Translations under genes and position numbers: made by a program
Notes under the pieces: generated by a model
Databases searched by the model: none
Told to the model about the DNA's origin: nothing
What the model saw: only the letters and a program-made list of their open reading frames with translations
Assembly: GCA_964225545.1 (NCBI GenBank)
Contig: CAXQPB010000185.1
Span: forward strand, 1,781-65,780
Source of the DNA: Nitrosopumilus sp.
Lineage (GTDB): Bacteria > Desulfobacterota > Binatia > UBA1149 > SPBQ01
DNA: 64,000 bases
Reading direction: 5' to 3'
Part shown: positions 1 to 64,000 of the stretch, piece by piece
Layout: each line of letters opens with the position of its first letter
How positions within the stretch are numbered: position 1 is the stretch's first letter

Positions 1-1163
1 ATGGAGCAAGCGGCGACGACAGCAAAATTTCCGGGCACAATCCGCACAGGGACGGTCGAGACGTAGAACACGCCTTCGGGCAGATCGATAAACTCGTAGC
101 GCCCGAGAAGAACACAGGCGATGTATCCGAGGGTGACGCCGGAGAACGTTCCCAGAGCGCCGATCAGCAGGCCTTTGAGCACGAAGATCAACGCCACGCT
201 GCGGTCGGTCGCGCCCATCGATTTCAGCACGGCGACATCCCGCCGTTTCTCCATGACGATCATGTACAGGCTGGCGACGATCGTGAACGCCGCGACCAGG
301 ATGATCAGCATCAGGACAAGGAAGTAGACGGTCTTCTCCAGCTGCAACGCCTCGAATACATTCCGGTGGACCTCGGTCCAGCTTTGCGCCCAGTAAGGGA
401 TCCCCAGCCGCTGATTGAGTTCGGCTGCCACGGCGGGTGCGTCATACGGATCGGCGAGTACCGCCTCGACTCCAGTAGCCACCGAATCAAGTTTCAGCAG
501 CGCGCGCGCGTCATCGATGGCGAGGTAGACCAGCCCGGCGTCGTACTCGACCATTCCCGAGTCGTAAACAGCGGCGACCACGAAGCGACGGCTTCGCGGG
601 ATCGCCCCGAACGGCGTCGCGCTCATGCTCGGGACCATCAGCGTGAGCGCATCGCCGAGACGCACGCCGGTGCGCCTGGAGAGTTCACGGCCGATCATCA
701 CACCCGGAAGCTCGGAGTTCTCGAATGCGTGCCGTCGGCCAAGGGTCTCGGCATCGCCTTCAACGACAAAATCGAGGATTCCGATCGCCGAGCGACCATC
801 GGACGTTTCGACTCCACGCCCGACCACACCCAGCATCCGTCCGTTCGCCGATACCAGCATCTGCGCTGTCACCACCGGCGCGGCCGCCAGCACCTCGGGG
901 TTCGATTCCACGATCTCGACGAAGCGTTGCGGGTCGGCGATCATGCCGCCGGTGATGCGATCGACGACGCGAATATGAGGGTTGAGACCGAGGATCCGGC
1001 GACGCAGATCCTCCTCGAAGCCGGTCATGACGGACAGGACGATGGTCAGGACCATCACACCCAGAAGGACGCTGACCGTCGAGATCGCGGTGATCACGGA
1101 GACGAACCGCTCATTGCGGCGCGACCGCAGGTAACGCAGGCCGACGAAGAGCTCCCAGCCCAT
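1..1163 (-). CDS. Lipoprotein-releasing system permease, LolC/LolE (FtsX-like) family; C-terminus runs off the window
   Basis: Absent from the ORF track because no stop lies inside the window. My reverse-strand translation starts at ATG (complement of cat 1161-1163): MGWELFVGLRYLRSRRNERFVSVITAISTVSVLLGVMVLTIVLSVMTGFEEDLRRRILGLNPHI... It continues ...LNQRLGIPYWAQSWTEVHRNVFEALQLEKTVYFLVLMLIILVAAFTIVASLYMIVMEKRRDVAVLKSMGATDRSVALIFVLKGLLIGALGTFSGVTLGY, a typical LolC/E layout. Confidence 0.85.
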   Translation of the reverse strand, partial: MGWELFVGLRYLRSRRNERFVSVITAISTVSVLLGVMVLTIVLSVMTGFEEDLRRRILGLNPHIRVVDRITGGMIADPQRFVEIVESNPEVLAAAPVVTAQMLVSANGRMLGVVGRGVETSDGRSAIGILDFVVEGDAETLGRRHAFENSELPGVMIGRELSRRTGVRLGDALTLMVPSMSATPFGAIPRSRRFVVAAVYDSGMVEYDAGLVYLAIDDARALLKLDSVATGVEAVLADPYDAPAVAAELNQRLGIPYWAQSWTEVHRNVFEALQLEKTVYFLVLMLIILVAAFTIVASLYMIVMEKRRDVAVLKSMGATDRSVALIFVLKGLLIGALGTFSGVTLGYIACVLLGRYEFIDLPEGVFYVSTVPVRIVPGNFAVVAACS

Positions 1164-1182
1164 GGATAGAGCGATCCCTCTG

Positions 1183-2760
1183 TCAGGAACGCCCGGGTCG
1201 CTCGGGCTTCAGGTGCGGGAACAGGATCACCTCGCGGATCGAGGTCGCGCCCGTCAACAACATCACCAGCCGATCGATCCCGATCCCCTCCCCCGCGGTT
1301 GGCGGCAACCCGTACTCCAGCGCACGGACATAGTCCTCGTCCATCATGTGGGCCTCGTCGTCACCGGCCGCTCGTTGTTCGAGCTGATCGAGGAACCGCG
1401 CGTGCTGATCCTCGGGGTCGTTGAGTTCGGAGAACCCGTTCGCGATCTCCCGGCCGGCCACGAACAGCTCGAACCGATCGACGAACCCCGGTTTGTCGTC
1501 GCTCGAGCGGGCCAGCGGAGAGATTTCCACCGGGAAACTCGTAATGAACGTCGGTTGTACAAGGCGATGTTCAGCCACCTCGTCGAAAACGTCCGCAAGC
1601 AGCCCGAGCCCGTTCTTCCGATGCTGCGGGTCGAGACCGAGCTCGTCTGCGAAGCGCTCGAGCGCCTCGGGAGACTCCGCATCCTCGACGGACAGGGAGG
1701 AGTTGGCAGCGACCGCTTCCGCCATGGTCATGCGAGCAAAAGGCGCCTTGAAGTCGATCTCCGCGTCGCCGAACTGAACGCGGGTACCACCGTGCAGCGT
1801 GGTCGCGAGGTCCGCGAAGAGCTCCTCGGTCATCGCCATGAGGTCCTCGTAACCGGCAAACGCCTGATACAGCTCGCACATGGTGAATTCGGGGTTGTGC
1901 TCGGTCGACAACCCATCGTTACGGAAGCAGCGGTTGATCTCGAACACGCGCTCCATTCCGCCGACAACGAGTCGCTTGAGATACAGCTCCGGCGCGATCC
2001 GCAGAAACATGTCCTGCGAGAGCGCGTTGTGATGGGTGACGAAAGGCTTGGCCGCCGCACCGCCCGCGATCTGATGCATCATCGGCGTCTCGACCTCGAC
2101 GAAGCTGCGCTCCTCGAGAAACGCACGGATTCGCGCGACGATGCGCGCGCGGCGTGCGAAGATCGAGCGCGTGTCCTCGTTGACGATCAGGTCGACATAG
2201 CGCCGGCGGTAACGCTGCTCGACGTCTGTCAGCCCGTGCCACTTCTCAGGCAGCGGTCGCAGCGACTTGACCAGGCAGCGCAGGCTCTCGCAGCGCAACG
2301 TCAGCTCGCCCGTGCGGGTGCGGAACACGGTGCCCTGAGCGCCGACGATGTCGCCGACATCGAGTCCCTTGACCACCGCGAACTCCTCGGCCGAAAGCAC
2401 CTGTTTCTGCGCGTAGAGCTGGAGCGCCCCGGTGCCGTCGCGCAGCCCGATGAAGATACTCTTGCCGAAGCTGCGGATCGCCATGACGCGGCCGGCGACC
2501 GTATAGGTGCCGCTCTGCGCCTCGACCGCTTCCCCGTCGAGCGCGCCGAACTCTGCGCTCAGCGTGGCCAGGTCGGTATCGCGTCGAAAATCGTTCGGGT
2601 AGGACCAGCCATCCCCACGCAGTCGCTCGAGTTTGCCGCGTCGGACCGTGACCTGTTCGGCTTCGTCAACGACCGGCTCGACGCCATCCTCGCGCGGCTT
2701 CTCGCCGCCGGAATGCCCGGAGGCTCCTTTGCCTGTTTCTGGAGAGCTTGCTGCCATCAC
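1183..2760 (-). CDS. lysS: Lysyl-tRNA synthetase, class II
   Basis: 525-aa ORF with class II aaRS core motifs (FLEERSFVEVETPMMH; ELFVAGREIANGFSELNDPEDQHARF; GLPPTAGEGIGIDRLVMLL). Lies 20 nt upstream of lolC/E on the same strand. Confidence 0.95.
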   Translation of the reverse strand: MMAASSPETGKGASGHSGGEKPREDGVEPVVDEAEQVTVRRGKLERLRGDGWSYPNDFRRDTDLATLSAEFGALDGEAVEAQSGTYTVAGRVMAIRSFGKSIFIGLRDGTGALQLYAQKQVLSAEEFAVVKGLDVGDIVGAQGTVFRTRTGELTLRCESLRCLVKSLRPLPEKWHGLTDVEQRYRRRYVDLIVNEDTRSIFARRARIVARIRAFLEERSFVEVETPMMHQIAGGAAAKPFVTHHNALSQDMFLRIAPELYLKRLVVGGMERVFEINRCFRNDGLSTEHNPEFTMCELYQAFAGYEDLMAMTEELFADLATTLHGGTRVQFGDAEIDFKAPFARMTMAEAVAANSSLSVEDAESPEALERFADELGLDPQHRKNGLGLLADVFDEVAEHRLVQPTFITSFPVEISPLARSSDDKPGFVDRFELFVAGREIANGFSELNDPEDQHARFLDQLEQRAAGDDEAHMMDEDYVRALEYGLPPTAGEGIGIDRLVMLLTGATSIREVILFPHLKPERPGRS

Positions 2761-2932
2761 GCGGATCTGAGCCGGTAACCGGATCGTTGATGCGCTGTGA
2801 CGGCGACGCCGGAGCGTTCGCCTGCAGAGCGCGCGGAACAGTAACTTGGCCTGTGCAGGCGGTCAACTGCGGCGCGCAGTGGCGCCACCGGGAAACTTGA
2901 ATCACGGCAAGGATTTACCTACCCTCGCCTGA

Positions 2933-3877
2933 GTGCGCGCTTCCCTCGCCCTGCGCCGTTACAGCCGGCTAGGCCAAGTGGGTCATGTCCAGAGGCGACA
3001 GGGGCGCCACGGGCAACAGCCGGGCGGTTACCTGCGGGCTCTCAGAGTGCTGCTGATCGCATTGACCGCCTACGGTGCCGCACTCGCCATCAACTCCGGG
3101 ATCGCTATCTGGCTCGAGCGCGGCCTGCCGATCGCCTCGACGCAACGCGACGTGCCGGACAGCCAACTCCCGTCCACGCTGGCCCGGACCGCGCCGGATC
3201 ACTCGGCAATCTTCGAAAGAAACCTGTTCGGCTCGGAGCCGATCATCGTGAGCGAAACAGCGGCCCCTGCAGTTTCGTCGACCGGCGAGCTTCTCCTGCG
3301 TGGAACGGCCGAGCTCGACGGGCGCGCGTTCGCCGTCTTTGAAGACGCATCGGCCGGAAAACAGGATGTTTTCGCAATTGGCGAACGGGTCTTCGGCGGA
3401 CCGAAGCTGGTCGCGGTTCGATCGCGCAGCGCCACGATCCTGCTGCGCGGTCGCAAGACCACGCTGGAGATCGCCGAAGGCGATGTTTCCGGGAAATCCA
3501 GGTCTTCCAGAAAAGCGTCCGCAGCCGGTCCTGGCAACGGAATACGCAAGACCGGCGAGAACAGCTATGTTGTTGATCGGCGCGAGGTCGATCACTCGGT
3601 GGAGAACCTGAATACAGTCATCACGCAGGTCCGGGCTGTGCCCTATCTCAACGACGGCAAGAGCGTGGGCTTCCGCCTGTTCAACATCAAGCCACAGTCG
3701 ATTTTCGAACGCATGGGGCTGCAGAACGGCGACGTTGTCCAGAAAATCAATGGTGTGGAGTTGAACTCTCCGTCAAAGGCCGTGGGTTTGCTGGAAGAGA
3801 TGCAGACTTCCGACGAGCTGCTTGTCGATCTCCTCCGGGCCGGAGCGCCGCGCACGCTCACCTACGCAATCAAGTGA
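2933..3877 (+). CDS. gspC: Type II secretion system protein C (PDZ-containing)
   Basis: One N-terminal TM (LRVLLIALTAYGAALAINSGIAIWL) and a C-terminal PDZ-like segment (VGFRLFNIKPQSIFERMGLQNGDVVQKINGVELNSP). First gene of the gsp cluster; its stop overlaps the gspD start (GTGA 3874-3877). The GTG 2933 start is uncertain. Confidence 0.8.
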   Translation: MRASLALRRYSRLGQVGHVQRRQGRHGQQPGGYLRALRVLLIALTAYGAALAINSGIAIWLERGLPIASTQRDVPDSQLPSTLARTAPDHSAIFERNLFGSEPIIVSETAAPAVSSTGELLLRGTAELDGRAFAVFEDASAGKQDVFAIGERVFGGPKLVAVRSRSATILLRGRKTTLEIAEGDVSGKSRSSRKASAAGPGNGIRKTGENSYVVDRREVDHSVENLNTVITQVRAVPYLNDGKSVGFRLFNIKPQSIFERMGLQNGDVVQKINGVELNSPSKAVGLLEEMQTSDELLVDLLRAGAPRTLTYAIK

Positions 3878-6093
3878 TTTCAGGAAAGCGCATACTGCCT
3901 GTCGCGGCGTTTGCCCTCTGGACGCTGGCTCCGTTACCGGAGCGGCTGCAATTTCAACAAGCTCAGCAAGTCCGACAAGTCCCGCAAGTCCCGCAAGTCC
4001 CGCAAGTCCCGCAAGGCCCGCAAGGCCCGCAAGGCCGGCATCCCCTGGAAAGCGTGAGCGAGCTGAGACGGCTTGCCGGGCTTGCAGGCGTCAAGGTTGC
4101 AAACGCCCAGGATCGGGCCGTCCGTGCACAGCAGGACGCCGCGAGCGACGGAAAGTTTACCATTCACTTCGAGGACGTCGAGCTGCCGGTCTTCGTCAAA
4201 TTCATCGGCAAGGCGACAAACCGCAACTTCGTATTTTCGGACAAAGTCAGCGGCGCGGTGACGGTTGTTTCACCCGAACCGGTAACCGCAGACGAAGCGC
4301 TCGCCGTATTCCAGTCGGTCCTCGCTGTGCGCGGGCTGACCATGGTCGATGACGGACTCGTGACGCGGATCATCCCCCTGAAAGAGGCCCGCACGGCGGG
4401 CGGCAGGCTCTCGGACGGCTCCCCCGCCGCGACCGGTTTCGCGACCCGCCTGCTGCCGCTCAGACACGTGGACGCGGCCGATGTCGCACAGGCGCTCGAT
4501 TCACTTGTCTCCAAGGAAGGATCCCTCGTCGCATACGAGGGCACGAACACGCTCATCGTGACGGACACGACCACGAACATCGCGCGGATGGCTGAGGTCG
4601 TGGCGAGCCTGGACATCGCGAAGCACGAAGAGTCAGTACAGGTCATCGCGCTCGAACATGCCGACGCATCCACGCTGGCCGAACAGATCGAAAGCATCCT
4701 CGGTGCGCCGCGGAGGGCCAAAGACAAGACCGGCTCGCCGATCACCCCGTCCTTCAGGCTGGTGCCCGACGAGCGCACGAACTCGCTCGTCGTGATCGGG
4801 CCGGAAAATGAACGGCGCAAGATCGATGAACTCGCGCGCGGACTCGACACGCCGCTGTCGGCGAGCGATCAGCGCATCAACGTTTACTACGTCAAGTACG
4901 CGAACGCGCTCGACCTCGTCGATGTCGTCGCGGGGATGCTGAGCGGACGCCGGCGGGTGGCGTCCGGCGCCAACGCCGGTGCGACACGAGCAGCGACAGG
5001 AAAGTCGGAAGGCCTTTCTGACGAGATCTCGATCACCGGCGACCCGGCGACGAACTCCGTGATCGTCAACGCCTCGGCCGCGGACTACAAGTCGATCCGC
5101 CAGCTTCTCGAGGACCTCGACATCCAAAGGCCCCAGGTTTTCGTCGAAGCGATCGTCGCCGAGGTCTCGATCGATCGTGCAGAGGCGCTGGGACTGGAGT
5201 GGCAGGGCGCCATCGAGGGCGCGAACGGTGTGGTGCTCGGCCGCTCGAGCCTCGGTTCGCTCGGGGCAGCGTTCTTCAATCCCGCGGCCCTTTCCGGTCT
5301 GCTGCTCGCGGCCGCCAGCGATAAGACCATCGAGACACCGGACGGCACCGAAGTTCCTGCCCAGGCCGTCCTCTTCACCGCCCTCGCCAACGATCAGGAC
5401 ATCGAGGTGCTGTCCGCACCGACACTGCTCACGCTGGACAACCAGGAAGCTCGAATCGTCGTCGGAGAGAACATCCCCTTCATTACCGGCCAGGGCATCG
5501 ACGCTGCCAACCTCGACAACGTCTTCAGAACGGTCGAACGTCGCGACGTCGGCGTCAAGTTGACCATCACGCCGCAGGTCTCGGAGGGAGACGTCGTCAT
5601 CCTGAACATTCAGGAGGAGGTGTCGGCGGTCGCAGAGCGAGTCAGCGCGGAACTGATCAACTCGGTCGGGCCCGTCTACACAATCCGTTCGGCCGAGACG
5701 ACGGTGAGCGTGCGCGACGGCAGGACGGCGGTAATCGGCGGCCTGATATCGAACTCGCTTACCAACGCCAGCAGCAAAGTCCCCTATCTGGGCGATATTC
5801 CGTATCTGGGACGACTGTTCCGGACGGACGCCGAGCGAGGCGAGAAGGTCAACCTGATCGTCGTTCTTACCCCGCACATCATCCGCGACCCCGGCGACCT
5901 CACGGTAGTCTCCGACCGCGCAGGCCGCGCTTTCCGTGAGACGCTCTCGAGCGAACCCGGAGAGCCGGGAGGCGGCGCGGCGCGCAGCAAAGCGGACAAG
6001 ATCCCGGGCCTCGGCCCGCCGATGATAGAGCCGGACGCCGACCCCAGAGCCGGACTGTTGCCGCCGCGTCAGGCCGAGCCGGCGGGCTTCTGA
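3874..6093 (+). CDS. gspD: Type II secretion system secretin
   Basis: 739 aa. N-domain signature FTIHFEDVELPVFVKFIGKATNRNFVF. C-terminal secretin domain (VPYLGDIPYLGRLFRTD...NLIVVLTPHII). Confidence 0.95.
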   Translation: MISGKRILPVAAFALWTLAPLPERLQFQQAQQVRQVPQVPQVPQVPQGPQGPQGRHPLESVSELRRLAGLAGVKVANAQDRAVRAQQDAASDGKFTIHFEDVELPVFVKFIGKATNRNFVFSDKVSGAVTVVSPEPVTADEALAVFQSVLAVRGLTMVDDGLVTRIIPLKEARTAGGRLSDGSPAATGFATRLLPLRHVDAADVAQALDSLVSKEGSLVAYEGTNTLIVTDTTTNIARMAEVVASLDIAKHEESVQVIALEHADASTLAEQIESILGAPRRAKDKTGSPITPSFRLVPDERTNSLVVIGPENERRKIDELARGLDTPLSASDQRINVYYVKYANALDLVDVVAGMLSGRRRVASGANAGATRAATGKSEGLSDEISITGDPATNSVIVNASAADYKSIRQLLEDLDIQRPQVFVEAIVAEVSIDRAEALGLEWQGAIEGANGVVLGRSSLGSLGAAFFNPAALSGLLLAAASDKTIETPDGTEVPAQAVLFTALANDQDIEVLSAPTLLTLDNQEARIVVGENIPFITGQGIDAANLDNVFRTVERRDVGVKLTITPQVSEGDVVILNIQEEVSAVAERVSAELINSVGPVYTIRSAETTVSVRDGRTAVIGGLISNSLTNASSKVPYLGDIPYLGRLFRTDAERGEKVNLIVVLTPHIIRDPGDLTVVSDRAGRAFRETLSSEPGEPGGGAARSKADKIPGLGPPMIEPDADPRAGLLPPRQAEPAGF
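3961..4041 (+). repeat. 9-bp in-frame tandem repeat (about 9 units) inside the gspD 5' region
   Basis: Units read directly: gctcagcaa gtccgacaa gtcccgcaa x4 ggcccgcaa x2 ggccggcat. Encodes AQQ VRQ (VPQ)4 (GPQ)2 GRH just after the predicted signal peptide. Confidence 0.95.
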
Positions 6094-6099
6094 ACCGCT

Positions 6100-7812
<1,713 letters not shown>

Positions 7813-7843
7813 AGGCGTCTGGGAAGCTGCCGGACAACAACAA

Positions 7844-9064
7844 GTGACGGTCTTCGCATACAAGGGGGTGTCCACGGTCGGCCGCAGCGTAACCGGAACG
7901 GTTGACGCGGACAGTCCTCGTACGGCTCGAGCCCGCCTCCGGGAGCGCGGCATCTTCGCGTCGGACGTCTCCGAATCCCCCGCGCCCGGAACAGCCGGAG
8001 CGACACATGCAGGGCGGCCTGCCGGACGGAGGGTGTCTCCGCGTGAGCTGTCCCGCCTGCTTCGGCAGCTCGCGACGCTGCTGTCGGCAGGGATCCCCCT
8101 TGTCGATGCGCTGGGCTCGCTGATCGCTCGCGGGCTGAAGCCCAATGTCGCCGCGGCGCTGGAGACCATCCGGACCGAGCTGATCGGCGGTGAGAGCCTG
8201 GAGCGGGCCGTCTCGCGGCACCCGGAGGTATTTCCGCCGATCTACCACGGCATGATCCGCGCAGGCGAGGCGAGCGGCGCTCTCGATCGCGTACTGGTGC
8301 GCATCGCCGATCACGCCGAATCGAACGCCAAACTCCAGGGGCAGCTGCGATCGGCGATGACGTACCCGGCGATCATGATGCTGGTCGGCGGCGGAATCGT
8401 CTCGTTTCTTCTGGCGTACGTCGTCCCGCAGGTGACCCGGGTCTTCGCCGAGTCCGGCCAGCTGCTGCCCTGGCCGACACGAGCGCTGATGGCCGCAGGA
8501 GCCTTTCTCGCCTCGTACGGGCTGTACCTGCTGCTCGCTCTCTCAGTGCTGGCGCTGTCCGCACGGTACTACGCGGGGACTGCGGTCGGGCGCCGGAGAC
8601 TCGAGCGCCTGGTAATGGCGCTCCCGTGGATGGGCGATGTCGTGCGCAATGTCGCCATGGCTCGTTTCTCCCACACAATCGCCACCATGATGTCAGGCGG
8701 CATGACGTTGCTCGGCGCGCTCGACATGAGCCGCGGGGTTACCGGAAGCACACTTGTCGATGACGCGCTGTTCGAGGCCGGCGAGGCAGTGCGTCAGGGC
8801 GGTCAGCTCGCGCCCAATCTCGACGCATCGGGACTTTTCAATCCGATGGTGACCGACATGATCGGTGTGGGCGAGCGCAGCGGCGAACTCGAGCGCATGC
8901 TCGAACGCGCAGCCGAGGCGCTCGACGAAGAGGTCCGCGGCAATGTCGAAACCATGACCAGCCTTATCGAGCCGATCATGATATTGCTGATGGCTGCGGT
9001 CGTGCTTTTTGTACTGCTGGCGGTGCTGTTGCCCGTCTTTGAGATGAACCAGATGGTTCGGTAG
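7844..9064 (+). CDS. gspF: Type II secretion system inner-membrane platform protein
   Basis: 406 aa. N-terminus MTVFAYKGVS. Duplicated GspF-type domain (GESLERAVSRHPEVFPPIYHGMIRAGEASG; MVTDMIGVGERSGELERMLERAAE). Three TM segments. Confidence 0.9.
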   Translation: MTVFAYKGVSTVGRSVTGTVDADSPRTARARLRERGIFASDVSESPAPGTAGATHAGRPAGRRVSPRELSRLLRQLATLLSAGIPLVDALGSLIARGLKPNVAAALETIRTELIGGESLERAVSRHPEVFPPIYHGMIRAGEASGALDRVLVRIADHAESNAKLQGQLRSAMTYPAIMMLVGGGIVSFLLAYVVPQVTRVFAESGQLLPWPTRALMAAGAFLASYGLYLLLALSVLALSARYYAGTAVGRRRLERLVMALPWMGDVVRNVAMARFSHTIATMMSGGMTLLGALDMSRGVTGSTLVDDALFEAGEAVRQGGQLAPNLDASGLFNPMVTDMIGVGERSGELERMLERAAEALDEEVRGNVETMTSLIEPIMILLMAAVVLFVLLAVLLPVFEMNQMVR

Positions 9065-9073
9065 GGTCACTCC

Positions 9074-9496
9074 ATGTTCGGACGTCGCCAGAACGGCTTC
9101 ACACTGATCGAGATCCTTGTGGTCGTCATGATCCTTGGCCTGCTCGTATCGCTTGCGGCGCCGCGCATCATCGGCAGAACCGATGACGCCCGCATCACCA
9201 AGGCCCGCGCCGACATGAAAGCCGTCGAAGAGGCCCTGAACCTCTACAAACTCGATTCGGGGAAATACCCGACAACCGATCAGGGGCTGCTCGCTCTGGT
9301 CGAGGAGCCCGACAGCGAGCCGCGTCCGCGCCGCTGGCGCGACGGCGGCTACCTCGAGCGCGTACCTGGAGACCCGTGGGACAATGAGTTCCTGTACGTC
9401 AGCGACGGCCGCGAATACGTACTGCAAAGCCTCGGCGCCGACGGAGAGGAAGGTGGCGAGGACGCCGACGCGGACATCGACTCGCGCGACTTCTGA
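9074..9496 (+). CDS. gspG: Major pseudopilin
   Basis: 140 aa. Prepilin leader and cleavage site MFGRRQNG|FTLIEILVVVMILGLL with Glu+5. Conserved GspG core (DPWDNEFLY). Confidence 0.95.
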   Translation: MFGRRQNGFTLIEILVVVMILGLLVSLAAPRIIGRTDDARITKARADMKAVEEALNLYKLDSGKYPTTDQGLLALVEEPDSEPRPRRWRDGGYLERVPGDPWDNEFLYVSDGREYVLQSLGADGEEGGEDADADIDSRDF

Positions 9497-10085
9497 GGGC
9501 TTCACGCTCGTCGAGCTGACGCTCGTCGTGCTGATCGTCGGAATCCTCATGACGATCGCGCTGCCGCGCTTGACGATCCTCGCCGGCGAGAGATTGGACT
9601 CCGGCGCGCGAAGGCTGGCGACGCTGATCCGCTACCTCCATGACGAGGCAGCGCTGCGCGGCACGGTCTACCGCCTGACTCTCGACCTGGACGAGGCGAG
9701 CTGGGCCGTTCACAGCTGGGCGCCGCTCGCTGCCTCGGCTTCACCGGGTTTCGGGACAGACACGGCTGCCGACACGCCGGCGCTTTTTTCCGCAGCGGTA
9801 AAGCTCGACGAGGAGGCACTGCGGGAGAAGAACGAGGAGAGATTCACCGCGGGGTGGGACCCGTACGCTGCCGCCGGCACACTGCCCGACGGAGTCATCT
9901 TCGAATACGTAGCGACCGCCGATTCCGTCGAAAACACCGGGGCACGCGCCCTGTATTTCCTGCCCGAAGGTTCGATGGAGAATGTTCGGATCGCGCTCCA
10001 GGGCGAGAGCGGACGCGAGGTTGAGCTGCACGTTGACGGTGTCACCGGACACGTGGCCGTGCGCGACCGGGAGCGCGGCAGCTGA
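9453..10085 (+). CDS. gspH: Minor pseudopilin GspH
   Basis: Prepilin site SEG|FTLVELTLVVLIVGIL with Glu+5. The track ORF starts at 9384, deep inside gspG. The in-frame GTG at 9453 gives a 16-aa leader, so I prefer it; the start remains uncertain. Confidence 0.75.
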   Translation: MARTPTRTSTRATSEGFTLVELTLVVLIVGILMTIALPRLTILAGERLDSGARRLATLIRYLHDEAALRGTVYRLTLDLDEASWAVHSWAPLAASASPGFGTDTAADTPALFSAAVKLDEEALREKNEERFTAGWDPYAAAGTLPDGVIFEYVATADSVENTGARALYFLPEGSMENVRIALQGESGREVELHVDGVTGHVAVRDRERGS

Positions 10086-10528
10086 AGACAAGCGCGAACA
10101 GAAAAGCCGGGATCACGCTGCTCGAGCTGCTGGTCGCCGTGTCGGTCCTGGGCGTCGCGATGGTCAGCCTGCTCGGACTTCACGCCCGCAATGTCAGACT
10201 CACGTCTCAAGCGCAGGATCTGACCATCGCGGGAATGCTCGCTTCCCGCGTGGCCGCGGAATCGCAGGCGTCAAGGACCCCGGTTCCGGCGGGGATCACC
10301 TCCGGGGAGTTCAGCGACCGCGAGGCGAGCCTGAGTTTCGCGGGTGAAGAGATCTACGGAGGTACCCTCGCCGCTCGATTCCGCTGGCGAAGGGAGGTCG
10401 AGTACATCGATCTGGCACGTCTGGGCCTGCCGCTGCGGGTTCCGCGAATCCGCGTAAGTGTCGGCACCGAGGACAATCCCGAGATCGCTGTGCTGGTCGT
10501 CCTTCAGCCGGGTGCGTCCGCGCCATGA
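10082..10528 (+). CDS. gspI: Minor pseudopilin GspI (probable non-canonical CTG start)
   Basis: Prepilin site KAG|ITLLELLVAVSVLG with Glu+5 lies upstream of the track start at 10139. Between the in-frame stop (10034-10036) and 10139 there is no ATG, GTG or TTG. CTG at 10082 overlaps the gspH stop (cTGA). Confidence 0.65.
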   Translation: MKTSANRKAGITLLELLVAVSVLGVAMVSLLGLHARNVRLTSQAQDLTIAGMLASRVAAESQASRTPVPAGITSGEFSDREASLSFAGEEIYGGTLAARFRWRREVEYIDLARLGLPLRVPRIRVSVGTEDNPEIAVLVVLQPGASAP

Positions 10529-11292
10529 CCGCCCGAACAAACAAAGCCTGCCGGCACAAGGCTGGCGTGAGCCTGCTCGAGATGCTCGTGGCGCTGGGCA
10601 TTTTCGCCATTATCTCCTCGATTGTTTACGGCACGTTCAGCCGCACGGCGGGGACCAGAGTCTACGCCGAACAACGACTGAACCTGTTCGCGATCGCCCG
10701 CGCGGCGATCTCATGGATGGAGCGCGACCTGATGGCGGCGGGCACAACAGGACTTTTCCCAACCGGTCAGCCGATCCTTTTCGTATCCGCGGGTATCGCC
10801 GAACGTGAGACGGGTCGTGACGACGTACCGCTGCTGGAGGTGACGACGGCCTCCTCGCTCGGGACGAGCCCGCTCGAGATCGACGGGTTCGTGCTGCCGG
10901 GACACTCGGAACGAAGCAGCGAGACCCGCGTGGTCTACCGGCTCGAGCGCTCGACGGAACCCGATGCCGCCCCCGGTCTCTCCTCCGAGCGGGCTCAAGG
11001 AATGGAGAAAGCGGCGGCCTACGACCTGGTGCGCTACGACTTCAGGCCGGCTCGCGCGGCGGAACTCGAATTTGCAGCCCGATCGGTCATTGCAGGAGGC
11101 GTGGAATCCGTAACGCTCCGATTCTACGATGGCGTCAGCTGGTGGGAGAGCTGGGATTCGAGGCCCGGAGCTGCCAACTCGCGACGAGTACCCCGCATGG
11201 TCGAAACCCGTATCACGATGCATGATGCTGAAGGTCCGCCGCTGACCTTCGTCTCCGGCGTGGCGGTCGCGAGTCAGATCGATGCCGGCTGA
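10525..11292 (+). CDS. gspJ: Minor pseudopilin GspJ
   Basis: 255 aa. Leader MTARTNKACRHKAG|VSLLEMLVALGIFAII with Glu+5. Its ATG overlaps the gspI stop (ATGA 10525-10528). Confidence 0.75.
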   Translation: MTARTNKACRHKAGVSLLEMLVALGIFAIISSIVYGTFSRTAGTRVYAEQRLNLFAIARAAISWMERDLMAAGTTGLFPTGQPILFVSAGIAERETGRDDVPLLEVTTASSLGTSPLEIDGFVLPGHSERSSETRVVYRLERSTEPDAAPGLSSERAQGMEKAAAYDLVRYDFRPARAAELEFAARSVIAGGVESVTLRFYDGVSWWESWDSRPGAANSRRVPRMVETRITMHDAEGPPLTFVSGVAVASQIDAG

Positions 11293-12511
11293 GCTCATGA
11301 CACGCAGGGAGGCCCGCTTCCCCGGAAAGCGTCGCAGCCGCGAGCGGAGCGGATCTGCGCAGCGCCGGGAGCGTGGGGTGGCCCTGCTCGTCGTCCTCGC
11401 CGCGATAGCGCTGCTGACAATCAGCATCATGGACTTCACCTATGCAGGTCAGGTCGGCTACCGCAGGACGGCACACTGGCTCAAGGCCCGTCAGGCCCAG
11501 ATGCTGGCCGACTCCGGCGTGCGACTGGCATCGACGCTGTTATCCATGGACAGCCGCGTAAAGTCCGCGATCGCCTCGATCGGAGAAACACGAAGCGCCG
11601 ATACCACCGCGCTGACCGACTTCTGGGCGGGGATCTGCTCGCGTGAATCGGAGCCTGCCTGTCCGCAGAATCCTCTCTCCTTCGTCTGTGAGCTGGATCT
11701 CGGTGACGGAATGCTGGCCGTTCGCATCGAGGACGAGGGCGGCCGCTTCAACATCAATTCGCTCAATGAGTTCCAGGACTGTGAGGGCTCGGTCGCCCAG
11801 TGGCATCACGACATGCTCGGCAACCTGTTGCTCGCAGGCGGCGTGGACCCGACATTGCGCGGGGCGATCGTTGATTGGATCGACCGTGACGAACGCCCGT
11901 ATCGCTGCGGGGCGCCCGGCGCAGAGGCGGCCGAGTATGCCGCGCGGGACTTCGATTACGGCCCACGGAACAGGCCGATCCTCGGGCTGCGCGAACTGGC
12001 GCTGATCGACGGAATAGACGCCGCGCAGCTCGCGAGGCTGCGACGGGGCGCCACCGCGCTGCCCCTGCCGGAAGACCGGGACCAGCGCCGCAGCGCCGGC
12101 AGCATCAACATCAACACCGCCGGCGACGCCACGCTCGCCGCCCTCGCAGCTTCCGGTGAGGCCGGCCTGCAACCTTTTCTGACCCGTATCAAGAACGAGC
12201 GCTGCATCGATCCCTTCACCGAGGCCGATCTCGACAGCCGGCTCACGGCGATGCTCGGCGACAACGGGCAGGCAGCAGCGCTGGGCAAACGACTGGCCGT
12301 CAGCAGTGACTGGTTCACGGTGCGCGCGACGGGTCGCGTCGATGACGTCGAGCAGTCCGCCGAAGCATTGCTCCTGCGCACCGATGGCAGCTTCGCGCTC
12401 GCATCCTACCTGCCGCGACGAGGGCCGAATATAGAAGGATTGAACTGGGACGCAGCGCTGCCCGTCGCGACGATGGCCGGCCTGTCGATCAGCGAAGGAG
12501 GCGGGTTCTAG
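11282..12511 (+). CDS. gspK: Minor pseudopilin GspK
   Basis: 409 aa. Hydrophobic N-terminus RGVALLVVLAAIALLTI without Glu+5, as expected for GspK. GRFNINSLN and ININTAGDATLAAL motifs. Confidence 0.8.
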   Translation: MPAELMTRREARFPGKRRSRERSGSAQRRERGVALLVVLAAIALLTISIMDFTYAGQVGYRRTAHWLKARQAQMLADSGVRLASTLLSMDSRVKSAIASIGETRSADTTALTDFWAGICSRESEPACPQNPLSFVCELDLGDGMLAVRIEDEGGRFNINSLNEFQDCEGSVAQWHHDMLGNLLLAGGVDPTLRGAIVDWIDRDERPYRCGAPGAEAAEYAARDFDYGPRNRPILGLRELALIDGIDAAQLARLRRGATALPLPEDRDQRRSAGSININTAGDATLAALAASGEAGLQPFLTRIKNERCIDPFTEADLDSRLTAMLGDNGQAAALGKRLAVSSDWFTVRATGRVDDVEQSAEALLLRTDGSFALASYLPRRGPNIEGLNWDAALPVATMAGLSISEGGGF

Positions 12512-12513
12512 CC

Positions 12514-13911
12514 ATGGCGAGCCACATCCTCACGCTGCATGCGGCGGGTGGTCAGGTCTGTTTCGCGGTGGCGGTATCCACGCTGCGATCGCTGCGTGTG
12601 ACCGCCCTCGGGCGTGTCGCCGCCAGCAGCCCGGTAATCGCCGAGCTCGCCTCGCAGCGGGATTGGGACCACGTCGTCGCCAGCGTCGCCTCGGAGAGCG
12701 CCGTCCATCGCTTCCTCGAGTTTCCGTTCCATGACCGCAAGCGGCTCGCGCTTGCCGTCGGGCCGGCCCTGGAGGAGCACGTCCCGCTCTCGCTGGACGA
12801 CGCCATCACCGCCTACGGCCGCGCATCCGGCGAGAGCGGGTCGCAGGGGCGCGTCCTCGCCGCGATGACGCCGAAATCGGCGATGGAACAGCAGCTCGCC
12901 ACGCTGGCGAAAGACGGCATCGTCCCGGAGAGACTGATCTGGGCCCCGTCGGCGATTCTCGAGGTCTACGCGCGCGCCGTCGACACTCAGAACGACTTCG
13001 TGGCAATCGACCTTGGCGAGGAGGCCGCCGTCATCGGCGCTTTCGAGTCGGGACAGCTGACCGCGCTGCGCATTGTACGGCGCACCGACGATGAGGTCTT
13101 CGTCCGCAACGTCGGCTGGTCACTGCGCACCATCGAGCGGCTGCCCGATCGGGTCGTGGCAGGCGGAAGTCGCGCGTCCGATGTTGTCGGCGCACTTGCC
13201 GACAGCCTCGCCGGACTCACCGTGGAACACCTGCCATTCGATGCTCCGATCGAGCTGGATCCCGCGGCCGCTCCCGGCTGGCGCGGCCTGACCGCGCCTC
13301 TCGGACTGGTACTCGCAGCCACTGGAAAGCTCGCCGTGCCTGCCATCGAGTTCCCGGTCGAGGTCGAGATCGGCGAGGCGGTCGAGGAGGTCGCCGGTGT
13401 CGGCCGGCGGCTCGCGCCGTGGGCAGCGGCGGCGGCGCTCATGGGGTTGACATCGGTCGGCCTCGACCAGGTCCGACTGAGTATGGAGGCAGGGCGGCTG
13501 CAGCAGCAGGCGGACCGGATCTACAGTTCGGCGATGCCTGGATCGCCCGGCGGGCCCGGGCAGAGGGTCAAACTCGAGCTCCGGGTCAGCGAGCTCGAAA
13601 ATCTGCGCGCGGAGAATCGCTCTTCGGAAAATCACATGTCGCCGCTGGCGATCCTGACAACGATGTCCAGCGTGGTGCCGGCACAGCTGGAGGTCGAGTT
13701 CGAGAGCTACGACTACGACCCGCCGAACGTGCGCCTGCGCGGCGATGGGACGAGCTTCGAGACGGTAACCCGGCTCCAGCAGGTCCTCGACGCCGAGTCG
13801 GGATTCGCCGACGTAGCGGTGAGCGATGTCCGGACTGATGCGGACGGCGACGGTGTCGTATTCGAGCTTCGGTTCCGCGTTCCGGCGAATCCGGGGAGTC
13901 GTCAGTCGTGA
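12514..13911 (+). CDS. gspL: GspL-like assembly protein (PilM/PilN-like architecture)
   Basis: 465 aa. Called from its position between gspK and gspM, a cytoplasmic N-domain, one TM (APWAAAAALMGLTSVGL) and a periplasmic C-domain. No diagnostic motif recognised. Confidence 0.6.
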   Translation: MASHILTLHAAGGQVCFAVAVSTLRSLRVTALGRVAASSPVIAELASQRDWDHVVASVASESAVHRFLEFPFHDRKRLALAVGPALEEHVPLSLDDAITAYGRASGESGSQGRVLAAMTPKSAMEQQLATLAKDGIVPERLIWAPSAILEVYARAVDTQNDFVAIDLGEEAAVIGAFESGQLTALRIVRRTDDEVFVRNVGWSLRTIERLPDRVVAGGSRASDVVGALADSLAGLTVEHLPFDAPIELDPAAAPGWRGLTAPLGLVLAATGKLAVPAIEFPVEVEIGEAVEEVAGVGRRLAPWAAAAALMGLTSVGLDQVRLSMEAGRLQQQADRIYSSAMPGSPGGPGQRVKLELRVSELENLRAENRSSENHMSPLAILTTMSSVVPAQLEVEFESYDYDPPNVRLRGDGTSFETVTRLQQVLDAESGFADVAVSDVRTDADGDGVVFELRFRVPANPGSRQS

Positions 13912-14480
13912 ACGCACGGGCATTGCTGGCACGCATTCGCCAGACGCTGGACTCGTCCCTCGCCAGACTCAACCCGCGAGAGCGCCGGCTGGTCAGCGTT
14001 CTCGGGGCGGTGACGCTCGTCGGCGGTGTCTACATCATGATCGTCGAGCCGTACCAAGAGAGCCGTCACCGCGCCCGCCGGCGGATCGAGACACTCTCCC
14101 GCGACCTCGGAGCGATGGAGTCGCTGGCCGCGAAAATCCGCGCTCTGGAAGCCACCACCGCCAAGGTCGAGAGCAGCGAAGCTACGGCTGCCGGATTTTC
14201 GCTCTTCTCGTTCGTCGACAAGGCAACGCAAGCCGCCATCAGCCGCGATGCCGTGGCCTCGATGAATCCGGCCAAGCGACCGGTTCGCGGAGGCCTCGAA
14301 GAGAGTTCTGTGGAGCTGCGACTTACGTCCGTCGGGCTGCCGGAGATCGTCGCGCTCCTCGAACAGATCGAAGCGACGACCGAACCGGTTTACGTCAAAC
14401 GCGTCGAGCTGAAACGGCGCTACGACGACCGCGCGCGCTTCGACGCGACGATCGTGACCGCTGCGCTGACCCGGACATGA
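13908..14480 (+). CDS. gspM: GspM-like protein
   Basis: 190 aa. Single N-terminal TM (RRLVSVLGAVTLVGGVYIMIVEPY). GTGA overlap with gspL and ATGA overlap with the next gene. Confidence 0.6.
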   Translation: MNARALLARIRQTLDSSLARLNPRERRLVSVLGAVTLVGGVYIMIVEPYQESRHRARRRIETLSRDLGAMESLAAKIRALEATTAKVESSEATAAGFSLFSFVDKATQAAISRDAVASMNPAKRPVRGGLEESSVELRLTSVGLPEIVALLEQIEATTEPVYVKRVELKRRYDDRARFDATIVTAALTRT

Positions 14481-15346
14481 AACGCGCCCTGCCCTTCACC
14501 CTGTTGTTTCTGGCCTTCCTGGTCTGGACCTTTCCTCACCGACTGCTCGTGGAGAGTCTGCTGAAAAACCGCCTGCATGAACTCGATGTCACCGTCACGA
14601 CCGGCTCTGCAGGCCTCACCTGGCCGCCCGGATACGGCGTCGAGGAGGTAAGCCTGGCCCGTGACCCGTACCGGCTGGAGATCGAGTCCGTCCATATCGA
14701 CCTGTACTTCGGCGGTGGGCTCGCCTTCGACGCCGACGCCTGCGGCGGCACCGTGCGCGGACGGTTGAAGGCCGAGCCGCGTGACCGGAAAGTGATAGCC
14801 CGAGACGGGCCCGGCAAGCGCCTCGAGTTCCTGTTCAACTCCATCGATCCGGCGGCGTGCCTGCAACTGGGCACAATCGGGCTGGCGGGCAAGTTCGATG
14901 GGGAGCTGCGCCTGGTCGGCCTCGGTGCAGGCCGCGGCGCTGTCGGCGCGGTCGCCGAGAACGGCCGGATGATTCTCGAAGCGCGCGATGGCCTCGTGTC
15001 GGGAAGTCTCCCCTCTCGCGGTGCGGCCGGACCGGTGCCCATCGGCGAGTGGCAGTTTCAGCGATTGCGCGCCGAGCTCAAACTCGTGCGTGGCGATCTG
15101 ATCGTGGAGCGCGCCAATGCCCGCGCGGAGGGCGTGGAGTGGGAAGTGACGGGCGGTCGGATCGGGCCGGCCGTTGGAGACACCGCGCGGATCAACATCG
15201 AGCTGCGCGCACGCCCCGTCGACGAGTCCGCACGGGCAAAAGCGATGCTCGGACTGTTGCCCAAAGCCGGAACCGATCCTCAGGGATGGCGCCGGTACCG
15301 CCTCACCGGGACGCTCTCCACACCGCGTTTCATCGGGCTGAAATAG
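14477..15346 (+). CDS. gspN: GspN-like protein
   Basis: Start chosen at ATG 14477 (MKRALPFTLLFLAFLVWTFPHRLL, N-terminal TM), overlapping the gspM stop. The track ORF from 13826 is an Arg-rich extension running through gspL/M. Last gene of the cluster. Confidence 0.55.
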   Translation: MKRALPFTLLFLAFLVWTFPHRLLVESLLKNRLHELDVTVTTGSAGLTWPPGYGVEEVSLARDPYRLEIESVHIDLYFGGGLAFDADACGGTVRGRLKAEPRDRKVIARDGPGKRLEFLFNSIDPAACLQLGTIGLAGKFDGELRLVGLGAGRGAVGAVAENGRMILEARDGLVSGSLPSRGAAGPVPIGEWQFQRLRAELKLVRGDLIVERANARAEGVEWEVTGGRIGPAVGDTARINIELRARPVDESARAKAMLGLLPKAGTDPQGWRRYRLTGTLSTPRFIGLK

Positions 15347-15358
15347 ACCGCGCAGGGA

Positions 15359-16672
15359 TCATCCGGCGGCGTCTCTCAGCTCGCGCATGAGCGCAACATT
15401 GTGGGCATGGCCGGTCTTGTGAGCAGTGATCCGCCCGTGCAACGGGCGGCCGAGCAGATAGCCGTCGCCGATGACATCGAGAACCTTGTGACGGGCCAGC
15501 TCGTCTGGGAAGCGCAGCTCCGTGTTCACGACGCCCTCTTGCCCGATCAGAATGAAGTTGCTCAGCCGTCCGCCGTGCCCGAGGCCGGCGTCTTCGAGGC
15601 TGCGTATCTCGTCAACGAAGCCGAACGTGCGTGCCGGGGCGACCTCTCGTCGGAAAGCGTCAGTGCCGGTCATCTCGAACTCGTAGGTTTGCCGGCCCAC
15701 CGGGGACGGGTACTCGAGCTCGTAGCGAACGATCAAACCGTCCCACGGCTCGATCTCGATCCACCGATCCGCGTCGCCGACCCGAATGCGGCGATCCGCT
15801 CTGAGCGGGCTGCATTCGGCATTCTGATCTTCCAGACCCGCGCCCTCGATCAGCTCGCAGAACCCCGATGCGGATCCGTCGAGGATGGGCACCTCGCCAT
15901 CGGTTTTGACGAGCAGGTTCGTGATGGAGTAAGCGTGCAGGGCTGCCATCAGGTGCTCGATGGTAGCCGCGGTCACCGCCTCGCGGCGCAAGCTGGTGGC
16001 GTACCCGGTAGAGTCGACGCAGTCGATATGCGCCTGGACATGGGCACTGGACCCGAGCCTGCCGAAGCGGATACCGGCCCCCGGCGGTAGCGGCTCCAGG
16101 ATCAGCCCTGAGGACACCCCGCTGTGCAGTCCTACCCCACCGGCAACAACGCTGTGTTGGATCGTTCGTTGGCACGCCGCTCCCGAGAAACCCGCAGCCG
16201 GCGCTGCGCTCGGGGTGCAGCCATTCTCGCCACCTTGCGAACCGAGCGCGACTGCCGCTCCCGGCCTTTGCCCCAACACCCGCCCTGTCGCGTCCAGCAG
16301 CGCGCCGTTGGCGAAGGGCTTCGAGACAAAGTCGACCGCGCCCAGGCGCGTGGCGCGCACAGCGAGATCGATGTTGGCGGGTTCGGACACGGCGATGACC
16401 GGCGGCGCTCCCCGCTGCGCGCGCAGCGCCGCGAGTGCCGCAAGAAACTCCAACCCGTCCATGCCGGGCATCCACAGGTCGACAATAATCAGATCCGGTC
16501 CGGCGCTGTCCGGGGCAGCTTCGACGAGATCCATCGCCTCGCGCCCGCCCGTAGCGCATTGAACGGCATATCCGTGCCCGCGCAGAGCCGCTGCGGCGCC
16601 CTCCGGCACCTCGCCCTCGTCGTCGACGACAAGGATGTTGAACGTGTCGTTGGGTGGACAGCTTTCGTTCAC
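15359..16672 (-). CDS. lpxC: Response-regulator receiver domain fused to UDP-3-O-acyl-GlcNAc deacetylase (LpxC)
   Basis: Receiver: NILVVDDEGE...DLIIVDLWMPGMDG...VIAVSEP...DFVSKPF, so the DD, phospho-Asp, Ser and Lys positions are all present. LpxC: TIEHLMAALHAY, FGFVDEI, ARHKVLDVIGDGYLLG, AHKTGHAHNVALM. Start set at GTG 16672. The track extension to 16993 runs into ruvB and has no protein-like character. Confidence 0.85.
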   Translation of the reverse strand: MNESCPPNDTFNILVVDDEGEVPEGAAAALRGHGYAVQCATGGREAMDLVEAAPDSAGPDLIIVDLWMPGMDGLEFLAALAALRAQRGAPPVIAVSEPANIDLAVRATRLGAVDFVSKPFANGALLDATGRVLGQRPGAAVALGSQGGENGCTPSAAPAAGFSGAACQRTIQHSVVAGGVGLHSGVSSGLILEPLPPGAGIRFGRLGSSAHVQAHIDCVDSTGYATSLRREAVTAATIEHLMAALHAYSITNLLVKTDGEVPILDGSASGFCELIEGAGLEDQNAECSPLRADRRIRVGDADRWIEIEPWDGLIVRYELEYPSPVGRQTYEFEMTGTDAFRREVAPARTFGFVDEIRSLEDAGLGHGGRLSNFILIGQEGVVNTELRFPDELARHKVLDVIGDGYLLGRPLHGRITAHKTGHAHNVALMRELRDAAG

Positions 16673-16841
16673 GTCACAGAAGCGCCGCTTCTGAGAGTCG
16701 GCGCAGACGCGGGCGGACCGACGCTCGCGCAGACTGCGCGTACCACGCGGACCGATCTCATGGTACCGGCTGATGTCCCTGGACTCACAGGGAGAGTTAT
16801 CAGCCGACGCAGATCGGCCAGAACGAAACGGCGGGAAATGC

Positions 16842-17885
16842 TCAGAGCAGAGCCGGTTGGCCACCGGTGGGCTTGAAGCCGAAATGCTCCCACGCACGCG
16901 CGGTTGCCACGCGTCCGCGCGGCGTCCGCTGCAGAAAACCGAGCCGCAACAGGAAAGGCTCGTAGACTTCCTCCAGCGTCCCCGCGTCCTCACCGATGGC
17001 CGCCGCCAGGGTATCGATCCCGACCGGGCCGCCGTCGAATTTCTCGAGCAGCGTGCTCACGAACTGTCGGTCCATCGCATCGAAGCCGACCTTGTCAACG
17101 CCCAGCATCTCGAGCGCGTCGCGCACGACGTCGCGCGTGATACGACCATCGGCCCTGACCTGGGCATAGTCGCGAAGTCTGCGCAGCAGTCTGTTGGCAA
17201 CGCGAGGGGTTCCCCGGGCGCGCCGCGCGAGGTCCGCGGCTGCCGCCTCGTCGATCTCGACGTCGAGCAGCCCCGACGAGCGCCGGATGATCGTGGCCAG
17301 CTCGTCGTCCTCATAAAACTCGAGCCGGAGCACCTGGCCGAACCGCGACCGCAACGGCGCAGTCAACAGGCCGGTGCGCGTTGTCGCGCCGACGAGCGTG
17401 AACGGGCTGAGGTCAATCGTGATCGACCTCGCCGCCGGCCCCTCACCGATCACGAGATCGAGCTTGGAGTCTTCCATCGCCGGGTAGAGGATTTCCTCGA
17501 TCGCTCTCCCGAGACGGTGTATCTCGTCAATGAAAAGTACGTCGCCGGGCTCGAGGGCGGTGAGGATCGCAGCCAGATCTCCCGCCTTCTCGATGACCGG
17601 CCCGCTGGTCTGCCGAATGCGGCCGCCCATCTCGGTTGCGATGATGTAGGCGAGTGATGTCTTGCCGAGCCCCGGCGGCCCCATCAGCAGAACGTGGTCA
17701 AGCGGTTCGTTTCGGCCCTGCGCTGCTGCAATCGCGATCTCGAGATTCTCGCGAACCGCTTTCTGGCCGACGTAGTCCGTGAGCGTGGACGGCCGCAGAC
17801 TGACGTCCGCGCCTCCGTCCTCTGCCACCTCGTATGGCGTGACCGAGATCTCACTCATGATTTCACCCGCCGGTTCTTTCGACAA
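16842..17885 (-). CDS. ruvB: Holliday junction branch-migration helicase RuvB
   Basis: 347 aa. [12 protein letters not shown]. Walker [12 protein letters not shown]. Walker [11 protein letters not shown]. Winged-helix C-terminus. Confidence 0.97.
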
Positions 17886-17909
17886 TCGATGTCATGCCGA
17901 GAAAAACGG

Positions 17910-18482
17910 TCATGCCAGCTGCGTGAGCGAGCGCTTGATCACGGCCTCGATCGGCTCATCGGCGACCGGTTTGCTCGCTGTTACCGCCTTGCGGGCCTCG
18001 GCCTGCCGATAGCCGAGACTGACCAGCGCCAGAATAGCCTCCTCCTCGAGCGACGCCCCGCCGGAGCTCGAGCCGCCCTCCAGACCGGCCTTGCCCTTGA
18101 GCTCGACGAGGATGCGTTCGGCGGTTTTCCGGCCAACGCCGGGGATCGCCACGAGTCTCTCAACCCGGCCGTCGCGAAGCACCTCGGCAAGCTCGCCAGG
18201 CTCGATCCCGGAGAGTATCGCGAGCGCGAGCTTGGGGCCGATCCCCGACACCGCTCGAAGAAGATTGAACAGCTTGCGCTCATCGCCGGTCCCGAAACCG
18301 AACAGGTCGAAGGCGTTCTCCCGCACAACCGTAGCCGTCAGGAGCTCCAGCGTGCCGCCTGTTTCGGGGAGCCGGCAGAAAGTGGTCAGCGACACGAACA
18401 GCTGAAAGCCCACTCCGCCCACATCAATCACGACCTCGCCAGGGGCCTTGTCGGCCAGTTTGCCTCGTACGCGCGCGATCAT
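17910..18482 (-). CDS. ruvA: Holliday junction DNA-binding protein RuvA
   Basis: 190 aa. MIARVRGKL...GVGFQLFVS. HhH motifs (LLRAVSGIGPKLALAIL; LVAIPGVGRKTAERILVELK). Confidence 0.95.
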   Translation of the reverse strand: MIARVRGKLADKAPGEVVIDVGGVGFQLFVSLTTFCRLPETGGTLELLTATVVRENAFDLFGFGTGDERKLFNLLRAVSGIGPKLALAILSGIEPGELAEVLRDGRVERLVAIPGVGRKTAERILVELKGKAGLEGGSSSGGASLEEEAILALVSLGYRQAEARKAVTASKPVADEPIEAVIKRSLTQLA

Positions 18483-18486
18483 GATC

Positions 18487-19053
18487 TCAGCCCGTCACTC
18501 GCCGACGAACCGGCGCTACAGAGCGCCCCTGCCTGCCGGCCGCCCGGTCTCCGCCACTCAGCGCGGCGTCAACCCGGTCATCGAACCCTCGCCGCAGGCC
18601 GTGACAGGCGGCAGCGGCAAGCGCATCGGCCTCGTCGGAGACGGGAACCTCGTCCAGCCGGAAAATCTGCACTACGGCATGCTGTATCTGGGCCTTGTCG
18701 GCGCGGCCATGCCCGACAATGGATTTCTTGATCGTCGCCGGCGTGTACTCGTGCAGCTCGACTCCGGCAGCGGCAGCGGCAGCCATCGCTACCCCACGCG
18801 CCTCGCCGAGGCGGAAGGCACTCTGGACATTCTTGGCGACGAAGTTGCGTTCGAGGCTCAGCACGCTCGGTTTGTGGGCGGCGATGACCTCCACCAGCAC
18901 GGCATGAATCCGCGCCAGCCGGGCCGAAAGTTCACCGCGTCCCAGGCGGATTGTTCCCGAGTCCACTCGGGCAAGCGAGCGTCCAGCGCAATCCACGACT
19001 CCCCAACCGGTGACAACGGTCCCCGGGTCAACCCCCAGCACTCGCAAGTCCAC
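18487..19053 (-). CDS. ruvC: Holliday junction resolvase RuvC
   Basis: LRVLGVDPGTVVTGWGVVD N-terminal catalytic motif, then ALSLERNF... and SDEADALAAAACH. Start is probably GTG 19053 or TTG 19047 rather than the track ATG at 19128. Confidence 0.9.
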   Translation of the reverse strand: MDLRVLGVDPGTVVTGWGVVDCAGRSLARVDSGTIRLGRGELSARLARIHAVLVEVIAAHKPSVLSLERNFVAKNVQSAFRLGEARGVAMAAAAAAGVELHEYTPATIKKSIVGHGRADKAQIQHAVVQIFRLDEVPVSDEADALAAAACHGLRRGFDDRVDAALSGGDRAAGRQGRSVAPVRRRVTG

Positions 19054-19139
19054 CTCCCGACCGGCACCGCAGCTTCCGCAGGATCGTCGGTGCGGCCGCT
19101 GCGGTGCCGCGCCGACGTGGTTCGCCACTCGGCGCAGCG

Positions 19140-19889
19140 TCAGGCAGAGAGCGCGCTCAGCTCTTCCTCGTCGATATCGAAGTTCGCGCTGACATGCTGC
19201 ACATCATCGTGGTCCTCTAGCAGGTCGAGCAGTTTGAGCGCTTTGGCCGCCTCGTTGCCCGCGAGCTTCACGAAGTTCGACGGCTCGAGCACCGGCTCGG
19301 CCGAGACAATCGTGAAGCCGGCTTGCTCGAGCGCCGCGCGGACGTCTTCGAGGGAGCCGACCTCGGTGGAGACCACCGTCACGTCGCCCTCGGTCGAGAC
19401 GTCATCGGCCCCGGCCTCCGCCGCGACCTCGAACACCGCCTCTTCATCGACCTGCTCGCCGCTCAGCCGGATCTGGCCGGCCTTGTTGAAGATCCATGCA
19501 ACGCAGCCGTTCTCGCCCAGGTTGCCGCCGTTCTTGCTGAACAAATGGCGAATCTCGGCCACGGTGCGATTCTTGTTATCGGTGAGACACTCGAGCATTA
19601 CGGCCATCCCGCCCGGGCCGTAGCCCTCGTAGGTGACCTCGACGTAATCGACGCCCTCAAGCTCGCCGGTGCCTTTTTGGATGGCTCGGTCGATGTTGTC
19701 CGCTGGCATGCTGTTGCCTTTCGCTGTCGCGATGGCAGTGCGCAGCCGCGGATTGGCCGAGGGGTCGCCGCCGCCCATCTTGGCAGCGATCGTGAGTTCC
19801 TTGATCAGCTTGGTGAAGAGCTTACCGCGCTTTGCGTCAACGGCAGCCTTCTTGTGCTTGATTGAGTGCCACTTGGAATGTCCGGACAT
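19140..19889 (-). CDS. yebC: YebC/PmpR-family transcriptional regulator
   Basis: 249 aa. [37 protein letters not shown] is the family signature. Upstream of ruvC, as in many bacteria. Confidence 0.95.
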
Positions 19890-19920
19890 CTAAGAATCCT
19901 GGGGCAAGGCAGAAAACCTT

Positions 19921-19937
19921 GGTACCTAATAGTTACC
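19921..19937. promoter_or_regulatory. Imperfect 17-bp palindrome in the yebC/rlpA divergent intergenic region (candidate operator)
   Basis: GGTAcCTA-a-TAGtTACC, 7 of 8 arm positions complementary. Lies 32-48 nt upstream of the yebC start, in the least GC-rich stretch of the window. Confidence 0.3.
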
Positions 19938-20080
19938 ACACGGTCTATTTCAGGTAAACTTGAGTGACCTGCCCGGTGCGCGGGATTCCCCCGCTTTTCA
20001 CGAACAGAACAGACAGAGCAAACGATTGCGAAGCCGGTGTCCCGCGCGACGCCGGCCGAGAGTCGATTGGAGTAATCTGC

Positions 20081-20842
20081 ATGCAGACCCGTACCCGCGG
20101 CATTTCCGAGGCTTTCCGCGTGACTCTGTACGCGCTGATTGCGCTGAGCACGACGGCAGCGCGCCCGATCGAGATTGCGCCCGAGGAGCGCCCCTATCCG
20201 GCACCGGTCATCACGGAGCGCGGCACCCAGCTCGGGCTCGCATCCTGGTATGGGCCGGGTTTTCATGGGCGACAGACCGCGGGTGGCGAGGTCTACAATC
20301 AGGAGGCGCTGACAGCCGCGCACCGATCGCTTCCGCTGGGGACCATCATTGAGGTAACCAACCGCGAGTCGCATGCGCGCGTCCGCCTGCGCGTTAACGA
20401 TCGCGGCCCCTATCACCCGCACCGCGTGCTGGATCTGTCGCACGCGGCCGCGATCGCGCTGGGAGCGCTCGATCGCGGTGTCATCCCCGTCGAGATCCGC
20501 ATCGTGAACCCCGCAGGGACAGATTGGCCGCAGGTCCGCTACAGCGTTCAGGTCGCTGCTTTCCGCGACCGCGACCGCGCCGAGACCGCTGCACTCTCGA
20601 TGAAGCCGTACGACGCACATGTCACCCCGTCACGTTCCGCCGCAAGCGGCGCGAGCCGCTCGGTCTATCGCGTTCGTGTCGGCTCTTACGCCGACCGCTC
20701 AACGGCGGCTCGACTCGCGCTGGCGTTGCGCGCTCGGGGCCACCAGCCTTACGTTGTCGAGGTCACCCCTCGCCCGGCGGGCACGCATCGAGAAGCCATT
20801 CAAGATAGGAGTCCGACGTCGCCGCCGCATCCAGCGCGATGA
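20081..20842 (+). CDS. rlpA: Septal-ring lytic transglycosylase-like lipoprotein RlpA (DPBB + SPOR)
   Basis: GLASWYGPGFHGRQTAGGEVYNQEALTAAHRSLPLGTIIEVTN...VRLRVNDRGPY (double-psi beta-barrel). C-terminal SPOR domain (YSVQVAAFRDRDRAE...YRVRVGSYADRSTAARL). Start set at ATG 20081 (MQTRTRGISEAFRVTLYALIALS). Confidence 0.88.
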   Translation: MQTRTRGISEAFRVTLYALIALSTTAARPIEIAPEERPYPAPVITERGTQLGLASWYGPGFHGRQTAGGEVYNQEALTAAHRSLPLGTIIEVTNRESHARVRLRVNDRGPYHPHRVLDLSHAAAIALGALDRGVIPVEIRIVNPAGTDWPQVRYSVQVAAFRDRDRAETAALSMKPYDAHVTPSRSAASGASRSVYRVRVGSYADRSTAARLALALRARGHQPYVVEVTPRPAGTHREAIQDRSPTSPPHPAR

Positions 20843-21095
20843 ATTCATGAACCTCGTAGCCGCTGAGCGCGCGCACCCTGCGCTCGAGTCGCTCGAGCAG
20901 ATCCGTGGCGGTTTTGATGATCAGAAGTCGTTCCTCGGCGACCTCGACCTTGCCTTCCCAGCGATAGGTCGACCCGACCGGCAGCTGTTTGACGCACGCG
21001 GCGAGGCGCTCTTCGACCAGCACTCGCGCGCACCGCGCCGCTTCTTCTTCAGTCGTCACGGTCGTCAGAACCACCGTCAGTCTCCTGTCCGTCAC
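20763..21095 (-). CDS. cutA: Divalent-cation tolerance protein CutA
   Basis: VVLTTVTTEEEAARCARVLVEERLAACVKQLPVGSTYRWEGKVEVAEERLLIIKT...YEVHEFIAL...YLEWL. GTG 21095 is preceded by AAGGAGG at a 6-nt spacer. The 3' end overlaps the convergent rlpA by 80 nt. Confidence 0.85.
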   Translation of the reverse strand: MTDRRLTVVLTTVTTEEEAARCARVLVEERLAACVKQLPVGSTYRWEGKVEVAEERLLIIKTATDLLERLERRVRALSGYEVHEFIALDAAATSDSYLEWLLDACPPGEG

Positions 21096-22113
21096 TGCCT
21101 GCCTCCTTGCGACCCGCGCGCGACCACCGGTCAACGAGAGCGTCGTAATCCGGGACGAAGCCGAGCGGGATCGCCGGCGCGGGCGGGTAGCCGAGTGCCC
21201 GGCGGGCAGCCCCGATACTGCGCTTGAGCGGATTCCCCTTACGCACGCGAGCCATCTGACGAGAGCGAGCGAGAACTCCGGCGATTGCGGCCAGCCACTC
21301 CCGGTCCACCGTTCCGCGTTCGACAACCGTGTTGAAGCCTCGCGCGAGCTCATCCGGCCCGAGTCCGATCTGCAGCGCAACCGCGACCACGTCGCGCGGA
21401 TCGAGCCACCCGCGCGCGTAGAGCGCAAGGGCGCACTCAAAATAGTTGTCGAACCAGATCAGTCGCCGTCCGAACGCGTTGAGGTCTCGCGCTGCGGCCG
21501 GGCGTTGCCGGAGGATATGTATCCCGACAACACGCACGTCGGGGCGATCAGGCTGGAAGGACTCGACGCGCTCGTCGATGCTCTGGACAAACGTCTTGTG
21601 AACCCCGGCACGCTCGAGCAGGCCGAGTAGCTGCCTGCGCGTCACGCGTCCGGCGAGCACGTCGGCGTAGAGCGAGTAGATGAACGGATCGGATTCCCAG
21701 TCGTCGCCGAACAGCAGCTCTTGCGTACCCGGCCGACTCTCCGCCGCGCCCGCGAGCAAGCGGTCAAGCTTGTAGCCGATCTGTTCACGCACGATATCGA
21801 AGCGTGCGCGAATCAGATGCCGCATCTGATGCTTGAACGTAATCCCGTCGTAGATGATTCCGTCCAGGTCCAGCTTCTCGCGAATCGCACCGCCGATCTG
21901 CGGAGGCGAGGCCGAGAGGAAGTAGACCGATGTCCGCTGCCCGCGACCCTCCGACCGTTCCCGCAGCGCGCGAATGAGGGAGATCACCCCCGGGAAAGCG
22001 CGTTTGTCCGAACCGGACTCGAACGGAATGCGAATGAGTTCGCGAAGCGACTCGAAGTGCGAGACCAGGTAGGTCTTGTCCAGATCCCAGCGGAAGACGA
22101 CGTCGACTTTCAC
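21049..22113 (-). CDS. HAD-superfamily phosphatase-like protein (App1/DUF2183-like N-domain) with an uncharacterised C-terminal half
   Basis: HAD motifs read by eye: motif I FRWDLDKTYL, motif II YFLSASPP, motif IV LLFGDDWESDPFIY. GTG 22113 overlaps the stop of the upstream gene (GTGA). Family assignment is tentative. Confidence 0.6.
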   Translation of the reverse strand: MKVDVVFRWDLDKTYLVSHFESLRELIRIPFESGSDKRAFPGVISLIRALRERSEGRGQRTSVYFLSASPPQIGGAIREKLDLDGIIYDGITFKHQMRHLIRARFDIVREQIGYKLDRLLAGAAESRPGTQELLFGDDWESDPFIYSLYADVLAGRVTRRQLLGLLERAGVHKTFVQSIDERVESFQPDRPDVRVVGIHILRQRPAAARDLNAFGRRLIWFDNYFECALALYARGWLDPRDVVAVALQIGLGPDELARGFNTVVERGTVDREWLAAIAGVLARSRQMARVRKGNPLKRSIGAARRALGYPPAPAIPLGFVPDYDALVDRWSRAGRKEAGSDGQETDGGSDDRDD

Positions 22114-22859
22114 GCCCGTCCCCCGGGAGTCAATCGCTCGAGCAACCCGAGTCGCTCGAGGACTCGCGTGGTCTCCTCGAGGTCCTCGCGCAGCGGATGG
22201 CTGGCCTGCAGTCGTGCAGCGAGGCGCCGCAAGGCGCCGGGCTCGTCGACGTCCTCCCAGGGTTGAAGAAGTTCGAAACGAAGACCGGCGTCCAGCAGCC
22301 GTCGGCACGTCTCCTCCAGCACCGCATTACCGCCCCATTCGCAGTTGAGCTCGAAGATCGGAGGGCAGCGGTCCCGAGCTGCGATGAGGTAGTAGCCTCC
22401 GTCAGGACAAGGCCCCAGAACCACATCGCGGGCATCCGGCACCGCAAGAAGCCGAAGCGCCTCCTCCACCCTCTCCAGAGGCAGGTCCGGCACGTCCGAA
22501 CCGATGATCACAGCAGAACCGTGGGTGCGGCAGCCGTCCTCCATGGCCCGTCGCATGCGCAGACCCAGATCGCCGCCGCCCTGCCAGCGCAGCGGGATTT
22601 CCTGTTCCGCGGCCAGCGCCCCCAGCCACGGGGCATGCCCGTCAGGGCTCGCGGCCAGAACCGCGGCGTAACCCGCCTGCCGCGCTCCGGAGCACACCCG
22701 GCGCAGCAGGTCTTTCGTGAACGCACGCTGACATTCAGCGGCCGCCTCCAGATCGACCGCGATGGCCGGGGATCCACTGTCGCCGGCCGCCAGGCGCGTT
22801 TTGACCTCTCCGGGGCGGGGCTCCTTGGCAAAGAGGAACAGTACGGGGTCCGTCTGCAT
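22110..22859 (-). CDS. DUF2064 / TIGR04282-like nucleotidyl- or glycosyl-transferase family protein
   Basis: PVLFLFAKEPRPGEVKTRL...QGGGDLGLRM...AVIIGSDVPDLP...VLGPCPDGGYYLIA pattern, as I recall it for DUF2064. Start set at ATG 22859 (MQTDPVLFLFAK); ATG 22943 is also possible. Confidence 0.65.
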   Translation of the reverse strand: MQTDPVLFLFAKEPRPGEVKTRLAAGDSGSPAIAVDLEAAAECQRAFTKDLLRRVCSGARQAGYAAVLAASPDGHAPWLGALAAEQEIPLRWQGGGDLGLRMRRAMEDGCRTHGSAVIIGSDVPDLPLERVEEALRLLAVPDARDVVLGPCPDGGYYLIAARDRCPPIFELNCEWGGNAVLEETCRRLLDAGLRFELLQPWEDVDEPGALRRLAARLQASHPLREDLEETTRVLERLGLLERLTPGGRA

Positions 22860-22989
22860 AACGATCAAGGGCAGGAATCTGTCACGGGCTGAGAAGGCGG
22901 GCAAAGAGCGCGCCGGGTCGCCCGAAGCCCGCGCGATTGACATGCACGACCTCGACAGTCAGACTCTCGGATTCGCGAGGTTCATGAAC

Positions 22990-23301
22990 ATGTCTTTTGC
23001 TGTCATCAGAACGGGTGGAAAGCAGTATCGCGTCACCCCCGGGGCTACGGTTACGGTCGAGAAGCTGGCCGCCGAGCCAGGTGAGAACGTAGAGTTCAAC
23101 GAGGTACTGGTCAGGGCTGACGGGGACAACACGACTGTCGGCCAGCCGCTTATCGAGGGCGCGCGGGTCTCCGGCGTCGTCCTGCGACAGAGTCGTGGCG
23201 CCCGGATCCTCGTCTACAAGAAGAAACGGCGCAAGAACTACCGGCGGCGACAGGGTCACCGGCAGTACGAAACGACGATCCGCATTACCGACATCGCCTG
23301 A
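22990..23301 (+). CDS. rplU: 50S ribosomal protein L21
   Basis: MSFAVIRTGGKQYRVTPGATVTVEKL...KKKRRKNYRRRQGHRQ. The upstream part of the track ORF was rejected. Confidence 0.95.
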   Translation: MSFAVIRTGGKQYRVTPGATVTVEKLAAEPGENVEFNEVLVRADGDNTTVGQPLIEGARVSGVVLRQSRGARILVYKKKRRKNYRRRQGHRQYETTIRITDIA

Positions 23302-23334
23302 TCGAAATTCCGGCGCTACGAAAGGTCGAACCTT

Positions 23335-23592
23335 ATGGCTCACAAGAAAGGTCAGGGCAGCAGCAGAAACGGACGCGACACCGCGGGCAAGCGACGCGGG
23401 GTGAAAATCTTCGCAGGCCAGAAGGTCGTCGCGGGCAACATCATCGTTCGCCAGCTGGGCACGCGTATTCATCCGGGCAGCGGAGTCGGCATGGGGCGTG
23501 ACTACACCATCTACGCTCGCGTTGACGGTGTGGTGCAGTACGAAACGTTCGGCTCGGAGCGCAAGAAGCGCGTCAACGTCTACCCGTCCTGA
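23335..23592 (+). CDS. rpmA: 50S ribosomal protein L27
   Basis: [48 protein letters not shown]. Confidence 0.97.
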
Positions 23593-23662
23593 GCAAGCGA
23601 TCGGTTGGCGGTCCGAAACCGCTGCATCGAAACACGATACGCTGACACAGCCGGAACCGTAG

Positions 23663-25907
<2,245 letters not shown>

Positions 25908-25911
<4 letters not shown>

Positions 25912-27167
25912 GCGACACCGCCGGGATCGAGATCGAGCAGACCTGCAAACACGCGCGGGCGGCGGCGCGGGCGCTTTCCCTGCTCGATGACGCCACCCGC
26001 AGCGGCGCGCTCAAGTCGGCTGCGGCACGTCTGCGCGCCGAGTCGGCACGCATTCGTGAGGCCAATGAGATCGATCTGGCGGCCGGCCGCGAGGCAGGCC
26101 TTACCGCGGCACTGCTCGACCGCCTGACGCTGACCGATGACCGCATCGATGCGATGGCAGAGGGACTCGAAACGGTCGCGGCCTTGCCGGACCCGCTTGA
26201 CGACACGATCGCGGAGTGGGCCGCGCCCGCCGGACTTCAGATTCGACAGGTGCGCATACCGATCGGGGTCGTCGCCGTGATCTACGAGTCGCGTCCGAAC
26301 GTGACCGCAGACGTTGCAGCGCTTTGTGTGAAATCCGGAAACGCGGTTGTTCTCAAAGGGGGCAAGGAGGCGATCCATTCAAATTCAATCATCGCAGACC
26401 TTCTCACCGAGGAACTGTCCGCCGCTGGAATCCCCGCATCCGCGGTCCAGCTCATTCGACGCACAGACCGGGAAGCGACCTGGTCGCTGCTCGCACAGGA
26501 GGATTACGTCGACGTCGTCATCCCGCGCGGCGGGCCGGGACTGGTTCGGGCCACCGCCGAGCACTCGCGCGTACCGGTGATCAAACATTACGAGGGCGTC
26601 TGCACGACCTACGTCGACGAATACGCAGATCTCGACCGCGCCGCCGACATCGCTTTCAACGCCAAGGTCCAGCGGCCCGGCGTCTGCAACGCGATGGAAA
26701 ACCTCGTCGTACACAGCGCCGTCGCGACGCCGCTTTTCGATCGACTCGTGCCGCGGCTGCGCGATGCAGGTGTCGAGCTGCGGGCCTGCGAACGCGCGGC
26801 CGCACTCATCGACGGCGCGAAGGCGGCAACCGAGGAAGACTGGAGCGCAGAATACCTCGATCTGATTCTTGCTGTAAGGATCGTCGACTCGACCGAGGAG
26901 GCGGTGAACTTCATCAATGAATACGGATCGGGTCACTCGGACGCGATCGTGACGCAGGACTCAATATCGGCCGCGACATTTTTATCGGGAGTCGACTCCG
27001 CGGTGGTCTATGAGAACGCGTCGACCCGCTTCACCGACGGGTTCGAGTTCGGCTTCGGGGCGGAGATCGGGATATCGACAAACCGCATCCACGCTCGCGG
27101 CCCGATGGGGCTGCGCGAACTGACCACGTACAAGTATCTCGTACGCGGAGACGGCCAGACCCGCTGA
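25908..27167 (+). CDS. proA: Gamma-glutamyl phosphate reductase
   Basis: 419 aa. VIYESRPNVT, KGGKEA, NAKVQRPGVCNAMENLVVH, GSGHSDAIVT, NASTRFTDGFEFG. Confidence 0.95.
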
Positions 27168-27171
27168 CACA

Positions 27172-27861
27172 TTGAGTCGGATCGGAATACTGGGCGGCAC
27201 CTTCGACCCCGTCCATCTCGGACACCTCGCGAGCGGGCGCCACACCGCGGCAGCCTTCGATCTCGACCGGGTCCTTCTCGTTCTGTCTGCCCGACCGCCG
27301 CACAAACCAGAGCGCCGGCCTGCCACCGACAACGACCGGCTCGCGATGCTCGAGCTGGCCGCCGGCAATGACTCGCTCTTCGAGGTGAGCGACCTCGAGG
27401 TGCGCCGCTCCGGCCCGTCCTACATGATCGACACTCTGCATGAACTCCGCACAAAGGAGCCGAATGCGGAGCTCTTTCTGATCCTCGGAGTCGACGCGTA
27501 CTCGATCATCGACACCTGGCACAGGTCCGGCGAGCTGCTCGCTCAGGCCTCGATCATCGTCACGACCCGTCCGGGGGAGCCGGGAGGCCAAGGGGCCCCG
27601 CGACCGCCCGTTGCCGCTCGCGAGAGCTGTTGTTATCATCCGCCGATCGACGGCTATACGCACAGCAGCGGGCATACCCTGCGGGCCCACACGATCGACG
27701 GGCTCGAGATCTCGGCATCCCGGGTCCGGGCAGACGCTGCTCGATCAGAGCGACAGGGGCTGTCGACCGACGCCCGGATCGAGGCACTGACCCCGCTGAC
27801 CGGTCGCGCGGTGGCTGCGTATATCGTCGAACACAACCTTTACACCCGAGAGGAACACTGA
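27172..27861 (+). CDS. nadD: Nicotinate-nucleotide adenylyltransferase
   Basis: IGILGGTFDPVHLGHL (HxGH motif). ISASRVR-type C-terminal motif. Confidence 0.9.
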   Translation: MSRIGILGGTFDPVHLGHLASGRHTAAAFDLDRVLLVLSARPPHKPERRPATDNDRLAMLELAAGNDSLFEVSDLEVRRSGPSYMIDTLHELRTKEPNAELFLILGVDAYSIIDTWHRSGELLAQASIIVTTRPGEPGGQGAPRPPVAARESCCYHPPIDGYTHSSGHTLRAHTIDGLEISASRVRADAARSERQGLSTDARIEALTPLTGRAVAAYIVEHNLYTREEH

Positions 27862-27865
27862 GCCT

Positions 27866-28267
27866 GTGACTACCCCCTCCAGCGCCTCCGACACGGCAAA
27901 CCCCACAAACCCCGCAAATCTCGCGGCCGAACTTGCAGCCGACCGCAAAGCCGACGATATCGTCGTCCTCGATCTGCGGGGACGCTCCTCGATCACAGAC
28001 TACTTCGTGGTCTGCACCGGGCGATCCGACATACAGGTACGGGCAATCTGCGAGCGGGTGCGCGAGGGCATGAAGGACGCCGGACACGGCGCACTTTCGA
28101 TTGAGGGTGCGGAGCACGGACACTGGGGCCTCCTCGATTTCGGGGAGGTCGTGGTCCACGTCTTCCAGTCCGAGACTCGAGACCTGTATGACCTCGAACG
28201 CCTGTGGTCCGAGGCTCCGCGCTGGACCTACGAGTCGGCCCCTGCCATAGAACAAAACAGCATCTAG
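27866..28267 (+). CDS. rsfS: Ribosomal silencing factor RsfS
   Basis: DIVVLDLRGRSSITDYFVVCTGRSDIQVRAI...DFGEVVVHVFQSETRDLYDLERLW. Confidence 0.92.
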   Translation: MTTPSSASDTANPTNPANLAAELAADRKADDIVVLDLRGRSSITDYFVVCTGRSDIQVRAICERVREGMKDAGHGALSIEGAEHGHWGLLDFGEVVVHVFQSETRDLYDLERLWSEAPRWTYESAPAIEQNSI

Positions 28268-28308
28268 GGAGCAGCTGCCCCAGCTTCTCCAGCCGCTATC
28301 CCGAGGTC

Positions 28309-29580
28309 ATGTTCCGCCGAATCGTCGCAATCACAGTCTTTGTCATCCTGGTGGCAGCCGTCAGTCTGCTGGTTCACTGGAACGCCGCGCAGACATCCTT
28401 CAAGCTGACGCCCGAGCTGACCTTTAATTTGCCGCTCGGCATTCTCATGATCGCCGCGGCAGTCGCGGGCGCGCTGGTCATGTTCATCCTCGCACTCATG
28501 CGCGAAGGCCGCCTCGCTCTGCGCGACTGGACCGTGCACCGCGAGATCCGGATCGCACAGCGCAACGCAGCGCAGATCACCGAGGCGCGGTCACAGATCC
28601 TCGCCGGAGAGTACAAGCGCGCGCGCAACCTGCTGACGAAGTCCACGCAGAAGCGTGCCATGGAGATCAGCGACATCATCGATTTCGCAGAGACCTACCT
28701 TCTCGAGGGGGATCCGCTCCAGGCACGAAAGGTTCTCGAGGAGGCGCAGAAGGACTTCGGAAACGAGCCGCTGCTGCTGTTCGCGCTCGGCCGCGCGTGC
28801 AAAGCCACAGGGGATCTCCCGGCCGCGCTCAGCGCGCTCGAGCGAGCTGTCTCGGTCTATCCGACAAGCATGCCGATCCTGACCCTGCTTCGGGACATAC
28901 TGTTCGAGACCGAGTCCTGGGAGCGCGCGGCCGAAGTTCAGGGCCGCATCGTTGAGCTCAACGCGGATGATGCTTCGGAGAAGAACTGGCTCCTCGGCGC
29001 CCGCTATGAGGCCGCGCTGCAGGCCGAGGAGAGCGCCAGAGACACAGCGCTGCGCGAGCTCGCGAGCGACGCTCCGGACTTCCTGCCCGTGCTTGTCCAC
29101 CGCGCCAGAATTCTGGCCGACACCGGAGACTGGCGCCGCGCAATGAAGATGCTGGAAAAAGCGGTCCGCAAGCGACCGCACGGCGCGGCGCTCGCTGAGC
29201 TCGAAGCGCTGGTCCCCGCCGAGGAGTCTTCACGCCTGGCGAGGCTCTACGGCAAACTTGTCGCCTCGACTCCGCAGAGCGTCGGCCTGAGGCTGCGGGC
29301 GGCGCACTACCTGATCAAACACGGACGCGTCGAAGAGGCGGCTGAAACGCTCAAACCGCTTGCCGAAAGCGGAGAGGCTTCGGTGGCCAAGGCGCTGTGG
29401 GGGGAGATCCACGACGCTCGTGAAGAATCCTCCCTGGCGCATTTTGCTTACCGGGACGCTCTGATCGAGAGCGAAGCGTTCAGCCCCCACTACAGCTGTG
29501 AGGTATGCGGAGCGGCAACCGGTGACTGGCACGCCCGCTGCGACAATTGCGGCGCATGGGGAATGTTCGAGTCGATTTAG
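28309..29580 (+). CDS. lapB: LPS assembly protein LapB (YciM)-like TPR/rubredoxin protein with a LapA-like two-TM N-terminus
   Basis: Start at ATG 28309. Two TMs (IVAITVFVILVAAVSLLVHW; LPLGILMIAAAVAGALVMFILALM), then TPR-like repeats, then C-terminal CEVCGAATGDWHARCDNCGAWG (CX2C-X10-CX2C). Confidence 0.75.
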   Translation: MFRRIVAITVFVILVAAVSLLVHWNAAQTSFKLTPELTFNLPLGILMIAAAVAGALVMFILALMREGRLALRDWTVHREIRIAQRNAAQITEARSQILAGEYKRARNLLTKSTQKRAMEISDIIDFAETYLLEGDPLQARKVLEEAQKDFGNEPLLLFALGRACKATGDLPAALSALERAVSVYPTSMPILTLLRDILFETESWERAAEVQGRIVELNADDASEKNWLLGARYEAALQAEESARDTALRELASDAPDFLPVLVHRARILADTGDWRRAMKMLEKAVRKRPHGAALAELEALVPAEESSRLARLYGKLVASTPQSVGLRLRAAHYLIKHGRVEEAAETLKPLAESGEASVAKALWGEIHDAREESSLAHFAYRDALIESEAFSPHYSCEVCGAATGDWHARCDNCGAWGMFESI

Positions 29581-30743
29581 TCGTCTTCGGCCGCGCAGAC
29601 CCGTGCCGCGACTCTCGCGAGAGCCGCCACTTCATGAACGTCGCGATCGAGCGCGGGAACTGCGACTGTATCGATGTCATCGGGCAAGCCCGCCTCGAAC
29701 GCCTCTCGCCGGATCTCTTCGCCACGCGCCACCGTCGACGCCTTCAGGTACGTCGCGATCATCCACTCCAGCTCGGCTCGAAGATCATCGTCGCTTGAAG
29801 CGAGCGACGGGCATGCCGTTTTCAACCGCTCCAGCAACTCGTCGGGGTCCGGTCCGCGCTCCGCTGAGCCCGGGAGAGGGTGAACCCGATTCATCACCAC
29901 TCCCTTGAGCGGCATCCCGAGTTCGCTCATCTTGCTCGTCAGGTACTCGCTCTCCCCGAGGACCTGCTCATCCGGTCCGGCGACAAGAACAAAGGCCGTG
30001 TCTTTACCTGAGAGCAGCGCCCGGACGCGGCGTCCGCGCTCGGTGATTCCATCAAACAGGTTCTCCATCGCCATGAAGAACTCGCTGATCTCCGCCAGCG
30101 TGCGCGCTCCCGCGGCCTCTTCGATTTTCTCCACCAGAAACCGCACCGTCCTGCTGGCCGTTTTCCACGCGCTCCAGCCCGCCGCCAGATACGGCTTGAC
30201 CAGCCAGCCGACCACAGACCGGTCGAGGAAGTCCTCGAGCCGGCGTGGCGCCTCGAGGAAATCGAGCGCATGAGATGTCGGGGGCGTATCCAGAACGATC
30301 AGGTCGTACTCGCCGGACTCATGAATCCGGCAGAGTTCCTCGATCGCCATGTATTCCGTCGAGCCGGCAAACGATCGCGACAGGTGCTGGTAGAACTCAT
30401 TCGCCAGAATCGTCCTCGCAGCCTCCGGCGTAGGTGAATGCCGGCTGATAAAGTCATCCCACGCGCTCTTCTGGTCGAGCATGCCCGCGCTCAACGTCCC
30501 GCGAGGGTGGACGCCTCCGGCCTCGAGCACCTCTCGCGAGATCTCCTCACCGCGGCAGCCGAGCGAATCCAGCCCGAGCGACTGTGCGAGCCGCCGCGCA
30601 GGGTCGATCGTAAGCACCCTCGCGCGGCGTCCGTCGATGGCGCCCTGGAGCGCAAGCGCCGCGGCCGTGGTGGTCTTTCCCACCCCACCGCTGCCCACGC
30701 ATACGACAATCCGATGATCGGCAAGAAGTCGTGCCAGGCTCAT
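29577..30743 (-). CDS. ArsA/Get3-like P-loop ATPase (paralogue 1)
   Basis: 388 aa. Deviant Walker A VGSGGVGKTTTAAALA. TIDPARRLAQSLG. Switch II-like VLDTPPTSHALDFL. No ars genes nearby. Confidence 0.85.
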   Translation of the reverse strand: MSLARLLADHRIVVCVGSGGVGKTTTAAALALQGAIDGRRARVLTIDPARRLAQSLGLDSLGCRGEEISREVLEAGGVHPRGTLSAGMLDQKSAWDDFISRHSPTPEAARTILANEFYQHLSRSFAGSTEYMAIEELCRIHESGEYDLIVLDTPPTSHALDFLEAPRRLEDFLDRSVVGWLVKPYLAAGWSAWKTASRTVRFLVEKIEEAAGARTLAEISEFFMAMENLFDGITERGRRVRALLSGKDTAFVLVAGPDEQVLGESEYLTSKMSELGMPLKGVVMNRVHPLPGSAERGPDPDELLERLKTACPSLASSDDDLRAELEWMIATYLKASTVARGEEIRREAFEAGLPDDIDTVAVPALDRDVHEVAALARVAARVCAAEDD

Positions 30744-31696
30744 TCGACAACCCCCGGCGCGAGCTCGGGAATCCTTCGCGCAAGCTCCTCTACCTCGTGA
30801 ATGCCGAACTCTTCGGAAGCGAGCGCCGGAAGGCGAACGACCTTCAGCGCCGTGGCCGCCTGAAACTGCGCAATGGACAACTCCTGGACATCCTCCCAGG
30901 CCAGCGCGCGGTCTGCAGCCGTCCTGACGCCGTCAACAAGCCGGGTCGCGTCCTCGTCACCCGGGCTGCCGGCCTGGGCATCGAGCGCTGCCAGAACCGA
31001 GCGGGCAGCGGCCGGCGCCGCCGCACGGCAGCGATTGACGAGGATTTCTCCCAGCGGGAGATCGAGATCGCCGTTGATCTTCTCGACGATCTGCTGGGCC
31101 TCCACGAGCGGCATCTCCTCGGGCAGCGCGACGACATGCACAGCCGTCGTATCTGCGTCCTTGATCAGCGCCTCGACCCGCCGGGCCTCCCTGTGGACGA
31201 GTCCGGACCGGAATGTCTCGGCGGCGGTCGTCGGCATCTGGAGATATTGGAGGCTGTGCCCGGATGCGCCCGCATCGACGTAGATTGCGTCCCACGTCGC
31301 CGACCCGTCCGGATTGGTCTTCTGATTCTCGAACCAGATCTTGCCGATCGACATCAGCTCTTTGAGACCGGGCGCCGCCGCTACGAAGTAGCGATAGAGC
31401 TTGCTGCCGAAGACGGTCGCCAGAAGCCGGCGGATCGGTATGATGATCTCGAGGTATTCCGCCAGCGCGGTATCGCCCTCGATGTAGGCAACGGAGAGCC
31501 CCGGACGAACCTCTACCGATCGCCCCGATTCCTGCGCGGTGCGACCGAAAAAGCGACACAGCCCACCCGCGCCGCCGAGCTCGACGGCGAGTGTCCGCTT
31601 CCCGCTCTCGGCAGAAGCCATCGCCATGGCCGCCGTCAGGGTCGATTTGCCGACCCCGCCCTTGCCGACTATGAAATGAAGTCGTTTTCCAGACAC
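30740..31696 (-). CDS. ArsA/Get3-like P-loop ATPase (paralogue 2)
   Basis: VGKGGVGKSTLTAAMA. Degenerate switch II YVDAGASGHSLQYL. Start set at GTG 31696 (GAGGGAG upstream); ATG 31774 is possible. Stop overlaps the start of paralogue 1. Confidence 0.8.
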   Translation of the reverse strand: MSGKRLHFIVGKGGVGKSTLTAAMAMASAESGKRTLAVELGGAGGLCRFFGRTAQESGRSVEVRPGLSVAYIEGDTALAEYLEIIIPIRRLLATVFGSKLYRYFVAAAPGLKELMSIGKIWFENQKTNPDGSATWDAIYVDAGASGHSLQYLQMPTTAAETFRSGLVHREARRVEALIKDADTTAVHVVALPEEMPLVEAQQIVEKINGDLDLPLGEILVNRCRAAAPAAARSVLAALDAQAGSPGDEDATRLVDGVRTAADRALAWEDVQELSIAQFQAATALKVVRLPALASEEFGIHEVEELARRIPELAPGVVE

Positions 31697-31833
31697 GGAC
31701 TGCTCCCTCACAGCGGTACCACGCTTCCGTGCACGCGCAACCTGGACCCGTCGCCCTGGCAGTATACAATCCACGCACGGTGCAGGATTCCCGCGTCAGT
31801 CATCCGTCCGCCGGTGCGCCTCGAGTCAAGGCT

Positions 31834-32547
31834 GTGCGGCTGCTGTTTGTCGCGATGTTGACGCTGGCGAGCGGGTGTGGAGCGCCCGCGCCTCTCGGCG
31901 AGCAGCAACTGTACGACGAGGCGAGCCAGGAGTTCGAGCGCGGCAACTTCAGCCTGGCCAGCCAGCGCTATGACGAACTCCTCGAGCAGTTTCCGTTCTC
32001 GGACCTTTCCGAGGTCGCGCGGCTTCGGGTAGGACAGGCCTACTACCTCAACGGCGACTACCACAAGGCCATCGCGGCCTTCCGCGACTTCGAGAGACTC
32101 CACCCGACCAGCCGGCTGCTCGACTTCGTTGAGTACACGATCGGGATGAGCCACCTCGACCAGGCGCGCTCGCGCGACCGGGACAAATCAGCGACGGATG
32201 AGGCGCTGCGACAGTTCGACCGCGTCGGAGAACGCTACCCGGCGTCGATCTACGGGCGGCTGGCGGAGTATCGCGAGGAGCAGTGCGAGCAGAAGCTCGC
32301 CAGCCACGAACTCTACGTCGGTGATTACTACGTCAAAACAGGCGAGGTCACAGCAGGCCTTGCCCGCTACCGTTACGTTCTCGACTACTATCCCGCCACC
32401 GACGCGGCGCTCCTGTGTGCCGAGCGACTCGGCCTGCCTTCCGACGATTACGGACCGAACGCACCGGAGCGGACCTCTGGATACGAGATCATCGAGATCC
32501 CCGCGTCCGAGACGGGCATACTCGACCCGAACCTCGGTCTCGACTAG
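31834..32547 (+). CDS. bamD: Outer-membrane protein assembly lipoprotein BamD (YfiO)
   Basis: Lipoprotein signal MRLLFVAMLTLASG|C from GTG 31834. TPR-like body (FPFSDLSEVARLRVGQAYYLNGDYHKAIAAFRDFERLHP...YPASIYG...YVGDYYVK). Confidence 0.85.
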   Translation: MRLLFVAMLTLASGCGAPAPLGEQQLYDEASQEFERGNFSLASQRYDELLEQFPFSDLSEVARLRVGQAYYLNGDYHKAIAAFRDFERLHPTSRLLDFVEYTIGMSHLDQARSRDRDKSATDEALRQFDRVGERYPASIYGRLAEYREEQCEQKLASHELYVGDYYVKTGEVTAGLARYRYVLDYYPATDAALLCAERLGLPSDDYGPNAPERTSGYEIIEIPASETGILDPNLGLD

Positions 32548-32582
32548 CGACGCGGGCGACTTTCCCGCCTGACCGCTGAGGG

Positions 32583-33392
32583 TCAGTCTTCGAGCAACGT
32601 TTCGCGCAGCCTGCCGACCACAGCCTCGTCGATGCCGATCGAGTGCAGGTAGGCTTCGGGAGATCCCCAGATCCGGTCGAGCTCGTCGAGCGTCCGCTCC
32701 ATGCGTTCGGGGGGACTCGACGTAAGGTAAGCGATCGCTGCGTCGTCCATGCCCAGCCGGATCATCTCGTCCCGATACGACTCAAGGACGGACCGGAGAT
32801 TCCCCTCCGAGACCGCATAGTCCGCGATCACATCCGCCTGCGATACGCCGAGCAACCGAAGGAGAACCGCGGCTACCACACCGGTCCGATCCTTGCCCCC
32901 GGTGCAGTGGAAGACGCACGCGCCGGACTCGTCGCTGGCGAGCCAGCCGAAGATCCTGCGCATGCTTTCGCCGCCCTCGTGAAGCATCTCCACGTAGCGC
33001 TCCTGGAGTTGCAGGTTCGCCCAGTCGATCTCCGGGCTGAAAGGGCTGAGCGAAATCTGCACGAGAGGGACATGAACATGACGTCGGCCCGCGACGAAGT
33101 CGCCCGTACCGTCGTTTTCGAGCTCGCGCTCGCTGCGCAGATCAAAGACGACCTCGATTCCGAGAGGATCGAGCACGGAGCTGTCGGCCTCCCCCAGTCG
33201 ATGCAGGGCGTCAGCCCGAAACACTCTCCCCCGGACTACCCGTGCCCCGTCTGCGCCGCGATGTCCTCCGAGGTCGCGAAAGTTGCTGGCCCCTTCGAGC
33301 GGAAGCGCCTGCGAGAGCTCCGCCTGCTCGCCGGCGGGCTCTGTGCCCTCCCCTCGCCCGTGCCTGTGCCCTGTTGCCGGTTTGCGTGTCAT
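32583..33392 (-). CDS. Protein tyrosine/dual-specificity phosphatase-like protein (Y_phosphatase3-like)
   Basis: 269 aa. NFRDLGG near the N-terminus. CX5R P-loop HCTGGKDRTG. Confidence 0.8.
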   Translation of the reverse strand: MTRKPATGHRHGRGEGTEPAGEQAELSQALPLEGASNFRDLGGHRGADGARVVRGRVFRADALHRLGEADSSVLDPLGIEVVFDLRSERELENDGTGDFVAGRRHVHVPLVQISLSPFSPEIDWANLQLQERYVEMLHEGGESMRRIFGWLASDESGACVFHCTGGKDRTGVVAAVLLRLLGVSQADVIADYAVSEGNLRSVLESYRDEMIRLGMDDAAIAYLTSSPPERMERTLDELDRIWGSPEAYLHSIGIDEAVVGRLRETLLED

Positions 33393-33482
33393 GACTGGCT
33401 TGTAGCTGCTGCGGAATACCCAGAAAAACCGCGCGATGCAGGGCGTTCAGCGGGAATCGCTACCCGGAACCCGGCCCCGCCT

Positions 33483-33511
33483 TTGACACCAGTCGCATCC
33501 GGGGTTAGCCT
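33483..33511 (+). promoter_or_regulatory. Candidate sigma-70 promoter for the riboswitch operon
   Basis: TTGACA (33483-33488), 17-nt spacer, TAGCCT (33506-33511). This puts the transcription start just before riboswitch helix P1. Confidence 0.5.
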
Positions 33512-33516
33512 CTGCG

Positions 33517-33641
33517 AGCCTTATCAAGAGTGGTGGAGGGATTAGGCCCTGCGAAGCCACAGCAACCGATTCGAACGGCCACGCCGCTTGAATGCCAGGT
33601 GCTAAATCCTACGCCCCGGGAAAAGGGGGTGATAGATGAGG
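33517..33641 (+). promoter_or_regulatory. SAM-I (S-box) riboswitch aptamer
   Basis: CCUUAUCAAGAGUGGUGGAGGGAUUAGGCCCUGCGAAGCCACAGCAACC...CCAGGUGCUAAAUCCUACGCC...GGUGAUAGAUGAGG. This matches the conserved S-box blocks UUAUCAAGAG-GGUGGAGGGA-GGCCC-GAAGCC-GCAACC-GGUGCUAA-UCC and the P1 closing strand. Confidence 0.9.
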
Positions 33642-33658
33642 CAGGGAACGCGGTACAG

Positions 33659-33724
33659 CCTCTTCCTTGCTCATCAATCCGGACGACCGAGTTCGGTCGA
33701 CTTGATGAGGGAAGAGGTTTTTTT
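33659..33724 (+). terminator. Intrinsic terminator (riboswitch expression platform)
   Basis: 5' arm cctcttcc(ttg)ctcatcaa 33659-33677. Inner hairpin cgaccg-agtt-cggtcg. 3' arm ttgatgagggaagagg 33702-33717. U7 tract 33718-33724. The 5' arm can instead pair with the P1 3' strand (gatgagg), giving an antiterminator. Confidence 0.85.
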
Positions 33725-34484
33725 GTACCCGATTTCGAACAGGAACGGATCGCAGGCCGCCCCTCGGGTGCTCATCGTGGGCCTCGGCGCGCTGGGCTGT
33801 CCGGCCGCGGAGACGCTGGCAGACAGCGGCTGTGTAGACCTCACGCTCGTCGACGACGACCGCGTAGAGCTTTCCAATCTCCAGCGCCAGACTCTGTTCA
33901 ACCGGGAAGACGCCGAGCGGGCGACTCCCAAGGCCATCGCCGCGGAGCAGGCTCTGTCCGGGCACGGCCAGACCCGGCGCGTCGAAGCCATCGTCGACAG
34001 AGTGACCGCGAAGAACGTCGCCCACCTGGTGAGCGAGAACGATTTCGTAATCGATGCCTGCGATAACCCGGCTACGAAACTGCTCCTCAACCGCGCCTGT
34101 GTCGCAGCGGGAACGCCGCTCGCCTACGGCGGGGTCGTGCGTACCGGCGGCCAGACAATGACGATCATCCCCGGCCGCTCCGCCTGCCTCGAATGCGCGT
34201 TCCCTGCCCTCGCAGAGGACGCCGAGACCGACGACGGAGACTCGTGCAGCCGAATGGGAATTCTTGCGCCGGTCGCGGGTGTGATCGGCTCACTGCAGGC
34301 CGTCGCGGCGCTCGAGACCCTCTCTGGCCGCAGCGATGGTGGAGAGATGCAAATCTACGACCTGACGGCGACGCACTGGCGTACCATCAGATTCGAACGG
34401 GATCCGGCTTGCGGGACCTGTGGACAGGTCGCGTCAGCGACGGACTCCGATACAGCCAGGAGGCTACCGACATGCCCTATGTAA
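33705..34484 (+). CDS. ThiF/MoeB-family E1-like adenylyltransferase lacking the N-terminal RYxRQ segment and lacking a rhodanese domain
   Basis: RVLIVGLGALGCPAAETLADSG...LVDDDRVELSNLQRQTLF...VIDACDNPATKLLLNRAC...SACLEC...GILAPVAGVIGSLQAVAALETL...PACGTCG, colinear with MoeB from about residue 33 onward. Start is uncertain: ATG 33705 lies inside the terminator 3' arm, and GTG 33768 is the next candidate. Confidence 0.85.
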   Translation: MREEVFLYPISNRNGSQAAPRVLIVGLGALGCPAAETLADSGCVDLTLVDDDRVELSNLQRQTLFNREDAERATPKAIAAEQALSGHGQTRRVEAIVDRVTAKNVAHLVSENDFVIDACDNPATKLLLNRACVAAGTPLAYGGVVRTGGQTMTIIPGRSACLECAFPALAEDAETDDGDSCSRMGILAPVAGVIGSLQAVAALETLSGRSDGGEMQIYDLTATHWRTIRFERDPACGTCGQVASATDSDTARRLPTCPM

Positions 34485-35737
34485 CCGGCATGAAATGCAG
34501 AGAGTGTGGCGAGAACTACGAGCTCGCTCCCGTCAACGTATGTGAATTCTGTTTCGGACCGCTCGAGGTTCAGTACGACTACGACTCCATTGCGGCAAGC
34601 ATCAGTCGCGAGAAGATCGAGTCACGCCCACGGAACCTCTGGCGTTACCGTGAACTCCTTCCCTGCGAAGGCGAGCCGCACATCGGGCTTTACTCGGGCT
34701 TCACCCCACTGGTCAAAGCGGACCGGCTGGCGGCGGCGCTCGGCGTCAAAGAGCTCTACGTAAAAGATGACTCCTGCAATCACCCGAGCTTCTCGTACAA
34801 AGACCGTGTGGTATCGGTCGCCATCACAAAGGCGATCGAGTTCGGATTCGATACTGTATCCTGCGCCTCGACGGGCAACCTGGCCAACTCGGTCTCCGCG
34901 CACGCGGCGCGCGCCGGGCTCCGATGTTTCATATTCATCCCCGACAATCTCGAGCGCGGCAAGGTCATCGGGTCGGGGATCTATGCACCTACGACCGTCG
35001 GCATTCGCGGCACCTACGACGATGTGAACCGGCTCTGCACGGAGATCGCCGACAAGTACCGATGGGCCTTCGTGAACATCAACCTCCGCCCCTTCTATAC
35101 CGAAGGCGCGAAGACATACGGCTATGAGGTCGCGGAGCAGCTCGGCTGGAAGCTCCCGCAGCACATCATCGTCCCGACCGCCGGTGGCACGATCCTTCCG
35201 AAGGTTGCGAGGAGTTTTGAAGAGATGGTCCGGGTCGGCCTCGTGGAGGACACGCCCTGGAAAATCTATTCTGCGCAGGCCGGCGGTTGTGCGCCTGTCG
35301 TCAACGCCCTGCACAGGGAGAGCGATCTCATCGAGCCCGTGCGGCCGGACACGATCGCGAAGTCAATCGCGATCGGCAACCCGGCAGACGGCTACTATGT
35401 CCTCGGTGCGGTACGCGGATCCGGTGGATGGGGCGACGCTGCAACCGACGAAGAGATCGTGGACGGGATCAAACTGCTCGCACGGACCGAGGGCATCTTC
35501 ACCGAGCCGGCCGGCGGCACGACGGTCGCAGTAACCAAGAAGCTGATCGAGAAAGGCCGCATACCACGAGATGAATCGATCGTGATCAGCGTGACGGGCA
35601 ACGGGTACAAAACCCTCGAAGCGGTCGCAGACAGCGTCGAACGACCGCACGTGATCGGCGCGCGACTCGGTGAGTTCGATGACCTGTACACCGGACTCGG
35701 CCCTGACGCGGGAGAACTCAATCGCGAGGTTGGCTGA
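34472..35737 (+). CDS. Threonine-synthase-like PLP enzyme (candidate MetM-type homocysteine-forming enzyme)
   Basis: 421 aa from ATG 34472 (SD ccaggagg 34457-34464). N-terminal zinc ribbon CRECG...CEFC. PLP-lysine context NHPSFSYKDR. TAGGTILP loop. The track ORF from 34193 is an upstream extension overlapping the E1 gene. Confidence 0.8.
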   Translation: MPYVTGMKCRECGENYELAPVNVCEFCFGPLEVQYDYDSIAASISREKIESRPRNLWRYRELLPCEGEPHIGLYSGFTPLVKADRLAAALGVKELYVKDDSCNHPSFSYKDRVVSVAITKAIEFGFDTVSCASTGNLANSVSAHAARAGLRCFIFIPDNLERGKVIGSGIYAPTTVGIRGTYDDVNRLCTEIADKYRWAFVNINLRPFYTEGAKTYGYEVAEQLGWKLPQHIIVPTAGGTILPKVARSFEEMVRVGLVEDTPWKIYSAQAGGCAPVVNALHRESDLIEPVRPDTIAKSIAIGNPADGYYVLGAVRGSGGWGDAATDEEIVDGIKLLARTEGIFTEPAGGTTVAVTKKLIEKGRIPRDESIVISVTGNGYKTLEAVADSVERPHVIGARLGEFDDLYTGLGPDAGELNREVG

Positions 35738-35783
35738 GCCCCTCTGCGACGAGTATAGTAAGGGACTTTTCAGGAGGATCCGG

Positions 35784-36062
35784 ATGGCAGTTCAGGTGAG
35801 AATACCGACCCCGCTGCGCAAATTCACGGACGGCCAGGAAGCCGTGCCGGCAGACGGAGCATCGATTGCGGAGGTCATCGAGGACCTCGAGGCAAAACAT
35901 CCCGGCCTCAAGGACAGGATCTGTGAGGCCGACGGCAGCGTTCGGCGCTTCGTCAATCTGTACGTCAACGGCGACGACATCCGATTCCTCGACAATCTCG
36001 GATCGGCCGTAAAGGACGGCGACGAAGTGTCGATCGTCCCGGCCATCGCAGGCGGCGCCTGA
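35784..36062 (+). CDS. MoaD/ThiS-family sulfur-carrier protein ending in GGA
   Basis: 92 aa from ATG 35784 (SD caggagga). MAVQVRIPTPLRKFTDGQ...FVNLYVNGDDIRFLDNLGSAVKDGDEVSIVPAIAGGA*. Beta-grasp carrier pattern with one residue after the diglycine. Confidence 0.85.
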   Translation: MAVQVRIPTPLRKFTDGQEAVPADGASIAEVIEDLEAKHPGLKDRICEADGSVRRFVNLYVNGDDIRFLDNLGSAVKDGDEVSIVPAIAGGA

Positions 36063-36130
36063 GCGGCCCGGCTCGCGTCGCGTCCGGCATCCGGTGCCGG
36101 TAAGCGACGTGACACCAGAGGGTACCCTCG

Positions 36131-37069
36131 ATGACCGTGGCCGCTTCGACGCAGAGAATTCCCCAGGTCCTCGATCTCATCGGTAAGACGCCGATGGTCG
36201 AGATTCGGCGGCTGCGCGGCAATACCCCGGACGGAGTGCGCCTGTACGCCAAACTCGAGGGCTTCAACCCTGCGGGTTCTGTCAAGGATCGACCCGCGTG
36301 GAACATGGTGCGGCGCGGGCTCGAGAGCGGTGAGCTCTGCCCTGGCAAGACCATCATCGACTCGACATCGGGCAACACCGGCATCGCTCTCGCGATGATC
36401 GGCGCGGCGCTGGGCTATCCGGTCGAGCTCGTAATGCCTGAGAACGTCTCGGCCGAGCGCAAACGGGTCATCTGCGCCTACGGTGCGAAGCCGATCTATT
36501 CGAGTGGACTCGAAGGTTCCGACGGCGCGCTGCTTCTGTGCAAAGAGATCCACGAGGCGAACCGCGACCGCTACTTCAAGCCAAACCAGTATTACAACGA
36601 GGCCAATCCCGAAGCGCATTACCTGACGACCGGGCCGGAGATCTGGCACCAGACCGAGGGCAGGGTCACGCACTTCATAGCCACACTCGGCACCGGCGGC
36701 ACGGCGATGGGCACCGGCAGGTTTCTCAAGGATCAGCGTCGCGATGTCCAGATCATCGGCGTGGAGCCTGACGATGCGTTTCACGGCATCGAGGGCCTGA
36801 AGCACATGGAGAGTTCGATCGTCCCCGGCATCTACCACGAGGATGAGCTGGACGTGAAGCTCGGGATCTCGACCGAGGAGGCCTACGACATGGTCCATCG
36901 ACTCGCCAGCGAGGAAGGCCTGATGGTCGGCCAATCGAGCGGCGCGGCGCTGGTGGCTGCGCACCGGGTAGCATCCGAGCTGGAACAGGGGTGCGTGGTC
37001 ATGATTTTCTGCGACTTCGGAGATCGTTATCTTTCGACGAATCTCTGGACGGGTTTCGGCAATCTCTGA
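36131..37069 (+). CDS. CysK/CysM-family PLP-dependent sulfhydrylase (cysteine synthase-like)
   Basis: 312 aa. IGKTPMVEI. PLP lysine in NPAGSVKDRPA. STSGNTG. LGTGGTAMG. SSGAAL. Confidence 0.88.
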   Translation: MTVAASTQRIPQVLDLIGKTPMVEIRRLRGNTPDGVRLYAKLEGFNPAGSVKDRPAWNMVRRGLESGELCPGKTIIDSTSGNTGIALAMIGAALGYPVELVMPENVSAERKRVICAYGAKPIYSSGLEGSDGALLLCKEIHEANRDRYFKPNQYYNEANPEAHYLTTGPEIWHQTEGRVTHFIATLGTGGTAMGTGRFLKDQRRDVQIIGVEPDDAFHGIEGLKHMESSIVPGIYHEDELDVKLGISTEEAYDMVHRLASEEGLMVGQSSGAALVAAHRVASELEQGCVVMIFCDFGDRYLSTNLWTGFGNL

Positions 37070-37085
37070 GTGGAGGTCGGCGAGT

Positions 37086-37325
37086 ATGGCGACACAACGT
37101 TTCTATCTCACGTACAGCGAAGAGAAGATCAAAGAGCCGATCATCTACCACGTCACCAAAAAGTTTGACGTGGTCACCAACATCCGGGCGGCTTCGATCT
37201 CTGACCATATCGGGATCGTCGCTCTCGAACTCGACGGCGAAGAGAGCGTGATCCTCGAGGCCGTGCGCTGGATCGCCGCTCAGGGCGTGAAAGTCGAGCC
37301 GATCCAGAAGAACGTCATCGAATAG
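37086..37325 (+). CDS. Stand-alone NIL-domain protein
   Basis: 79 aa. YLTYSEEKIKEPIIYHVTKKFDVVTNIRAASISDHIGIVALELDGEESVILEAVRWIAAQGVKVEPI resembles the NIL domain at the C-terminus of the MetN methionine-import ATPase. Confidence 0.7.
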   Translation: MATQRFYLTYSEEKIKEPIIYHVTKKFDVVTNIRAASISDHIGIVALELDGEESVILEAVRWIAAQGVKVEPIQKNVIE

Positions 37326-37366
37326 ATCACCCGCGAGAGCACGTGAGAACGCAGCCGCCAGGGGCT

Positions 37367-37918
37367 ATGCGAAGCCGAACGGCGTCGTTGACTGACGCCG
37401 AGATCGATCTGTACGCACGCCAGATCATCGTACCGGGCGTGGGCGCCGCAGGTCAGCTGCGGCTGTTGTCCTCGCCGGTTTATTTTCCGGGTCAGAGCGC
37501 AGACGCCCGGCTCGGTCGCCGCTACGCAGCAGCGGCGGGGATGCCGATTGTCCACAACGCTCAGGCCGCGACGCTCGCCATTGTGAGCCTGTGTCAGACC
37601 GAGCCTCTCGATATGATCGCGAGAATGATCGAATCGCGCACGGACTCGACGGCAGCCTCCAATCTGTCACAGATGCCGATCGTGCTTTACGGCGCGGAGC
37701 ACCTGCCGCGGCCTCGGATCGTTTGCGGCGCCGAGCAGCTCCACGCTGTGCGACGAAACTGTACGCCCCCCACTTCCACGCGTCCATCCGCGCATCTCAA
37801 CGCTGCCGCATGCGCTGCCGCAGGCACAGCGACGGCATTGATTCTCGGCTGGCGGGCGGCAGAGGGTTTCGGCGCAGACGGCCCGCGCCCTGTACGCCCC
37901 GCACGGTCCAATGGATAG
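37367..37918 (+). CDS. Degenerate E1-like (ThiF/MoeB-like) protein retaining the N-terminal YARQ segment but lacking the nucleotide-binding Gly loop
   Basis: SLTDAEIDLYARQIIVPGVGAAGQLRLLSSPVYFPG aligns by eye with MoeB LSDQEMLRYNRQIILRGFDFDGQEALKDSRVLIVG, but GxGxxG is replaced by YFPGQS. The C-terminal AAAGTATALILGW resembles the GviGslQA helix. Its stop overlaps the next start (ATGGATAG). ATG 37367 preferred over GTG 37343. Confidence 0.6.
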   Translation: MRSRTASLTDAEIDLYARQIIVPGVGAAGQLRLLSSPVYFPGQSADARLGRRYAAAAGMPIVHNAQAATLAIVSLCQTEPLDMIARMIESRTDSTAASNLSQMPIVLYGAEHLPRPRIVCGAEQLHAVRRNCTPPTSTRPSAHLNAAACAAAGTATALILGWRAAEGFGADGPRPVRPARSNG

Positions 37919-39215
37919 CCCCGTCCATCTCAAGGTCGAGCTGGCGATCAGCGGGCTGCGGCTGGCTCCAGAGCTCGCGGCCGAGCCCGCGCTGTTTACC
38001 GGTCTCCCGAGCCCGGCGGTCTCCGGCGGCGACGTTGAGCTGTTGCTCGCCGATGACGTGATCGCGCGCTGCCCTGTCAGCACGTCATCGGCTCGGCACT
38101 CACCGTACGAGCTGCGAACGGAAAACGACCGCTTCTATGTTGCCCAGATCGACTCCTCGGGCGCGATCACCGAGCAGGTGGGCGTAGACGTGATCGCGCC
38201 GCCCGCGTTCCTGGGAAACCGGACATCCCGGGGCACAGCGATGAACGAGATCGGCGCGGTGCACGCCGGTTACGTATCGATCGATCTGTCGGACGGCTGC
38301 GGTTTCGCTGAGTCTGGCAACCGCTGCAGATTGTGCAGATTGCGAACGGAACCTGTACCCGACTCCACGCGGGTCGGGCCACCGGCGGTCGATGACGTCC
38401 TCGAGGTGATCGGGGCTGCGTTTGCCGAGGGAGCAGCCGAGTTCGTGTACTTCGACATCGGTTTTCCCGGAACTCCCGACAGGGAGGCGGACGGAAGCGA
38501 CGCGCACGATCCGGAGGACGGCGGTTTCAGCGTGATCGAACCTTACCTGAGCGCGGTCAAGCGTGAGTTTGACACCCTCGTCGCCGTAAAGAGTCACCCG
38601 CCCGGCGATCACCGGTGGATCGACCGGACCTATGCAGCCGGAGTCGATGCGCTCAGTTACGCGATCTATATCCACGACGAGAAGAGACTTGCTGAGACCT
38701 GTCCGGGGCGCGCGAATCGGATGCCGCAAGAGCGTTACTACGAAGCGCTCGAGTATGCGGCACGCATCTTCCCCAGCGGAACGGTCTGGAGCGACCTCCT
38801 GATCGGAATGGAGAGGGAGGAATCAACCCGAGACGGCATTGACCGACTGACGGGGATGGGAGTACTGCCAATCCTGTCACTGCGTCCTTCCCTTGATGTC
38901 GCAGCGTCGAACGATGACGCGACCGATCACGAGCGCGTCTCGATCGAGCCGGAGAAGATCGCACCGCTGTACGCTCACCTGTATCAGACCGTGCGCGAAG
39001 CACGGATCAACGTCCAGCATATGCGCGATCTCGGATACGCCATCACCACGATGGAAGCTCGCTTTTTTGCGGGTGAAGATGCAAAACTGATCGTCGCGGT
39101 GAACGGCTTTTATCGCTCGCGCCTGGGCAGTCGCGCGGTGCGAGGACTGTCGAAACTCCGCCGTCGACTTCGAGTGCGCAGGGTTCGGGAATCGTTCGAT
39201 TCCTCTCAACTCTGA
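37911..39215 (+). CDS. Uncharacterised radical-SAM-like protein with a CX8CX2C motif
   Basis: 434 aa. VHAGYVSIDLSDGCGFAESGNRCRLC (Cys130/139/142, nt 38298-38336). Later TIM-barrel-like pattern (AGVDALSYAIYIHDEKRL...RYYEALEYAARIFPSGTVWSDLLIGMEREESTRDGIDRLTGMGVLPI). Basic C-terminal tail. Family not recognised. Confidence 0.5.
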   Translation: MDSPVHLKVELAISGLRLAPELAAEPALFTGLPSPAVSGGDVELLLADDVIARCPVSTSSARHSPYELRTENDRFYVAQIDSSGAITEQVGVDVIAPPAFLGNRTSRGTAMNEIGAVHAGYVSIDLSDGCGFAESGNRCRLCRLRTEPVPDSTRVGPPAVDDVLEVIGAAFAEGAAEFVYFDIGFPGTPDREADGSDAHDPEDGGFSVIEPYLSAVKREFDTLVAVKSHPPGDHRWIDRTYAAGVDALSYAIYIHDEKRLAETCPGRANRMPQERYYEALEYAARIFPSGTVWSDLLIGMEREESTRDGIDRLTGMGVLPILSLRPSLDVAASNDDATDHERVSIEPEKIAPLYAHLYQTVREARINVQHMRDLGYAITTMEARFFAGEDAKLIVAVNGFYRSRLGSRAVRGLSKLRRRLRVRRVRESFDSSQL

Positions 39216-39331
39216 ACCCGGACGGCAGGCAAAGCGCAGCCACGTTGAACGGCATGAACTCGAAGCGGAGCGAATACGTTCTTCCTGCACGAGCGGAAGA
39301 GTGCGACGTGAGACAGCGCGTGTAACCGAAA

Positions 39332-40753
39332 ATGGACGTCGTAGTTGACACCCGCCCACTCTGGGTCGTCGTTCTCTCACGGTCGACCCGCCTCCTGCGT
39401 CTGCTCATCGGCGTTGCCGCGTTCTGGGCGATCTGGTCCATGGAAACCCCGGCAGGACTGACTGTCGAGGGGCAGAAGGCTCTGGCGGTGTTCGCGCTGT
39501 CCGTCAGTTATTGGGTGCTCAATGCCCTGCCCCTGATGATCACGAGCCTGGTGGCGATAGCACTGATCGCACTCACGGGCGTGATGACTTCCGAGCAGGC
39601 CTACTCCCTGTTCGGAAACTCGGCGGTGTTCTTCATTCTCGGGGCGTTCATTCTGGCCGCCTGCCTGATGAAATCCGGGCTCTCGACCCGACTGACCCTG
39701 GTGTTTCTCAAGCGCTTCGGTCAGACGCCACGCTCCCTCCTCGTCGCGGTATTCCTGCTGAACGCGTTCATGTCTTTCTGGATGTCTGAACATGCGGTCG
39801 CGGCGATGAACTTTCCCATTGTGGCAGAGATTGTCGCCGTGCTGGGGCTGCGCCCCTTCCGCCACTCGTACGGCAAAGCTCTGTTTGTGGCGCTGGCGTG
39901 GGGATCGACGATCGGCGGGGTTGCGACTTTGTTGGGCGGTGGCCGTGCTCCACTCGCGATCGCGGTACTCGCAGAGGTCACCGGCAGTCAGCCCTTCGAT
40001 TTTCTCAGCTGGTCGCTGCATGCGCTGCCGACCGTATTCATCATGCTCGCCATCGGATATTTCGTCATCTCGCGATGGTTCCCGATCGATATCGACAGCG
40101 TGTCCCAAGCCGAAGAGGTTCTGGCGGAGCGCGTCGCCAGCCTTGGAAAAATGAGCTACGAGGAGAAGGGCATCGCCGCGATCATGCTCGTAACCGTCGC
40201 GGTGTGGGTCTTTTTCGGGCATGAACTCGGTCTCGCGAACGTCGCAATCATGGCGGTAGTAACGTTGTTCGCGCTTCGTCTCGTCGCATGGCGCGACGTC
40301 GAGGAGTACGTCAACTGGGGAATCATCCTGATGTACGGTGGCGCAATCTGTCTGGGCAAAGCGCTCGATGCATCCGGGGCCGCGTCGTGGATGGCCGAGA
40401 GGTCAATCGGGCTGTGGGTGCATTCGCCGACTGCGGTGGTCGCATCCCTTTCGTTTACGACCTGGCTCCTCACCGAGGCGATGAGCAACTCCGCCGTCGT
40501 CGCGCTGATGATGCCGGTCGGACTCGGTGTCGCCCGCGATGCCGGGTTGCAGCTGGCCACCATCGCTCCGACGATCGCGATCCCCGCTGGCTTCGCCTTC
40601 GCCTTCCCCATCGGCACGCCGGCCAACGCGATCGCTTACAGCTCGGGCTATCTCAAACTGCGCGACCTGATCATTCCGGGGATGTTGCTCGGGCTGATGG
40701 CGTGGCTGACCTTCAACCTTACAGCCGCCCTGTACTGGCCGCTCATTCAGTAA
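39332..40753 (+). CDS. DASS/SLC13-family anion:cation symporter
   Basis: 473 aa, polytopic. Hairpin-tip motifs WMSEHAVAAMNFPI and TEAMSNSAVVALMMPV. FAFPIGTPANAIAYSSGYL. Confidence 0.8.
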   Translation: MDVVVDTRPLWVVVLSRSTRLLRLLIGVAAFWAIWSMETPAGLTVEGQKALAVFALSVSYWVLNALPLMITSLVAIALIALTGVMTSEQAYSLFGNSAVFFILGAFILAACLMKSGLSTRLTLVFLKRFGQTPRSLLVAVFLLNAFMSFWMSEHAVAAMNFPIVAEIVAVLGLRPFRHSYGKALFVALAWGSTIGGVATLLGGGRAPLAIAVLAEVTGSQPFDFLSWSLHALPTVFIMLAIGYFVISRWFPIDIDSVSQAEEVLAERVASLGKMSYEEKGIAAIMLVTVAVWVFFGHELGLANVAIMAVVTLFALRLVAWRDVEEYVNWGIILMYGGAICLGKALDASGAASWMAERSIGLWVHSPTAVVASLSFTTWLLTEAMSNSAVVALMMPVGLGVARDAGLQLATIAPTIAIPAGFAFAFPIGTPANAIAYSSGYLKLRDLIIPGMLLGLMAWLTFNLTAALYWPLIQ

Positions 40754-40900
40754 ACAGGGAAGACACGCCGAAACGCGTCGACTCGATGAGGACGGTCGCT
40801 GTGCGACCGGTGGGCCTCGGTCCGGCCTCGGAGCGGGCAGCAACAGCGGACTCCTCCGAGCCAGCGGTTCGGCGACGTGCTCCGATCCGGATCATTTCGC

Positions 40901-41215
40901 TCAGACCGCAGCCGCGGGTGGAGCGAAGCGAACCTCGTAGCCGAACACTGCCGTGAGCAGATAATAAACCGCCATCAACGCCGCTACCGTCGTCACCATG
41001 GCACCTACGGCAACTCCCGACAGCATCACAACGCTCACCACGCCGGCCGCAGCCACGATCGGAGTCAGGACCGAGGAGCGGTTGAAGGGGTCGACGGGCG
41101 TGACGAGCGACGCCAGACCGCCATCCCGGGCCTCTCTATCGAGCGCATCAAACAGCCCGCGCATCTGCTCGTTCATGGACGTCCAGGCGCCGTCAAAGTC
41201 GAAATTCCAGTCCAT
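40901..41215 (-). CDS. Hypothetical small membrane protein (last gene of the ECF operon)
   Basis: 104 aa. Acidic soluble N-half (MDWNFDFDGAWTSMNEQMRGLFDALDRE) and two hydrophobic segments at the C-terminus. Starts 3 nt after the upstream gene. Confidence 0.55.
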   Translation of the reverse strand: MDWNFDFDGAWTSMNEQMRGLFDALDREARDGGLASLVTPVDPFNRSSVLTPIVAAAGVVSVVMLSGVAVGAMVTTVAALMAVYYLLTAVFGYEVRFAPPAAAV

Positions 41216-41217
41216 CC

Positions 41218-41754
41218 CTACTCTCCTCCCGTCTTCAAGGTTTCAAAGGATTCGATTGCCGGCTGCGACGGCGCTCGAATACTGACGATAATCGTGCCTG
41301 CGTCGGTCCTGCTGCTGCGGAGCAGCAGGTTCGCGTTACGGCTGAGCTTCACGTCCGCGTTGAGGACCGGTCGGTTATCCTGAATCAGGAGCAGTCTCAT
41401 TTTGAAGTGCCCCGGAGTGCTCTCCGTTGTCTTCATCTGCAGGTATCCGCCGTCGGGCAGCTCCATCCCGCACTGGGCTCCCGCCCTGAACGGACACGCC
41501 TCTATGTGGAGCAGATCGTAACGCTTGAACGGGAACCCTCGCAGCTGGGGTTTGAGATCCTTGAGCCGAGGATCGAGTCCACGTCCCTCTTTTGACGCCA
41601 GCACGGCAGCAACCTGGACGATGGACGTCTGGCTGTTTTGAACTTCGGCGCTCGGGTCGGCCCGCGAAAGGTCGGGCGAGCAGACGTAGCCGATACAGAG
41701 GATACCGATACCGGCTGCACACACCCTTCGAAATCTGGTTGCGAGCCGTTCCAT
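41218..41754 (-). CDS. Hypothetical exported protein (ECF operon)
   Basis: 178 aa. N-terminal signal-like segment RRVCAAGIGILCIGYVCS. No family recognised. Starts 4 nt after the anti-sigma gene. Confidence 0.55.
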   Translation of the reverse strand: MERLATRFRRVCAAGIGILCIGYVCSPDLSRADPSAEVQNSQTSIVQVAAVLASKEGRGLDPRLKDLKPQLRGFPFKRYDLLHIEACPFRAGAQCGMELPDGGYLQMKTTESTPGHFKMRLLLIQDNRPVLNADVKLSRNANLLLRSSRTDAGTIIVSIRAPSQPAIESFETLKTGGE

Positions 41755-41757
41755 TCG

Positions 41758-42402
41758 TCAGCGTCCCTTAGCTGCGGTGTTGCTCACGCCGAAAGCCCCA
41801 TTGGACGATTCGTCCAAGCTGTTGACCCAGATCACCTGCGTTCGCGTTTTGGGTCGTGCCCAGACCGCAACGGTTCTGCCCTGGGCAACTTCCATGGTGT
41901 CGATTCGCACGGCCTTGCCGCGCTGCTCCGCGGGCGCGGCACTGCCTCCACTCACGGCTTTCGCAATCTTTTCCTGGAAGGAGCCGACTCCGGGTATCTC
42001 GAAACCGCCGAACAGCATGAAGGCAAGGGCTGCAGCGGCAGCGGCGAAAGCTCCCGCCCGGAACGGGGAAGGACCGAAAAGTCCTGCCACCAGTCGGCCC
42101 AACAACGAAACATCGTCGCTCGACTGTTCAACCATTCGTCGGCGCGGTCTGGCTGCAGGTGCGAGGCCGCCTTCTTCATCCAGTCGCGATTCGATCGATT
42201 GCCATAGACCTGTGAGGTCTACCGCGGCCGCCTTGTCGGCCACTGTCGATCTGAGCAACGCCGACGCATATTGGTGGTTCGTGGCCAGAGAGTGGCAAGA
42301 GTTACACGCCTGTACGTGCTCGGCCGCAGACGCCATCTGCCCGTCCGGCATCTCTGCGTCGACATAACGGTCGATGTTCTCTTCGAAGTCTCGACAGTCC
42401 AC
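41758..42402 (-). CDS. Anti-sigma factor (zf-HC2 type)
   Basis: 214 aa. MDCRDFEENIDRYVDAEM...AAEHVQACNSCH (H-X3-C-X2-C). Central TM (AGAFAAAAAALAFMLFGGF). Confidence 0.85.
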   Translation of the reverse strand: MDCRDFEENIDRYVDAEMPDGQMASAAEHVQACNSCHSLATNHQYASALLRSTVADKAAAVDLTGLWQSIESRLDEEGGLAPAARPRRRMVEQSSDDVSLLGRLVAGLFGPSPFRAGAFAAAAAALAFMLFGGFEIPGVGSFQEKIAKAVSGGSAAPAEQRGKAVRIDTMEVAQGRTVAVWARPKTRTQVIWVNSLDESSNGAFGVSNTAAKGR

Positions 42403-42405
42403 GGT

Positions 42406-42975
42406 TCAGACCAGCTCCCTGAGCCTCGTTTGCAGCTTCTTTCTGGCGTAGTGGAGCCTGCTCATGACAGTTCCGAGGGAGCAGTCGAGGGTCTGGCTGA
42501 TCTCCTCGTAGGAGAGTCCGTCGACCTCGCGCAAAAGTATGACCGCCCGATGATCTGGCGTCAAATCACCTATGGCCTCGAAAATCTTCGATCCGAGCTC
42601 ACGGCTACGCACAGCGTCGAACGGATCTTCACCTTGCGTTTTTCCTCCGAATGCCATCGTCGCGTCGCCCGGCGGCAGGCTCTCGTCATATTCGACGTTC
42701 GTTCGCTTGCTTTCCTTTCGTTGTAAATCGATCGAAAGGTTGAAAGCGATCCGATACAGCCAGGTGTAAAACGACGAATCGCCCTTGAAACCATCGAGAT
42801 TGCGGAAAGCGCGCACAAACGTCTCCTGCACCACCTCTCTGGCGTCCTCCGCGTTGCGAACCATACCGACCGCTACACCCAGAATCCGGCGCTGGTAGCG
42901 TTCTGCCAGCGCCTGGAGGGCTTCACGGTCGCCGGTTCTACCGCGCGCGACCAGCTCAGCGTCCGACAGATCCAC
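42406..42975 (-). CDS. ECF (group 4) RNA polymerase sigma factor
   Basis: 189 aa. Region 2 (AEDAREVVQETFVRAFRNLDGFKGDSSFYTWLYRIAFNLSID) and region 4 (REVDGLSYEEISQTLDCSLGTVMSRLHYARKKL). Confidence 0.92.
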   Translation of the reverse strand: MDLSDAELVARGRTGDREALQALAERYQRRILGVAVGMVRNAEDAREVVQETFVRAFRNLDGFKGDSSFYTWLYRIAFNLSIDLQRKESKRTNVEYDESLPPGDATMAFGGKTQGEDPFDAVRSRELGSKIFEAIGDLTPDHRAVILLREVDGLSYEEISQTLDCSLGTVMSRLHYARKKLQTRLRELV

Positions 42976-43043
42976 CCAGCATGCTCCATGCCAGTACTGA
43001 TTGACGCACGGCCGATTGGTTTATTCGGGAGATATTCGAGCCC

Positions 43044-45701
43044 CTAGTGAGCTTCCGCCCAGTTTTTTCCCATGCCGATATCGACGACGACTGGGACCTC
43101 GAGGGAGACGGCCGACTCCATGGCGCGACGGGTCAGCCGTTCGGCCGCCTCCACCTCGGCCTTGGGGCACTCGAGCAGAAGCTCATCGTGAATCTGCAAA
43201 ACCATTGCACTTTCGAGGCCTTCCGCTTCGAGGTCGTGGTAGAGATTGACCATGGCGAGCTTGATGATATCCGCCGCGCTACCCTGGATCGGGGTATTCG
43301 TCGCCACCCGCTCGGCCAGCTGCCGACGCCCGCCATGGTCACTGTCGATGTCGGGGAGATACCTGCGCCTGCCCATCAGCGTGGCGACATAGCCGTGGCG
43401 TCGCGCGTGCTCACGCATCTGTTCATAAAATTTACTCACGCCCGAGTACCGCTTGAAGTAGCGTTCGATATACTTGGCGGCTTCATCCCGTGTAATTTTG
43501 AGTTCACGCGCCATCCGAACGGCCCCCATCCCGTAGATGATGCCGTAGTTGATCACCTTCGCATGCCGGCGCATCTCGGCCGTCACATCTGAGGGGTCGA
43601 GTCCCTCGACCTCCGCGGCAGTCGCCGTATGGATATCTTCCCCCTTCTGAAACGACTCGCACAACGTCGCGTCTTTGGAGAGGTGAGCCAGCACACGAAG
43701 CTCGATCTGGTTGTAGTCAGCCGACAGCAGAACCTTACCCCGCGCTGTTCCGAAGGCCTTGCGGATCTGGGCCCCGTCGCTGGTTCGGATCGGAATGTTC
43801 TGGAGGTTCGGGTCGTTGGAGCTGAGCCTTCCCGTCGCGGTGACAGTCTGATTCAGGCTCGTATGAATCCGATCTTTACTGTCGACCAGCTTCGGGAGCT
43901 GATCGACATACGTCGATCGCAGCTTGGCCAGCCCGCGGTAGTCGAGAATCAGCGCCGGCAGCTCATGATGCTCTGACAGCGCCTCAAGCGTGTCGCTGTC
44001 GGTGGACAGGCCGGTCTTGGTCTTCTTCACCCCTCGTGTCGGCAACGACAGACGCTCGAACAACACCTGGCGCAGCTGGACCGGAGACAGGATATTGAAC
44101 TCGGTACCGGCCGCCGCGTAAATACGCCCGACCAGTTCCTTCATGCGCCTGCCGAACTCATCGGAGAGCTTAGCCAGCAATCCGACGTCGAGACGGATTC
44201 CTCGCGACTCGATGTCGGCGAGGACACCGAGCAGCGGCAGCTCGAGATCGGCATACAAAGCGGTCTGCTCATGATCGGTCAGCCGCTCACGCATCAGCGG
44301 TATCAACCGCTCCACCTGTTCGAGACTGGCGGCCATCGATGCCGCGAACGGGCCCGGCGCCGCCGCGGCTTCCTTGAGGAAACGATCCGCGACCCCCGCG
44401 AAGTCGTGCGCCCCCGCGGACGAATCGAACAGATAGGAGGCGAGCCCGATGTCGATCGACAGAGCGCCCGGCTTCGCGCCGTGCTCCCTGCAAAGTCGCT
44501 TGAGGTCAAAGCCCGAGGGCGAGCCGCCTGCCTGCGCGCACGCTTTTGCGAACTTCGTGATCTCGACGGCGCCGCCGGCCAGCGCACGGCTTCCGGCGAC
44601 GCTTATCGCCAACCGCGGCTGCTCGTCCGCGTCGCCGTAAAGGACGAATGCAACCTCGCCGCTCAGGTCGAGCTTGTCCCAGGTGACAGGAAAGATGTCA
44701 TCAGGCTCTTCCGGTGCCGGAGCTGCAGAATCGGCAGCCGCAGCCGGCGCGCTCGTGCCGCCTCCGTCATCGCTCGTCCTTGCCGGCGACGCTGCTTCGC
44801 CGCTTTCCGCATCGCCGAGCGCGGCGCGGATGCGCGCGGCGAAGTTCACCATCTCCAGTTCCTCTGCGAGACTGACGAGCTCCTCGGTGTGCGGGCTGTC
44901 AAAGCGAAGATCTTCGAGATCGAGGTCGACCGGAGCGTCGACACAAACCGTAGCGAGTTTCTTCGACAACAGCGCGGCGTCCCTGCCCTCCTCGACCTTC
45001 TTTCGAACCCCCCTGGCACCGCGGATCGGCAGACTCTCGATCTCCTCGATGCGCTCGAGCATAGCCGCCATCGAACCGAAATGGCCGATGAGCGCCGCCG
45101 CAGTCTTCGGACCGACCCCGCGCACCCCCGGAATGTTGTCCGTCGAGTCGCCCATCAGGCCCTGGACGTCTGTGACAGCTCCCGGCGGAACACCGAACTT
45201 CTCGATCACCTCGGGCTCCCGGACGCGCTTGTTCTTGCCGGGGTCGTAGAGCGAGACGCGCTCGTTCACGCACTGCATGAGATCCTTGTCACCGGTCACG
45301 ATGACAACGTCGGCGGCCTGTGAGGAGAGGCGGTGCGCGAGCGTCGCCAGGAGGTCGTCGGCCTCGTACTCCTGGATACGGACGGCAGGGATCGCCATCG
45401 CTCTGACCAGGCGCTCGACGAGCGGGAACTGAACCTTCAGATCCTCATCCGGATCGTCGCGGTTCGCTTTGTAGTCCGGATAGATCTCGTTGCGGAAGGT
45501 ATCGCCCGGGCTGTCGAAGCAGGCTGCGATGTAGCGCGCCCCGTTTACCCGGACCAGCTTGTCCAGCATGTTCGCGACGCCATGAACCGCGTTGGTAGGC
45601 ACCCCCTCGGACGTATTGAGGGGGGGCAACGCGTGGTATGCGCGAAAGGTGAAGTAGCTGACGTCCAGCAGATAGACCGTCTTCCCATCACTCGCCGGCA
45701 T
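43044..45701 (-). CDS. polA: DNA polymerase I
   Basis: 885 aa. 5' nuclease domain (VYLLDVSYFTFRAYHA...GVRGVGPKTAAAL). Polymerase motifs (LLSADYNQIELRVLAH; RRHAKVINYGIIYG; LQIHDELLLE). Confidence 0.97.
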   Translation of the reverse strand: MPASDGKTVYLLDVSYFTFRAYHALPPLNTSEGVPTNAVHGVANMLDKLVRVNGARYIAACFDSPGDTFRNEIYPDYKANRDDPDEDLKVQFPLVERLVRAMAIPAVRIQEYEADDLLATLAHRLSSQAADVVIVTGDKDLMQCVNERVSLYDPGKNKRVREPEVIEKFGVPPGAVTDVQGLMGDSTDNIPGVRGVGPKTAAALIGHFGSMAAMLERIEEIESLPIRGARGVRKKVEEGRDAALLSKKLATVCVDAPVDLDLEDLRFDSPHTEELVSLAEELEMVNFAARIRAALGDAESGEAASPARTSDDGGGTSAPAAAADSAAPAPEEPDDIFPVTWDKLDLSGEVAFVLYGDADEQPRLAISVAGSRALAGGAVEITKFAKACAQAGGSPSGFDLKRLCREHGAKPGALSIDIGLASYLFDSSAGAHDFAGVADRFLKEAAAAPGPFAASMAASLEQVERLIPLMRERLTDHEQTALYADLELPLLGVLADIESRGIRLDVGLLAKLSDEFGRRMKELVGRIYAAAGTEFNILSPVQLRQVLFERLSLPTRGVKKTKTGLSTDSDTLEALSEHHELPALILDYRGLAKLRSTYVDQLPKLVDSKDRIHTSLNQTVTATGRLSSNDPNLQNIPIRTSDGAQIRKAFGTARGKVLLSADYNQIELRVLAHLSKDATLCESFQKGEDIHTATAAEVEGLDPSDVTAEMRRHAKVINYGIIYGMGAVRMARELKITRDEAAKYIERYFKRYSGVSKFYEQMREHARRHGYVATLMGRRRYLPDIDSDHGGRRQLAERVATNTPIQGSAADIIKLAMVNLYHDLEAEGLESAMVLQIHDELLLECPKAEVEAAERLTRRAMESAVSLEVPVVVDIGMGKNWAEAH

Positions 45702-45844
45702 CGGGGCAGGCTCGGGCAGGCCCCTCTGAAATGCAAATTGACTGGGACTCGCCGGAAATCGCGGCTACCTTGACAGCCTGAACGCCGGTCGTTAGGTAAG
45801 CCGTCGTCCTGAGTCGGGCCTCTCGCCCCGACGCGAGCGAATTC

Positions 45845-46606
45845 ATGATCGAGGTCAAGCAGCTCAAAAAACACTACGGCGCGTTCGAGGCGGTCAAGGG
45901 CGTCTCATTCTCGGTTGCGACCGGCCAGGCGTGCGGGTTCCTCGGACCCAACGGTGCCGGCAAGACGACGACAATGCGTGTCATCACCGGCTACATGCCT
46001 GCCACGTCCGGGACAGTCACTGTCGAGGGCTTCGACGTCTTCGAGAACTCGTTCGAGGTCCGCAAACGGATCGGCTACCTGCCCGAGCAGCCGCCGCTCT
46101 ACCTGGAGATGCGGGTGACCGCGTATCTGGACCACGTCGCGCGTCTCAAGGGTGTCCCTCGCGCACGGATCGCAGAGCAGAGAGACCGCGTGATCTCCGA
46201 ATGCGCGCTCGAGAAAATGGCCGGACGTCTGTGCGGACACCTGTCAAAGGGCTACAGGCAGCGTGTCGGGCTCGCCCAGGCGCTGATTCATGACCCGCAG
46301 GTCCTGATCCTCGATGAGCCCACGATCGGTCTGGATCCCGCACAGATTATCGAAATCCGCGAGTTGATTCGCAGCCTGGCGACCGAACGGACCGTCATTC
46401 TGTCCACACACATCCTGCCGGAGGTCGCGCAGATCTGTCAGAAGGTCGTCATCATCAACGAAGGGCGTGTAGCGCTAGAGGCTGAAATGGCGGAACTGAC
46501 CCGCGACGGTTCCCTCGAGGACGAGTACCTGAAGTACGTCAGCGGCGAGGCGCACGCCCTCGAACCCGCTGCCGGGTCTCCGGTGGAGGACGGACCCGAT
46601 GCGTAA
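45845..46606 (+). CDS. ABC transporter ATP-binding protein (ABC-2/GldA-like)
   Basis: 253 aa. Walker A GPNGAGKTTT. Signature LSKGYRQRV. Walker B LILDEPT. Confidence 0.92.
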   Translation: MIEVKQLKKHYGAFEAVKGVSFSVATGQACGFLGPNGAGKTTTMRVITGYMPATSGTVTVEGFDVFENSFEVRKRIGYLPEQPPLYLEMRVTAYLDHVARLKGVPRARIAEQRDRVISECALEKMAGRLCGHLSKGYRQRVGLAQALIHDPQVLILDEPTIGLDPAQIIEIRELIRSLATERTVILSTHILPEVAQICQKVVIINEGRVALEAEMAELTRDGSLEDEYLKYVSGEAHALEPAAGSPVEDGPDA

Positions 46607-47369
46607 CGCCCTGCATATCGCGTGGAGGGACATCCGCTCGGTGTTCGTGTCGCCGATCGCCTATGTCGTCCTGACAGGCTTCGTTCTTCTGGCAGGCTGG
46701 TTCTTCTTCAACCTCCTCGGGCAGTTCAATCGCTACGTCGCCTCGTACGCCTCGATCCCGAATTACGACTCTTCATGGCTCAACCTGAACGACGCGGTTC
46801 TGGCGCCTCTGATCCAGAACCTGGGGGTTGTTCTGCTGATCGTCATTCCGATGACCACGATGCGCAGCTTTGCCGAGGAACGCAGCGTCGGGACGTACGA
46901 GCTGCTGTTCACATCCCCGGTCCGCGTCGCCGAGATCGTGGCCGGAAAGTTTCTCGCAGGCGTATTCCTGGTCACCTCGATGGTCGGTCTGTCGCTCATG
47001 TATCCCGCGATCCTGCTGTGGTTCGGAAACCCGGAGCCCGGACTGGTCTTCAGTGGCTACCTCGGACTCTGGCTGACCGCCGTGTCTTTCGTCGCGATCG
47101 GTAATTTCACGTCCTCGCTCACGTCCAACCAGATCATCGCCGCCGTGGCCGGCATTGTCCTGTTGCTGTTGCTGTTCGTGATCAACTGGGCGGCCGAAGG
47201 AGCGGCTGAGCCCTGGCGCTCAGTGCTGCTGTACCTTTCAGTCACCGAGAATCTCACAGGTCTGGTACGCGGCGTCATCGATACGCGCAATCTCGTCTAC
47301 TTCGGAAGTCTGATCGGAGTGTTTCTGTTCCTGACCCACCGTGCCGTAGAATCGGCTCGCTGGAAGTAG
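46599..47369 (+). CDS. ABC-2 type permease (GldF-like)
   Basis: 256 aa, six hydrophobic segments. Overlaps the ATPase gene by 8 nt. Confidence 0.8.
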   Translation: MRNALHIAWRDIRSVFVSPIAYVVLTGFVLLAGWFFFNLLGQFNRYVASYASIPNYDSSWLNLNDAVLAPLIQNLGVVLLIVIPMTTMRSFAEERSVGTYELLFTSPVRVAEIVAGKFLAGVFLVTSMVGLSLMYPAILLWFGNPEPGLVFSGYLGLWLTAVSFVAIGNFTSSLTSNQIIAAVAGIVLLLLLFVINWAAEGAAEPWRSVLLYLSVTENLTGLVRGVIDTRNLVYFGSLIGVFLFLTHRAVESARWK

Positions 47370-47390
47370 CCGGGGAAGACTACGCAAGCC

Positions 47391-48986
47391 ATGTCCAACC
47401 GCGCTCCCATACTCGGAATCACCGGCCTTGTATTTCTCGCATTCGGGCTGATGTCCCATTGGCTCGCCTACGATCCCGCGCGCGGCATCTTCGCATTCGG
47501 CTGGTACTCGCTGGCACATCTGATCGCGGGCGCCGTCTGCCTGGGACTTTATCTGTCCACCGGCGGCTCATCGCTCTCCGATTTCCTGAAACAGCGCTCG
47601 ACGCGTTACGGAGCCGGAGCGCTGCTCTACTCGATCCTCTTCGTCTCCGTGGTCGTGATGATCAACTTCATGGGAGCCCGCTACAACAAACGCTTCGATA
47701 TGAGCGTCGAGGGCGTCAACAGCCTGTCTCCGCAGTCCCGCGAAGTGCTCGACCGGCTCGACGAGGACGTGACGATCGACGCGTTCATCGAAGGAGGGCG
47801 CGACCCCGTAATCGAGGAACTCTTCAACGCCTACCGCTACCATAGCGACCGCCTCCAGTACCGATTCGTCGACCCCCAGGTACGCCCGGAGCTCGCAGAG
47901 CAGGCGGGGATCTCTCATGTTCCCGCGCTGAGAATCACCAAGGGAGATCGCTCGACGCTGGTCCAACAGACAGACGAGGAGTCGGTTACCAACGGCATCC
48001 ACCGGGTGTCGACAACCACCAATAAGCGGGTTTACTTCAGCGAAGGACACGGCGAGCCCGAGATCGCCGACAACGACTCACCGGCGGGATACGGCCGTTT
48101 CGCGACGGCGCTGCGCAACCAGAACTACGAGGTCTCCACCCTGTTCCTCGCCGATGCTGAAGCGATCCCGGAAGACGCCGACGTGCTGGTCGTCGCCTCG
48201 CCGAGCCGCGAGCTTTTCCCGGCGGAGATCGCGCGCATTCAAAACTACCTCGAGCGCGGCGGCAACGCGCTGTTTCTGCTGGAGCCGAGACGGAGTGCGG
48301 AGATCGTCGACCTGCTCTCTCGCTGGGGCATCACTGTCGGGGACGACGTCGTGGTCGATCAGCAGATGCGACTCTTCGAGGGCGTTACGCTCGGCCTCGA
48401 GCCGGTGGTTTCGAGTTACGGCAAACACCCGGTCGTCGAGCCGATCACCGAAAGAACCGTATTTTCTCTGGCCCGCTCGGTTGAGCCGTCCATCCCTCCC
48501 CGGGAAGGGACTGAGGTCGTGCCCATCGCATTCACACCGGAGACGAGCTGGGCGGAGACCGAGGTAGATCGACTCTTCGATCAAAGCGAGGCCCGGCTGA
48601 CAGAGACGGATCGAAAGGGACCGGTCTCCATCGCGGTCGCCGCAAGTGCCTCCGCAGCGGCCCCGTCGGTCGCGGACGATCCATTCGGAGAAGGCCTCGG
48701 CACGGGCTCCGCAAGCGGTACGCGCCTGGTCGTATTCGGAGACTCAACCTTCGCGACGAACAAGTTCTGGATGCAGCTTTTCAACGACGCCCTGGTATTG
48801 AGCGCAACCGGCTGGCTCGCGGGCCAAGAAGAGCTGATCTCGATCGGGCCGCGCGCGGTGAGAACTTCGCGCGCACGGCTGTCACCCGCAGAGGCGCTGA
48901 CCGTGTTCTATCTCTCGGTGCTCGTCATCCCCGAGCTGATCCTCCTGTGCGGCGTCGTTGTCTGGTGGCGCCGCTCGTCGAGCTGA
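47391..48986 (+). CDS. GldG-like ABC-transport auxiliary component
   Basis: 531 aa. N- and C-terminal TMs flank a large periplasmic domain (VYFSEGHGEP..., LVVFGDSTFATNKF), as recalled for the GldG family. Confidence 0.7.
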   Translation: MSNRAPILGITGLVFLAFGLMSHWLAYDPARGIFAFGWYSLAHLIAGAVCLGLYLSTGGSSLSDFLKQRSTRYGAGALLYSILFVSVVVMINFMGARYNKRFDMSVEGVNSLSPQSREVLDRLDEDVTIDAFIEGGRDPVIEELFNAYRYHSDRLQYRFVDPQVRPELAEQAGISHVPALRITKGDRSTLVQQTDEESVTNGIHRVSTTTNKRVYFSEGHGEPEIADNDSPAGYGRFATALRNQNYEVSTLFLADAEAIPEDADVLVVASPSRELFPAEIARIQNYLERGGNALFLLEPRRSAEIVDLLSRWGITVGDDVVVDQQMRLFEGVTLGLEPVVSSYGKHPVVEPITERTVFSLARSVEPSIPPREGTEVVPIAFTPETSWAETEVDRLFDQSEARLTETDRKGPVSIAVAASASAAAPSVADDPFGEGLGTGSASGTRLVVFGDSTFATNKFWMQLFNDALVLSATGWLAGQEELISIGPRAVRTSRARLSPAEALTVFYLSVLVIPELILLCGVVVWWRRSSS

Positions 48987-48996
48987 GCGCGACGCC

Positions 48997-50487
48997 GTGA
49001 ACGCAAGCAAGGTCCTCATACGCCTCGCCCTGTTCGCCGTACTCGCGATCGGACTGGGCGCCTACATCTGGACGGTCGAGCGTCCACGAATGGCTGAGGA
49101 GAGCGCCGACGACCTGCTGATCGACTTCGAGCCGGGCCAGGTGACCGAACTCCGCCTCGTTTACGCGAACAGGCCTCCGTACATTCTGAAACGCGAAAGC
49201 CCCGATTCGGAATGGCAGATTCTCGAGCCGTTGCGGGCCAGGGCGGACGGTCCTACTGTCGACCGTCTGCTCGACCAGATCGCCCAGGCAAAAGCCGAGA
49301 GAAGAATTTCACCGGAGGAGGCGGAAGCCCCGGAAATCTACGGACTCGAGGGAGACGGCCAACGAGCCCGTGTCTCGATCCGGCTCGCAGACGGCACGGA
49401 GCTTCCCGACATCGTTGTCGGCCGAACCACGCCGGTCAACTATCTGGCGTTTGCACGCGTCGAGGGCGAGGAAGAGATACTGGTCACTCCGCTGATCTTT
49501 CACACGGGCGTTCACAAGACTCTGCTCGAACTGCGCGACAAGTCGCTGTTCGATTTCCCGGTCGACTCGGTAGTCGCATTCGAAATTGTGCAGACTGCTG
49601 TCGCCGGCGAGGGTGCAGACGCGGGACCCGCGACGTTGAGAGTGGTGCGAGGGGACAGCGGCTGGGAAATCGTCGAGCCCTTTGGCGACAGAGCGGACGA
49701 CGAGCCGGTGCGCGCGCTGCTGAGCAGCGTCGCAACGATGCAGGCCCTCGACTTCTATGCGCAGGGATCGTCGCAGGTCGAGGGGCTCTCGCCACCGATC
49801 CGGACGCTCGAGATCACGTTGAAGGACGGACAGAAAACAGGGCTGAAGCTCGGCGCCCCGACACCGGGGCAACCGGCCGGCTTTTTCATCGAGCGGACGC
49901 CCGACGGACTGCTCGCCAAAGGCCCGGAGTGGCTGCCGGCGAGCGTAACGCCGGACCCGGCACCGCTCCGTGACCGGCACCTGTTCACCTGCGGCAGCGA
50001 CGATGTAGCCGCCATCACCGTCCGGCGTCCACAGACACCCGAATTTACCATCGTCATCGAAGGCGACCAGTGGCGAATGAATCCAGGCTCGGACCGGGAG
50101 CTGCGCCAGGACGTCGCGGCACGACGTATCGCCGCCCTGACCGACCTTCGTGGCGAGACAATGGTCGTCGAGCCGCGGACCGATGCCTCCGCCAATCGCG
50201 AACCGGACTCACCAGAGTCCGAGGAGTTGCCGGGCGTTGTGATCGAACTGACCGGCAACGACGGCAGGTCCTGCGGCAGCCTGCGGGCAGTACGCGTCGA
50301 CCGCGGAGACGGAAGCCCGCCCGTGCTCTACCTCGAACGACTGAGCGACGGCGCGATATTCAGCGCTCCCGAGCACGTGTTCTCCCGAACAGACCTCTAT
50401 GCCGAAGATTTTCTGATGCCGCAGCAGCCTTCAGCGGTCAGACCCGACGGCTCGGCCGAGGCCGGCTCAGACCGGATCGGCCAGTAA
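48997..50487 (+). CDS. DUF4340-like periplasmic protein
   Basis: Start set at GTG 48997 (VNASKVLIRLALFAVLAIGLGAYIW, N-terminal TM). Usual partner downstream of GldG-like genes. Family assignment from memory. Confidence 0.55.
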   Translation: MNASKVLIRLALFAVLAIGLGAYIWTVERPRMAEESADDLLIDFEPGQVTELRLVYANRPPYILKRESPDSEWQILEPLRARADGPTVDRLLDQIAQAKAERRISPEEAEAPEIYGLEGDGQRARVSIRLADGTELPDIVVGRTTPVNYLAFARVEGEEEILVTPLIFHTGVHKTLLELRDKSLFDFPVDSVVAFEIVQTAVAGEGADAGPATLRVVRGDSGWEIVEPFGDRADDEPVRALLSSVATMQALDFYAQGSSQVEGLSPPIRTLEITLKDGQKTGLKLGAPTPGQPAGFFIERTPDGLLAKGPEWLPASVTPDPAPLRDRHLFTCGSDDVAAITVRRPQTPEFTIVIEGDQWRMNPGSDRELRQDVAARRIAALTDLRGETMVVEPRTDASANREPDSPESEELPGVVIELTGNDGRSCGSLRAVRVDRGDGSPPVLYLERLSDGAIFSAPEHVFSRTDLYAEDFLMPQQPSAVRPDGSAEAGSDRIGQ

Positions 50488-51507
50488 GGCCTCGAGAAAA
50501 CGGTCCATCTCTGCGTCCGTGCCGATCGTCACGCGAAAGCCGTCGCGAAGGCCATCGCGGTCGAAGTAACGAACGAGGACGTCGGCTGCGCGGAGTTTCT
50601 CGAACATCACCCGCCCTCCCCTCGCTCCGCAGTCGACCCACAGGAAATTCGCCTGGGACGGCTCGACGCCGAAGCCCTCTGCGCGGAGTCTGTGGGCCAC
50701 GCGATCTCGCGTGTCCTGAACTTTCCGGACCGTCGCTTTCATTGCGGCCTGATCATCCAGCGCCGCGACCCCCGCCGCGCACGCAAGGCGCGAAACGTTG
50801 GAGGAGTCTTTGACTTTGGCAAACTCCGCGATCAGCTCGGCAGGCCCGAACGCCAGCCCGAGGCGCACCCCCGCCATCGAGTAGGACTTGGAGAAGCTGC
50901 GCAGAACAATCAGGTTCGGAATTTCGCCGACGAGTCCGATCGCGCTGGAGTCTCCAAAGTCGACGTACGCCTCGTCTGAGACCACGAGCCCGTCGACCGA
51001 CTCCGCCAGCGCAGCGATATCGTCGAGCGGGATCCCGAAGCCGTAGGGAGCATTCGGGTTACAGACGAACGAAACCGCAGCCCCGATATCGATCAGTGAG
51101 CGGCAGCTGCGATCCGCGATTTCGACAACCCGTGCTCCGGCAATCTCGGCCAGGGTGCTGTAAAGCGAATAACTCGGCACGGTGTATGCGACCGTATCTC
51201 CGGCGTCGACACAGGCTCGCAGGCACATGGAGAGCAGCTCGTCCGAGCCGTTGCCGGCAAGCACCTGGGCCGGCTCAAGGCCGTAGACCTCTGCCGCCTT
51301 GTCGCGGAGTTCATCGGCCAGCGGAGACGGGTAGCGTTCGAGCGCGCCGGATGCTGCGCGACCGATCGCCTCTACGACACGCTGCGAGGGCGGATACGGA
51401 TTCTCGTTGGTATTGAGCTTGATCAACCCCGGCCGGCGCGGCTGTTCGCCGGGAACATAGCCCGCGAGAGCCGCCGTGCGCGCAGAGACCGGCAGCTTCT
51501 TTGTCAT
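50467..51507 (-). CDS. hisC: Histidinol-phosphate aminotransferase
   Basis: 346 aa. KLNTNENPYPPS. PLP-lysine context LRSFSKSYSMAGVRLG. Confidence 0.9.
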   Translation of the reverse strand: MTKKLPVSARTAALAGYVPGEQPRRPGLIKLNTNENPYPPSQRVVEAIGRAASGALERYPSPLADELRDKAAEVYGLEPAQVLAGNGSDELLSMCLRACVDAGDTVAYTVPSYSLYSTLAEIAGARVVEIADRSCRSLIDIGAAVSFVCNPNAPYGFGIPLDDIAALAESVDGLVVSDEAYVDFGDSSAIGLVGEIPNLIVLRSFSKSYSMAGVRLGLAFGPAELIAEFAKVKDSSNVSRLACAAGVAALDDQAAMKATVRKVQDTRDRVAHRLRAEGFGVEPSQANFLWVDCGARGGRVMFEKLRAADVLVRYFDRDGLRDGFRVTIGTDAEMDRFLEALLADPV

Positions 51508-53006
51508 CGGACTGCCCCTGAAACCGTGCGTGATTCCGTTGTTGCAATCGTGCCCGCGTCTTCTTCAAGCATGGGAATCATCGAGGATCGCTGCGCTTTG
51601 AGACGGCCCTGCGGACGCTGCGACCCCGGCGCCGCCGGCGGCGTATTTGAAGACTGCTCTTCCAGCACCCGCCTGCGGCGATCCAGCGCGACGACCAACG
51701 GATCGTCTGCCGTGATCGCGGCATCGGCTTTCGTATAATAGAGGAGCGCCTGGCCCGGTTGTCCCATCATCTCGGCCGCGATGCCGTAATAATAGAAGCC
51801 GGCACCCGTTCGTCCTGCTTTATCGAGAGCGCGGCCGAGTGTCTGCAGAAGTTGCGGCTTATACGGATAGAGCTGATGGGCACGCTCGAGCTCCTGAACC
51901 GCCGAGTCATGCTCTCCCATCTGGTGAAGGACCTCCCCGAGATCCGCTGCCGCGTTCCAGTCTCCCGGCGCACGTTTGACCGCCCGCTCGAGGCGCTCGC
52001 GTGCGCCCGCGAGCTCGCCGGTTCGCAGGTAGGCACGACCCAGCTCACGGTCGACCTGCCGCCCGGCTTCCTCCGCCTGCTCGAGGTAGCGGCGAGCCAG
52101 CTGCCAGTCCTGCCCGTGGACCATAAGAACGCCGATGAGCTCGAGGGCCTTCGGGCGCTTTTCCGCGGTGGCCGCTGCAAGCCTGCGCTCGTAGGGCGGG
52201 ATCGCCTCCCTGCGTGTCTGCGCGTTCGCTCGAGAGATCGCCCGCGCGCGCTCGTAGCGCCAATCGGCCGGCGCAGTCTCCAGCTCCCACTCGGTCTTGC
52301 CGAGAGCCGCCTCGAGATAGGCCATCCGCTCGCCGGTCAGCGGGTGGGAGAGGAAATAGGGAGGCACGACGGTAGGGTTCACCTTTTGCTCATCGTAGAT
52401 CTTGCGCAGCAGGCCGAGCATCGCCTCGGGTTCGTATCCCGCCTTCTCCGCGAACTCGATGCCGAGAAAATCCGCTTCGCGCTCAAAATCACGCTGGTAC
52501 TTGAGCTGCTGCACAGAGGCGGCAGCGATCGCCGCCTGACCGAGGACCGGGTTGATGAAGGTCAGAAACATGCCGAGGAGGCTTGCGTAGTTTGACGCCT
52601 TGGCCTTCTCCTGCTGGCGCATCGAGTGATGTGCATGCGCGTGCGCGACTTCGTGTCCGACAACACCGGCGAGCTCTGCCTCATTGGCAGCACGCGCGAT
52701 AAGACCCGCGTGCACGAAGATCTTCCCCCCTGGAACGGCGAAGGCGTTGATCGAATCCTCGTTGACGATGAAGAACTCGTAATCGAAGGGCTGACTGCCG
52801 AGCGTATCGACGAATCGATTGCCGACCTCGGTGATGAACCCGTTGATTTCGTAATCGTCGATCAGCGGAATCCCGAAGCGCGCCTGGCGAGCGAATTCGT
52901 CTCCGACCTGCCGTTCCGTCGCGACGGTTCCCCACGCGATGACCGGAGAGAGCGCGACAGCGAGGCTCAGCGCAGCAACGCCTGCCTTTGGAAGGACTCG
53001 AAGCAT
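51504..53006 (-). CDS. M48-family metalloprotease with TPR domain (BepA/YfgC-like)
   Basis: HExxH in VVGHEVAHAHAHH. TPR-rich C-terminal half. Start set at ATG 53006 (MLRVLPKAGVAALSLAVALSPVIAWG signal), which avoids overlap with hemB. Confidence 0.82.
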   Translation of the reverse strand: MLRVLPKAGVAALSLAVALSPVIAWGTVATERQVGDEFARQARFGIPLIDDYEINGFITEVGNRFVDTLGSQPFDYEFFIVNEDSINAFAVPGGKIFVHAGLIARAANEAELAGVVGHEVAHAHAHHSMRQQEKAKASNYASLLGMFLTFINPVLGQAAIAAASVQQLKYQRDFEREADFLGIEFAEKAGYEPEAMLGLLRKIYDEQKVNPTVVPPYFLSHPLTGERMAYLEAALGKTEWELETAPADWRYERARAISRANAQTRREAIPPYERRLAAATAEKRPKALELIGVLMVHGQDWQLARRYLEQAEEAGRQVDRELGRAYLRTGELAGARERLERAVKRAPGDWNAAADLGEVLHQMGEHDSAVQELERAHQLYPYKPQLLQTLGRALDKAGRTGAGFYYYGIAAEMMGQPGQALLYYTKADAAITADDPLVVALDRRRRVLEEQSSNTPPAAPGSQRPQGRLKAQRSSMIPMLEEDAGTIATTESRTVSGAVR

Positions 53007-53037
53007 GAAGCGGCGCGCCGGCAGCGCCCCCCCAGCC

Positions 53038-54006
53038 TCAGAGAGACCTGGCGAAGTCCATCGCATGATAGGTGATGATGATATCCGCGCCCGCTCGTTT
53101 GATCGACGTAAGAGTTTCCTTCATCGCCCGCTGCTCATCGAGCCAGCCCGCAGCAGCGGCGGCCTTGAGCATCGAGTACTCTCCGCTGACCTGGTAGGCT
53201 GCGACGGGACAGGAGCAGGCGTCGCGAACGCGCCGGATCACGTCAAGGTACGGCAGCGCCGGCTTTACCATGACCATGTCGGCCCCCTCCTCGATATCGA
53301 GAAGCACCTCGCGCAAGGCCTCGACCCCGTTGGCAGGGTCCATCTGGTAAGAATTTCGGTCCCCGAACTGAGGCGCCGACTCCGCAGCGTCGCGAAACGG
53401 TCCATAGAACGCCGAACAGAACTTGGCGGCGTACGAGAGAATCGCGATGTCCTCGTGACCGGCCTCGTCAAGCGCATTGCGGATCACACCGACTCGGCCG
53501 TCCATCATGTCGGACGGCGCGACAATGTCCGCCCCTGCACGCGCATGCGAAACCGCCTCGAGTGCGAGCAGCTCGCAGGTCGGATCGTTGGCTACCGTCT
53601 CATCTCTGATGACGCCGCAGTGCCCATGGTCTGTGTATTCGCACAGGCAGACGTCGGTCACCACGAGCATGTCCGGCACCGAGTCCTTGATCGAGGAGAC
53701 TGCTCTCTGGACGACGCCGTCCTCAGACCAGGCCTCCGTTCCTGTCGCGTCCTTGCTGTCAGGGATTCCGAAGAGAAGCACCGCAGGAATTCCGAGCGCC
53801 GCGGCCTCGGCTGCCGTCGCCGTGGCACGATCGACAGACTGCTGAAACACGCCGGGCATCGAGCTCACGGGTTCTTCGACCCCCTTGCCGGACCGCACGA
53901 ACAGCGGGAGTACGAGATCGGAAACCGAAACGTCGGTCTCACGGACCATTCGGCGCAGGGTGGCCGAGCGGCGCAGCCTGCGAGGACGTTGTAACGGATA
54001 TGCCAC
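53038..54006 (-). CDS. hemB: Porphobilinogen synthase (ALA dehydratase)
   Basis: 322 aa. RPRRLR. Cys-rich Zn site [14 protein letters not shown]. Active-site context [10 protein letters not shown]. Confidence 0.95.
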
Positions 54007-54093
54007 GGCGCGACCTTACTTCTCTAATTGCCGATTCGCAAAGCAGAAACGCGATGCCCTGGAGGATCGTCGGCAGCCGGCGGAAACCGCCGA

Positions 54094-55626
54094 CTAACGC
54101 AGAGCGGAAAAGTAGCCAATGATCGCCTCTGCGAGGTCGGGACCGGTATAGCTGTCCGGCATCGCATCGACCTTAACCGCAGCAGCACGAAGCGTATCCG
54201 CCGTGATCGGTCCGATTGCAGCGACCGCTTTGTCCGCGAGAAGATCACGCAGGTCCCCGCGGCACAGCGTGGCCAGATTCGTGACAGTGCTCGAACTGGT
54301 GAAAGTGACCATGTCGGCGTCTGCCACGACCTTACGTGGGTCGGGATCGTCTGGAGTACGGGCGGGGAGAACGGTGCGATACAGCGGAACGACATCGACC
54401 TCCGCACCCCGCGCGCGCAACTGATCCGGCAGCACTTCACGCGCAACCTCGGCTCGTGCGAGCATCAGCCGCAGACCATCGACATCGCCAAGCGCCTCCA
54501 GCAGGCCCTCCGCCCGGTACTCGTCGGGCTGCGCTGCCACATGAAGGCCGCGCTCCGTCACGACCTTCGCCGTCGCCGGGCCTATGGCCGCGATCGAGAC
54601 CCCGCCCAGCTCACGGATATCGTGACCACCGGTACGCAGAGCATCGAAGAACCGCTCCGCACCGTTCACGCTGGTAAGCAGCAGCCAGTTGTAACTTCCA
54701 AGTTGCCCGAGGGCAGACTCGACAAGAGCCGGGTCCGACGGAGGCCCGATCTCGCTCACCGGCATCTCCAGGATCTGCGCGCCCTGGTCCTCGAGCAGCG
54801 ACGCGAGGCGCCGGCTTTGATGGCGGGCCCTCGTCACGACGATCTTCCTCCCGAACAACGGGAGCGTCTCGTACCAGGAAAGAGTGTCGGAAAGCCCGGC
54901 AACGCCGCCGATCACGATCGCGACCGGCGGCCGCATTCCCTCGGCCTCGATGCGCTCACCGAGCGTAGCCACCGTACCGGTGATGCGTGTCTGCTGAGGC
55001 GTGGTCCCCCAACGCACCGCCGCCGCTGGAGTGTTCGGGTCCATCCCGGCATCGACAAGAGCGCGACCGATCTCCACGGCTTTCAACATTGCCATCAGGA
55101 AGACCAGAGTCGACTGGCTACGAACCAGGGCCTGCCAGTCGTGCTTCACCTCGCCCCGAGCGTCACCGGGTTGCCCCGTGACAATGGTCACCACGGACGC
55201 GTGTTCCCGATGGGTCAGCGGGATGCCCGCATACGCCGGCGCAGCAGAGGCTGCCGTGACCCCCGGAACGATCTCGAACGCTACCCCCGCAGCGGCGCAG
55301 GCCTCTGCCTCCTCACCTCCGCGACCGAACACGAACGGGTCCCCGCCCTTGAGCCGGACAACCGTCCGGCCAGCCGCGGCGTGCTCTACGAGCATACGCG
55401 CGATGTCTTCCTGCGGAACGGTGACGCGTCCACGGCTCTTGCCGACCATGATCTTGTCCGCGTTCTCTGGCGCGTACTCGAGCAGACGCGGGTTGGCCAG
55501 CGAGTCATAGAGCACCACGTCGGCCCTCATCAGACATTCCACTCCCCGCAGCGTGATCAGCCGGGGATCACCCGGCCCGGCGCCTACCAGATATACCCTC
55601 GCGGGCTTGCGTCTATCATCCGCCAT
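54094..55626 (-). CDS. cobA: Fused uroporphyrinogen-III C-methyltransferase / uroporphyrinogen-III synthase
   Basis: 510 aa. N-half SUMT (VYLVGAGPGDPRLITLRG...RLKGGDPFVFGRGGEE). C-half HemD-like (LFGRKIVVTRA...FTSSSTV). Confidence 0.9.
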   Translation of the reverse strand: MADDRRKPARVYLVGAGPGDPRLITLRGVECLMRADVVLYDSLANPRLLEYAPENADKIMVGKSRGRVTVPQEDIARMLVEHAAAGRTVVRLKGGDPFVFGRGGEEAEACAAAGVAFEIVPGVTAASAAPAYAGIPLTHREHASVVTIVTGQPGDARGEVKHDWQALVRSQSTLVFLMAMLKAVEIGRALVDAGMDPNTPAAAVRWGTTPQQTRITGTVATLGERIEAEGMRPPVAIVIGGVAGLSDTLSWYETLPLFGRKIVVTRARHQSRRLASLLEDQGAQILEMPVSEIGPPSDPALVESALGQLGSYNWLLLTSVNGAERFFDALRTGGHDIRELGGVSIAAIGPATAKVVTERGLHVAAQPDEYRAEGLLEALGDVDGLRLMLARAEVAREVLPDQLRARGAEVDVVPLYRTVLPARTPDDPDPRKVVADADMVTFTSSSTVTNLATLCRGDLRDLLADKAVAAIGPITADTLRAAAVKVDAMPDSYTGPDLAEAIIGYFSALR

Positions 55627-55635
55627 CGGTGATCT

Positions 55636-56592
55636 TCACGTCCCCGAGTTGCTGCGCCCGGCCGCCTCCTCGACCTCGGCGACGATCTCGCCTGCCCCGG
55701 CAGAAAGCAGTCGCTCTCCGAGCCGCTCGCCAACCGCCTCAGCCGCTTCCGACTGCCCGGTCTCGACATCACGGACCACAGCCGCTCCATCGGGCGTAGC
55801 CACCAGACCGATCACCCGCATGCTCTCTCCGTCGCACGTCGCATAAACCGCAACCGGCAAGTGACAGCTTCCGCCGAGCAGTCGCGCTGCTGCGCGTTCG
55901 GCCTGCGCGCAACGAAATGTCGTCCGATCCGTTGCCTGCTCCAGCACGTCCGTGAATCCTGTATCGGCACCCCGAGCGCCGATGGTGACGGCGAGCATCC
56001 CCTGCCCCGGTGCCGGCACGAAAGTCTCCGGGGCGAGGGCGACCGCACGCACCGGAGCAATGTCGACGCCGAGCCGGTCCAGTCCGGCCGCTGCCAGAAG
56101 GGTCAGGTCGAAATCTCCGTCGATCAGCCGACGCAGACGCGTCTCCACATTGCCACGCAGAACCTCGATCCGCAGCTCGCTCTCGATCGCCAGCAATTGC
56201 GCTGCGCGCCGAAGACTCGTTGTGCCCACGCGGGATCCGGGTTGAAGATTTTCGAGCCCGGTACCATCTCTGGAAAGCAGGAGATCTCGACAGTCGGCAC
56301 GCTGCGGGATGCATCCGATCATGATCCCGTCGGGCAACTCGGTGGGGACATCCTTCAGCGAGTGAACAGCGCAGTCGACGCGCCCATCGAGCAGCGCCTC
56401 GTCGAGTTCCTTGACGAACAACCCCTTGCCGCCGGCTTCTCGCAGCGGCACGTCGTGAATGACATCGCCCGTCGTCTCGATCGGTACGACCTCCCACTCA
56501 TAGCCGCGATCGATCGCGCGAAGCTCGTTGAGCAGTTGTTCGGTCTGAGTCCGGGCGAGTCGACTCCGCCGTGATCCGACGCGGACTTTCAC
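55636..56592 (-). CDS. hemC: Hydroxymethylbilane synthase
   Basis: 318 aa. VRVGSRRSRLARTQT, TTGD, AVHSLKDVP, GTTSLRR, and the cofactor Cys in GGSCHLPV. Confidence 0.95.
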   Translation of the reverse strand: MKVRVGSRRSRLARTQTEQLLNELRAIDRGYEWEVVPIETTGDVIHDVPLREAGGKGLFVKELDEALLDGRVDCAVHSLKDVPTELPDGIMIGCIPQRADCRDLLLSRDGTGLENLQPGSRVGTTSLRRAAQLLAIESELRIEVLRGNVETRLRRLIDGDFDLTLLAAAGLDRLGVDIAPVRAVALAPETFVPAPGQGMLAVTIGARGADTGFTDVLEQATDRTTFRCAQAERAAARLLGGSCHLPVAVYATCDGESMRVIGLVATPDGAAVVRDVETGQSEAAEAVGERLGERLLSAGAGEIVAEVEEAAGRSNSGT

Positions 56593-57887
56593 TCCTCGTC
56601 CTTCTTCGCACCGAGGCGGAACAGTTCTCGCAGTGCTCCGAGCAGAACGAACTCGTTCGCCGGCGATTCGGTCCGTCTCAGCGAGGCCGTGGGTTCGTGC
56701 AGCAGCTTGTTGATGATCGCACGGGTCATCGAGTCGATGCGCTCCCGTTCGGCCTCACCGAGCCCCTCTAGCCTGGCCAGCGTACGCTCCACTTCGCTGA
56801 TCCGCACCGACTCCGCGAACTCACGCAACTCGACGATTGTCGGCACGACGTCTAGCTTCTCGAACCACTGCCAGAACCGATCGACCTCCAGCTCGACGAT
56901 CGCCTCTCCGCGTATCGCCTCACGCTGCCGCTCGCCGATGTTTTCCTCGACGATCTCGGACAGATCATCGATATCGAAGAGGTACACATTGTCGAGATCG
57001 TTGATGCGCGGGTCGAAATTTCGCGGCACCGCCAGATCAATCAGAAACACCGGCCGTCCACGACGCTCCCGCATCACCCGTTTCATCTCTGCCGCGTCGA
57101 TCAGGTGGCCTCCCCCGGCCGATCCAATGACAAGGTCAGCCAGAGGCAGATACATCCGAAGGCGATCGAGCGGCACCGGCGTGCCGTCGAAGCGTCGCGC
57201 CAACGCTACGGCCGACTCGAAGGTCCGGTTGGCGACCATGACGCGCGACGCGCCCGCTGCGACAAGGCTGCGTGCCGCCGCTTCGCCCATCTCTCCGACG
57301 CCGATGAGGAGCACGGCGCGGTCATCGAGTGTCTCGAAGATCTTACTGGCGAGGTCGACCGCGCTCGAGGCGACGGACACGCTCCGCGAAGCGACGCCGG
57401 TTTCACTACGAACCCGTTTGGCGACCGAAAAGCCCTTGTGAAATACCCGATGCAGCACCGGGCCTACGGTTTTCGCGGTCTCACAGAGGCCGAACTGCTC
57501 TTTCATCTGCCCGAGAATCTGCGGCTCGCCGACGACCATGGAATCAAGGCTCGACGCCACCCGGAAAACGTGGCGTACGGCATCTCGTCCACGCAGATCG
57601 AACATCGAATCCGAGTAGGCCACGCTCAGGCTCGCTGCAGCCTCTGCGCCGCCGCTCAGCAGCAGTCGTTCGACCACGCCCGGCACCGGATTCGAATCGG
57701 GGTGGCAACAGGTGACCGCCTCGACCCGGTTACATGTGGACAGGACCACTGCCTCGCGTACTGTCGGCAGTGCGACCAGGTCCTGCAGCAAGCGCTCGCG
57801 GCCTTCATCGGCGAGCGCCAGTTGTTCGCGAACATGAACCGGCGCCGTGTGGTGGCTAAGGCCGACGATGACAACGTCGTTGGTCAT
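56589..57887 (-). CDS. hemA: Glutamyl-tRNA reductase
   Basis: 432 aa. VVLSTCNRVE. NADPH loop LIGVGEMG. C-terminal dimerisation helix. Confidence 0.95.
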   Translation of the reverse strand: MTNDVVIVGLSHHTAPVHVREQLALADEGRERLLQDLVALPTVREAVVLSTCNRVEAVTCCHPDSNPVPGVVERLLLSGGAEAAASLSVAYSDSMFDLRGRDAVRHVFRVASSLDSMVVGEPQILGQMKEQFGLCETAKTVGPVLHRVFHKGFSVAKRVRSETGVASRSVSVASSAVDLASKIFETLDDRAVLLIGVGEMGEAAARSLVAAGASRVMVANRTFESAVALARRFDGTPVPLDRLRMYLPLADLVIGSAGGGHLIDAAEMKRVMRERRGRPVFLIDLAVPRNFDPRINDLDNVYLFDIDDLSEIVEENIGERQREAIRGEAIVELEVDRFWQWFEKLDVVPTIVELREFAESVRISEVERTLARLEGLGEAERERIDSMTRAIINKLLHEPTASLRRTESPANEFVLLGALRELFRLGAKKDEE

Positions 57888-57914
57888 GAGTTGGGCTGCT
57901 CGCCGGTTCCGCGA

Positions 57915-58745
57915 TCAGGAACCGAGCCCTCCCCCATGCCGGCCGGGTACCGCCATCAGGCTGATCGACACAAAGGACACCACGACGATACCGAAACCCA
58001 CGATGGTGAGCATCGCCGCCCGCCGACCACGCAGCCCCGCGGTCAGACGGAACTGCAGCAGCGCAGCGTAGAGGATCCAGGTCAGCAGGGAGAGAATCTC
58101 GCGAACTTCCCACGACCAGAACGTACCGCCGGCGTTGAGGGCAGAAATACCGCCGGTGAGGATTCCCAGACTCATCAGCGGGAAACCCCAGGCAAGACAA
58201 CGATAATTGAGTCGGTCGAGCTGTTCGAGCGATGGCAGCTTTCGGAGGAACGCGGTCCTGCTGTGTCGCTTCAGGCCTTTCTCCTGTACCAGGTAAACGA
58301 TGCTTATCGCGAAGGCCACGGCGAAAACCGCGTTTCCGAGAAATGCCAGCGAGATATGGGTACTCAGCCAGGGGCTGCGCATCGCCGGGGGAATCCCCTC
58401 CCCGCCGTCTACGAAGAGAATCACCGCCGCCAGCGTCATCGCACAGGCAATCGGCGAGAGCACGGCCGCGATCACATTCAACCGCTGCCCCCGGCCGACG
58501 ACGAGAAACGCGCCGACGATCAGCCAGGAGAAAAATGCGAGGCGCTCGCCGAACGTACCGACGCCTGCGACCCCGGCCTCCAGAAAGTGCCAGCCGATTG
58601 CGATTGACTGGAGCAGGAACCCCGCAGCGAGTGCCAGCGCTCCGCTTCGAGCGAGTTTCTCGCTGGGGCGAACGAATTGATATGCAAGCGCTACCGTGGC
58701 GCCGAGATAGGCCACGCAGGCAAGCTCGAGAAAGCCCAGATCCAC
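57915..58745 (-). CDS. CcsA-like cytochrome c assembly family membrane protein (HemX-type, first gene of the hem cluster)
   Basis: 276 aa, about 8 TMs. Trp-rich segment (GGTFWSWEVREILSLLTWILY). Positioned like Bacillus hemX next to hemA. Confidence 0.7.
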   Translation of the reverse strand: MDLGFLELACVAYLGATVALAYQFVRPSEKLARSGALALAAGFLLQSIAIGWHFLEAGVAGVGTFGERLAFFSWLIVGAFLVVGRGQRLNVIAAVLSPIACAMTLAAVILFVDGGEGIPPAMRSPWLSTHISLAFLGNAVFAVAFAISIVYLVQEKGLKRHSRTAFLRKLPSLEQLDRLNYRCLAWGFPLMSLGILTGGISALNAGGTFWSWEVREILSLLTWILYAALLQFRLTAGLRGRRAAMLTIVGFGIVVVSFVSISLMAVPGRHGGGLGS

Positions 58746-58804
58746 GCTCTCAGGCTATCACGACGGCGCGGACCGGGCCACGTCAGCCCGGCCCTCCGGC
58801 AGCC

Positions 58805-60520
58805 CTACATCGGAACTTTGATCACCTGGCCGTAGCGCAGCTTGCGCGGGTCGCTGATCCCGTTGTACCGCTGCAACGATCTCACGGTCGTCCGGTACAG
58901 CCTGGCAATGTGAGAAAGGGTCTGGCCACGACCGACCCGGTGCACATGATACCCGCTCCCCGACGCCGCTGCCGCGCTTCCGCTGGGGATACTGAGCAAT
59001 TGTCCCGGCCGCAGAGCCCGCGGATCCGTGATCGAGTTGTGCCTCTGCAGGGCAACGACGCTCACTCCGTAACGACGGGCGATGTGCGACAGTGTCTGCC
59101 CACGAGCCACGCGGTGCGACGCAGGGACAACGCCCGGCGTCCGCTGAGCGACCGTCGAGGCCGCTGCCGTACCTGCGACCGGCACGCTGATGGTCTGGCC
59201 CGCTCGCAGTCTGCGTGGATCGCTGATGCCGTTATGCGCCTTCAGGGCGCCGACCGATGTACGATACAGGGTCGCGATCTCCGAGAGCGTCTGTCCGTGC
59301 TGCACCCGGTGACGGGCGTAGTAATTGCGCTGAGCGGCGTACCGGTCGCCGGCCGGCAGCGCGGCGTAGCGCTCACCGAACGCGACCGCCGTTCCTGCAG
59401 GGATATTCAGCCGGTACCCCCTGGGCACGTAGAGCCGGCCGTTTGTCACATCCGGTTTGAGCGCCGGGTTCATCGCGGAAAGCGTCCCTGTATCGACCCC
59501 TGCACACGTTGCCAGTGTGGACAGCGGCGTGTAGTGCTCGACCTTGACCTTCTCCGGTAGCGGTTCAGGCTTTTTCGCGACGCCGCAGTATTTCTCGGAT
59601 TCCGCCATCACATCATGTGCGGCGAGAAACTCCGCATAAAAGTTCCGTGACGCGAACCCGAAGGTTCGGCTTTTGTACTTTGCAACGATGGTCGCGAGAT
59701 TGTTCGTGTTCAGCTTCCGCGCGGCATAGGCCATTCCGTTGGCCCCGTGATTGTACGCCGTGATCGCGAGAGGCCAGCTCTTGAGCCTGTCGTAGTTCTC
59801 GCGCAGGTATTTTGCCGCAGCCTCGGTCGCCAGAATCGAGTCCGCGCGCTCATCCACGACGTGGTCGATGTGGAGGAATCGACGACCGGTTCCGCGTGTG
59901 AACTGCCACATCCCCACAGCGCCCACATGAGAGTGCGCCGCGTTGCGGTAGGAAGATTCGACAAGCGGGAGGGCCGCCAGCCCGACCGGGACCTTTTCGG
60001 CACGAAGGATCTCGCGCATACGCGGCAGTAACGGCGTCGCTCGTTCTACCGCCCCGCACAGTTCGTCCGCCAGACCCCGCTGCGCGCGCACTCGAGACGC
60101 GAGCGTGGAGGCAGACGGAACATCGGACCCGCCTCGCAGGATAGCAGCGGCGATTCGGCGTTCCTCGTCGCTGCGCGGAACGCCCTTGCCCAGGCGGCGG
60201 ATGATTGTCCCGAGGCGTGACGCCTCACGGCTCATGTAATCGCGAACCGCCCGTTGTTTTCGGGCCTCACTCAGATTGCCGTCGACGATGTTGGTAATGT
60301 CACCAACGGAGTACACGACGTCGAGGTGGTAGGGATCGTGAAACACGATCTGACGCCGGCTGTACTTGGCAAAAACATCACGCCAGAAGTCCACCGCCGG
60401 CTCCAGTTCCGGATAGCGGATGAACGGTGTCGATGAGTCGACCGGCGCCGCGCCGGCGACCGGCACCGACAAGGGCAGGAAAAGGACGGCCATCAAGCCC
60501 AGTGTCGCTCTCATCCGCAT
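58805..60520 (-). CDS. mltD: Membrane-bound lytic murein transglycosylase D-like (SLT domain + 3-4 LysM)
   Basis: Signal MRMRATLGLMAVLFLPLSVPVAGAAP. SLT catalytic block LPLVESSYRNAAHSHVGAVGMWQF. Three clear C-terminal LysM modules (HRVxxGQTLSxIAxxY...). Confidence 0.9.
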   Translation of the reverse strand: MRMRATLGLMAVLFLPLSVPVAGAAPVDSSTPFIRYPELEPAVDFWRDVFAKYSRRQIVFHDPYHLDVVYSVGDITNIVDGNLSEARKQRAVRDYMSREASRLGTIIRRLGKGVPRSDEERRIAAAILRGGSDVPSASTLASRVRAQRGLADELCGAVERATPLLPRMREILRAEKVPVGLAALPLVESSYRNAAHSHVGAVGMWQFTRGTGRRFLHIDHVVDERADSILATEAAAKYLRENYDRLKSWPLAITAYNHGANGMAYAARKLNTNNLATIVAKYKSRTFGFASRNFYAEFLAAHDVMAESEKYCGVAKKPEPLPEKVKVEHYTPLSTLATCAGVDTGTLSAMNPALKPDVTNGRLYVPRGYRLNIPAGTAVAFGERYAALPAGDRYAAQRNYYARHRVQHGQTLSEIATLYRTSVGALKAHNGISDPRRLRAGQTISVPVAGTAAASTVAQRTPGVVPASHRVARGQTLSHIARRYGVSVVALQRHNSITDPRALRPGQLLSIPSGSAAAASGSGYHVHRVGRGQTLSHIARLYRTTVRSLQRYNGISDPRKLRYGQVIKVPM

Positions 60521-62136
60521 ACAGGCATCTCCTCCGAAACAGGCTAAACTCTGAGATTATCAGAGCTTCGGTCGGACTTCTATGCTGCGGACTTCTTGTC
60601 ACGGCGTGTCATGCCCCCCGCTGCGGGGATGACGCCACGCGGACTGCCGCGATCAAGAGCCGCAATTCGGCGATGCTGCGCGTTGCGTTCGAGACAATGC
60701 CGGCACGTCTCGACCCGCGCTTTGCAGTCGACGCCTATGCTTCTCGTGTCGCGTCCCTCGTGCATGTATCCCTCGTGCGCAGCGGGGGGGATGGCAGCTA
60801 TGTCCCGTATCTCGCTGAGTCGTGGCTTTGCCCTGACGATTCCCGCTGCCGCTTTCGACTGCGGAAAGATCTGACCTTTCACGATGGACGGCCGATTACC
60901 GCCGGAGATGTGAAGGCGACCTACGAGGCGATCCTTGATCCGGCGCTGGGATCGCCACGCCGCGGGATGCTGGCGAGCATCGCCGGCATCGAAACGCCCG
61001 ACCCGCATACCGTGATCTTCGTCCTGAACCGGCGCGATGCCGCGTTCATGGAAGCTGCTACGCTGGCGATCCTTCCGGCCAATCAGGCGGCAGAGAGGGA
61101 AATCGAGCCGCTCGAGCTGATGGGCAGCGGCCCGTACCGCCTGTTGTCTCTCCACCCCGGCGAGCGGGCGGTTCTGGAGGCCTACTCCGACTTTGTACCG
61201 CACGCGCCCGAAATATCCCGAATCGAGCTTCGGTCTGTACCAGACGGCACGATGAGAGCGCTCGAGCTCGTCGCGGGCGAGGTCGATCTCGTGCAGAACG
61301 CGATCGACCCCGACACCATCGCGTGGCTCGAACGCTGCGCCCCGCATCTTACCGTAACGCGGAGCGCGTCGAGCAACTTCCAATACCTCGGAATGAATCT
61401 CGCGCATCCGGTCTTGTCGGACATTCGTGTCCGGCGGGCGATTGCGTACGCGATCGATCGCGAGGCGATCGTCGAGAATCTGCTCGTCTCGCAGGCGGCG
61501 ACAGCCACTGGGTTGCTGCCGCCGGATCACTGGGCTTACAGCGGCCGCGTTCGCGATTACCCCTACGACCCGGAACGAGCGCGACGCCTGCTCGATGAGG
61601 CCGGCCTGTTCGATCCCGACGGCGACGGCCCCGAGCCGCGCATCACGCTCAGCTACAAGACAACGACGGTCGAGCTGCGCCGGCGAATCGCCGAGGCGAT
61701 CGCTTCTCAACTCGAGGCCGTCGGGATCCGCCTGGAGATCCTCAGCTACGAGTGGGGCACCTTCTTCGAAGACATCCGGACAGGGAATTTTCAGATCTAC
61801 TCCCTTCAGTGGGTGGGAATTGTCGAACCGGATATCTACAGGCAGGTGTTTCACTCACGCATGACACCTCCTCGAGGGAATAACCGCGGCCGATACCGTG
61901 ACGAACAAATGGACACACTGACGGAGCGGGGGGCGCGCACGACCGCCCACGGAAGGCGGAAGCGAATCTACGGGCGTGTGCAGCGCCGAGCGGCGAACAC
62001 CCTGCCCTACATTCCGCTGTGGTGGCCACAACGGATCGTAATCGCTGCCGACCACCTGAAAGGATTCAAACCGCATCCGGCCGGCGACCTGCATGGGCTC
62101 GCCGCAGCGAGCCTTGTCACGGCGCACTCGGACTGA
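60427..62136 (+). CDS. ABC transporter substrate-binding protein, family 5 (peptide/nickel type)
   Basis: LRVAFETMPARLDP..., LAESW...LRKDLTFHDGRPITAGDV, and a lipobox-like LLVTAC. Start unresolved: the ATG at 60427 overlaps the divergent mltD by 94 nt, and there is no canonical start downstream before the signal peptide. Confidence 0.8.
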   Translation: MSMSRPAPRRRPAPTRAGKGRPSSPVSLSSAYRHLLRNRLNSEIIRASVGLLCCGLLVTACHAPRCGDDATRTAAIKSRNSAMLRVAFETMPARLDPRFAVDAYASRVASLVHVSLVRSGGDGSYVPYLAESWLCPDDSRCRFRLRKDLTFHDGRPITAGDVKATYEAILDPALGSPRRGMLASIAGIETPDPHTVIFVLNRRDAAFMEAATLAILPANQAAEREIEPLELMGSGPYRLLSLHPGERAVLEAYSDFVPHAPEISRIELRSVPDGTMRALELVAGEVDLVQNAIDPDTIAWLERCAPHLTVTRSASSNFQYLGMNLAHPVLSDIRVRRAIAYAIDREAIVENLLVSQAATATGLLPPDHWAYSGRVRDYPYDPERARRLLDEAGLFDPDGDGPEPRITLSYKTTTVELRRRIAEAIASQLEAVGIRLEILSYEWGTFFEDIRTGNFQIYSLQWVGIVEPDIYRQVFHSRMTPPRGNNRGRYRDEQMDTLTERGARTTAHGRRKRIYGRVQRRAANTLPYIPLWWPQRIVIAADHLKGFKPHPAGDLHGLAAASLVTAHSD

Positions 62137-62174
62137 CAGCTCGGCGCGCGAGGCCCGCCAGCCGCGCTTTCGGT

Positions 62175-63551
62175 TCAGGATCGCTGTGGAACGCTCGCGG
62201 TCCCCAGGCCCGCAATGTCCTCGAGTGTGACCTCCTCGAGCGCCGCATTGCGGGCACGGTCCGCGGTCACCAGAAGATCCCGGACACCTGCCTCGATCGA
62301 CCCCGGCTCGAACTCGAAACTCTCGGACATGCCCCCGCGCAACACTTCGAGAACGCGCGCGACCGGGATTCGGCCCGGCGCGATTGACAGGTAGCAGAGC
62401 TCTCCCTGCTCACCGGCGAGATGGGTCAGACCCGCATCAGACAGATCGACGACGAGTTCACGGACCAGTCGCGGCGAAAGCTCGAGGTCGTCCGCGAGAT
62501 CGCTCAAATGTGCTGCCGGGCGCCGCCCCAGCGCCGCCGCCGCGAGTTCAGCGGCCAGACGCAATCCGGCCAGCTCGCGAATCGTGCTGCCGCGCGCCCG
62601 CACAGACGCGAGGCGGTCACGGCGGTACCCGCGAACGTTCTGAACGGCGAACGCCACCTCGGCACCGAGCAGGACGATCACCCAGCTCACGTAAACCCAC
62701 GCCATCAACAACGGCAATTGAGCCAGCGCGCCGTAAATCGCGTTGTAATTGGCCATGCCGATCTGAAACCGGATATAGGCCCACTGCGTGACCTGCCAGA
62801 CGAAGCCGGCGGCCACACCTCCGACCAGAGCCGGCACCAGCCGAACACGCGTGTTCGGTATGAACAGGTAGAGAATCGCGAACAGCAACCAGACCAGGGC
62901 CTGCGCCGTATAGCTCATCGTACGCTCGATGGCGGGCCCGACGCCCCACAGTTCGGCGAGATGCTGCATGATTGCGCTGCTCTGAACGGCTGCGGTCAGA
63001 CTCGTCGCCGCGGCGAGCAACACCGGCGCGATTACCATCAGGCCGAAATAGTCGACGACCCGCCGCAGAACCGGCCGCGGCTGCACGTTCCCCCAGATCG
63101 CGTTGAACGAGCCCTCGATATTCGTCAGCACCGAGATGAATGTGAAGAACAGCACCGATCCGCCGAGTACCCCCAGACCGGCGAAGTTCGTGTTGTCGAC
63201 GTAACTGACGACCGTCTGAATCGCCTCCGGTGACAGGATCGTGGCTTTCTCGAGAATCAGCTCTTCGAGTCGGTCACCGCGCCAGCCAAGCCCTCTGAGC
63301 ACGGCGAAACCGAGTGCGAATACCGGCACGAGCCCCATCAGCGAGGCAAACGTCAGCGCCGATGACCGCAGCATGATGCGGTCGGCGAAAAAACCCTCGA
63401 TCGTGATGAACGCGACCCGCCCGACTTGAACGAGACCGCGACCGAAGTAAGAGGCTCCGCCGGCACCGGCAACCCACAGCTCCTCGAACACGAGCCGCCC
63501 GAGCCGCTCCGCTCCCCGGAAGATCGAACCGGTCTTCGTTTCGTTACTCAT
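62175..63551 (-). CDS. YihY/BrkB-family inner-membrane protein with a C-terminal winged-helix-like extension
   Basis: 458 aa. Six-TM YihY core (ALTFASLMGLVPVFAL...YGALAQLPLLMAWVYVSWVIVLLGAE), then about 150 soluble residues (HLSDLADDLELSPRLVRELVVDLSDAGL). Confidence 0.75.
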   Translation of the reverse strand: MSNETKTGSIFRGAERLGRLVFEELWVAGAGGASYFGRGLVQVGRVAFITIEGFFADRIMLRSSALTFASLMGLVPVFALGFAVLRGLGWRGDRLEELILEKATILSPEAIQTVVSYVDNTNFAGLGVLGGSVLFFTFISVLTNIEGSFNAIWGNVQPRPVLRRVVDYFGLMVIAPVLLAAATSLTAAVQSSAIMQHLAELWGVGPAIERTMSYTAQALVWLLFAILYLFIPNTRVRLVPALVGGVAAGFVWQVTQWAYIRFQIGMANYNAIYGALAQLPLLMAWVYVSWVIVLLGAEVAFAVQNVRGYRRDRLASVRARGSTIRELAGLRLAAELAAAALGRRPAAHLSDLADDLELSPRLVRELVVDLSDAGLTHLAGEQGELCYLSIAPGRIPVARVLEVLRGGMSESFEFEPGSIEAGVRDLLVTADRARNAALEEVTLEDIAGLGTASVPQRS

Positions 63552-63660
63552 GGTCTGAAAAAACGTGTGCGGAGGCCGTTACCGACGGCGTGCAGCGCGA
63601 CGAGAACTCTCATAGTCTCAGGGAACGGCTCTCGAAGCGAGAAGGCGCAGGACAATTCGG

Positions 63661-64000
63661 TTGGGCTCGTATGTCAGACGAAGGCTCGCGATGCTTGCAC
63701 CCACCGTGCTCGGCGTCGCGACGCTGGTATTTCTGCTGCTCAGCCTGCTGCCCGGCGATCCCGTCGAGGTCATGCTGGGCGAGACTGCCACCCCCGCAGA
63801 CCGCGCCGCGCTGCGACGCTCCCTTGGGCTCGACCGCGCTGTTTCCGACCGCTACCTCTCGTTTCTCGGCGATCTCCTGCGGTTCGACCTCGGCAACTCG
63901 ATCCACACCGGCAGACCCGTCAGCGAGCTTGTCGGCCTTCACTTTCCCGCAACGGCAGCTCTGACACTCGCGGCTCTCGTTACAGCGATCGCGATCGCGC
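63661..64000 (+). CDS. ABC transporter permease, DppB/OppB family; truncated by the window end
   Basis: Not in the ORF track because it has no stop. My translation from TTG 63661: (M)GSYVRRRLAMLAPTVLGVATLVFLLLSLLPGDPVEVMLGETATPADRAALRRSLGLDRAVSDRYLSFLGDLLRFDLGNSIHTGRPVSELV, the classic N-terminal signature. ATG 63691 is an alternative start. Confidence 0.8.
   Translation, partial: MGSYVRRRLAMLAPTVLGVATLVFLLLSLLPGDPVEVMLGETATPADRAALRRSLGLDRAVSDRYLSFLGDLLRFDLGNSIHTGRPVSELVGLHFPATAALTLAALVTAIAIA

What the first reader, a model, noticed from the sequence alone, without database searches (positions are those of the whole stretch)
15359..16672. LpxC fused to an intact response-regulator receiver domain
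Seen: one ORF encodes an N-terminal CheY-like receiver followed by a complete LpxC. The receiver keeps all signature residues (VVDDE acidic pair, phospho-acceptor in IIVDLWMPGMDG, Ser in VIAVSEP, Lys in VSKPF). The LpxC part keeps the zinc and catalytic residues by comparison with E. coli (E-H in TIEHL, H-x3-D in HKVLD, His in KTGHAHN). Established: LpxC is the committed step of lipid A synthesis. In enterobacteria it is controlled post-translationally through FtsH and LapB, and a LapB-like gene is present at 28309-29580. Inference: lipid A flux here may be gated directly by phosphorylation from an unidentified histidine kinase. I am not aware of a characterised example. The gene lies between ruvB and the convergent end of the T2SS cluster.
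Basis: partly seen in the sequence, partly recalled or inferred. Interest (0 to 1): 0.75.

Follow-up and report, generated by a model that had tools for sequence, protein, structure and literature searches.

The report
Response-regulator receiver fused to LpxC
The enzyme that commits a Gram-negative cell to making lipid A is here fused to a two-component receiver domain, a design shared by many uncultured species where a dedicated sensor kinase sits next door, although this genome has lost that kinase gene from the locus.

Summary
Window 15359-16672 (minus strand) is one 437-aa ORF. It has an N-terminal CheY-like receiver (REC), a variable linker of about 35 aa, and a complete LpxC. All phospho-acceptor and zinc/catalytic residues are intact.

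It is not an artefact. The 120 best database hits and 80 of 80 best species-representative genomes, mostly Candidatus Binatia, share the architecture and these residues.

New findings:
- In 75 of those 80 genomes an NtrY-type histidine kinase lies immediately upstream (median gap about 17 bp).
- The window's closest relatives have the order ruvC-ruvA-ruvB-kinase-REC-lpxC, with the T2SS cluster converging. The window's clade has the same order without the kinase gene.
- The orphaned receiver evolves two to three times faster than kinase-linked ones but stays under purifying selection (dN/dS about 0.29).
- Relatives form a series: lpxC, kinase and a sigma54 regulator as separate genes; then REC-AAA+-HTH-LpxC; then REC-HTH-LpxC; then REC-LpxC.

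This suggests a two-component system that once regulated lpxC was fused onto its target. I found no paper describing it. The effect of phosphorylation on LpxC is inferred, and its direction is unknown. I could not test whether a second lpxC exists elsewhere in the genome.

The parts
15359..16672 (-). REC-LpxC coding sequence (437 aa plus stop; GTG start at 16672)
   Evidence: ORF list. Pfam Response_reg plus LpxC. TIGR00325 lpxC equivalog above its cutoff. The same gene model was called in the 95%-identical contig L002.
16289..16636 (-). Receiver (REC) domain, residues 13-128. It carries D17/D18 (16619-16624), the phospho-acceptor D65 (16478-16480), S96 (16385-16387) and K118 (16319-16321).
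   Evidence: Pfam E 2.4e-23. These residues are invariant in 120 homologues. The best NCBIfam receiver match is NtrX. The AF2 model shows five strand-helix units at pLDDT about 90. Coordinates were checked.
16172..16273 (-). Interdomain linker, residues 134-167. It is rich in Gly, Ala, Ser and Pro, poorly conserved and predicted disordered.
   Evidence: Across the family the linker is 29-49 aa. Its column identity is 0.28, against 0.68 for REC and 0.77 for LpxC. AF2 pLDDT is below 50 for residues 138-163. dN/dS is 0.5-0.6.
15377..16171 (-). LpxC deacetylase domain, residues 168-432. It carries E239-H240 (15953-15958), H395-K396-x-x-D399 (15476-15490) and H422 (15407-15409). Only 15 residues follow H422, so there is no long C-terminal tail.
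   Evidence: Pfam E 5e-81. Residue-level alignment to P. aeruginosa LpxC. The AF2 model superposes on A. aeolicus LpxC 1yh8 with target-normalised TM-score 0.93 and rmsd 2.0 A.
16673..16841 (-). 169-bp spacer between the ruvB stop and the REC-lpxC start. In the nearest relatives this position holds the NtrY-type kinase gene of about 2.2 kb. The spacer contains a conserved inverted repeat GGTACC-N17-GGTACG (16739-16767) and a palindrome CAGAAGCG-G-CGCTTCTG (16677-16693).
   Evidence: Synteny comparison. No kinase remnant in any frame. The repeat is conserved in L002 and L322. It was not found in the eight ruvB-kinase junctions checked in relatives.
16842..17885 (-). ruvB, the upstream neighbour on the same strand. 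It ends the conserved yebC-ruvC-ruvA-ruvB block.
   Evidence: ORF list. Pfam RuvB domains on the equivalent L002 gene. Synteny.
14477..15346 (+). Last ORF of the T2SS cluster (289 aa, no Pfam hit). It converges on the 3' end of REC-lpxC and is syntenic in all close relatives.
   Evidence: L002 gene table. tblastn synteny at 31-45% identity in L083-L103.

Best explanation
The gene encodes the cell's LpxC built as a response regulator. An NtrX-like receiver is tethered by a flexible linker to the lipid A committed-step deacetylase.

Across the family, the partner is an NtrY-type membrane histidine kinase (NtrY_N, HAMP, PAS, HisKA, HATPase_c) co-transcribed just upstream. Phosphorylation of the receiver aspartate (D65 here) is proposed to switch LpxC output directly, without going through transcription.

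The family appears to derive from a kinase plus sigma54-type regulator pair that sat next to lpxC. The regulator was fused to LpxC, and its AAA+ and DNA-binding modules then decayed.

In this window's clade the kinase gene has been deleted from the locus. The protein is therefore an orphan response regulator. It keeps a functional-looking receiver, which is presumably served by a kinase encoded elsewhere or by a small phospho-donor.

Shown: the architecture, residue conservation, kinase linkage, kinase loss, the domain series and the selection pattern.

Inferred: that phosphorylation changes LpxC activity. I lean weakly towards phosphorylation lowering it. The kinase-less clade must still make lipid A, and loss of NtrYX raises lpxC expression in alphaproteobacteria.
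For: Architecture and intact chemistry:
-.
- AF2 gives mean pLDDT 86.6 and pTM 0.84, with only the linker disordered. The LpxC fold matches 1yh8 at TM 0.93.

Kinase linkage:
- A kinase is found upstream on the same strand in 75 of 80 species genomes.
- The estimated median stop-to-start gap is about 17 bp in the 69 loci with a near-full-length kinase.
- The kinase matches Pfam NtrY_N above its cutoff, plus HAMP, PAS, HisKA and HATPase_c.
- The receivers of family members match NtrX best, at 117-137 bits.

Kinase loss in this clade:
- Ten related loci show REC-lpxC next to a converging T2SS cluster or downstream of the ruv block, and in nine a kinase lies directly upstream of REC-lpxC; eight of them include ruvB immediately before the kinase. 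L088 is cut too close to the gene to show.
- The window, L002 and L322 have ruvB followed directly by REC-lpxC.
- There is no kinase remnant in the spacer and no kinase in the 64 kb.

Selection:
- Receiver dN/dS is 0.28-0.29 in this clade, against 0.16-0.17 for LpxC.
- In the 25 closest pairs among the Binatia-type loci, nearly all kinase-linked, receiver dN/dS is 0.01-0.24, roughly equal to that of LpxC.

Domain series:
- Separate lpxC, kinase and REC-AAA+-HTH genes with an intact GAFTGA motif occur in six loci.
- REC-AAA+-(HTH)-LpxC forms have lost GAFTGA and the Walker B glutamate.
- REC-HTH_8-LpxC forms exist.
- Long and short forms pair in the LpxC tree with 100% bootstrap.

Physiological precedent:
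- An R. sphaeroides ntrYX deletion has 8.8-fold more lpxC mRNA and more LPS.
- The D. vulgaris sigma54 regulator DVU2934 has lpxC as its only target.
Against: - There are no biochemical data. Phosphotransfer and its effect on LpxC are inferred.
- In this genome no kinase is in view, and the receiver is diverging. It is 45% identical to family members, where a typical member is 56%. The conserved SGHG motif has become SEPA.
- The linker is long and unconserved, so no rigid signalling helix couples the domains. A docked arrangement is suggested only by the pTM value. I could not inspect coordinates or the predicted aligned error.
- Whether a second, stand-alone lpxC exists in these genomes could not be tested.
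- The NJ tree supports a single fused clade only weakly (bootstrap 50).
- One group, which includes the cultured Desulfopila sp. IMCC35006, clusters with free LpxCs. It may be an independent fusion.
Confidence: 0.55

Rival explanations
1. The receiver controls how much LpxC there is or where it is, rather than its catalysis. It could act as a phospho-dependent degron or adaptor handle for a protease. It could also tether LpxC to the membrane-bound NtrY-type kinase.
For: LpxC is controlled by proteolysis (FtsH/LapB, possibly Lon) or by membrane localisation (Ght) in the organisms studied so far. The fused proteins lack the long C-terminal tail: a median of 17 residues follows the catalytic His, and 15 in the window, while E. 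coli LpxC runs about 30 residues past the end of its alignment to the window protein. Another handle would therefore be needed. The long, flexible, unconserved linker suits a tether better than an allosteric coupler. A distant LapB-like gene is present in the window.
Against: The AF2 pTM of 0.84 for a two-domain protein hints at a defined receiver-LpxC packing, which would favour direct control. No protease or adaptor gene is conserved next to the fusion in the loci examined. No experiment bears on this.
Confidence: 0.2
2. In this window's clade the receiver no longer receives phosphate. After the kinase gene was lost it became a phosphorylation-independent structural or constitutive regulatory domain, as in atypical response regulators.
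For: The kinase gene is deleted from the conserved slot in the window, L002 and L322. No kinase is found in the 64 kb. Receiver dN is about 3.7 times higher than in a kinase-linked pair at similar dS (0.225 against 0.061). The receiver-to-LpxC dN/dS ratio is about 1.7, against roughly 0.9 in the kinase-linked pairs. The SGHG motif is lost and small insertions have appeared.
Against: All five phospho-chemistry residues and the aromatic switch residue are retained across the clade, down to 71% identity. Receiver dN/dS of 0.29 is still clear purifying selection. Only 64 kb of the genome was seen, so the kinase may simply have moved.
Confidence: 0.15
3. The fused protein is a specialised paralogue rather than the housekeeping LpxC. 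It could be a conditionally used second deacetylase, or a ligand-sensing domain, with an ordinary lpxC elsewhere in the genome.
For: I could not examine whole genomes, so a second lpxC is not excluded. A few 'free' LpxC sequences fall inside the fused clade.
Against: The protein scores above the curated lpxC equivalog cutoff. All zinc and catalytic residues are invariant. LpxC-domain dN/dS is 0.16-0.17. The gene is kept in conserved synteny in the close relatives compared. No second LpxC was detected in the window. The free sequences inside the fused clade are short (289-292 aa) and may be truncated gene calls.
Confidence: 0.07
4. The fusion is an assembly or frameshift artefact that joins two separate genes.
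For: None found.
Against: The same continuous ORF occurs in independent assemblies: 120 of 120 best protein clusters, 80 of 80 best species genomes, and two complete chromosomes.
Confidence: 0.01

Closest known systems
Stand-alone LpxC (UDP-3-O-acyl-GlcNAc deacetylase) of E. coli, P. aeruginosa and A. aeolicus
   Same: The catalytic domain is the same. It has the same fold (TM 0.93 to 1yh8). The zinc ligands and catalytic Glu, His, Thr and Asp are all present. It scores above the TIGR00325 equivalog cutoff.
   Different: It carries an N-terminal receiver plus linker. It lacks the long C-terminal tail that in E. coli directs FtsH degradation, and in this it resembles the short A. aeolicus enzyme.
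NtrY/NtrX two-component system
   Same: The upstream kinase has the NtrY architecture, and NtrY_N scores above its Pfam cutoff. The receiver matches NtrX best among NCBIfam models. NtrYX is already linked physiologically to lpxC and LPS levels in alphaproteobacteria.
   Different: The AAA+ and HTH output of NtrX is replaced by LpxC. The whole protein scores far below the NtrX model cutoff (68.8 against 600). The unfused relatives next to lpxC keep GAFTGA, so they look like sigma54-dependent activators rather than NtrX proper, which from my own knowledge lacks that motif. In this window the kinase is absent.
CheB and other response regulators with enzymatic outputs (PleD, RpfG, RssB-type)
   Same: The design is the same: an N-terminal receiver, a flexible linker, and a C-terminal enzyme whose output is set by aspartate phosphorylation. 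CheB is the textbook case, where the receiver blocks the active site until it is phosphorylated (my own knowledge).
   Different: The output domain is unrelated and belongs to a core biosynthetic pathway rather than to signalling. No structure or assay shows that the receiver occludes the LpxC active site.
D. vulgaris DVU2931-DVU2934 system (a sigma54 response regulator whose only mapped target is lpxC)
   Same: A kinase plus NtrC-class regulator is dedicated to lpxC. In S. fumaroxidans, lpxC lies directly upstream of the orthologous regulator operon. This is the same layout as the unfused lpxC-kinase-regulator loci L201, L211, L218, L219, L221 and L238.
   Different: Control there is transcriptional and the proteins are separate. 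Orthology to the kinase and regulator described here was not tested.
Bifunctional LpxC-FabZ fusion proteins
   Same: This is another natural fusion of LpxC to a second domain.
   Different: The partner there is a C-terminal dehydratase, not a signalling domain. The window protein scores 182.6 bits against a cutoff of 465 for that model, and it has no FabZ region.

Membership tests
LpxC (TIGR00325 / PF03331) | Profile score above the curated equivalog cutoff | tested here: met
   239.3 bits against a cutoff of 187.25. Pfam LpxC E 5e-81, covering profile positions 1-266 of 268.
LpxC (TIGR00325 / PF03331) | Zinc ligands His-His-Asp and catalytic Glu, His, Thr, Asp and Lys (E. coli E78/H79, H238/K239/D242, D246, T191, H265; numbering from my own knowledge) | tested here: met
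   E239-H240, H395-K396, D399, D403, T349 and H422 are present. They align to P. aeruginosa LpxC and are invariant in 120 homologues.
LpxC (TIGR00325 / PF03331) | The two-domain LpxC fold | tested here: met
   In the AF2 model the LpxC region has pLDDT mostly above 90. Foldseek to 1yh8_A gives target-normalised TM 0.93 and rmsd 2.0 A over 272 columns.
LpxC (TIGR00325 / PF03331) | Deacetylase activity, and being the genome's working lpxC | not testable with these tools
   This needs an enzyme assay or complementation, plus a whole-genome search for a second lpxC. Only 64 kb of this genome and about 20 kb per relative could be read. No second LpxC is present in the window.
Response regulator receiver (PF00072, CheY-like) | Profile hit above cutoff and a five-unit strand-helix fold | tested here: met
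   82.9 bits against a cutoff of 30.2. The AF2 secondary structure shows five strand-helix units in residues 12-132.
Response regulator receiver (PF00072, CheY-like) | Acidic pair, phospho-acceptor Asp, Ser/Thr and Lys | tested here: met
   D17, D18, D65, S96 and K118 (followed by P119) are present, with the aromatic F115. All are invariant in 120 sequences.
Response regulator receiver (PF00072, CheY-like) | A cognate histidine kinase | tested here: inconclusive
   For the family this is met: an NtrY-type kinase lies directly upstream in 75 of 80 genomes. For this window it is not met locally. The kinase gene is missing from its slot and no kinase is found in 64 kb. The rest of the genome was not seen.
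Response regulator receiver (PF00072, CheY-like) | Actual phosphorylation and a phosphorylation-dependent output | not testable with these tools
   This requires biochemistry.
NtrX (NCBIfam NF051870) | Full REC-AAA+-HTH architecture scoring above the model cutoff | tested here: not met
   68.8 bits against a cutoff of 600, and only the receiver part (model positions 3-118) matches. No AAA+ or HTH domain was found by Pfam. It is related by descent of the receiver but is not a member.
Bifunctional LpxC/FabZ (NF009667) | A C-terminal FabZ dehydratase domain and a score above cutoff | tested here: not met
   182.6 bits against a cutoff of 465. The match stops at model position 300 of 464.

The most novel reading that the evidence does not exclude
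A two-component system that originally controlled lpxC transcription (an NtrY-type kinase plus a sigma54 activator next to lpxC) was fused onto its own target enzyme. It was then stripped down, step by step and more than once, to a bare phospho-switch on LpxC. [quoted passage not shown] By NCBI record labels it occurs in Binatia, Acidobacteriota, Thermodesulfobacteriota, Nitrospinota, Nitrospirota and others. The window's clade would be a natural experiment in which the kinase gene was later removed.
Probability: 0.45. Interest if true: 0.85.

Novelty: new variant of a known kind. Interest (0 to 1): 0.72.

Why it matters
LpxC sets the flux into lipid A. Too little or too much is harmful, and it is a major antibiotic target. 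Each known control mechanism is indirect or specific to one lineage: FtsH/LapB/YejM proteolysis, MurA binding in Pseudomonas, Lon, Ght, and transcriptional control by NtrYX or ChvGI.

A receiver domain attached to the enzyme, with its own membrane sensor kinase, would be a new and unusually direct solution. It would allow an envelope or redox signal to act on outer-membrane lipid synthesis within seconds.

The domain series also gives a rare, readable example of a regulator being fused to its target and losing its transcription machinery. It independently supports the poorly understood NtrYX-LpxC link seen in alphaproteobacteria.

Most carriers are uncultured. One cultured isolate, Desulfopila sp. 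IMCC35006, carries a REC-LpxC gene and could serve for experiments.

Tried and rejected
- A genome scan with the single window protein returned only generic receiver hits, because the peptide patterns came from receiver motifs. It was repeated with an alignment.
- An exact-sequence lookup of the window protein found nothing.
- tblastn and profile searches for any histidine kinase, second receiver or second LpxC in the 64 kb found none.
- A search for a kinase remnant in the ruvB/REC-lpxC spacer found none.
- A sigma70 promoter scan of 15200-17000 found no site. Two weak terminator-like hits are no more than chance.
- The conserved GGTACC repeat of the spacer was looked for at eight ruvB-kinase junctions of relatives and was absent.
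- AF2 coordinates and predicted aligned error are not exposed, so the receiver-LpxC interface could not be examined. Foldseek only recovered LpxC structures.
- Literature searches for REC-LpxC, 'LpxC domain', 'REC domain' with LpxC, and Binatota with lipopolysaccharide found no description of the fusion.
- The assembly-artefact explanation was rejected because the fusion recurs in independent assemblies.
- LpxC-FabZ and NtrX membership were rejected on score and architecture.
Full report
**1. The observation**

The minus strand of the window carries one uninterrupted reading frame at 15359-16672. The open frame continues upstream to 16993, but that part overlaps the end of ruvB (16842-17885). 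The GTG at 16672 is also the start called on a 95%-identical contig from another sample.

Pfam finds a receiver domain at residues 13-128 (E 2.4e-23) and LpxC at 168-432 (E 5e-81, essentially the whole profile). The NCBIfam lpxC equivalog scores 239 bits against a cutoff of 187. The best solved relatives are the P. aeruginosa and A. aeolicus enzymes, E about 1e-49.

- Receiver: D17/D18, D65, S96 and K118.
- LpxC: E239-H240, H395...D399 and H422, together with T349, K396 and D403.

An AlphaFold2 model built on 120 homologues has mean pLDDT 86.6 and pTM 0.84. Only the first seven residues and the linker (138-163) are disordered. Its LpxC part superposes on A. aeolicus LpxC with TM 0.93.

**2. 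It is a family, not an accident**

The 120 best clusters in the protein database all carry both domains. They are 49-93% identical and 382-468 aa long. Where named, they are labelled Candidatus Binatia, 'Deltaproteobacteria' MAGs or similar.

All of the 80 best loci encode the full-length fusion, and one lies on a complete 5.7-Mb chromosome.

In an alignment of 120 sequences the receiver quintet, the aromatic switch residue and all LpxC catalytic residues are invariant. The linker differs sharply:
- It is 29-49 aa long and rich in Ala, Gly, Arg, Pro and Ser.
- Its column identity is 0.28, against 0.68 for the receiver and 0.77 for LpxC.

A median of 17 residues follows the catalytic His (15 in the window), whereas E. 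coli LpxC extends about 30 residues beyond the end of its alignment to the window protein. The long C-terminal tail that directs FtsH degradation in E. coli is therefore absent (for the degron).

**3. The partner kinase**

In a Binatia genome with a 1.7-Mb contig, the gene directly upstream on the same strand is a 754-aa membrane histidine kinase. It contains NtrY_N (above the Pfam cutoff), HAMP, PAS, HisKA and HATPase_c.

tblastn with that kinase found a homologue immediately upstream in 75 of the 80 loci:
- One further locus is cut 100 bp before the gene, so it cannot be judged.
- Four loci lack the kinase.
- In the 69 loci with a near-full-length kinase, the estimated gap from kinase stop to fusion start has a median of about 17 bp (range -29 to 135). 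This is typical of an operon.

The receivers of typical members match the NtrX model best among all NCBIfam response regulators, at 117-137 bits. FixJ is second in all three members tested, and NtrC or AtoC third. The family motif SGHGNVETAVRATRLGAVDFIEKPF is of that type.

**4. What is special about this window**

No kinase, second receiver or second LpxC is detectable in the 64 kb.

The nearest genomes by LysS identity (65-72%) are the same ones that carry the most similar fusions. Ten related loci were compared, and together they give this gene order:

yebC, ruvC, ruvA, ruvB, NtrY-type kinase, REC-lpxC, then the converging T2SS cluster (orf289, gspM, gspL, and so on).

Six loci span the whole order, and nine of the ten show the kinase directly upstream of REC-lpxC.

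The window has exactly this order with the kinase gene missing. The same is true of the 95%-identical contig L002. The contig of the 71%-identical protein P0002 is too short to show the T2SS side, but there too ruvB is followed directly by REC-lpxC.

The 169-bp spacer holds no recognisable kinase remnant.

The loss is therefore old enough to be shared by a clade, yet the receiver residues are retained throughout that clade.

| Comparison | Receiver dN/dS | LpxC dN/dS |
|---|---|---|
| Window vs L002 | 0.28 | 0.16 |
| Window vs L322 (dS about 0.79) | 0.29 | 0.17 |
| 25 closest pairs among the Binatia-type loci (nearly all kinase-linked) | 0.01-0.24 | about equal to receiver |

The window's receiver is also more divergent from the family (45% identity, where a typical member shows 56%), while its LpxC is not (62% against 59%). 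SGHG has become SEPA.

The receiver here is thus under relaxed but real constraint.

**5. Where the fusion came from**

A profile search of 1.84 billion representative proteins found three groups:
- about 25 clusters of the short form;
- about 15 clusters of 650-736-aa proteins;
- two clusters of about 500 aa.

Pfam shows the long ones to be REC, a sigma54-type AAA+ domain, an AAA lid, then LpxC. The 500-aa ones are REC, Fis-type HTH, then LpxC.

In the long forms the AAA+ domain is decayed:
- It scores 29-119 bits.
- It has no GAFTGA motif.
- The Walker B glutamate is replaced in all 15 sequences.
- The HTH is present in some and deleted in others.

Genome loci gave the remaining stage. In six genomes (NC10, Acidobacteriota, Holophagales and others, by record label) a stand-alone lpxC is followed by the same kinase family and then by a separate REC-AAA+-HTH regulator. 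That regulator has an intact AAA+ domain (233-250 bits in the three scanned). All six carry a GAFTGA-type motif (GSFTGA in one).

Long fusions occur in contigs labelled Nitrospinota and Desulfomonile. Some of the other long-form loci (L163, L168, L170) have the kinase directly upstream. Short fusions also occur in contigs labelled Thermoanaerobaculia, Holophagae, Syntrophobacteraceae, Thermodesulfovibrionia and Bdellovibrionota, and in the cultured Desulfopila sp. IMCC35006.

A neighbour-joining tree of the LpxC domain places most fused forms together, but support is weak (bootstrap 50). It pairs a long form with an HTH form, and another long form with a short form, each at 100% bootstrap. Domain loss therefore happened more than once. 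The Desulfopila group clusters with free LpxCs and may be a separate fusion.

**6. Mechanism**

The most economical reading has three parts:
- The NtrY-type kinase phosphorylates the receiver.
- The receiver state sets LpxC output directly.
- The ancestral system regulated lpxC transcription.

Published work fits the last point. In D. vulgaris a sigma54 response regulator has lpxC as its only mapped target, and in S. fumaroxidans lpxC sits next to the orthologous operon. In R. sphaeroides, deleting ntrYX raises lpxC mRNA 8.8-fold and raises LPS, apparently indirectly.

How the receiver acts is not shown. The options are:
- CheB-like occlusion of the active site. The pTM of 0.84 hints at a docked pair, but I could not inspect the interface.
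- Phospho-dependent dimerisation.
- Control of stability or membrane localisation.

The sign is unknown. I lean weakly towards phosphorylation lowering activity, for two reasons. Clades without a linked kinase must still make lipid A. NtrYX also acts negatively on lpxC in alphaproteobacteria. Both arguments are inference.

**7. Comparison with what is known, and novelty**

The catalytic domain is a full member of the LpxC family, and the N-terminal domain is a full member of the receiver family. The protein is not an NtrX (68.8 bits against a cutoff of 600) and not an LpxC-FabZ fusion. In design it resembles CheB-type enzymatic response regulators.

The architecture is already visible in precomputed Pfam annotations, where the proteins are simply named LpxC. 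I found no paper that describes it. A 2025 review of lipid A regulation does not contain the words 'receiver', 'fusion' or 'response regulator'.

I rate it a new variant of a known kind: a response regulator with an enzymatic output, and a new mode of LpxC control.

**8. Limits**

- Whether these genomes hold a second lpxC could not be tested.
- Whether the window's genome holds a relocated kinase could not be tested.
- Taxon names are NCBI record labels on metagenome bins, and some are clearly wrong.
- The trees are distance-based.
- dN/dS values are pairwise Nei-Gojobori estimates.

Noticed in passing
P0122-P0146; loci L163-L176 and L187, e.g. L174:7923-10193: Proteins of 650-757 aa with REC, a decayed sigma54 AAA+ domain, an AAA lid, sometimes a Fis-type HTH, then LpxC. 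They are labelled Nitrospinota, Desulfomonile and Syntrophaceae. A 491-505-aa form (P0127, P0132) has REC, HTH_8 and LpxC.
   Followed up: yes
L211:4397-9365; also L201, L218, L219, L221, L238: An unfused gene cluster. A stand-alone lpxC is followed by the same NtrY-type kinase family and then by an intact sigma54 activator (REC-AAA+-HTH with GAFTGA). This may be the counterpart of the D. vulgaris DVU2931-2934 system, whose regulator targets only lpxC.
   Followed up: partly
window 16739-16767 and 16677-16693: The spacer that replaces the kinase gene holds an inverted repeat GGTACC-N17-GGTACG. The repeat is conserved in L002 and in the 71%-identity relative L322 while the flanks diverge. A palindrome CAGAAGCG-G-CGCTTCTG ends 4 nt before the GTG start. 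These could be an operator or an RNA hairpin. There is no obvious Shine-Dalgarno sequence.
   Followed up: partly
L227:7968-9323 (NZ_SWCM01000007.1): A cultured isolate, Desulfopila sp. IMCC35006, encodes a 452-aa REC-LpxC protein with no NtrY-type kinase adjacent. Its LpxC domain clusters with free LpxCs at 100% bootstrap, so it may be an independent fusion. It is a possible experimental handle.
   Followed up: partly
window 28204-29580 (+): A TPR protein with a weak N-terminal LapA-like segment and a weak C-terminal LapB-type zinc ribbon, both below Pfam cutoffs. NCBIfam LapB scores 42 bits against a cutoff of 363. It is a distant LapB-like candidate, possibly LapA and LapB in one gene.
   Followed up: partly
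window 31729-32547 (+) and 51504-53066 (-): Other outer-membrane biogenesis genes are present. One is BamD (TIGR03302, 172 bits, above its cutoff). The other is a BepA-like M48 protease with TPRs (179 bits, below its cutoff). They are consistent with a diderm that makes LPS.
   Followed up: no
window 14477-15346 (+): A 289-aa ORF at the end of the T2SS cluster has no Pfam hit. It is syntenic at 31-45% identity in all close relatives, so it is an uncharacterised conserved T2SS-associated gene.
   Followed up: no
L322:822-1076 versus L322:1231-2553: On this 2.6-kb metagenome contig the last 85 residues of RuvB are 97.6% identical to the window's, but the adjacent REC-LpxC is only 71% identical. 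Upstream of position 822 the RuvB match stops. This could be a chimeric assembly or local recombination.
   Followed up: no
L133, L137 (GC 67%), L136 (GC 34%), L157 (GC 50%): These short REC-LpxC genes have no adjacent kinase. They sit in a different conserved neighbourhood, near rimP-nusA-infB, truB or purA, and mreB. The very different GC contents show that the fusion spans distant lineages.
   Followed up: partly
L164 (JAIWHJ010000348.1), L117/L141, L140, L124: Contigs carrying the fusion are labelled Promethearchaeota archaeon, Enterobacteriaceae, Mycobacterium sp. or Margulisiibacteriota. These are almost certainly binning or labelling errors in the public records.
   Followed up: no

Follow-up and report, generated by a model that had tools for sequence, protein, structure and literature searches.

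We propose, with somewhat better than even confidence, that the genes following a SAM-I riboswitch in the analysed DNA constitute one SAM-repressed unit leading from sulfur uptake through a protein thiocarboxylate to homocysteine and cysteine. The window, i.e. the whole stretch of 64,000 nt analysed here, derives from an uncultured Binatia bacterium. The riboswitch and its terminator precede seven close-packed genes on the forward strand, g1 (E1; ORF 33636..34484), g2 (ThrC-like; 34472..35737, overlapping g1 by 13 nt), g3 (ThiS/MoaD carrier; 35784..36062, 46 nt after g2), g4 (CysM-like; 36131..37069, 68 nt after g3), g5 (NIL; 37086..37325, 16 nt after g4), g6 (degenerate E1; 37367..37918, 41 nt after g5) and g7 (radical-SAM-like, CX8CX2C; 37911..39215, overlapping g6 by 8 nt), followed after 116 nt by the DASS transporter gene g8 (39332..40753, same strand). 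Every detail of this layout given in an earlier note on the sequence was borne out, and profile searches of the products matched the ThiF, ThiS, PALP, NIL, variant_rSAM and DASS models, g6 being without a Pfam match. One point was corrected: the note had the transporter gene merely follow the seven genes, whereas we count g8, the final gene of the unit within the window, as a member of the operon, making it an eight-gene unit.

Comparison of gene neighbourhoods showed that the layout is co-conserved, the gene order of the window recurring in about 50 species-level Binatia genomes. In the 43 related loci having sufficient upstream sequence, the same order was kept for g3 and g4 in all 43, for g1 in 42 and for g2 in 34, indicating that the gene arrangement is not due to chance. 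Part of this synteny, which lies within one bacterial class and extends to the polA and ECF-sigma neighbours, is inherited. A layout of ThrC-like, CysM-like and a single carrier gene was also found outside Binatia, in loci L055 and L061. The clusters of these two loci contain a JAMM peptidase gene, whereas the window has none.

The aptamer (33518..33642, forward strand) matched the full Rfam model RF00162 with 81.4 bits (E = 1.2e-17), the gathering score of the model being 44.4. Its expression platform is an intrinsic terminator (33658..33724, forward strand) composed of a hairpin at about 33658..33717 and seven U at 33718..33724, with a folding energy of −45 kcal/mol and a z-score of −4.95 against shuffled sequences; a simple terminator scan did not call it because a nested hairpin sits in its loop. 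When the region was folded without the 3' arm of the terminator, the 3' strand of P1 (about 33635–33648) paired with the terminator 5' arm to give an antiterminator of −29 kcal/mol. At high SAM, the aptamer would thus close P1, the terminator would form and transcription would halt ahead of g1, a SAM-dependent termination for which the support consists of predicted RNA structures. The true start of g1 must lie at or after the terminator and not at 33636, with ATG at 33705, TTG at 33723 or GTG at 33768 as candidates (end at 34484, forward strand). A possible promoter, inferred by reading the sequence, is located at 33483..33510 on the forward strand, with a perfect −35 hexamer (TTGACA, 33483–33488), a 16-nt spacer and a weak −10 (TTAGCC, 33505–33510); a consensus promoter scan of the region gave no call for this candidate.

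In 32 related loci a homologous SAM-I aptamer precedes g1, and its presence followed that of the ThrC-like gene: 32 of the 34 Binatia loci with g2 have the riboswitch but none of the 9 without g2 do (Fisher p = 1e-7), the g2-less loci occupying at least three places in the tree. This linkage agrees with the earlier inference that control by SAM points to methionine supply. The g2 product (PALP, E = 4e-61; thrC TIGR00260, 271 bits) bears a CxxC...CxxC zinc ribbon at its N-terminus and is 67–85% identical across the Binatia loci. It shares 57% identity with the ThrC-like gene of L055 and 52% over 403 aa with a riboswitch- and carrier-linked ThrC-like gene of the actinomycete Nonomuraea, but no more than 38% with annotated thrC genes. 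The Nonomuraea locus, with a SAM riboswitch, a ThrC-like and a ThiS-like gene, has the layout published for metM-metO of Streptomyces albulus, in which the ThrC homologue MetM partners the carrier MetO downstream of a SAM riboswitch. Since the carrier g3 (ThiS PF02597, E = 1e-17; NF041918, 64 bits) also shares 44% identity with the MetO-like protein of Nonomuraea, the suggestion that the ThrC-like/carrier pair resembles MetM/MetO held. We therefore regard g2 as a candidate MetM-type homocysteine synthase, which would convert O-phosphohomoserine and the carrier thiocarboxylate into homocysteine; these substrates are inferred.

The C-terminus of g3 (...IVPAIAGG-A) has a single residue past the di-glycine. 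Among 47 orthologues, 17 carriers end in GG and the others carry 1–5 residues behind it. An unidentified peptidase would have to strip the extra Ala from g3 at low SAM. The window contains no JAMM/Mec peptidase gene, and neither do the surrounding 10 kb in 50 loci, an absence with which a carrier ending in GGA sits at odds.

In all 43 of 43 loci the g4 gene directly follows the carrier gene, with which it even overlaps in L057 and L063. Its product (PALP, E = 3e-72) scored 377 bits with the cysM model TIGR01138, under the cut-off of 394, and the closest solved relatives were the CysM proteins of E. coli/Salmonella (250 bits), M. tuberculosis CysM scoring 206 bits. We assign g4 as a CysM-type (OASS-B-like) cysteine synthase and a candidate user of the carrier thiocarboxylate, again with inferred substrates and without activity data; in a manner similar to CysO/CysM, it would make cysteine from O-phosphoserine or O-acetylserine and the carrier thiocarboxylate. 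Two observations count against carrier use by g4. Its sequence is nearer to CysM of E. coli, which needs no carrier, than to the M. tuberculosis enzyme, and a GLKHM motif, invariant in 47 of 48 sequences, places Lys instead of Arg at the position equivalent to R210 of E. coli CysM. The most likely product range of the operon, in the absence of enzyme activity data, remains both homocysteine and cysteine made off one carrier protein.

The stand-alone NIL domain encoded by g5 (79 aa; PF09383, E = 7e-14) co-occurs with g2: both genes are present in 28 loci, g2 only in 6, neither in 9 and NIL only in none. NIL genes also accompany the ThrC-like clusters of L055, where the gene is adjacent, and of L061, where it comes after ThiS, and NIL has earlier been linked to homocysteine synthesis in methanogens. 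From this co-occurrence we infer that g5 is an accessory of the ThrC-like branch; it would serve homocysteine formation, perhaps by binding a ligand or by acting as a regulatory partner.

The E1 activity that would load the carrier appears to be distributed over g1 and g6. The g1 product matched ThiF (PF00899, E = 2e-61) only from profile position 22 and aligned to residues 29–245 of ThiF and 32–249 of MoeB; it keeps GxGxxG, the R/K residues, DxxDN, two CxxC motifs and the crossover-loop Cys, but has no rhodanese domain and no N-terminal RYxRQ arginine-finger helix, which is missing in every locus (about 45 orthologues). For g6 (alternative start GTG 37343, forward strand), the single sequence showed only a weak NCBIfam match to the MoeB N-terminus, whereas a profile of 44 orthologues matched ThiF (E = 1e-35) and MoeB (E = 7e-30), aligning from ThiF residue 2–3 with a deletion of approximately ThiF 61–105. 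It retains the N-terminal RY(A/S)RQ helix and a GQ motif and lacks the ATP-binding segment and DxxDN, and its residues R18, Q19, G26, Q30 and G58 do not vary within the family; weak Foldseek matches of its AF2 model (pLDDT 66) were E1-like domains. The same split pattern was seen in the more distant L057, and L061, which has no g6, encodes a full-length E1 with its own RYSRH helix. The split E1 is thus real at the sequence level, with complementary losses in the two proteins. Because g6 keeps the helix lost from g1 yet has no ATP-binding segment, we suggest an asymmetric two-gene E1, in which g1 would supply the ATP site and catalytic residues and adenylate the carrier C-terminus, leading to the thiocarboxylate, and g6, a duplicated and catalytically dead E1, would give g1 the missing N-helix and arginine finger. 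In ThiF and MoeB this finger is supplied by the neighbouring subunit, and the inferred g1–g6 complex would resemble the eukaryotic IAD/AAD E1s and the yeast Tcd1-Tcd2 heterodimer, a precedent for a paired E1. A partnership of g6 with g7 fits as well, because the g6 stop overlaps the g7 start, so that g6 is translationally coupled to g7 and not to g1, and g6 sits where JAB sits in other lineages. It might also be that g1 works alone, since the arginine finger is reportedly non-essential in MoeB and ThiF.

The earlier note had grouped the radical-SAM-like protein with the carrier system, but g7 is a partner of the DASS transporter rather than of the carrier: g8 is the next gene after g7 in 42 of 47 loci (median gap 42 nt, minimum 3 nt), and rSAM::DASS as well as JAMM::rSAM (JAB::rSAM) fusions exist. 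In other lineages, g7 homologues were found in the contexts Sat-g7-DASS, TusA-g7-DASS, ThiS-g7-DASS and ThiS-JAB::g7, and g7-g8 would accordingly represent a separate, mobile two-gene module. The g7 product scored 127 bits with NF045502 'variant_rSAM' (cut-off 125); its N-terminal domain is beta-rich, and at the C-terminus it has a basic tail that is conserved (LRRRLRVRRV..SFDSSQL). In an alignment of the window protein with 28 homologues, which are entirely or almost entirely of Binatia type, its triad C130, C139 and C142 (CX8CX2C) is unchanged in 29 of 29 sequences, and Foldseek matches of the AF2 model (pLDDT 78) were all radical SAM enzymes, with TM of 0.3–0.4. Some DASS-adjacent homologues have no cysteine triad, indicating that redox or radical chemistry is not the universal job of the family. 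The g8 product (Na_sulph_symp PF00939, E = 5e-58; DASS TIGR00785, 254 bits, cut-off 199) is an SLC13-type permease that probably imports sulfate or thiosulfate as a divalent sulfur oxyanion, the substrate being inferred. The role of g7 is likewise inferred: with a [4Fe-4S]-type radical-SAM fold, it would dock on the permease via its basic tail, and would either process the imported sulfur and pass it to the carrier machinery or regulate the permease. No sat gene is present in the window; ATP sulfurylase comes right after the transporter gene in about 21 Binatia loci, approximately half, and replaces it in 4, and L012 has APS kinase in addition. Given its position in about half of the loci, the operon probably spans sulfur-oxyanion uptake to homocysteine and cysteine.

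The earlier note knew of no described version of this gene combination, and we likewise found no description of it in the searchable literature, the partial layout outside Binatia being that of L055 and L061. What the operon represents is a known carrier pathway in a variant form, whose unusual parts are an E1 spread over two genes and a transporter-linked iron-sulfur protein.

We consider it reasonably probable that the operon encodes a SAM-repressed protein-thiocarboxylate route in which one carrier serves the synthesis of both homocysteine, through a MetM-like enzyme, and cysteine, through a CysM-like enzyme. The eight open reading frames, their junctions (−13, +46, +68, +16, +41, −8 and +116 nt) and their families were all found as the earlier note had described them: a ThiF-type E1 (g1), a ThrC-like PLP enzyme (g2), a ThiS/MoaD carrier (g3), a CysM-like PLP enzyme (g4), a NIL-domain protein (g5), a degenerate E1 (g6), a radical-SAM-like protein (g7) and a DASS transporter (g8). 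The asymmetric E1, the link between NIL and methionine and the g7-DASS module each remain an open hypothesis with rivals.

The riboswitch and terminator that the same note had placed ahead of the genes were both recovered. The SAM-I aptamer (RF00162) lies at 33518–33642 on the forward strand and scored 81.4 bits against a gathering score of 44.4, matching over its full length (model positions 1–108; Rfam); it is followed on the same strand by a terminator hairpin at about 33658–33717 (−45 kcal/mol, z = −4.95 versus shuffles) and a U7 tract at 33718–33724. In folds from which the 3′ arm of the hairpin was omitted, the 3′ strand of P1 paired with the 5′ arm to give an antiterminator; as predicted by folding, the leader is a classic S-box off-switch in which terminator and antiterminator are mutually exclusive. 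The riboswitch terminator was not picked up by a simple terminator scan. A perfect −35 hexamer (TTGACA) occupies 33483–33488 of the forward strand, its first position being the start that the earlier note had given for the operon, with a weak −10. The true start of g1 is within or after the terminator, at 33705, 33723 or 33768 and not at 33636, and the ‘EEVFLY’ stretch seemingly conserved in g1 orthologues is terminator RNA translated as protein. Upstream of the riboswitch, a divergent gene at 32583–33392 (reverse strand) encodes a Y_phosphatase3-family tyrosine phosphatase (E = 2.5e-58), which was seen at the same position in only about 13 related loci.

Gene order was the same across the Binatia loci compared by tblastn with the eight window proteins, in line with the neighbourhood comparison suggested at the outset; these 50 loci came from a scan of one genome per species, and the g7 homologues were nearly all in Candidatus Binatia MAGs. 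Upstream genes were counted only in the 43 loci whose sequence extends 4.4 kb or more ahead of g7, where g3 and g4 were each present in 43, g1 in 42, g2 in 34 and g5 in 28. A motif search found g6 in 47 loci, and g8 follows g7 in 42/47 loci at a median gap of 42 nt (smallest, 3 nt). Downstream, at 40901–45701 on the reverse strand, lie two small proteins without a family match, a putative anti-sigma factor, an ECF sigma factor and DNA polymerase I, and this block (ECF sigma, anti-sigma, polA) is syntenic in 34–38 Binatia loci, indicating that the operon occupies a fixed chromosomal position in the class and that its conservation is partly just inherited. The informative signal is which genes are gained or lost together. 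All-against-all clustering of the flanking ORFs, which was noisy in this GC-rich DNA, picked up inherited synteny alone (the ECF sigma, anti-sigma and polA genes) and revealed no additional sulfur genes upstream.

On that signal, the SAM riboswitch tracks g2: it was detected in 32/34 loci with g2 versus 0/9 loci without it (nhmmer, Rfam). On a neighbour-joining tree of g4, g7 and g8, loci without g2 occupy three or more distinct positions, so that the association does not depend on one event alone. No SAM riboswitch was found, even at E up to 1, in L019:5200–6300 and L024:5200–6200, two Binatia loci that keep the ThrC-like gene and are both without the NIL gene. As for g5, which matches PF09383 with 51.9 bits against a gathering score of 24, both it and g2 were present in 28 loci, g2 only in 6, neither in 9 and NIL only in none. 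NIL has been tied earlier to homocysteine synthesis by the NIL-ferredoxin protein MA1822 of methanogens; that g5 is linked to the methionine branch is our hypothesis.

The g2 product is the best-conserved protein of the set (67–85% identity among Binatia loci), has a CxxC...CxxC zinc ribbon at its N-terminus, and is encoded beside the carrier in 34 loci, with a spacing of 46 nt in the window. The homologue search with g2 yielded nothing below 77% identity, almost exclusively Binatia sequences, and did not reach Streptomyces; the comparison with MetM was made against a Nonomuraea locus and not against MetM of S. albulus. The closest informative relative outside Binatia is a Nonomuraea gerenzanensis gene (52% identity over 403 residues) with a SAM riboswitch upstream (68.7 bits) and, 24 nt past its end, a gene whose 91-aa ThiS-like product terminates in GG and shares 44% identity with g3; annotated thrC products of the same zinc-ribbon architecture reach no more than 38% identity to g2. 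This Nonomuraea sequence (L051, NZ_LT559118.1; 11.85 Mb) is filed as a plasmid and is evidently the chromosome; of the three ThrC-like places in it, just one is associated with a riboswitch and a carrier. The same layout is reported for metM-metO of Streptomyces albulus: MetM is described as a ThrC homologue, often misannotated, that uses the MetO thiocarboxylate and O-phosphohomoserine (GapMind 2026 preprint), and metM of S. albulus has a SAM riboswitch upstream (PMC12172450). The earlier inference of a MetM/MetO-like pair is thus upheld by the tracking of g2 by the riboswitch and by the Nonomuraea pair, with its 52% and 44% identities in the same layout. We regard g2 as a candidate MetM-like homocysteine-forming enzyme, its reaction of O-phosphohomoserine with the carrier thiocarboxylate being inferred from sequence.

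For the cysteine branch, g4 comes directly after the carrier gene in 43/43 loci, and the two genes overlap in L057 and L063, two loci of other lineages. It scored 377 bits against TIGR01138 (cysM), just below the cut-off, and 250 bits against Escherichia coli CysM versus 206 bits against Mycobacterium tuberculosis CysM. At the position of E. coli CysM R210, which we take to be equivalent to the O-phosphoserine Arg R220 of M. tuberculosis CysM, g4 has a Lys that is invariant in 47/48 sequences. Because of this Lys and the closer match to the E. coli enzyme, the substrates of g4 cannot be read from its sequence; it is a candidate CysM-like cysteine-forming enzyme that would act on the same carrier. 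The carrier itself ends in IVPAIAGG-A with no free Gly-Gly, and its orthologues end in GG in 17/47 cases and in GG plus 1–5 residues in the remainder. A carrier ending in GGA needs a trimming peptidase, but a search with the motif HxH..S..D found no JAMM gene either in the window or, across the 50 Binatia loci, at a distance of up to 10 kb, the sole match being an unrelated tyrosine-phosphatase gene. The missing JAMM/Mec or MoeZ helpers could sit elsewhere in the genome.

When checked with profiles, the radical-SAM-like protein g7 passed NF045502 (‘variant_rSAM’) narrowly (127 bits, cut-off 125), whereas Pfam PF04055 gave no match to the window protein, although many of its homologues do match. 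Pfam searches of g7, and of g6 alone, up to E = 10 gave nothing useful, and the assignment of both required family profiles and NCBIfam. The cysteine triad of g7 is CX8CX2C (C130, C139, C142), not CX3CX2C, and was invariant in 29/29 sequences (the window protein and 28 homologues); in Binatia this triad, the fold and a GxIxGxxE-like motif are strictly kept. The top Foldseek matches of the AF2 model (pLDDT 78) were without exception radical SAM enzymes, though only distant ones (TM 0.3–0.4). RadicalSAM.org places CX8CX2C in megaclusters 4-6-x, which have no assigned function.

A full HMMER search with g7 gave 1865 cluster representatives (301 with E < 1e-30), and among these representatives two fusions were found, one to a DASS permease (P0299, g7::DASS) and one to a Prok-JAB peptidase domain (P0271, JAB::g7). 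All DASS-linked members share a basic C-terminal tail, LRRxLRV, which in the g7::DASS fusion is placed just ahead of the first membrane segment. That g7 pairs with the transporter as a g7-DASS module is a hypothesis. Two ideas about g7 were rejected: a sulfite reductase, which was not kept as the lead idea, as there is no siroheme domain and the cysteines are absent in some homologues, and a JAMM fold hidden in the N-terminal domain, as there is no invariant His and the JAB domain of P0271 is additional. More distant g7 relatives (P0363, P0376 and P0373; E about 1e-43) carry an ATP-grasp domain fused at the N-terminus, and P0343, of the NF045502 core, adjoins an EamA-family transporter gene (L060).

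Outside the related Binatia loci, g7 homologues were found in the contexts Rrf2, ATP sulfurylase, g7, DASS (L053); TusA, g7, DASS (L054 and L062); ThrC-like, NIL, CysM, JAB, ThiS, g7, DASS, Usp (L055); and ThiF, ThiS, CysM, degenerate E1, g7, DASS, Usp-like protein, ATP sulfurylase (L057–59 and L063–64). In L052 the order is ThiF, ThiS (ending GGAA), JAB::g7 and a PHP phosphatase; the last, directly 3′ of the fusion (L052:2465–3007), is a truncated protein whose best match is a 3′,5′-nucleoside bisphosphate (pAp) phosphatase model (165 bits), a match that hints at PAPS-linked chemistry. The longest arrangement, L061:1–15361, begins with ThrC-like, ThiS, NIL, ThiF, CysM and JAB, then DsrE/DsrH, TusA and lipoate-protein genes, and continues with TusA, g7, DASS, Usp, an AprA-like flavoprotein, ferredoxin and ATP sulfurylase. 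This cluster of about 15 kb holds six DsrE/DsrH and two TusA genes, as well as a GcvH-like lipoate-binding protein with LplA-like and two radical SAM (LipS-like) genes, and looks like a link between accessories of sHdr-type sulfur oxidation and amino-acid sulfur assimilation. At L056:8011–10233, by contrast, neither DASS nor a carrier gene accompanies the g7 homologue, which has both triad and tail; its gene is oriented divergently to that of an MtgC/MtbC-like corrinoid protein, and the surroundings (BamD, NadD, polA) are Binatia-like.

It is possible, and we put it no higher than tentatively, that g7 is a catalytic Fe-S enzyme of sulfur reduction or transfer, which would either replace CysH and cleave (P)APS by means of the radical-SAM adenosine pocket, or bind sulfide or the sulfane sulfur of thiosulfate at a three-Cys [4Fe-4S] cluster and pass it to the adenylated carrier or to TusA. 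The invariant triad, the fold and the NF045502 membership would fit a radical SAM enzyme, and g7 stands beside the permease, sat and sometimes cysC, and none of the Binatia clusters was seen to contain a gene for APS/PAPS reductase or sulfite reductase. This arrangement resembles the Bacillus subtilis operon cysH-cysP-sat-cysC with g7 replacing cysH; in L054, L061 and L062 the gene immediately ahead of the g7 homologue encodes TusA, and the pAp-phosphatase-like protein adjoins JAB::g7 in L052. On the other hand, all three cysteines are absent from the g7 homologues of L053 and L055, which stand in the same gene context (Sat-g7-DASS in L053), and the full triad is missing in 17/46 tail-bearing representatives, indicating that radical chemistry is not the universal role of the family. 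In L061 an AprA/AprB-like APS reductase is already present beside g7, no siroheme enzyme is available for the six-electron step, and we know of no biochemical precedent for (P)APS cleavage or sulfur transfer by a radical-SAM-type protein, nor of any member of the g7 family with a known reaction.

Alternatively, g7 would be a non-catalytic cytoplasmic subunit that regulates or gates the DASS permease, an explanation we regard as doubtful. By analogy with the NIL domains of MetN in methionine import, such a subunit might detect SAM or an adenosine nucleotide and restrict the uptake of sulfur in response. The pairing of g7 with DASS is the most conserved link across lineages and exists as a fusion, with the basic tail directly before the first transmembrane segment; triad-less variants retain the tail and the DASS adjacency, and a more distant relative is paired with an EamA transporter. 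However, the strictness of triad, fold and GxIxGxxE-like motif in Binatia suggests cofactor-dependent chemistry, the L056 homologue has no transporter nearby, and to our knowledge no regulatory radical-SAM-fold subunit has been described.

The two E1-like proteins show complementary losses. g1 consists of the ThiF domain only (PF00899, 207 bits), its match beginning at profile position 22, and aligns to residues 29–245 of ThiF and 32–249 of MoeB; in the alignment to ThiF, GxGxxG, DxxDN, the Arg/Lys residues for ATP binding, the Cys of the crossover loop and both CxxC pairs are all retained, but the N-terminal RYxRQ helix (the first ~28 residues) is missing in the window and in every orthologue. 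Conversely, a g6 profile built from 44 orthologues matched ThiF (E = 1e-35) from residue 2–3 onward and MoeB (E = 7e-30), with R18, Q19, G26, Q30 and G58 invariant in an RY(S/A)RQ...G..GQ motif, whereas ThiF ~61–105, the segment with the ATP-binding Arg and Lys, is deleted and DxxDN is also lost. The same complementary losses were seen in L057, a more distant cluster. L061 is a natural control: its ThrC-like/ThiS/NIL/ThiF/CysM set lacks g6, and there the E1 has its complete length, including a helix of its own (‘RYSRH’). The arginine finger (ThiF R11, MoeB R14) enters the ATP site of the neighbouring subunit, and yeast Tcd1-Tcd2 is a ThiF-family heterodimer in which the degenerate subunit gives the finger (PMC13139853). 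From the complementary losses, the L061 control and the Tcd1-Tcd2 precedent we infer that g1 and g6 would form a heterodimer that arose by duplication and complementary loss, although the complex has not been shown.

Caution is in order, since the finger is reported to be non-essential in MoeB and ThiF and to be absent from E. coli TcdA (PMC13139853), and g6 is translationally coupled to g7, not to g1, its stop overlapping or abutting the g7 start in most loci. These points, together with the occurrence of a JAB domain, also a carrier-tail binder, at the same position as g6 or fused to a g7 homologue in other lineages, favour a different picture, in which g6 is a dead E1-like docking adaptor that would hold the carrier tail for g7, as E1-like domains of cyanobactin/TOMM heterocyclases hold the peptide for YcaO, and g1 is a homodimer without an arginine finger. 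The AF2 model of g6, made from only the 6 proteins that a single-sequence homologue search returned, had as its top Foldseek matches the inactive E1-like domains of LynD and TruD; with a pLDDT of 66 and all E-values above 5e-3, these matches are too weak to be used as more than corroboration. The adaptor picture does not account for the loss of the N-helix in g1 only and its retention with invariant RQ in g6 only, a simple adaptor role leaves the full-length E1 of the g6-less cluster unexplained, and in L053, L054 and L056 the g7 homologue has no carrier gene in its vicinity. We therefore hold it rather unlikely and retain the g1-g6 heterodimer as the working inference.

g8 is a DASS-family protein (PF00939, 198 bits; TIGR00785, 254 bits against a cut-off of 199) that matches VcINDY and SLC13 structures with E = 1e-35, although comparison with the PDB could not distinguish sulfate from carboxylate carriers. 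ATP sulfurylase is found in place of DASS in four of the 50 Binatia loci (L035, L037, L040 and L041) and in about 21 others is encoded 3′ of DASS in the same orientation, often with a Usp-like protein of ~157 aa in between; L012 has APS kinase as well, and the window has neither of these two genes. The first hairpin tip of DASS reads Ser-Glu-His (SEH) in 44/47 loci and the second Ser-Asn-Ser, as opposed to the Ser-Asn-Thr (SNT) hairpin motif of VcINDY-type carboxylate carriers. The SEH tip may mark a different substrate or coupling ion. The linkage to ATP sulfurylase and APS kinase points to sulfate or thiosulfate as the putative ion, transport itself being inferred. Import of a di- or tricarboxylate unrelated to sulfur, a carbon skeleton such as malate or aspartate-related acids, seems quite improbable: DASS members of known structure are mostly carboxylate carriers and no substrate can be read from the sequence, but about 25 loci have ATP sulfurylase after g8 or in its place, other lineages bring in APS kinase, an AprAB-like pair, TusA and DsrE, the family includes Na+/sulfate carriers such as SLC13A1, and the SEH tip departs from the SNT of carboxylate carriers.

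The explanation that survives worst, and which we judge highly improbable, is that g2 is an ordinary threonine synthase lying by chance in a cysteine operon whose carrier serves CysM only or another thio-cofactor pathway, for although g2 passes the thrC model TIGR00260 (271 bits, cut-off 167), has true threonine synthases as its closest solved structures and has orthologues named threonine synthase in databases, MetM is reportedly misannotated as ThrC routinely, the SAM riboswitch tracks g2, relatives with 52–57% identity and a carrier-linked layout occur in other phyla (two with NIL, one with the riboswitch), and the nine Binatia species without g2 in the operon must still make threonine.

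Taken furthest, g7 and g8 would form an unrecognised sulfur-acquisition device feeding carrier-based cysteine and homocysteine synthesis with a bacterial heterodimeric E1, a proposal that is speculative and that we consider unlikely as a whole. In it, the radical-SAM-fold Fe-S protein g7, docked to the DASS permease through its basic tail, would take the imported sulfur species and deliver sulfur directly to protein carriers, the recipients being either the ThiS-type carrier, via an E1-like or JAMM adaptor, or TusA. Only a few organisms are known to make cysteine and homocysteine by protein-thiocarboxylate routes, which automatic annotation mostly misses. If the present readings are true, a single carrier serves both amino acids under one SAM switch throughout the Binatia, an uncultured lineage of phylum level, and beyond, and the prediction of sulfur and methionine prototrophy from such genomes changes; a bacterial E1 can consist of two different subunits, one active and one inactive, a simple model for the origin of the eukaryotic asymmetric E1; the CX8CX2C family related to NF045502 gains a testable context of anion permease and sulfur metabolism; and NIL-domain proteins are tied to homocysteine synthesis in a second, unrelated pathway.

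The pathway is of a kind already known, and this operon is a variant of it; two of its components could themselves prove to be new, namely the split bacterial E1 and the radical-SAM-fold protein linked to the permease. It resembles MetM/MetO of Streptomyces albulus (Hasebe et al. 2024, via citing papers) in the ThrC-like gene beside a carrier behind a SAM riboswitch. It differs in that the carrier also adjoins a CysM-type enzyme, the E1 lies inside the operon as two genes without the rhodanese domain of MoeZ, the gene set further includes a NIL protein, a radical-SAM-fold protein and a DASS permease, and no Mec-type peptidase is nearby. With CysO/CysM/Mec/MoeZ of M. tuberculosis (PDB 3DWG, 3DKI) it shares the CysM-type gene beside a ThiS-like carrier and activation, here inferred, by a ThiF-family E1. 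Unlike that system, the window has no Mec, an E1 without rhodanese and a carrier that requires trimming. Moreover, g4 scores better against E. coli CysM and has Lys at the position of R210 of that enzyme, presumably R220 in M. tuberculosis. The homocysteine pathway of Wolinella succinogenes (HcyS/HcyF/HcyD/MetY), reportedly described by Krishnamoorthy and Begley in 2011 (cited in PMC5764234), is said to require trimming of HcyS-Ala, and the window carrier likewise has a residue beyond GG (GGA); homocysteine formation from a protein thiocarboxylate, inferred for the window, and a cluster tied to sulfate assimilation genes are further likenesses, whereas the PLP enzyme of the window is ThrC-like and not MetY, and its cluster is without a nearby HcyD-type JAMM gene and without sulfite reductase. 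YeeE/YeeD, a transporter and a TusA-like protein for thiosulfate uptake, and the B. subtilis operon likewise combine a sulfur-oxyanion permease with a cytoplasmic sulfur handler, sat and cysC, but the permease of the window is a DASS protein and its partner has a radical SAM fold in place of TusA or CysH. g7 is like the NF045502 and CX8CX2C radical SAM proteins in fold, in score and in a three-Cys motif with an enlarged first spacer, and unlike them in lacking a PF04055 match, in its extra N-terminal domain and basic tail, in its linkage to a transporter (L056 being the exception) and in having members without cysteines. Finally, the putative g1-g6 complex is comparable to the asymmetric E1 dimers of eukaryotes (SAE1-SAE2, APPBP1-UBA3) and yeast Tcd1-Tcd2, in which one subunit is active and the other is degenerate and carries the finger; here, however, the active subunit has no finger helix altogether, and the inferred dimer is bacterial and would serve a sulfur carrier.

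Follow-up and report, generated by a model that had tools for sequence, protein, structure and literature searches.

How does a ThiF/MoeB-type adenylyltransferase fare without the N-terminal segment that carries its RYxRQ motif, and does a second protein supply that segment in trans? The question is raised by one locus in a window of 64,000 nucleotides (the whole stretch of contig CAXQPB010000185.1 analysed), in which a 259-aa E1 and a separate 183-aa ORF, hereafter termed pseudo-E1, are encoded. An earlier note on this DNA had proposed that the two form a heterodimer of one catalytic and one arginine-donating subunit. In MoeB, ThiF and Uba4, both subunits build the ATP site: one contributes Gly, Arg, Lys and Asp, and the other its N-terminal Arg (Uba4 Arg18, MoeB Arg14 and ThiF Arg11) (PMC7527816, PMC13139853). 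In asymmetric E1s, the N-terminal Arg comes from the inactive domain (PMC10557695), as in BilD, NAE1–UBA3 and Tcd1–Tcd2 (PMC10557695, PMC13139853). The trans role of this arginine in the two classes had been given as background in the earlier note, and it is borne out by the literature.

The features of the locus all lie on the forward strand. The operon leader contains a SAM-I riboswitch aptamer (33518–33642; Rfam RF00162, 81.4 bits versus a gathering score of 44.4, E 1.2e-17), followed by the riboswitch terminator hairpin with a U7 tract (33658–33725; RNA fold of 33645–33730). The same riboswitch was located 5′ of E1 in all 10 related loci tested. As described previously, four genes separate the catalytic E1 (33705–34484; Pfam ThiF, 207.5 bits) from pseudo-E1, namely, a threonine-synthase-like PLP enzyme (34472–35737; Pfam PALP, 207 bits; NCBIfam thrC, 271 bits), a ThiS/MoaD/SAMP-type sulfur-carrier protein (35784–36062; Pfam ThiS, 64.7 bits; NCBIfam SAMP1, 64.1 bits versus a cutoff of 60), a CysM-type cysteine synthase (36131–37069; Pfam PALP, 243.8 bits; NCBIfam cysKM, 347.3 versus a cutoff of 344; cysM, 377.5 versus 394) and a stand-alone NIL-domain protein of 79 aa (37086–37325; Pfam NIL, 51.9 bits). 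Pseudo-E1 (37343–37918) encodes 183 aa from ATG 37367, or 191 aa from GTG 37343, the start chosen by the gene callers. Its stop is overlapped by the start of a variant radical-SAM gene (37911–39215; NCBIfam NF045502, 127 bits versus a cutoff of 125), which is accessory and was detected in only some lineages among the related loci compared. A further accessory gene encodes an SLC13-type Na+/sulfate-family symporter (39332–40753; Pfam Na_sulph_symp, 197.8 bits), and no Mec/JAMM gene is present in the operon. The carrier ends in ...AIAGG-A in the window, and its orthologs end in AIAGG followed by a variable tail. The operon is SAM-controlled and belongs to methionine/cysteine metabolism. Because the ThrC-like gene adjoins the ThiS-type carrier gene and a SAM riboswitch controls both, an arrangement shared with the MetM/MetO route of Streptomyces, we infer that its product is a candidate MetM-type homocysteine synthase.

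The truncation of the catalytic E1 was consistent across all searches. The Pfam ThiF match spanned only profile positions 22–237 of 238, the NCBIfam MoeB, ThiF and MoeZ models were matched only from about position 22–43 onward, and alignment with solved structures began at ThiF residue 29/31 (E 3e-42) and MoeB residue 32 (E 2.5e-38). The earlier observations that the similarity starts at the Rossmann strand, and that the N-terminal RYxRQ segment is missing, therefore hold. The motif was absent from 119 of the 120 best E1 homologs. The remaining protein retains the G-loop GLGALG, SNLQRQ, PK, DACDN, CLEC and CGTC, and the family as a whole shows no variation at G, D, D, N, R, Q, K, DxxD and the cysteines; a rhodanese domain is absent. 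An annotation or frameshift artefact was ruled out, since the SAM riboswitch and terminator fill the DNA directly upstream and leave no room for a hidden N-terminus. The terminator fold (33645–33730) had a free energy of −40.5 kcal/mol and a z-score of −5.96, with none of 200 shuffled sequences as stable, and the hairpin extends towards the start of the Rossmann strand at 33765. The terminator, with its U7 tract at 33719–33725, runs into the beginning of the called ORF, and the peptide EEVFLYP, conserved in the called E1 N-termini, is encoded by the terminator RNA element. Translation probably starts at TTG 33723, giving a still shorter protein.

The 183-aa ORF (37367–37918) begins with MRSRTASLTDAEIDLYARQIIVPGVGAAGQLRLL, as the earlier note had stated. 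A profile built from this ORF and five relatives matched only the N-terminal residues 2–61 of Uba4, MoeB and ThiF (E-values of 1.3e-12, 8e-7 and 2.5e-6, respectively; overall range 1e-12 to 5e-6), indicating that its start corresponds to the segment missing from E1, as the earlier note had supposed. Arg18 of the YARQ motif is equivalent to MoeB Arg14 and is nearly invariant, together with L8, Q19, P23, G26, G29, Q30, G42, Y53, G58 and G121; conservation was 0.72 over residues 8–34, compared with about 0.25 in the middle of the protein. The glycine loop is replaced by VYFPGQS, and no ATP-site Arg, Lys or Asp acting within the subunit is conserved in the family, in agreement with the previously claimed loss of most of the adenylation core. 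The N-terminal segment, strand β1, helix αA and one C-terminal helix of the E1 core are retained, the Rossmann core is reduced, and the C-terminal zinc/carrier-binding part is lacking. The AF2 model showed an E1-like fold (pLDDT 82.9, pTM 0.75), with values above 90 in the core and of 66–78 in the N-terminal helices. All top Foldseek matches of this model belonged to the E1 superfamily, the best being the inactive E1-like domain of LynD/TruD (on top), Uba4, MoeB, ThiF, MccB and SAE1. None of the Pfam and NCBIfam models recognized pseudo-E1. Full-length matches fell into about 75 clusters at 50% identity. The family evolves fast, with 25–30% identity among its members and a dN/dS of 0.32 (against a 66%-identical ortholog) compared with 0.02 for neighbouring genes. 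The 183-aa ORF is a genuine gene, and its expected conservation in relatives was upheld by its invariant motifs and shared position.

A survey of whether truncated E1s co-occur with this ORF had been suggested previously. The two were paired in about 39 loci, no exception was found among these, and truncated E1 was present in every pseudo-E1 locus having upstream sequence. For the reciprocal survey, five loci were picked from the E1 side: four contained a pseudo-E1 that was either full-length or truncated by the end of the contig, and the fifth (L039) contained a pseudo-E1 of 268 aa. Eight related MetM–ThiS–E1–NIL loci had a full-length E1 and lacked a second pseudo-E1 ORF; these unsplit controls were retrieved by the N-terminal pattern, and only the absence of pseudo-E1 there is an independent observation. 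The two families cover complementary parts of ThiF/MoeB (from residue 29–32 onward for E1, residues 2–61 for the pseudo-E1 profile) and shared only 33 weak columns in a profile–profile comparison.

The sizes of pseudo-E1 formed a series from a full-length but degenerate form (268 aa) through about 220 aa to the window type (150–190 aa). The second gene of L039 and of P0176 encodes a full-length ThiF domain (Pfam 61–88 bits, profile 1–234), of which the N-terminus and zinc cysteines are intact, while the G-loop, SNLQRQ and DxxD are destroyed. In L077 and L078, the E1 and pseudo-E1 genes lie side by side, away from the MetM, ThiS, CysM and NIL genes, and those of L077 overlap at ATGA. A Planctomycetota protein of 469 aa (P0145) is a fusion of truncated E1, TusA and pseudo-E1; its cluster has 12 members, mostly of 469 aa, including proteins from four separate Planctomycetota MAG records. 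The AF2 model of this fusion (pLDDT 62, pTM 0.45) was too poor to inform on domain packing. The distance matrices of E1 and pseudo-E1 were correlated (r = 0.82), although this counts for little, as every gene follows the same species tree. Direct observations comprise homology, complementary loss, co-occurrence, adjacency, fusion and purifying selection; together with the intermediate forms and the unsplit operons, they support the partnership put forward in the earlier note, of which the physical heterodimer is inferred.

Based on these observations, we consider it probable, though far from settled, that the ThiS-type carrier is served by an asymmetric E1 made of two polypeptides from the operon, the physical heterodimer, the trans arginine and the single active site all being inferred. 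The catalytic subunit retains all ATP-Mg and carrier residues that act within one subunit (G-loop, SNLQRQ Arg, Lys, DxxD Asp and zinc cysteines), having lost the N-terminal helix-loop-helix that crosses to the ATP site of the partner with the arginine finger. Its paralog pseudo-E1 has undergone the opposite loss, keeping this segment without the nucleotide-binding and carrier-binding/zinc parts, and would replace the second protomer in a pseudo-dimer that has only one complete active site. This pseudo-dimer is predicted to adenylate the Gly-Gly end of the carrier for thiocarboxylation, and the carrier thiocarboxylate may then supply the MetM-like and CysM-like enzymes. The pair presumably arose by duplication of an operon E1 and complementary degeneration, with stepwise shrinkage of the pseudo-subunit through the size classes above.

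No direct evidence of an E1–pseudo-E1 complex, from either model or experiment, is available, and the window pseudo-E1, which lies four genes away from E1, is translationally coupled to the NIL or radical-SAM gene, not to E1. Moreover, the truncated E1 homodimer might still work, since MoeB R14 and ThiF R11 are reported to be non-essential and Escherichia coli TcdA lacks the arginine finger entirely (PMC13139853). The truncated E1 could then be active as a homodimer without the finger, and pseudo-E1 could be a regulator or an adaptor for a sulfur donor or for NIL or PLP-enzyme docking, its inactive E1-like fold being reused as a protein-binding module, as in cyanobactin heterocyclases. The LynD/TruD match at the top of the Foldseek results fits this possibility, as do the need of an E1 without rhodanese for a sulfur-delivery partner, the position of TusA next to the pseudo-E1 part in the natural fusion and, in the surveyed NIL operons, the constant location of pseudo-E1 directly after NIL, often with overlapping genes. 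However, the pairs in L077 and L078 lack NIL, MetM and CysM, the unsplit operons have NIL but no pseudo-E1, and pseudo-E1 occurs only where E1 is truncated. In addition, conservation of pseudo-E1 is highest in exactly the segment, with its Arg and GxxGQ loop, that acts in trans at the ATP site of the partner. We therefore regard this explanation as unlikely, but not negligible; even within the asymmetric E1, the dispensability of the finger in MoeB and ThiF implies that the pseudo-subunit may be more important for dimerization or scaffolding than for donating the arginine.

Somewhat less plausible again is an A2B2 assembly, in which two pseudo-E1 molecules dock on a catalytic homodimer and insert their N-terminal segments like split-protein fragments, with no protomer replaced. 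The loss of much of the E1 core from the mini pseudo-E1 agrees with such docking, and low pLDDT of its N-terminal helices relative to the core is expected if they fold onto a partner; on the other hand, the 268-aa and about 220-aa forms retain the E1 fold wholly or for the most part, core helices included, which fits protomer replacement, and the known asymmetric E1s are 1:1 pseudo-dimers. The fast evolution of pseudo-E1, which also weighs against the asymmetric E1, its relaxed dN/dS and its lack of recognition by any family model could instead point to a functionless, decaying remnant of a duplicated E1. This reading is strongly disfavoured and hardly tenable: the gene keeps its position and invariant motifs in about 39 loci spanning 25–30% identity, its dN/dS is well below 1, neighbouring genes overlap it at start and stop, and it persists as a domain of the fusion protein in several separate Planctomycetota MAGs.

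The inferred asymmetric E1 was compared with known systems. The catalytic subunit clearly belongs to the same fold as MoeB, ThiF and Uba4 and has all within-subunit ATP-Mg residues and the zinc cysteines. A ThiS/MoaD-type carrier with a Gly-Gly end is likewise the substrate, and the chemistry, acyl-adenylate and then thiocarboxylate, is presumably shared. In contrast, those enzymes are symmetric homodimers in which the RYxRQ segment of each protomer completes the site of the other, whereas in the window this segment is missing from the enzyme and resides on a separate, catalytically dead paralog; MoeZ and Uba4 also possess the rhodanese domain. The Streptomyces albulus MetM/MetO/MoeZ/Mec and mycobacterial CysO/CysM/MoeZ/Mec routes share the ThrC-like enzyme, ThiS-type carrier and CysM-type enzyme, a carrier that requires C-terminal trimming and, in S. 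albulus, a SAM riboswitch 5′ of metM. Their activator MoeZ is a full-length E1 fused to rhodanese, while the window has truncated E1 plus pseudo-E1, no rhodanese or Mec/JAMM, and an extra NIL protein. The YcaO cyclodehydratases LynD and TruD likewise contain E1-like domains that are degenerate, do not bind nucleotides and serve as docking or partner modules, but these domains bind leader peptides. To our knowledge, they do not keep the RYxRQ arginine-finger segment, the best-conserved part of pseudo-E1.

Bacteria thus appear to have a two-subunit E1 resembling the eukaryotic enzymes that activate SUMO and NEDD8; for a two-subunit E1 of this type, neither a family in Pfam or NCBIfam nor a description in the literature was found. 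As in SAE1–SAE2 and NAE1/APPBP1–UBA3, two paralogous E1-fold polypeptides would form a heterodimer in which the nucleotide-binding-dead subunit gives its N-terminal arginine to a single active site. The window system differs in serving a sulfur carrier without a catalytic-cysteine domain, ubiquitin-fold domain or E2, and in a pseudo-subunit of 150–190 aa compared with more than 300, and its origin is almost certainly separate. Yeast Tcd1–Tcd2, the tRNA ct6A dehydratase, is also a ThiF-family heterodimer with one active centre, but is eukaryotic, acts on tRNA and has two full-length subunits (PMC13139853). Its inactive partner, on which stability depends, gives the arginine finger; this finger is not essential, R59A reducing activity by 26% (PMC13139853). 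BilD of the bacterial antiviral Bil system combines one inactive and one active adenylation domain, with Arg9 from the inactive one (PMC10557695). Whereas the window pair is encoded by two genes and belongs to primary sulfur amino-acid metabolism, BilD consists of one chain with a CYS domain and serves protein conjugation in defence. Its inactive domain comes first, whereas the order in the Planctomycetota fusion is active domain, TusA and pseudo-domain.

Based on the ORF listing and family scans, the window genes from the E1 to the SLC13 symporter form a single operon on the + strand. A SAM-I riboswitch (33518–33642, + strand; Rfam, 81 bits) is followed on the same strand by the ThiF-type E1 (33705–34484), a ThrC-like PLP enzyme (34472–35737; MetM-like below), a ThiS/SAMP-type carrier (35784–36062), a CysM-type enzyme (36131–37069), a 79-aa NIL protein (37086–37325), the pseudo-E1 ORF (183 aa from 37367 or 191 aa from 37343, ending at 37918; from the ORF listing), a 434-aa variant radical-SAM protein (37911–39215; NCBIfam NF045502, 127 bits with the cutoff at 125) and the SLC13 symporter (39332–40753). 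The radical-SAM protein, which has no Pfam match, carries a C-x8-C-x2-C motif; its ATG lies within an 8-nt overlap with the stop of the pseudo-E1, and it is confined to some lineages of the operon, usually alongside the symporter. The stand-alone NIL protein always lies directly upstream of the pseudo-E1; in unsplit operons, i.e. related loci with a full-length E1, it lies directly downstream of that E1 (L105, L107, L113, L116 and L118).

The E1 scored 207.5 bits against Pfam ThiF (PF00899; cutoff 28.1), over profile positions 22–237 only, and its alignment begins at residue 29 of ThiF and residue 32 of MoeB, in agreement with the statement of the earlier note that the enzyme aligns only from the Rossmann strand onwards. 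This strand begins at 33765. The E1 contains the Rossmann G-x-G-x-x-G loop (GLGALG), the equivalents of the within-subunit ATP-Mg residues R73, K86 and D130 of MoeB (in SNLQRQ, PK and DACDN) and two CxxC zinc pairs (CLEC and CGTC), while profile positions 1–21 are unmatched and the RYxRQ helix with the trans arginine (MoeB R14, ThiF R11) is absent. A set of 40 truncated E1s, all without the N-terminal segment, shows no variation in the G-loop, N-L-x-R-Q, the Lys, DxxD, the cysteines or the Asp-x-Asp that follows strand β2; an RYxRQ-like motif is absent from 119 of the 120 best E1 homologs. Unlike the conjugation E1s, with which it should therefore not be filed, the E1 (253–259 aa) has no crossover-loop insertion, hence no catalytic-cysteine domain, and no E2-like gene is present in the operon.

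An N-terminus hidden upstream of the E1, or lost to a frameshift, was ruled out, because the aptamer and its terminator fill the upstream DNA and the riboswitch also lies upstream of the E1 in all ten other loci tested. The terminator is a long hairpin after the aptamer (−40.5 kcal/mol, z −6, by RNA folding) with U7 at 33719–33725; it was missed by a consensus terminator scan, its loop being too long, and was confirmed by folding. The sequence 'EEVFLYP' at the called E1 starts (33705–33731 in the window, and also in the related loci L001, L005, L007, L031 and others) was rejected as a new protein motif, since it represents the 3' arm of the terminator and the U-tract read as codons, and its conservation is thus at the RNA level. 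Many ortholog gene calls begin at M/L-Y-P, of which the window equivalent, TTG 33723, is the probable start of the E1. Both this TTG and the Shine–Dalgarno-like run GGAAGAGG sit inside the terminator, and transcription and ribosome access may both be under SAM control.

The earlier note held that the small ORF matches the segment missing from the E1, and that its glycine loop is replaced and its adenylation core largely lost; both statements were upheld. A profile of six pseudo-E1 sequences matches only the first ~60 residues of Uba4 (E 1.3e-12), MoeB (8e-7) and ThiF (2.5e-6), and the window protein alone gave no Pfam match and, in NCBIfam, only a MoeB match at positions 3–69, far under cutoff (E 2e-4). 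The residues near-invariant in 64 pseudo-E1s (L8, R18, Q19, P23, G26, G29, Q30, G42, Y53, G58 and G121) make up the segment YARQ...PGxGxxGQ, and conservation of the pseudo-E1 is 0.72 over residues 8–34, ~0.5 in β1/αA and the C-terminal helix, and ~0.25 elsewhere. R18, conserved in at least 90%, aligns with R18 of Uba4 and R14 of MoeB, an equivalence inferred from sequence alone. The G-loop is degenerate (FPGQSAD, and GHPRG in relatives), no Arg, Lys or Asp is conserved in the pseudo-E1s beyond the N-terminal segment, and the within-subunit catalytic residues are all lost. An AF2 model from 33 sequences (pLDDT 82.9, pTM 0.75) predicts a reduced E1-like fold. Its top Foldseek matches in the PDB all belong to the E1 superfamily with a probability of ~1, namely Uba4, MoeB, ThiF, MccB, SAE1 and, through their inactive E1-like domain, LynD/TruD; the TM-scores are only 0.45–0.54, with E-values of 3e-3 or weaker, and these modest scores are attributed to the reduced domain.

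When the pseudo-E1 family was compared with the truncated-E1 family by hhalign, 33 columns only were aligned, with a probability of 15%. We count this result as evidence of complementarity, not of homology: with so few weak shared columns, the pseudo-E1 is recognisable as an E1 through the part that the enzyme has lost. Of the paralogous pair of E1-fold modules encoded in the operon, one can be seen to have lost ATP binding, and this inactive module keeps, as far as can be read from the sequence, the N-terminal arginine that would complete the active site.

A survey of whether truncated E1s and the small ORF occur together, as proposed in the earlier note, gave a positive result: every pseudo-E1 locus with upstream sequence showed the same operon with a truncated E1, and the pseudo-E1 was found after NIL in all five loci sampled from the best E1 homologs. 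In the related locus L039, the gene at this position encodes a 268-aa full-length degenerate ThiF domain (Pfam 60.9 bits, profile 1–234), in which the ERFSRQ N-terminus and the zinc cysteines are intact, the G-loop reads GLTAAV, and the SNLQRQ arginine and DxxD are gone; a further protein, P0176, resembles it. Pseudo-E1s of this 254–268-aa class score 61–88 bits against Pfam ThiF, over the cutoff of 28.1, and those of ~220 aa score 20–27 bits, under it. In the ~200–235-aa class (alignment A6) the N-terminus is invariant and the CxxC pair is kept. In a metagenome scan, ~25 soil/sediment contigs with sufficient flank showed the same operon with a pseudo-E1 of this class following NIL, and in all of them the E1 is without an RYxRQ-like motif.

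The two proteins also occur as a fusion. P0145, a 469-aa protein from Planctomycetota, consists of a truncated E1 (ThiF profile 19–237), TusA and a pseudo-E1 (pseudo-E1 profile E 1.2e-24), and its cluster has 12 members, mostly of 469 aa, four of which are separate Planctomycetota MAG records on contigs of up to 440 kb. In the MAFFT alignment for P0145, rows fell into their correct places only with six or fewer E1 rows. The AF2 model of the fusion has low confidence (pLDDT 62.4, pTM 0.45, the second E1 half and the pseudo-E1 end being below 50), so the packing of the domains cannot be read from it. The TusA sulfurtransferase domain between the E1 and pseudo-E1 parts (residues 251–310) has a CPxN/CPxP-type cysteine motif, 'RCPLN', and is a candidate sulfur-delivery module, one that the window operon lacks.

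Eight unsplit loci in the order MetM-like, ThiS, E1, NIL encode an E1 of 270–294 aa with a full N-terminus (ThiF 279 bits, profile 1–237), and no second ORF matching the pseudo-E1 profiles was found in them. Because the N-terminal pattern had itself been used to collect these loci, the evidence they give is limited to their lack of a pseudo-E1. The E1s of the unsplit operons are the best-scoring matches of the pseudo-E1s, which fits a duplication of the operon E1 followed by complementary loss. P0298, the nearest full-length relative, was set aside, its neighbourhood being unrelated.

In Uba4, MoeB and ThiF, one protomer contributes Gly, Arg, Lys and Asp to the ATP site and the other its N-terminal Arg (PMC7527816; PMC13139853); the reach of this arginine into the partner's site had been stated for MoeB and ThiF in the earlier note. 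From the observed homology, complementary loss and genomic linkage, we consider it likely that the E1 and the pseudo-E1 pair as a pseudo-dimer in which a single active site is complete; physical dimerisation, its stoichiometry and what the arginine contributes are inferred, and the evidence for physical pairing is indirect only (co-occurrence, adjacency and fusion). In such a complex, the catalytic subunit would bind ATP-Mg and the carrier, and the second protomer would be replaced by the pseudo-subunit, with its N-terminal helix-loop-helix laying Arg18 over the active site. The adenylated Gly-Gly end of the carrier would then be converted to a thiocarboxylate and passed to the MetM-like and CysM-like enzymes, and SAM would switch off the whole operon. 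From the TusA domain of the fusion there is a hint that the sulfur donor, too, may dock on the side of the pseudo-subunit. Since MoeB R14 and ThiF R11 are reported to be non-essential and TcdA has no equivalent residue (PMC13139853), the pseudo-subunit may, by analogy with Tcd1 for Tcd2, serve mainly stability or assembly.

That the E1 works unaided, and that the pseudo-E1 instead serves NIL or a sulfur donor as an adaptor or regulator, appears unlikely. In the related loci L077 and L078, the truncated E1 adjoins a 201-aa pseudo-E1 (with an ATGA overlap in L077) among genes for a HAD hydrolase, APS kinase and ATP sulfurylase, and MetM, ThiS, CysM and NIL are not near the pair, indicating that the pseudo-E1 is tied to the E1 and separable from NIL. 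Still less probable is an A2B2 assembly to which the pseudo-E1 is joined by its N-terminal segment alone. That the pseudo-E1, with its catalytic residues gone, is merely a non-functional relic can hardly be entertained: close and distant relatives occupy the same operon position, an exhaustive profile search found ~75 clusters at 50% identity matching the profile over the full length, all of 150–190 aa, and dN/dS against an ortholog with 66% amino acid identity was 0.32, compared with 0.19 for the E1. The distance matrices of E1 and pseudo-E1 correlate (raw r = 0.82), which is weak evidence only.

The pseudo-dimeric E1 would work like the eukaryotic heterodimers SAE1–SAE2 and NAE1–UBA3, yeast Tcd1–Tcd2 (PMC13139853) and BilD of bacterial defence, a fused E1 with inactive and active domains, before which the known bacterial E1s were all described as homodimers (PMC10557695). 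We lean, with some reserve, towards the broader interpretation that bacteria independently evolved an asymmetric E1 with inactive and active parts, a design regarded as characteristic of eukaryotic-type E1s, as separate subunits in primary sulfur amino-acid metabolism, the pseudo-subunit being an obligate activator whittled from 268 to ~220 to ~150 aa, down to a minimal arginine-finger/dimerisation module, and widespread in soil/sediment bacteria. Dependence of the E1 on a second gene product may provide an extra control point or, as suggested by the fusion TusA, a docking site for the sulfur donor. No pseudo-E1 family is present in Pfam or NCBIfam, the source databases label the protein 'hypothetical' or, wrongly, adenylyltransferase, and full-text searches, with incomplete literature coverage, brought up no publication that describes a split E1 or a pseudo-E1 in the metabolism of sulfur carriers.

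A single pathway presents the series from the unsplit E1 to a truncated E1 with a full-length dead paralog, to one with a mini pseudo-subunit and to re-fusion, through which the origin of asymmetric E1s can be tested directly, and the 150–190-aa pseudo-subunit sets what an inactive adenylation domain must keep. Many genes annotated as 'ThiF family adenylyltransferase' or 'hypothetical' in thiocarboxylate methionine/cysteine operons have a wrong description or none. The second subunit would go unnoticed by GapMind and similar pathway tools, as these expect MoeZ, and rebuilding the methionine/cysteine route in another host without the small ORF would probably fail.

A ThrC-family match, a ThiS match and a SAM riboswitch are present together in the operon; in the absence of a MetM-specific model or reference sequence, the identification of the ThrC-like enzyme as MetM rather than ThrC is putative. 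The pathway is similar to the MetM/MetO/MoeZ/Mec and CysO/CysM routes, but the activator is different: neither the MoeZ-type activator (E1 plus rhodanese) nor Mec (JAMM) of the MetM/MetO pathway is encoded in the window operon. Family scans detected no rhodanese domain in the E1 or the operon and no JAMM gene in the operon, and a crude regex scan of the window for the motifs of both revealed nothing convincing; both may be encoded in another part of the genome. In the carrier and its orthologs in L001–L034, AIAGG is invariant, and the tail after it varies (A, L, V, F, C, VA, ASA, APARR, APAEISTR or none). Where a tail extends beyond AIAGG, the C-terminus must be trimmed, by a protease encoded elsewhere as no JAMM/Mec is present in the operon.

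Between the window and L001, dN/dS was 0.18–0.32 for the E1, pseudo-E1 and radical-SAM protein and ~0.02 for the MetM-like enzyme, ThiS, CysM, NIL and SLC13, a roughly tenfold faster evolution of the former. Among 12 loci (the window, L001, L005, L007, L011, L012, L031, L033–L036 and L038), pairwise CysM distances correlated with those of the other operon proteins at r −0.17 to 0.11 only, against 0.5–0.84 for all others; a partial mirror-tree correlation was discarded, its control being unsound for this reason. The mismatch may be due to replacement by a paralog, to horizontal transfer or to an ORF-picking artefact.

The operon flanks (~27500–33400 and ~40900–45700) are conserved in L005 and L031–L039 even at 25–30% pseudo-E1 identity, and comprise an ArsA-like ATPase pair, BamD/YfiO and a divergent Y_phosphatase3 before the operon, and small genes, an ECF sigma/anti-sigma pair and PolA after it. 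The MAG labels of these loci (Myxococcales, Binatia, Dadabacteria, Limnocylindrales and Deltaproteobacteria) are discordant despite the conserved neighbourhood, and some are therefore probably unreliable. In the long contig L032 (4751–6467), ThiF is in short pieces (130 aa), the ThrC-like gene is split into 67, 188 and 145 aa, and PolA is also split, suggesting either gene decay or an assembly rich in frameshifts. ATP sulfurylase and APS kinase genes repeatedly adjoin the E1–pseudo-E1 pair or the whole operon (L077 8267–12726, L078, L036 6584–7744 and L038 15962–17296), which links the system to assimilatory sulfate activation.
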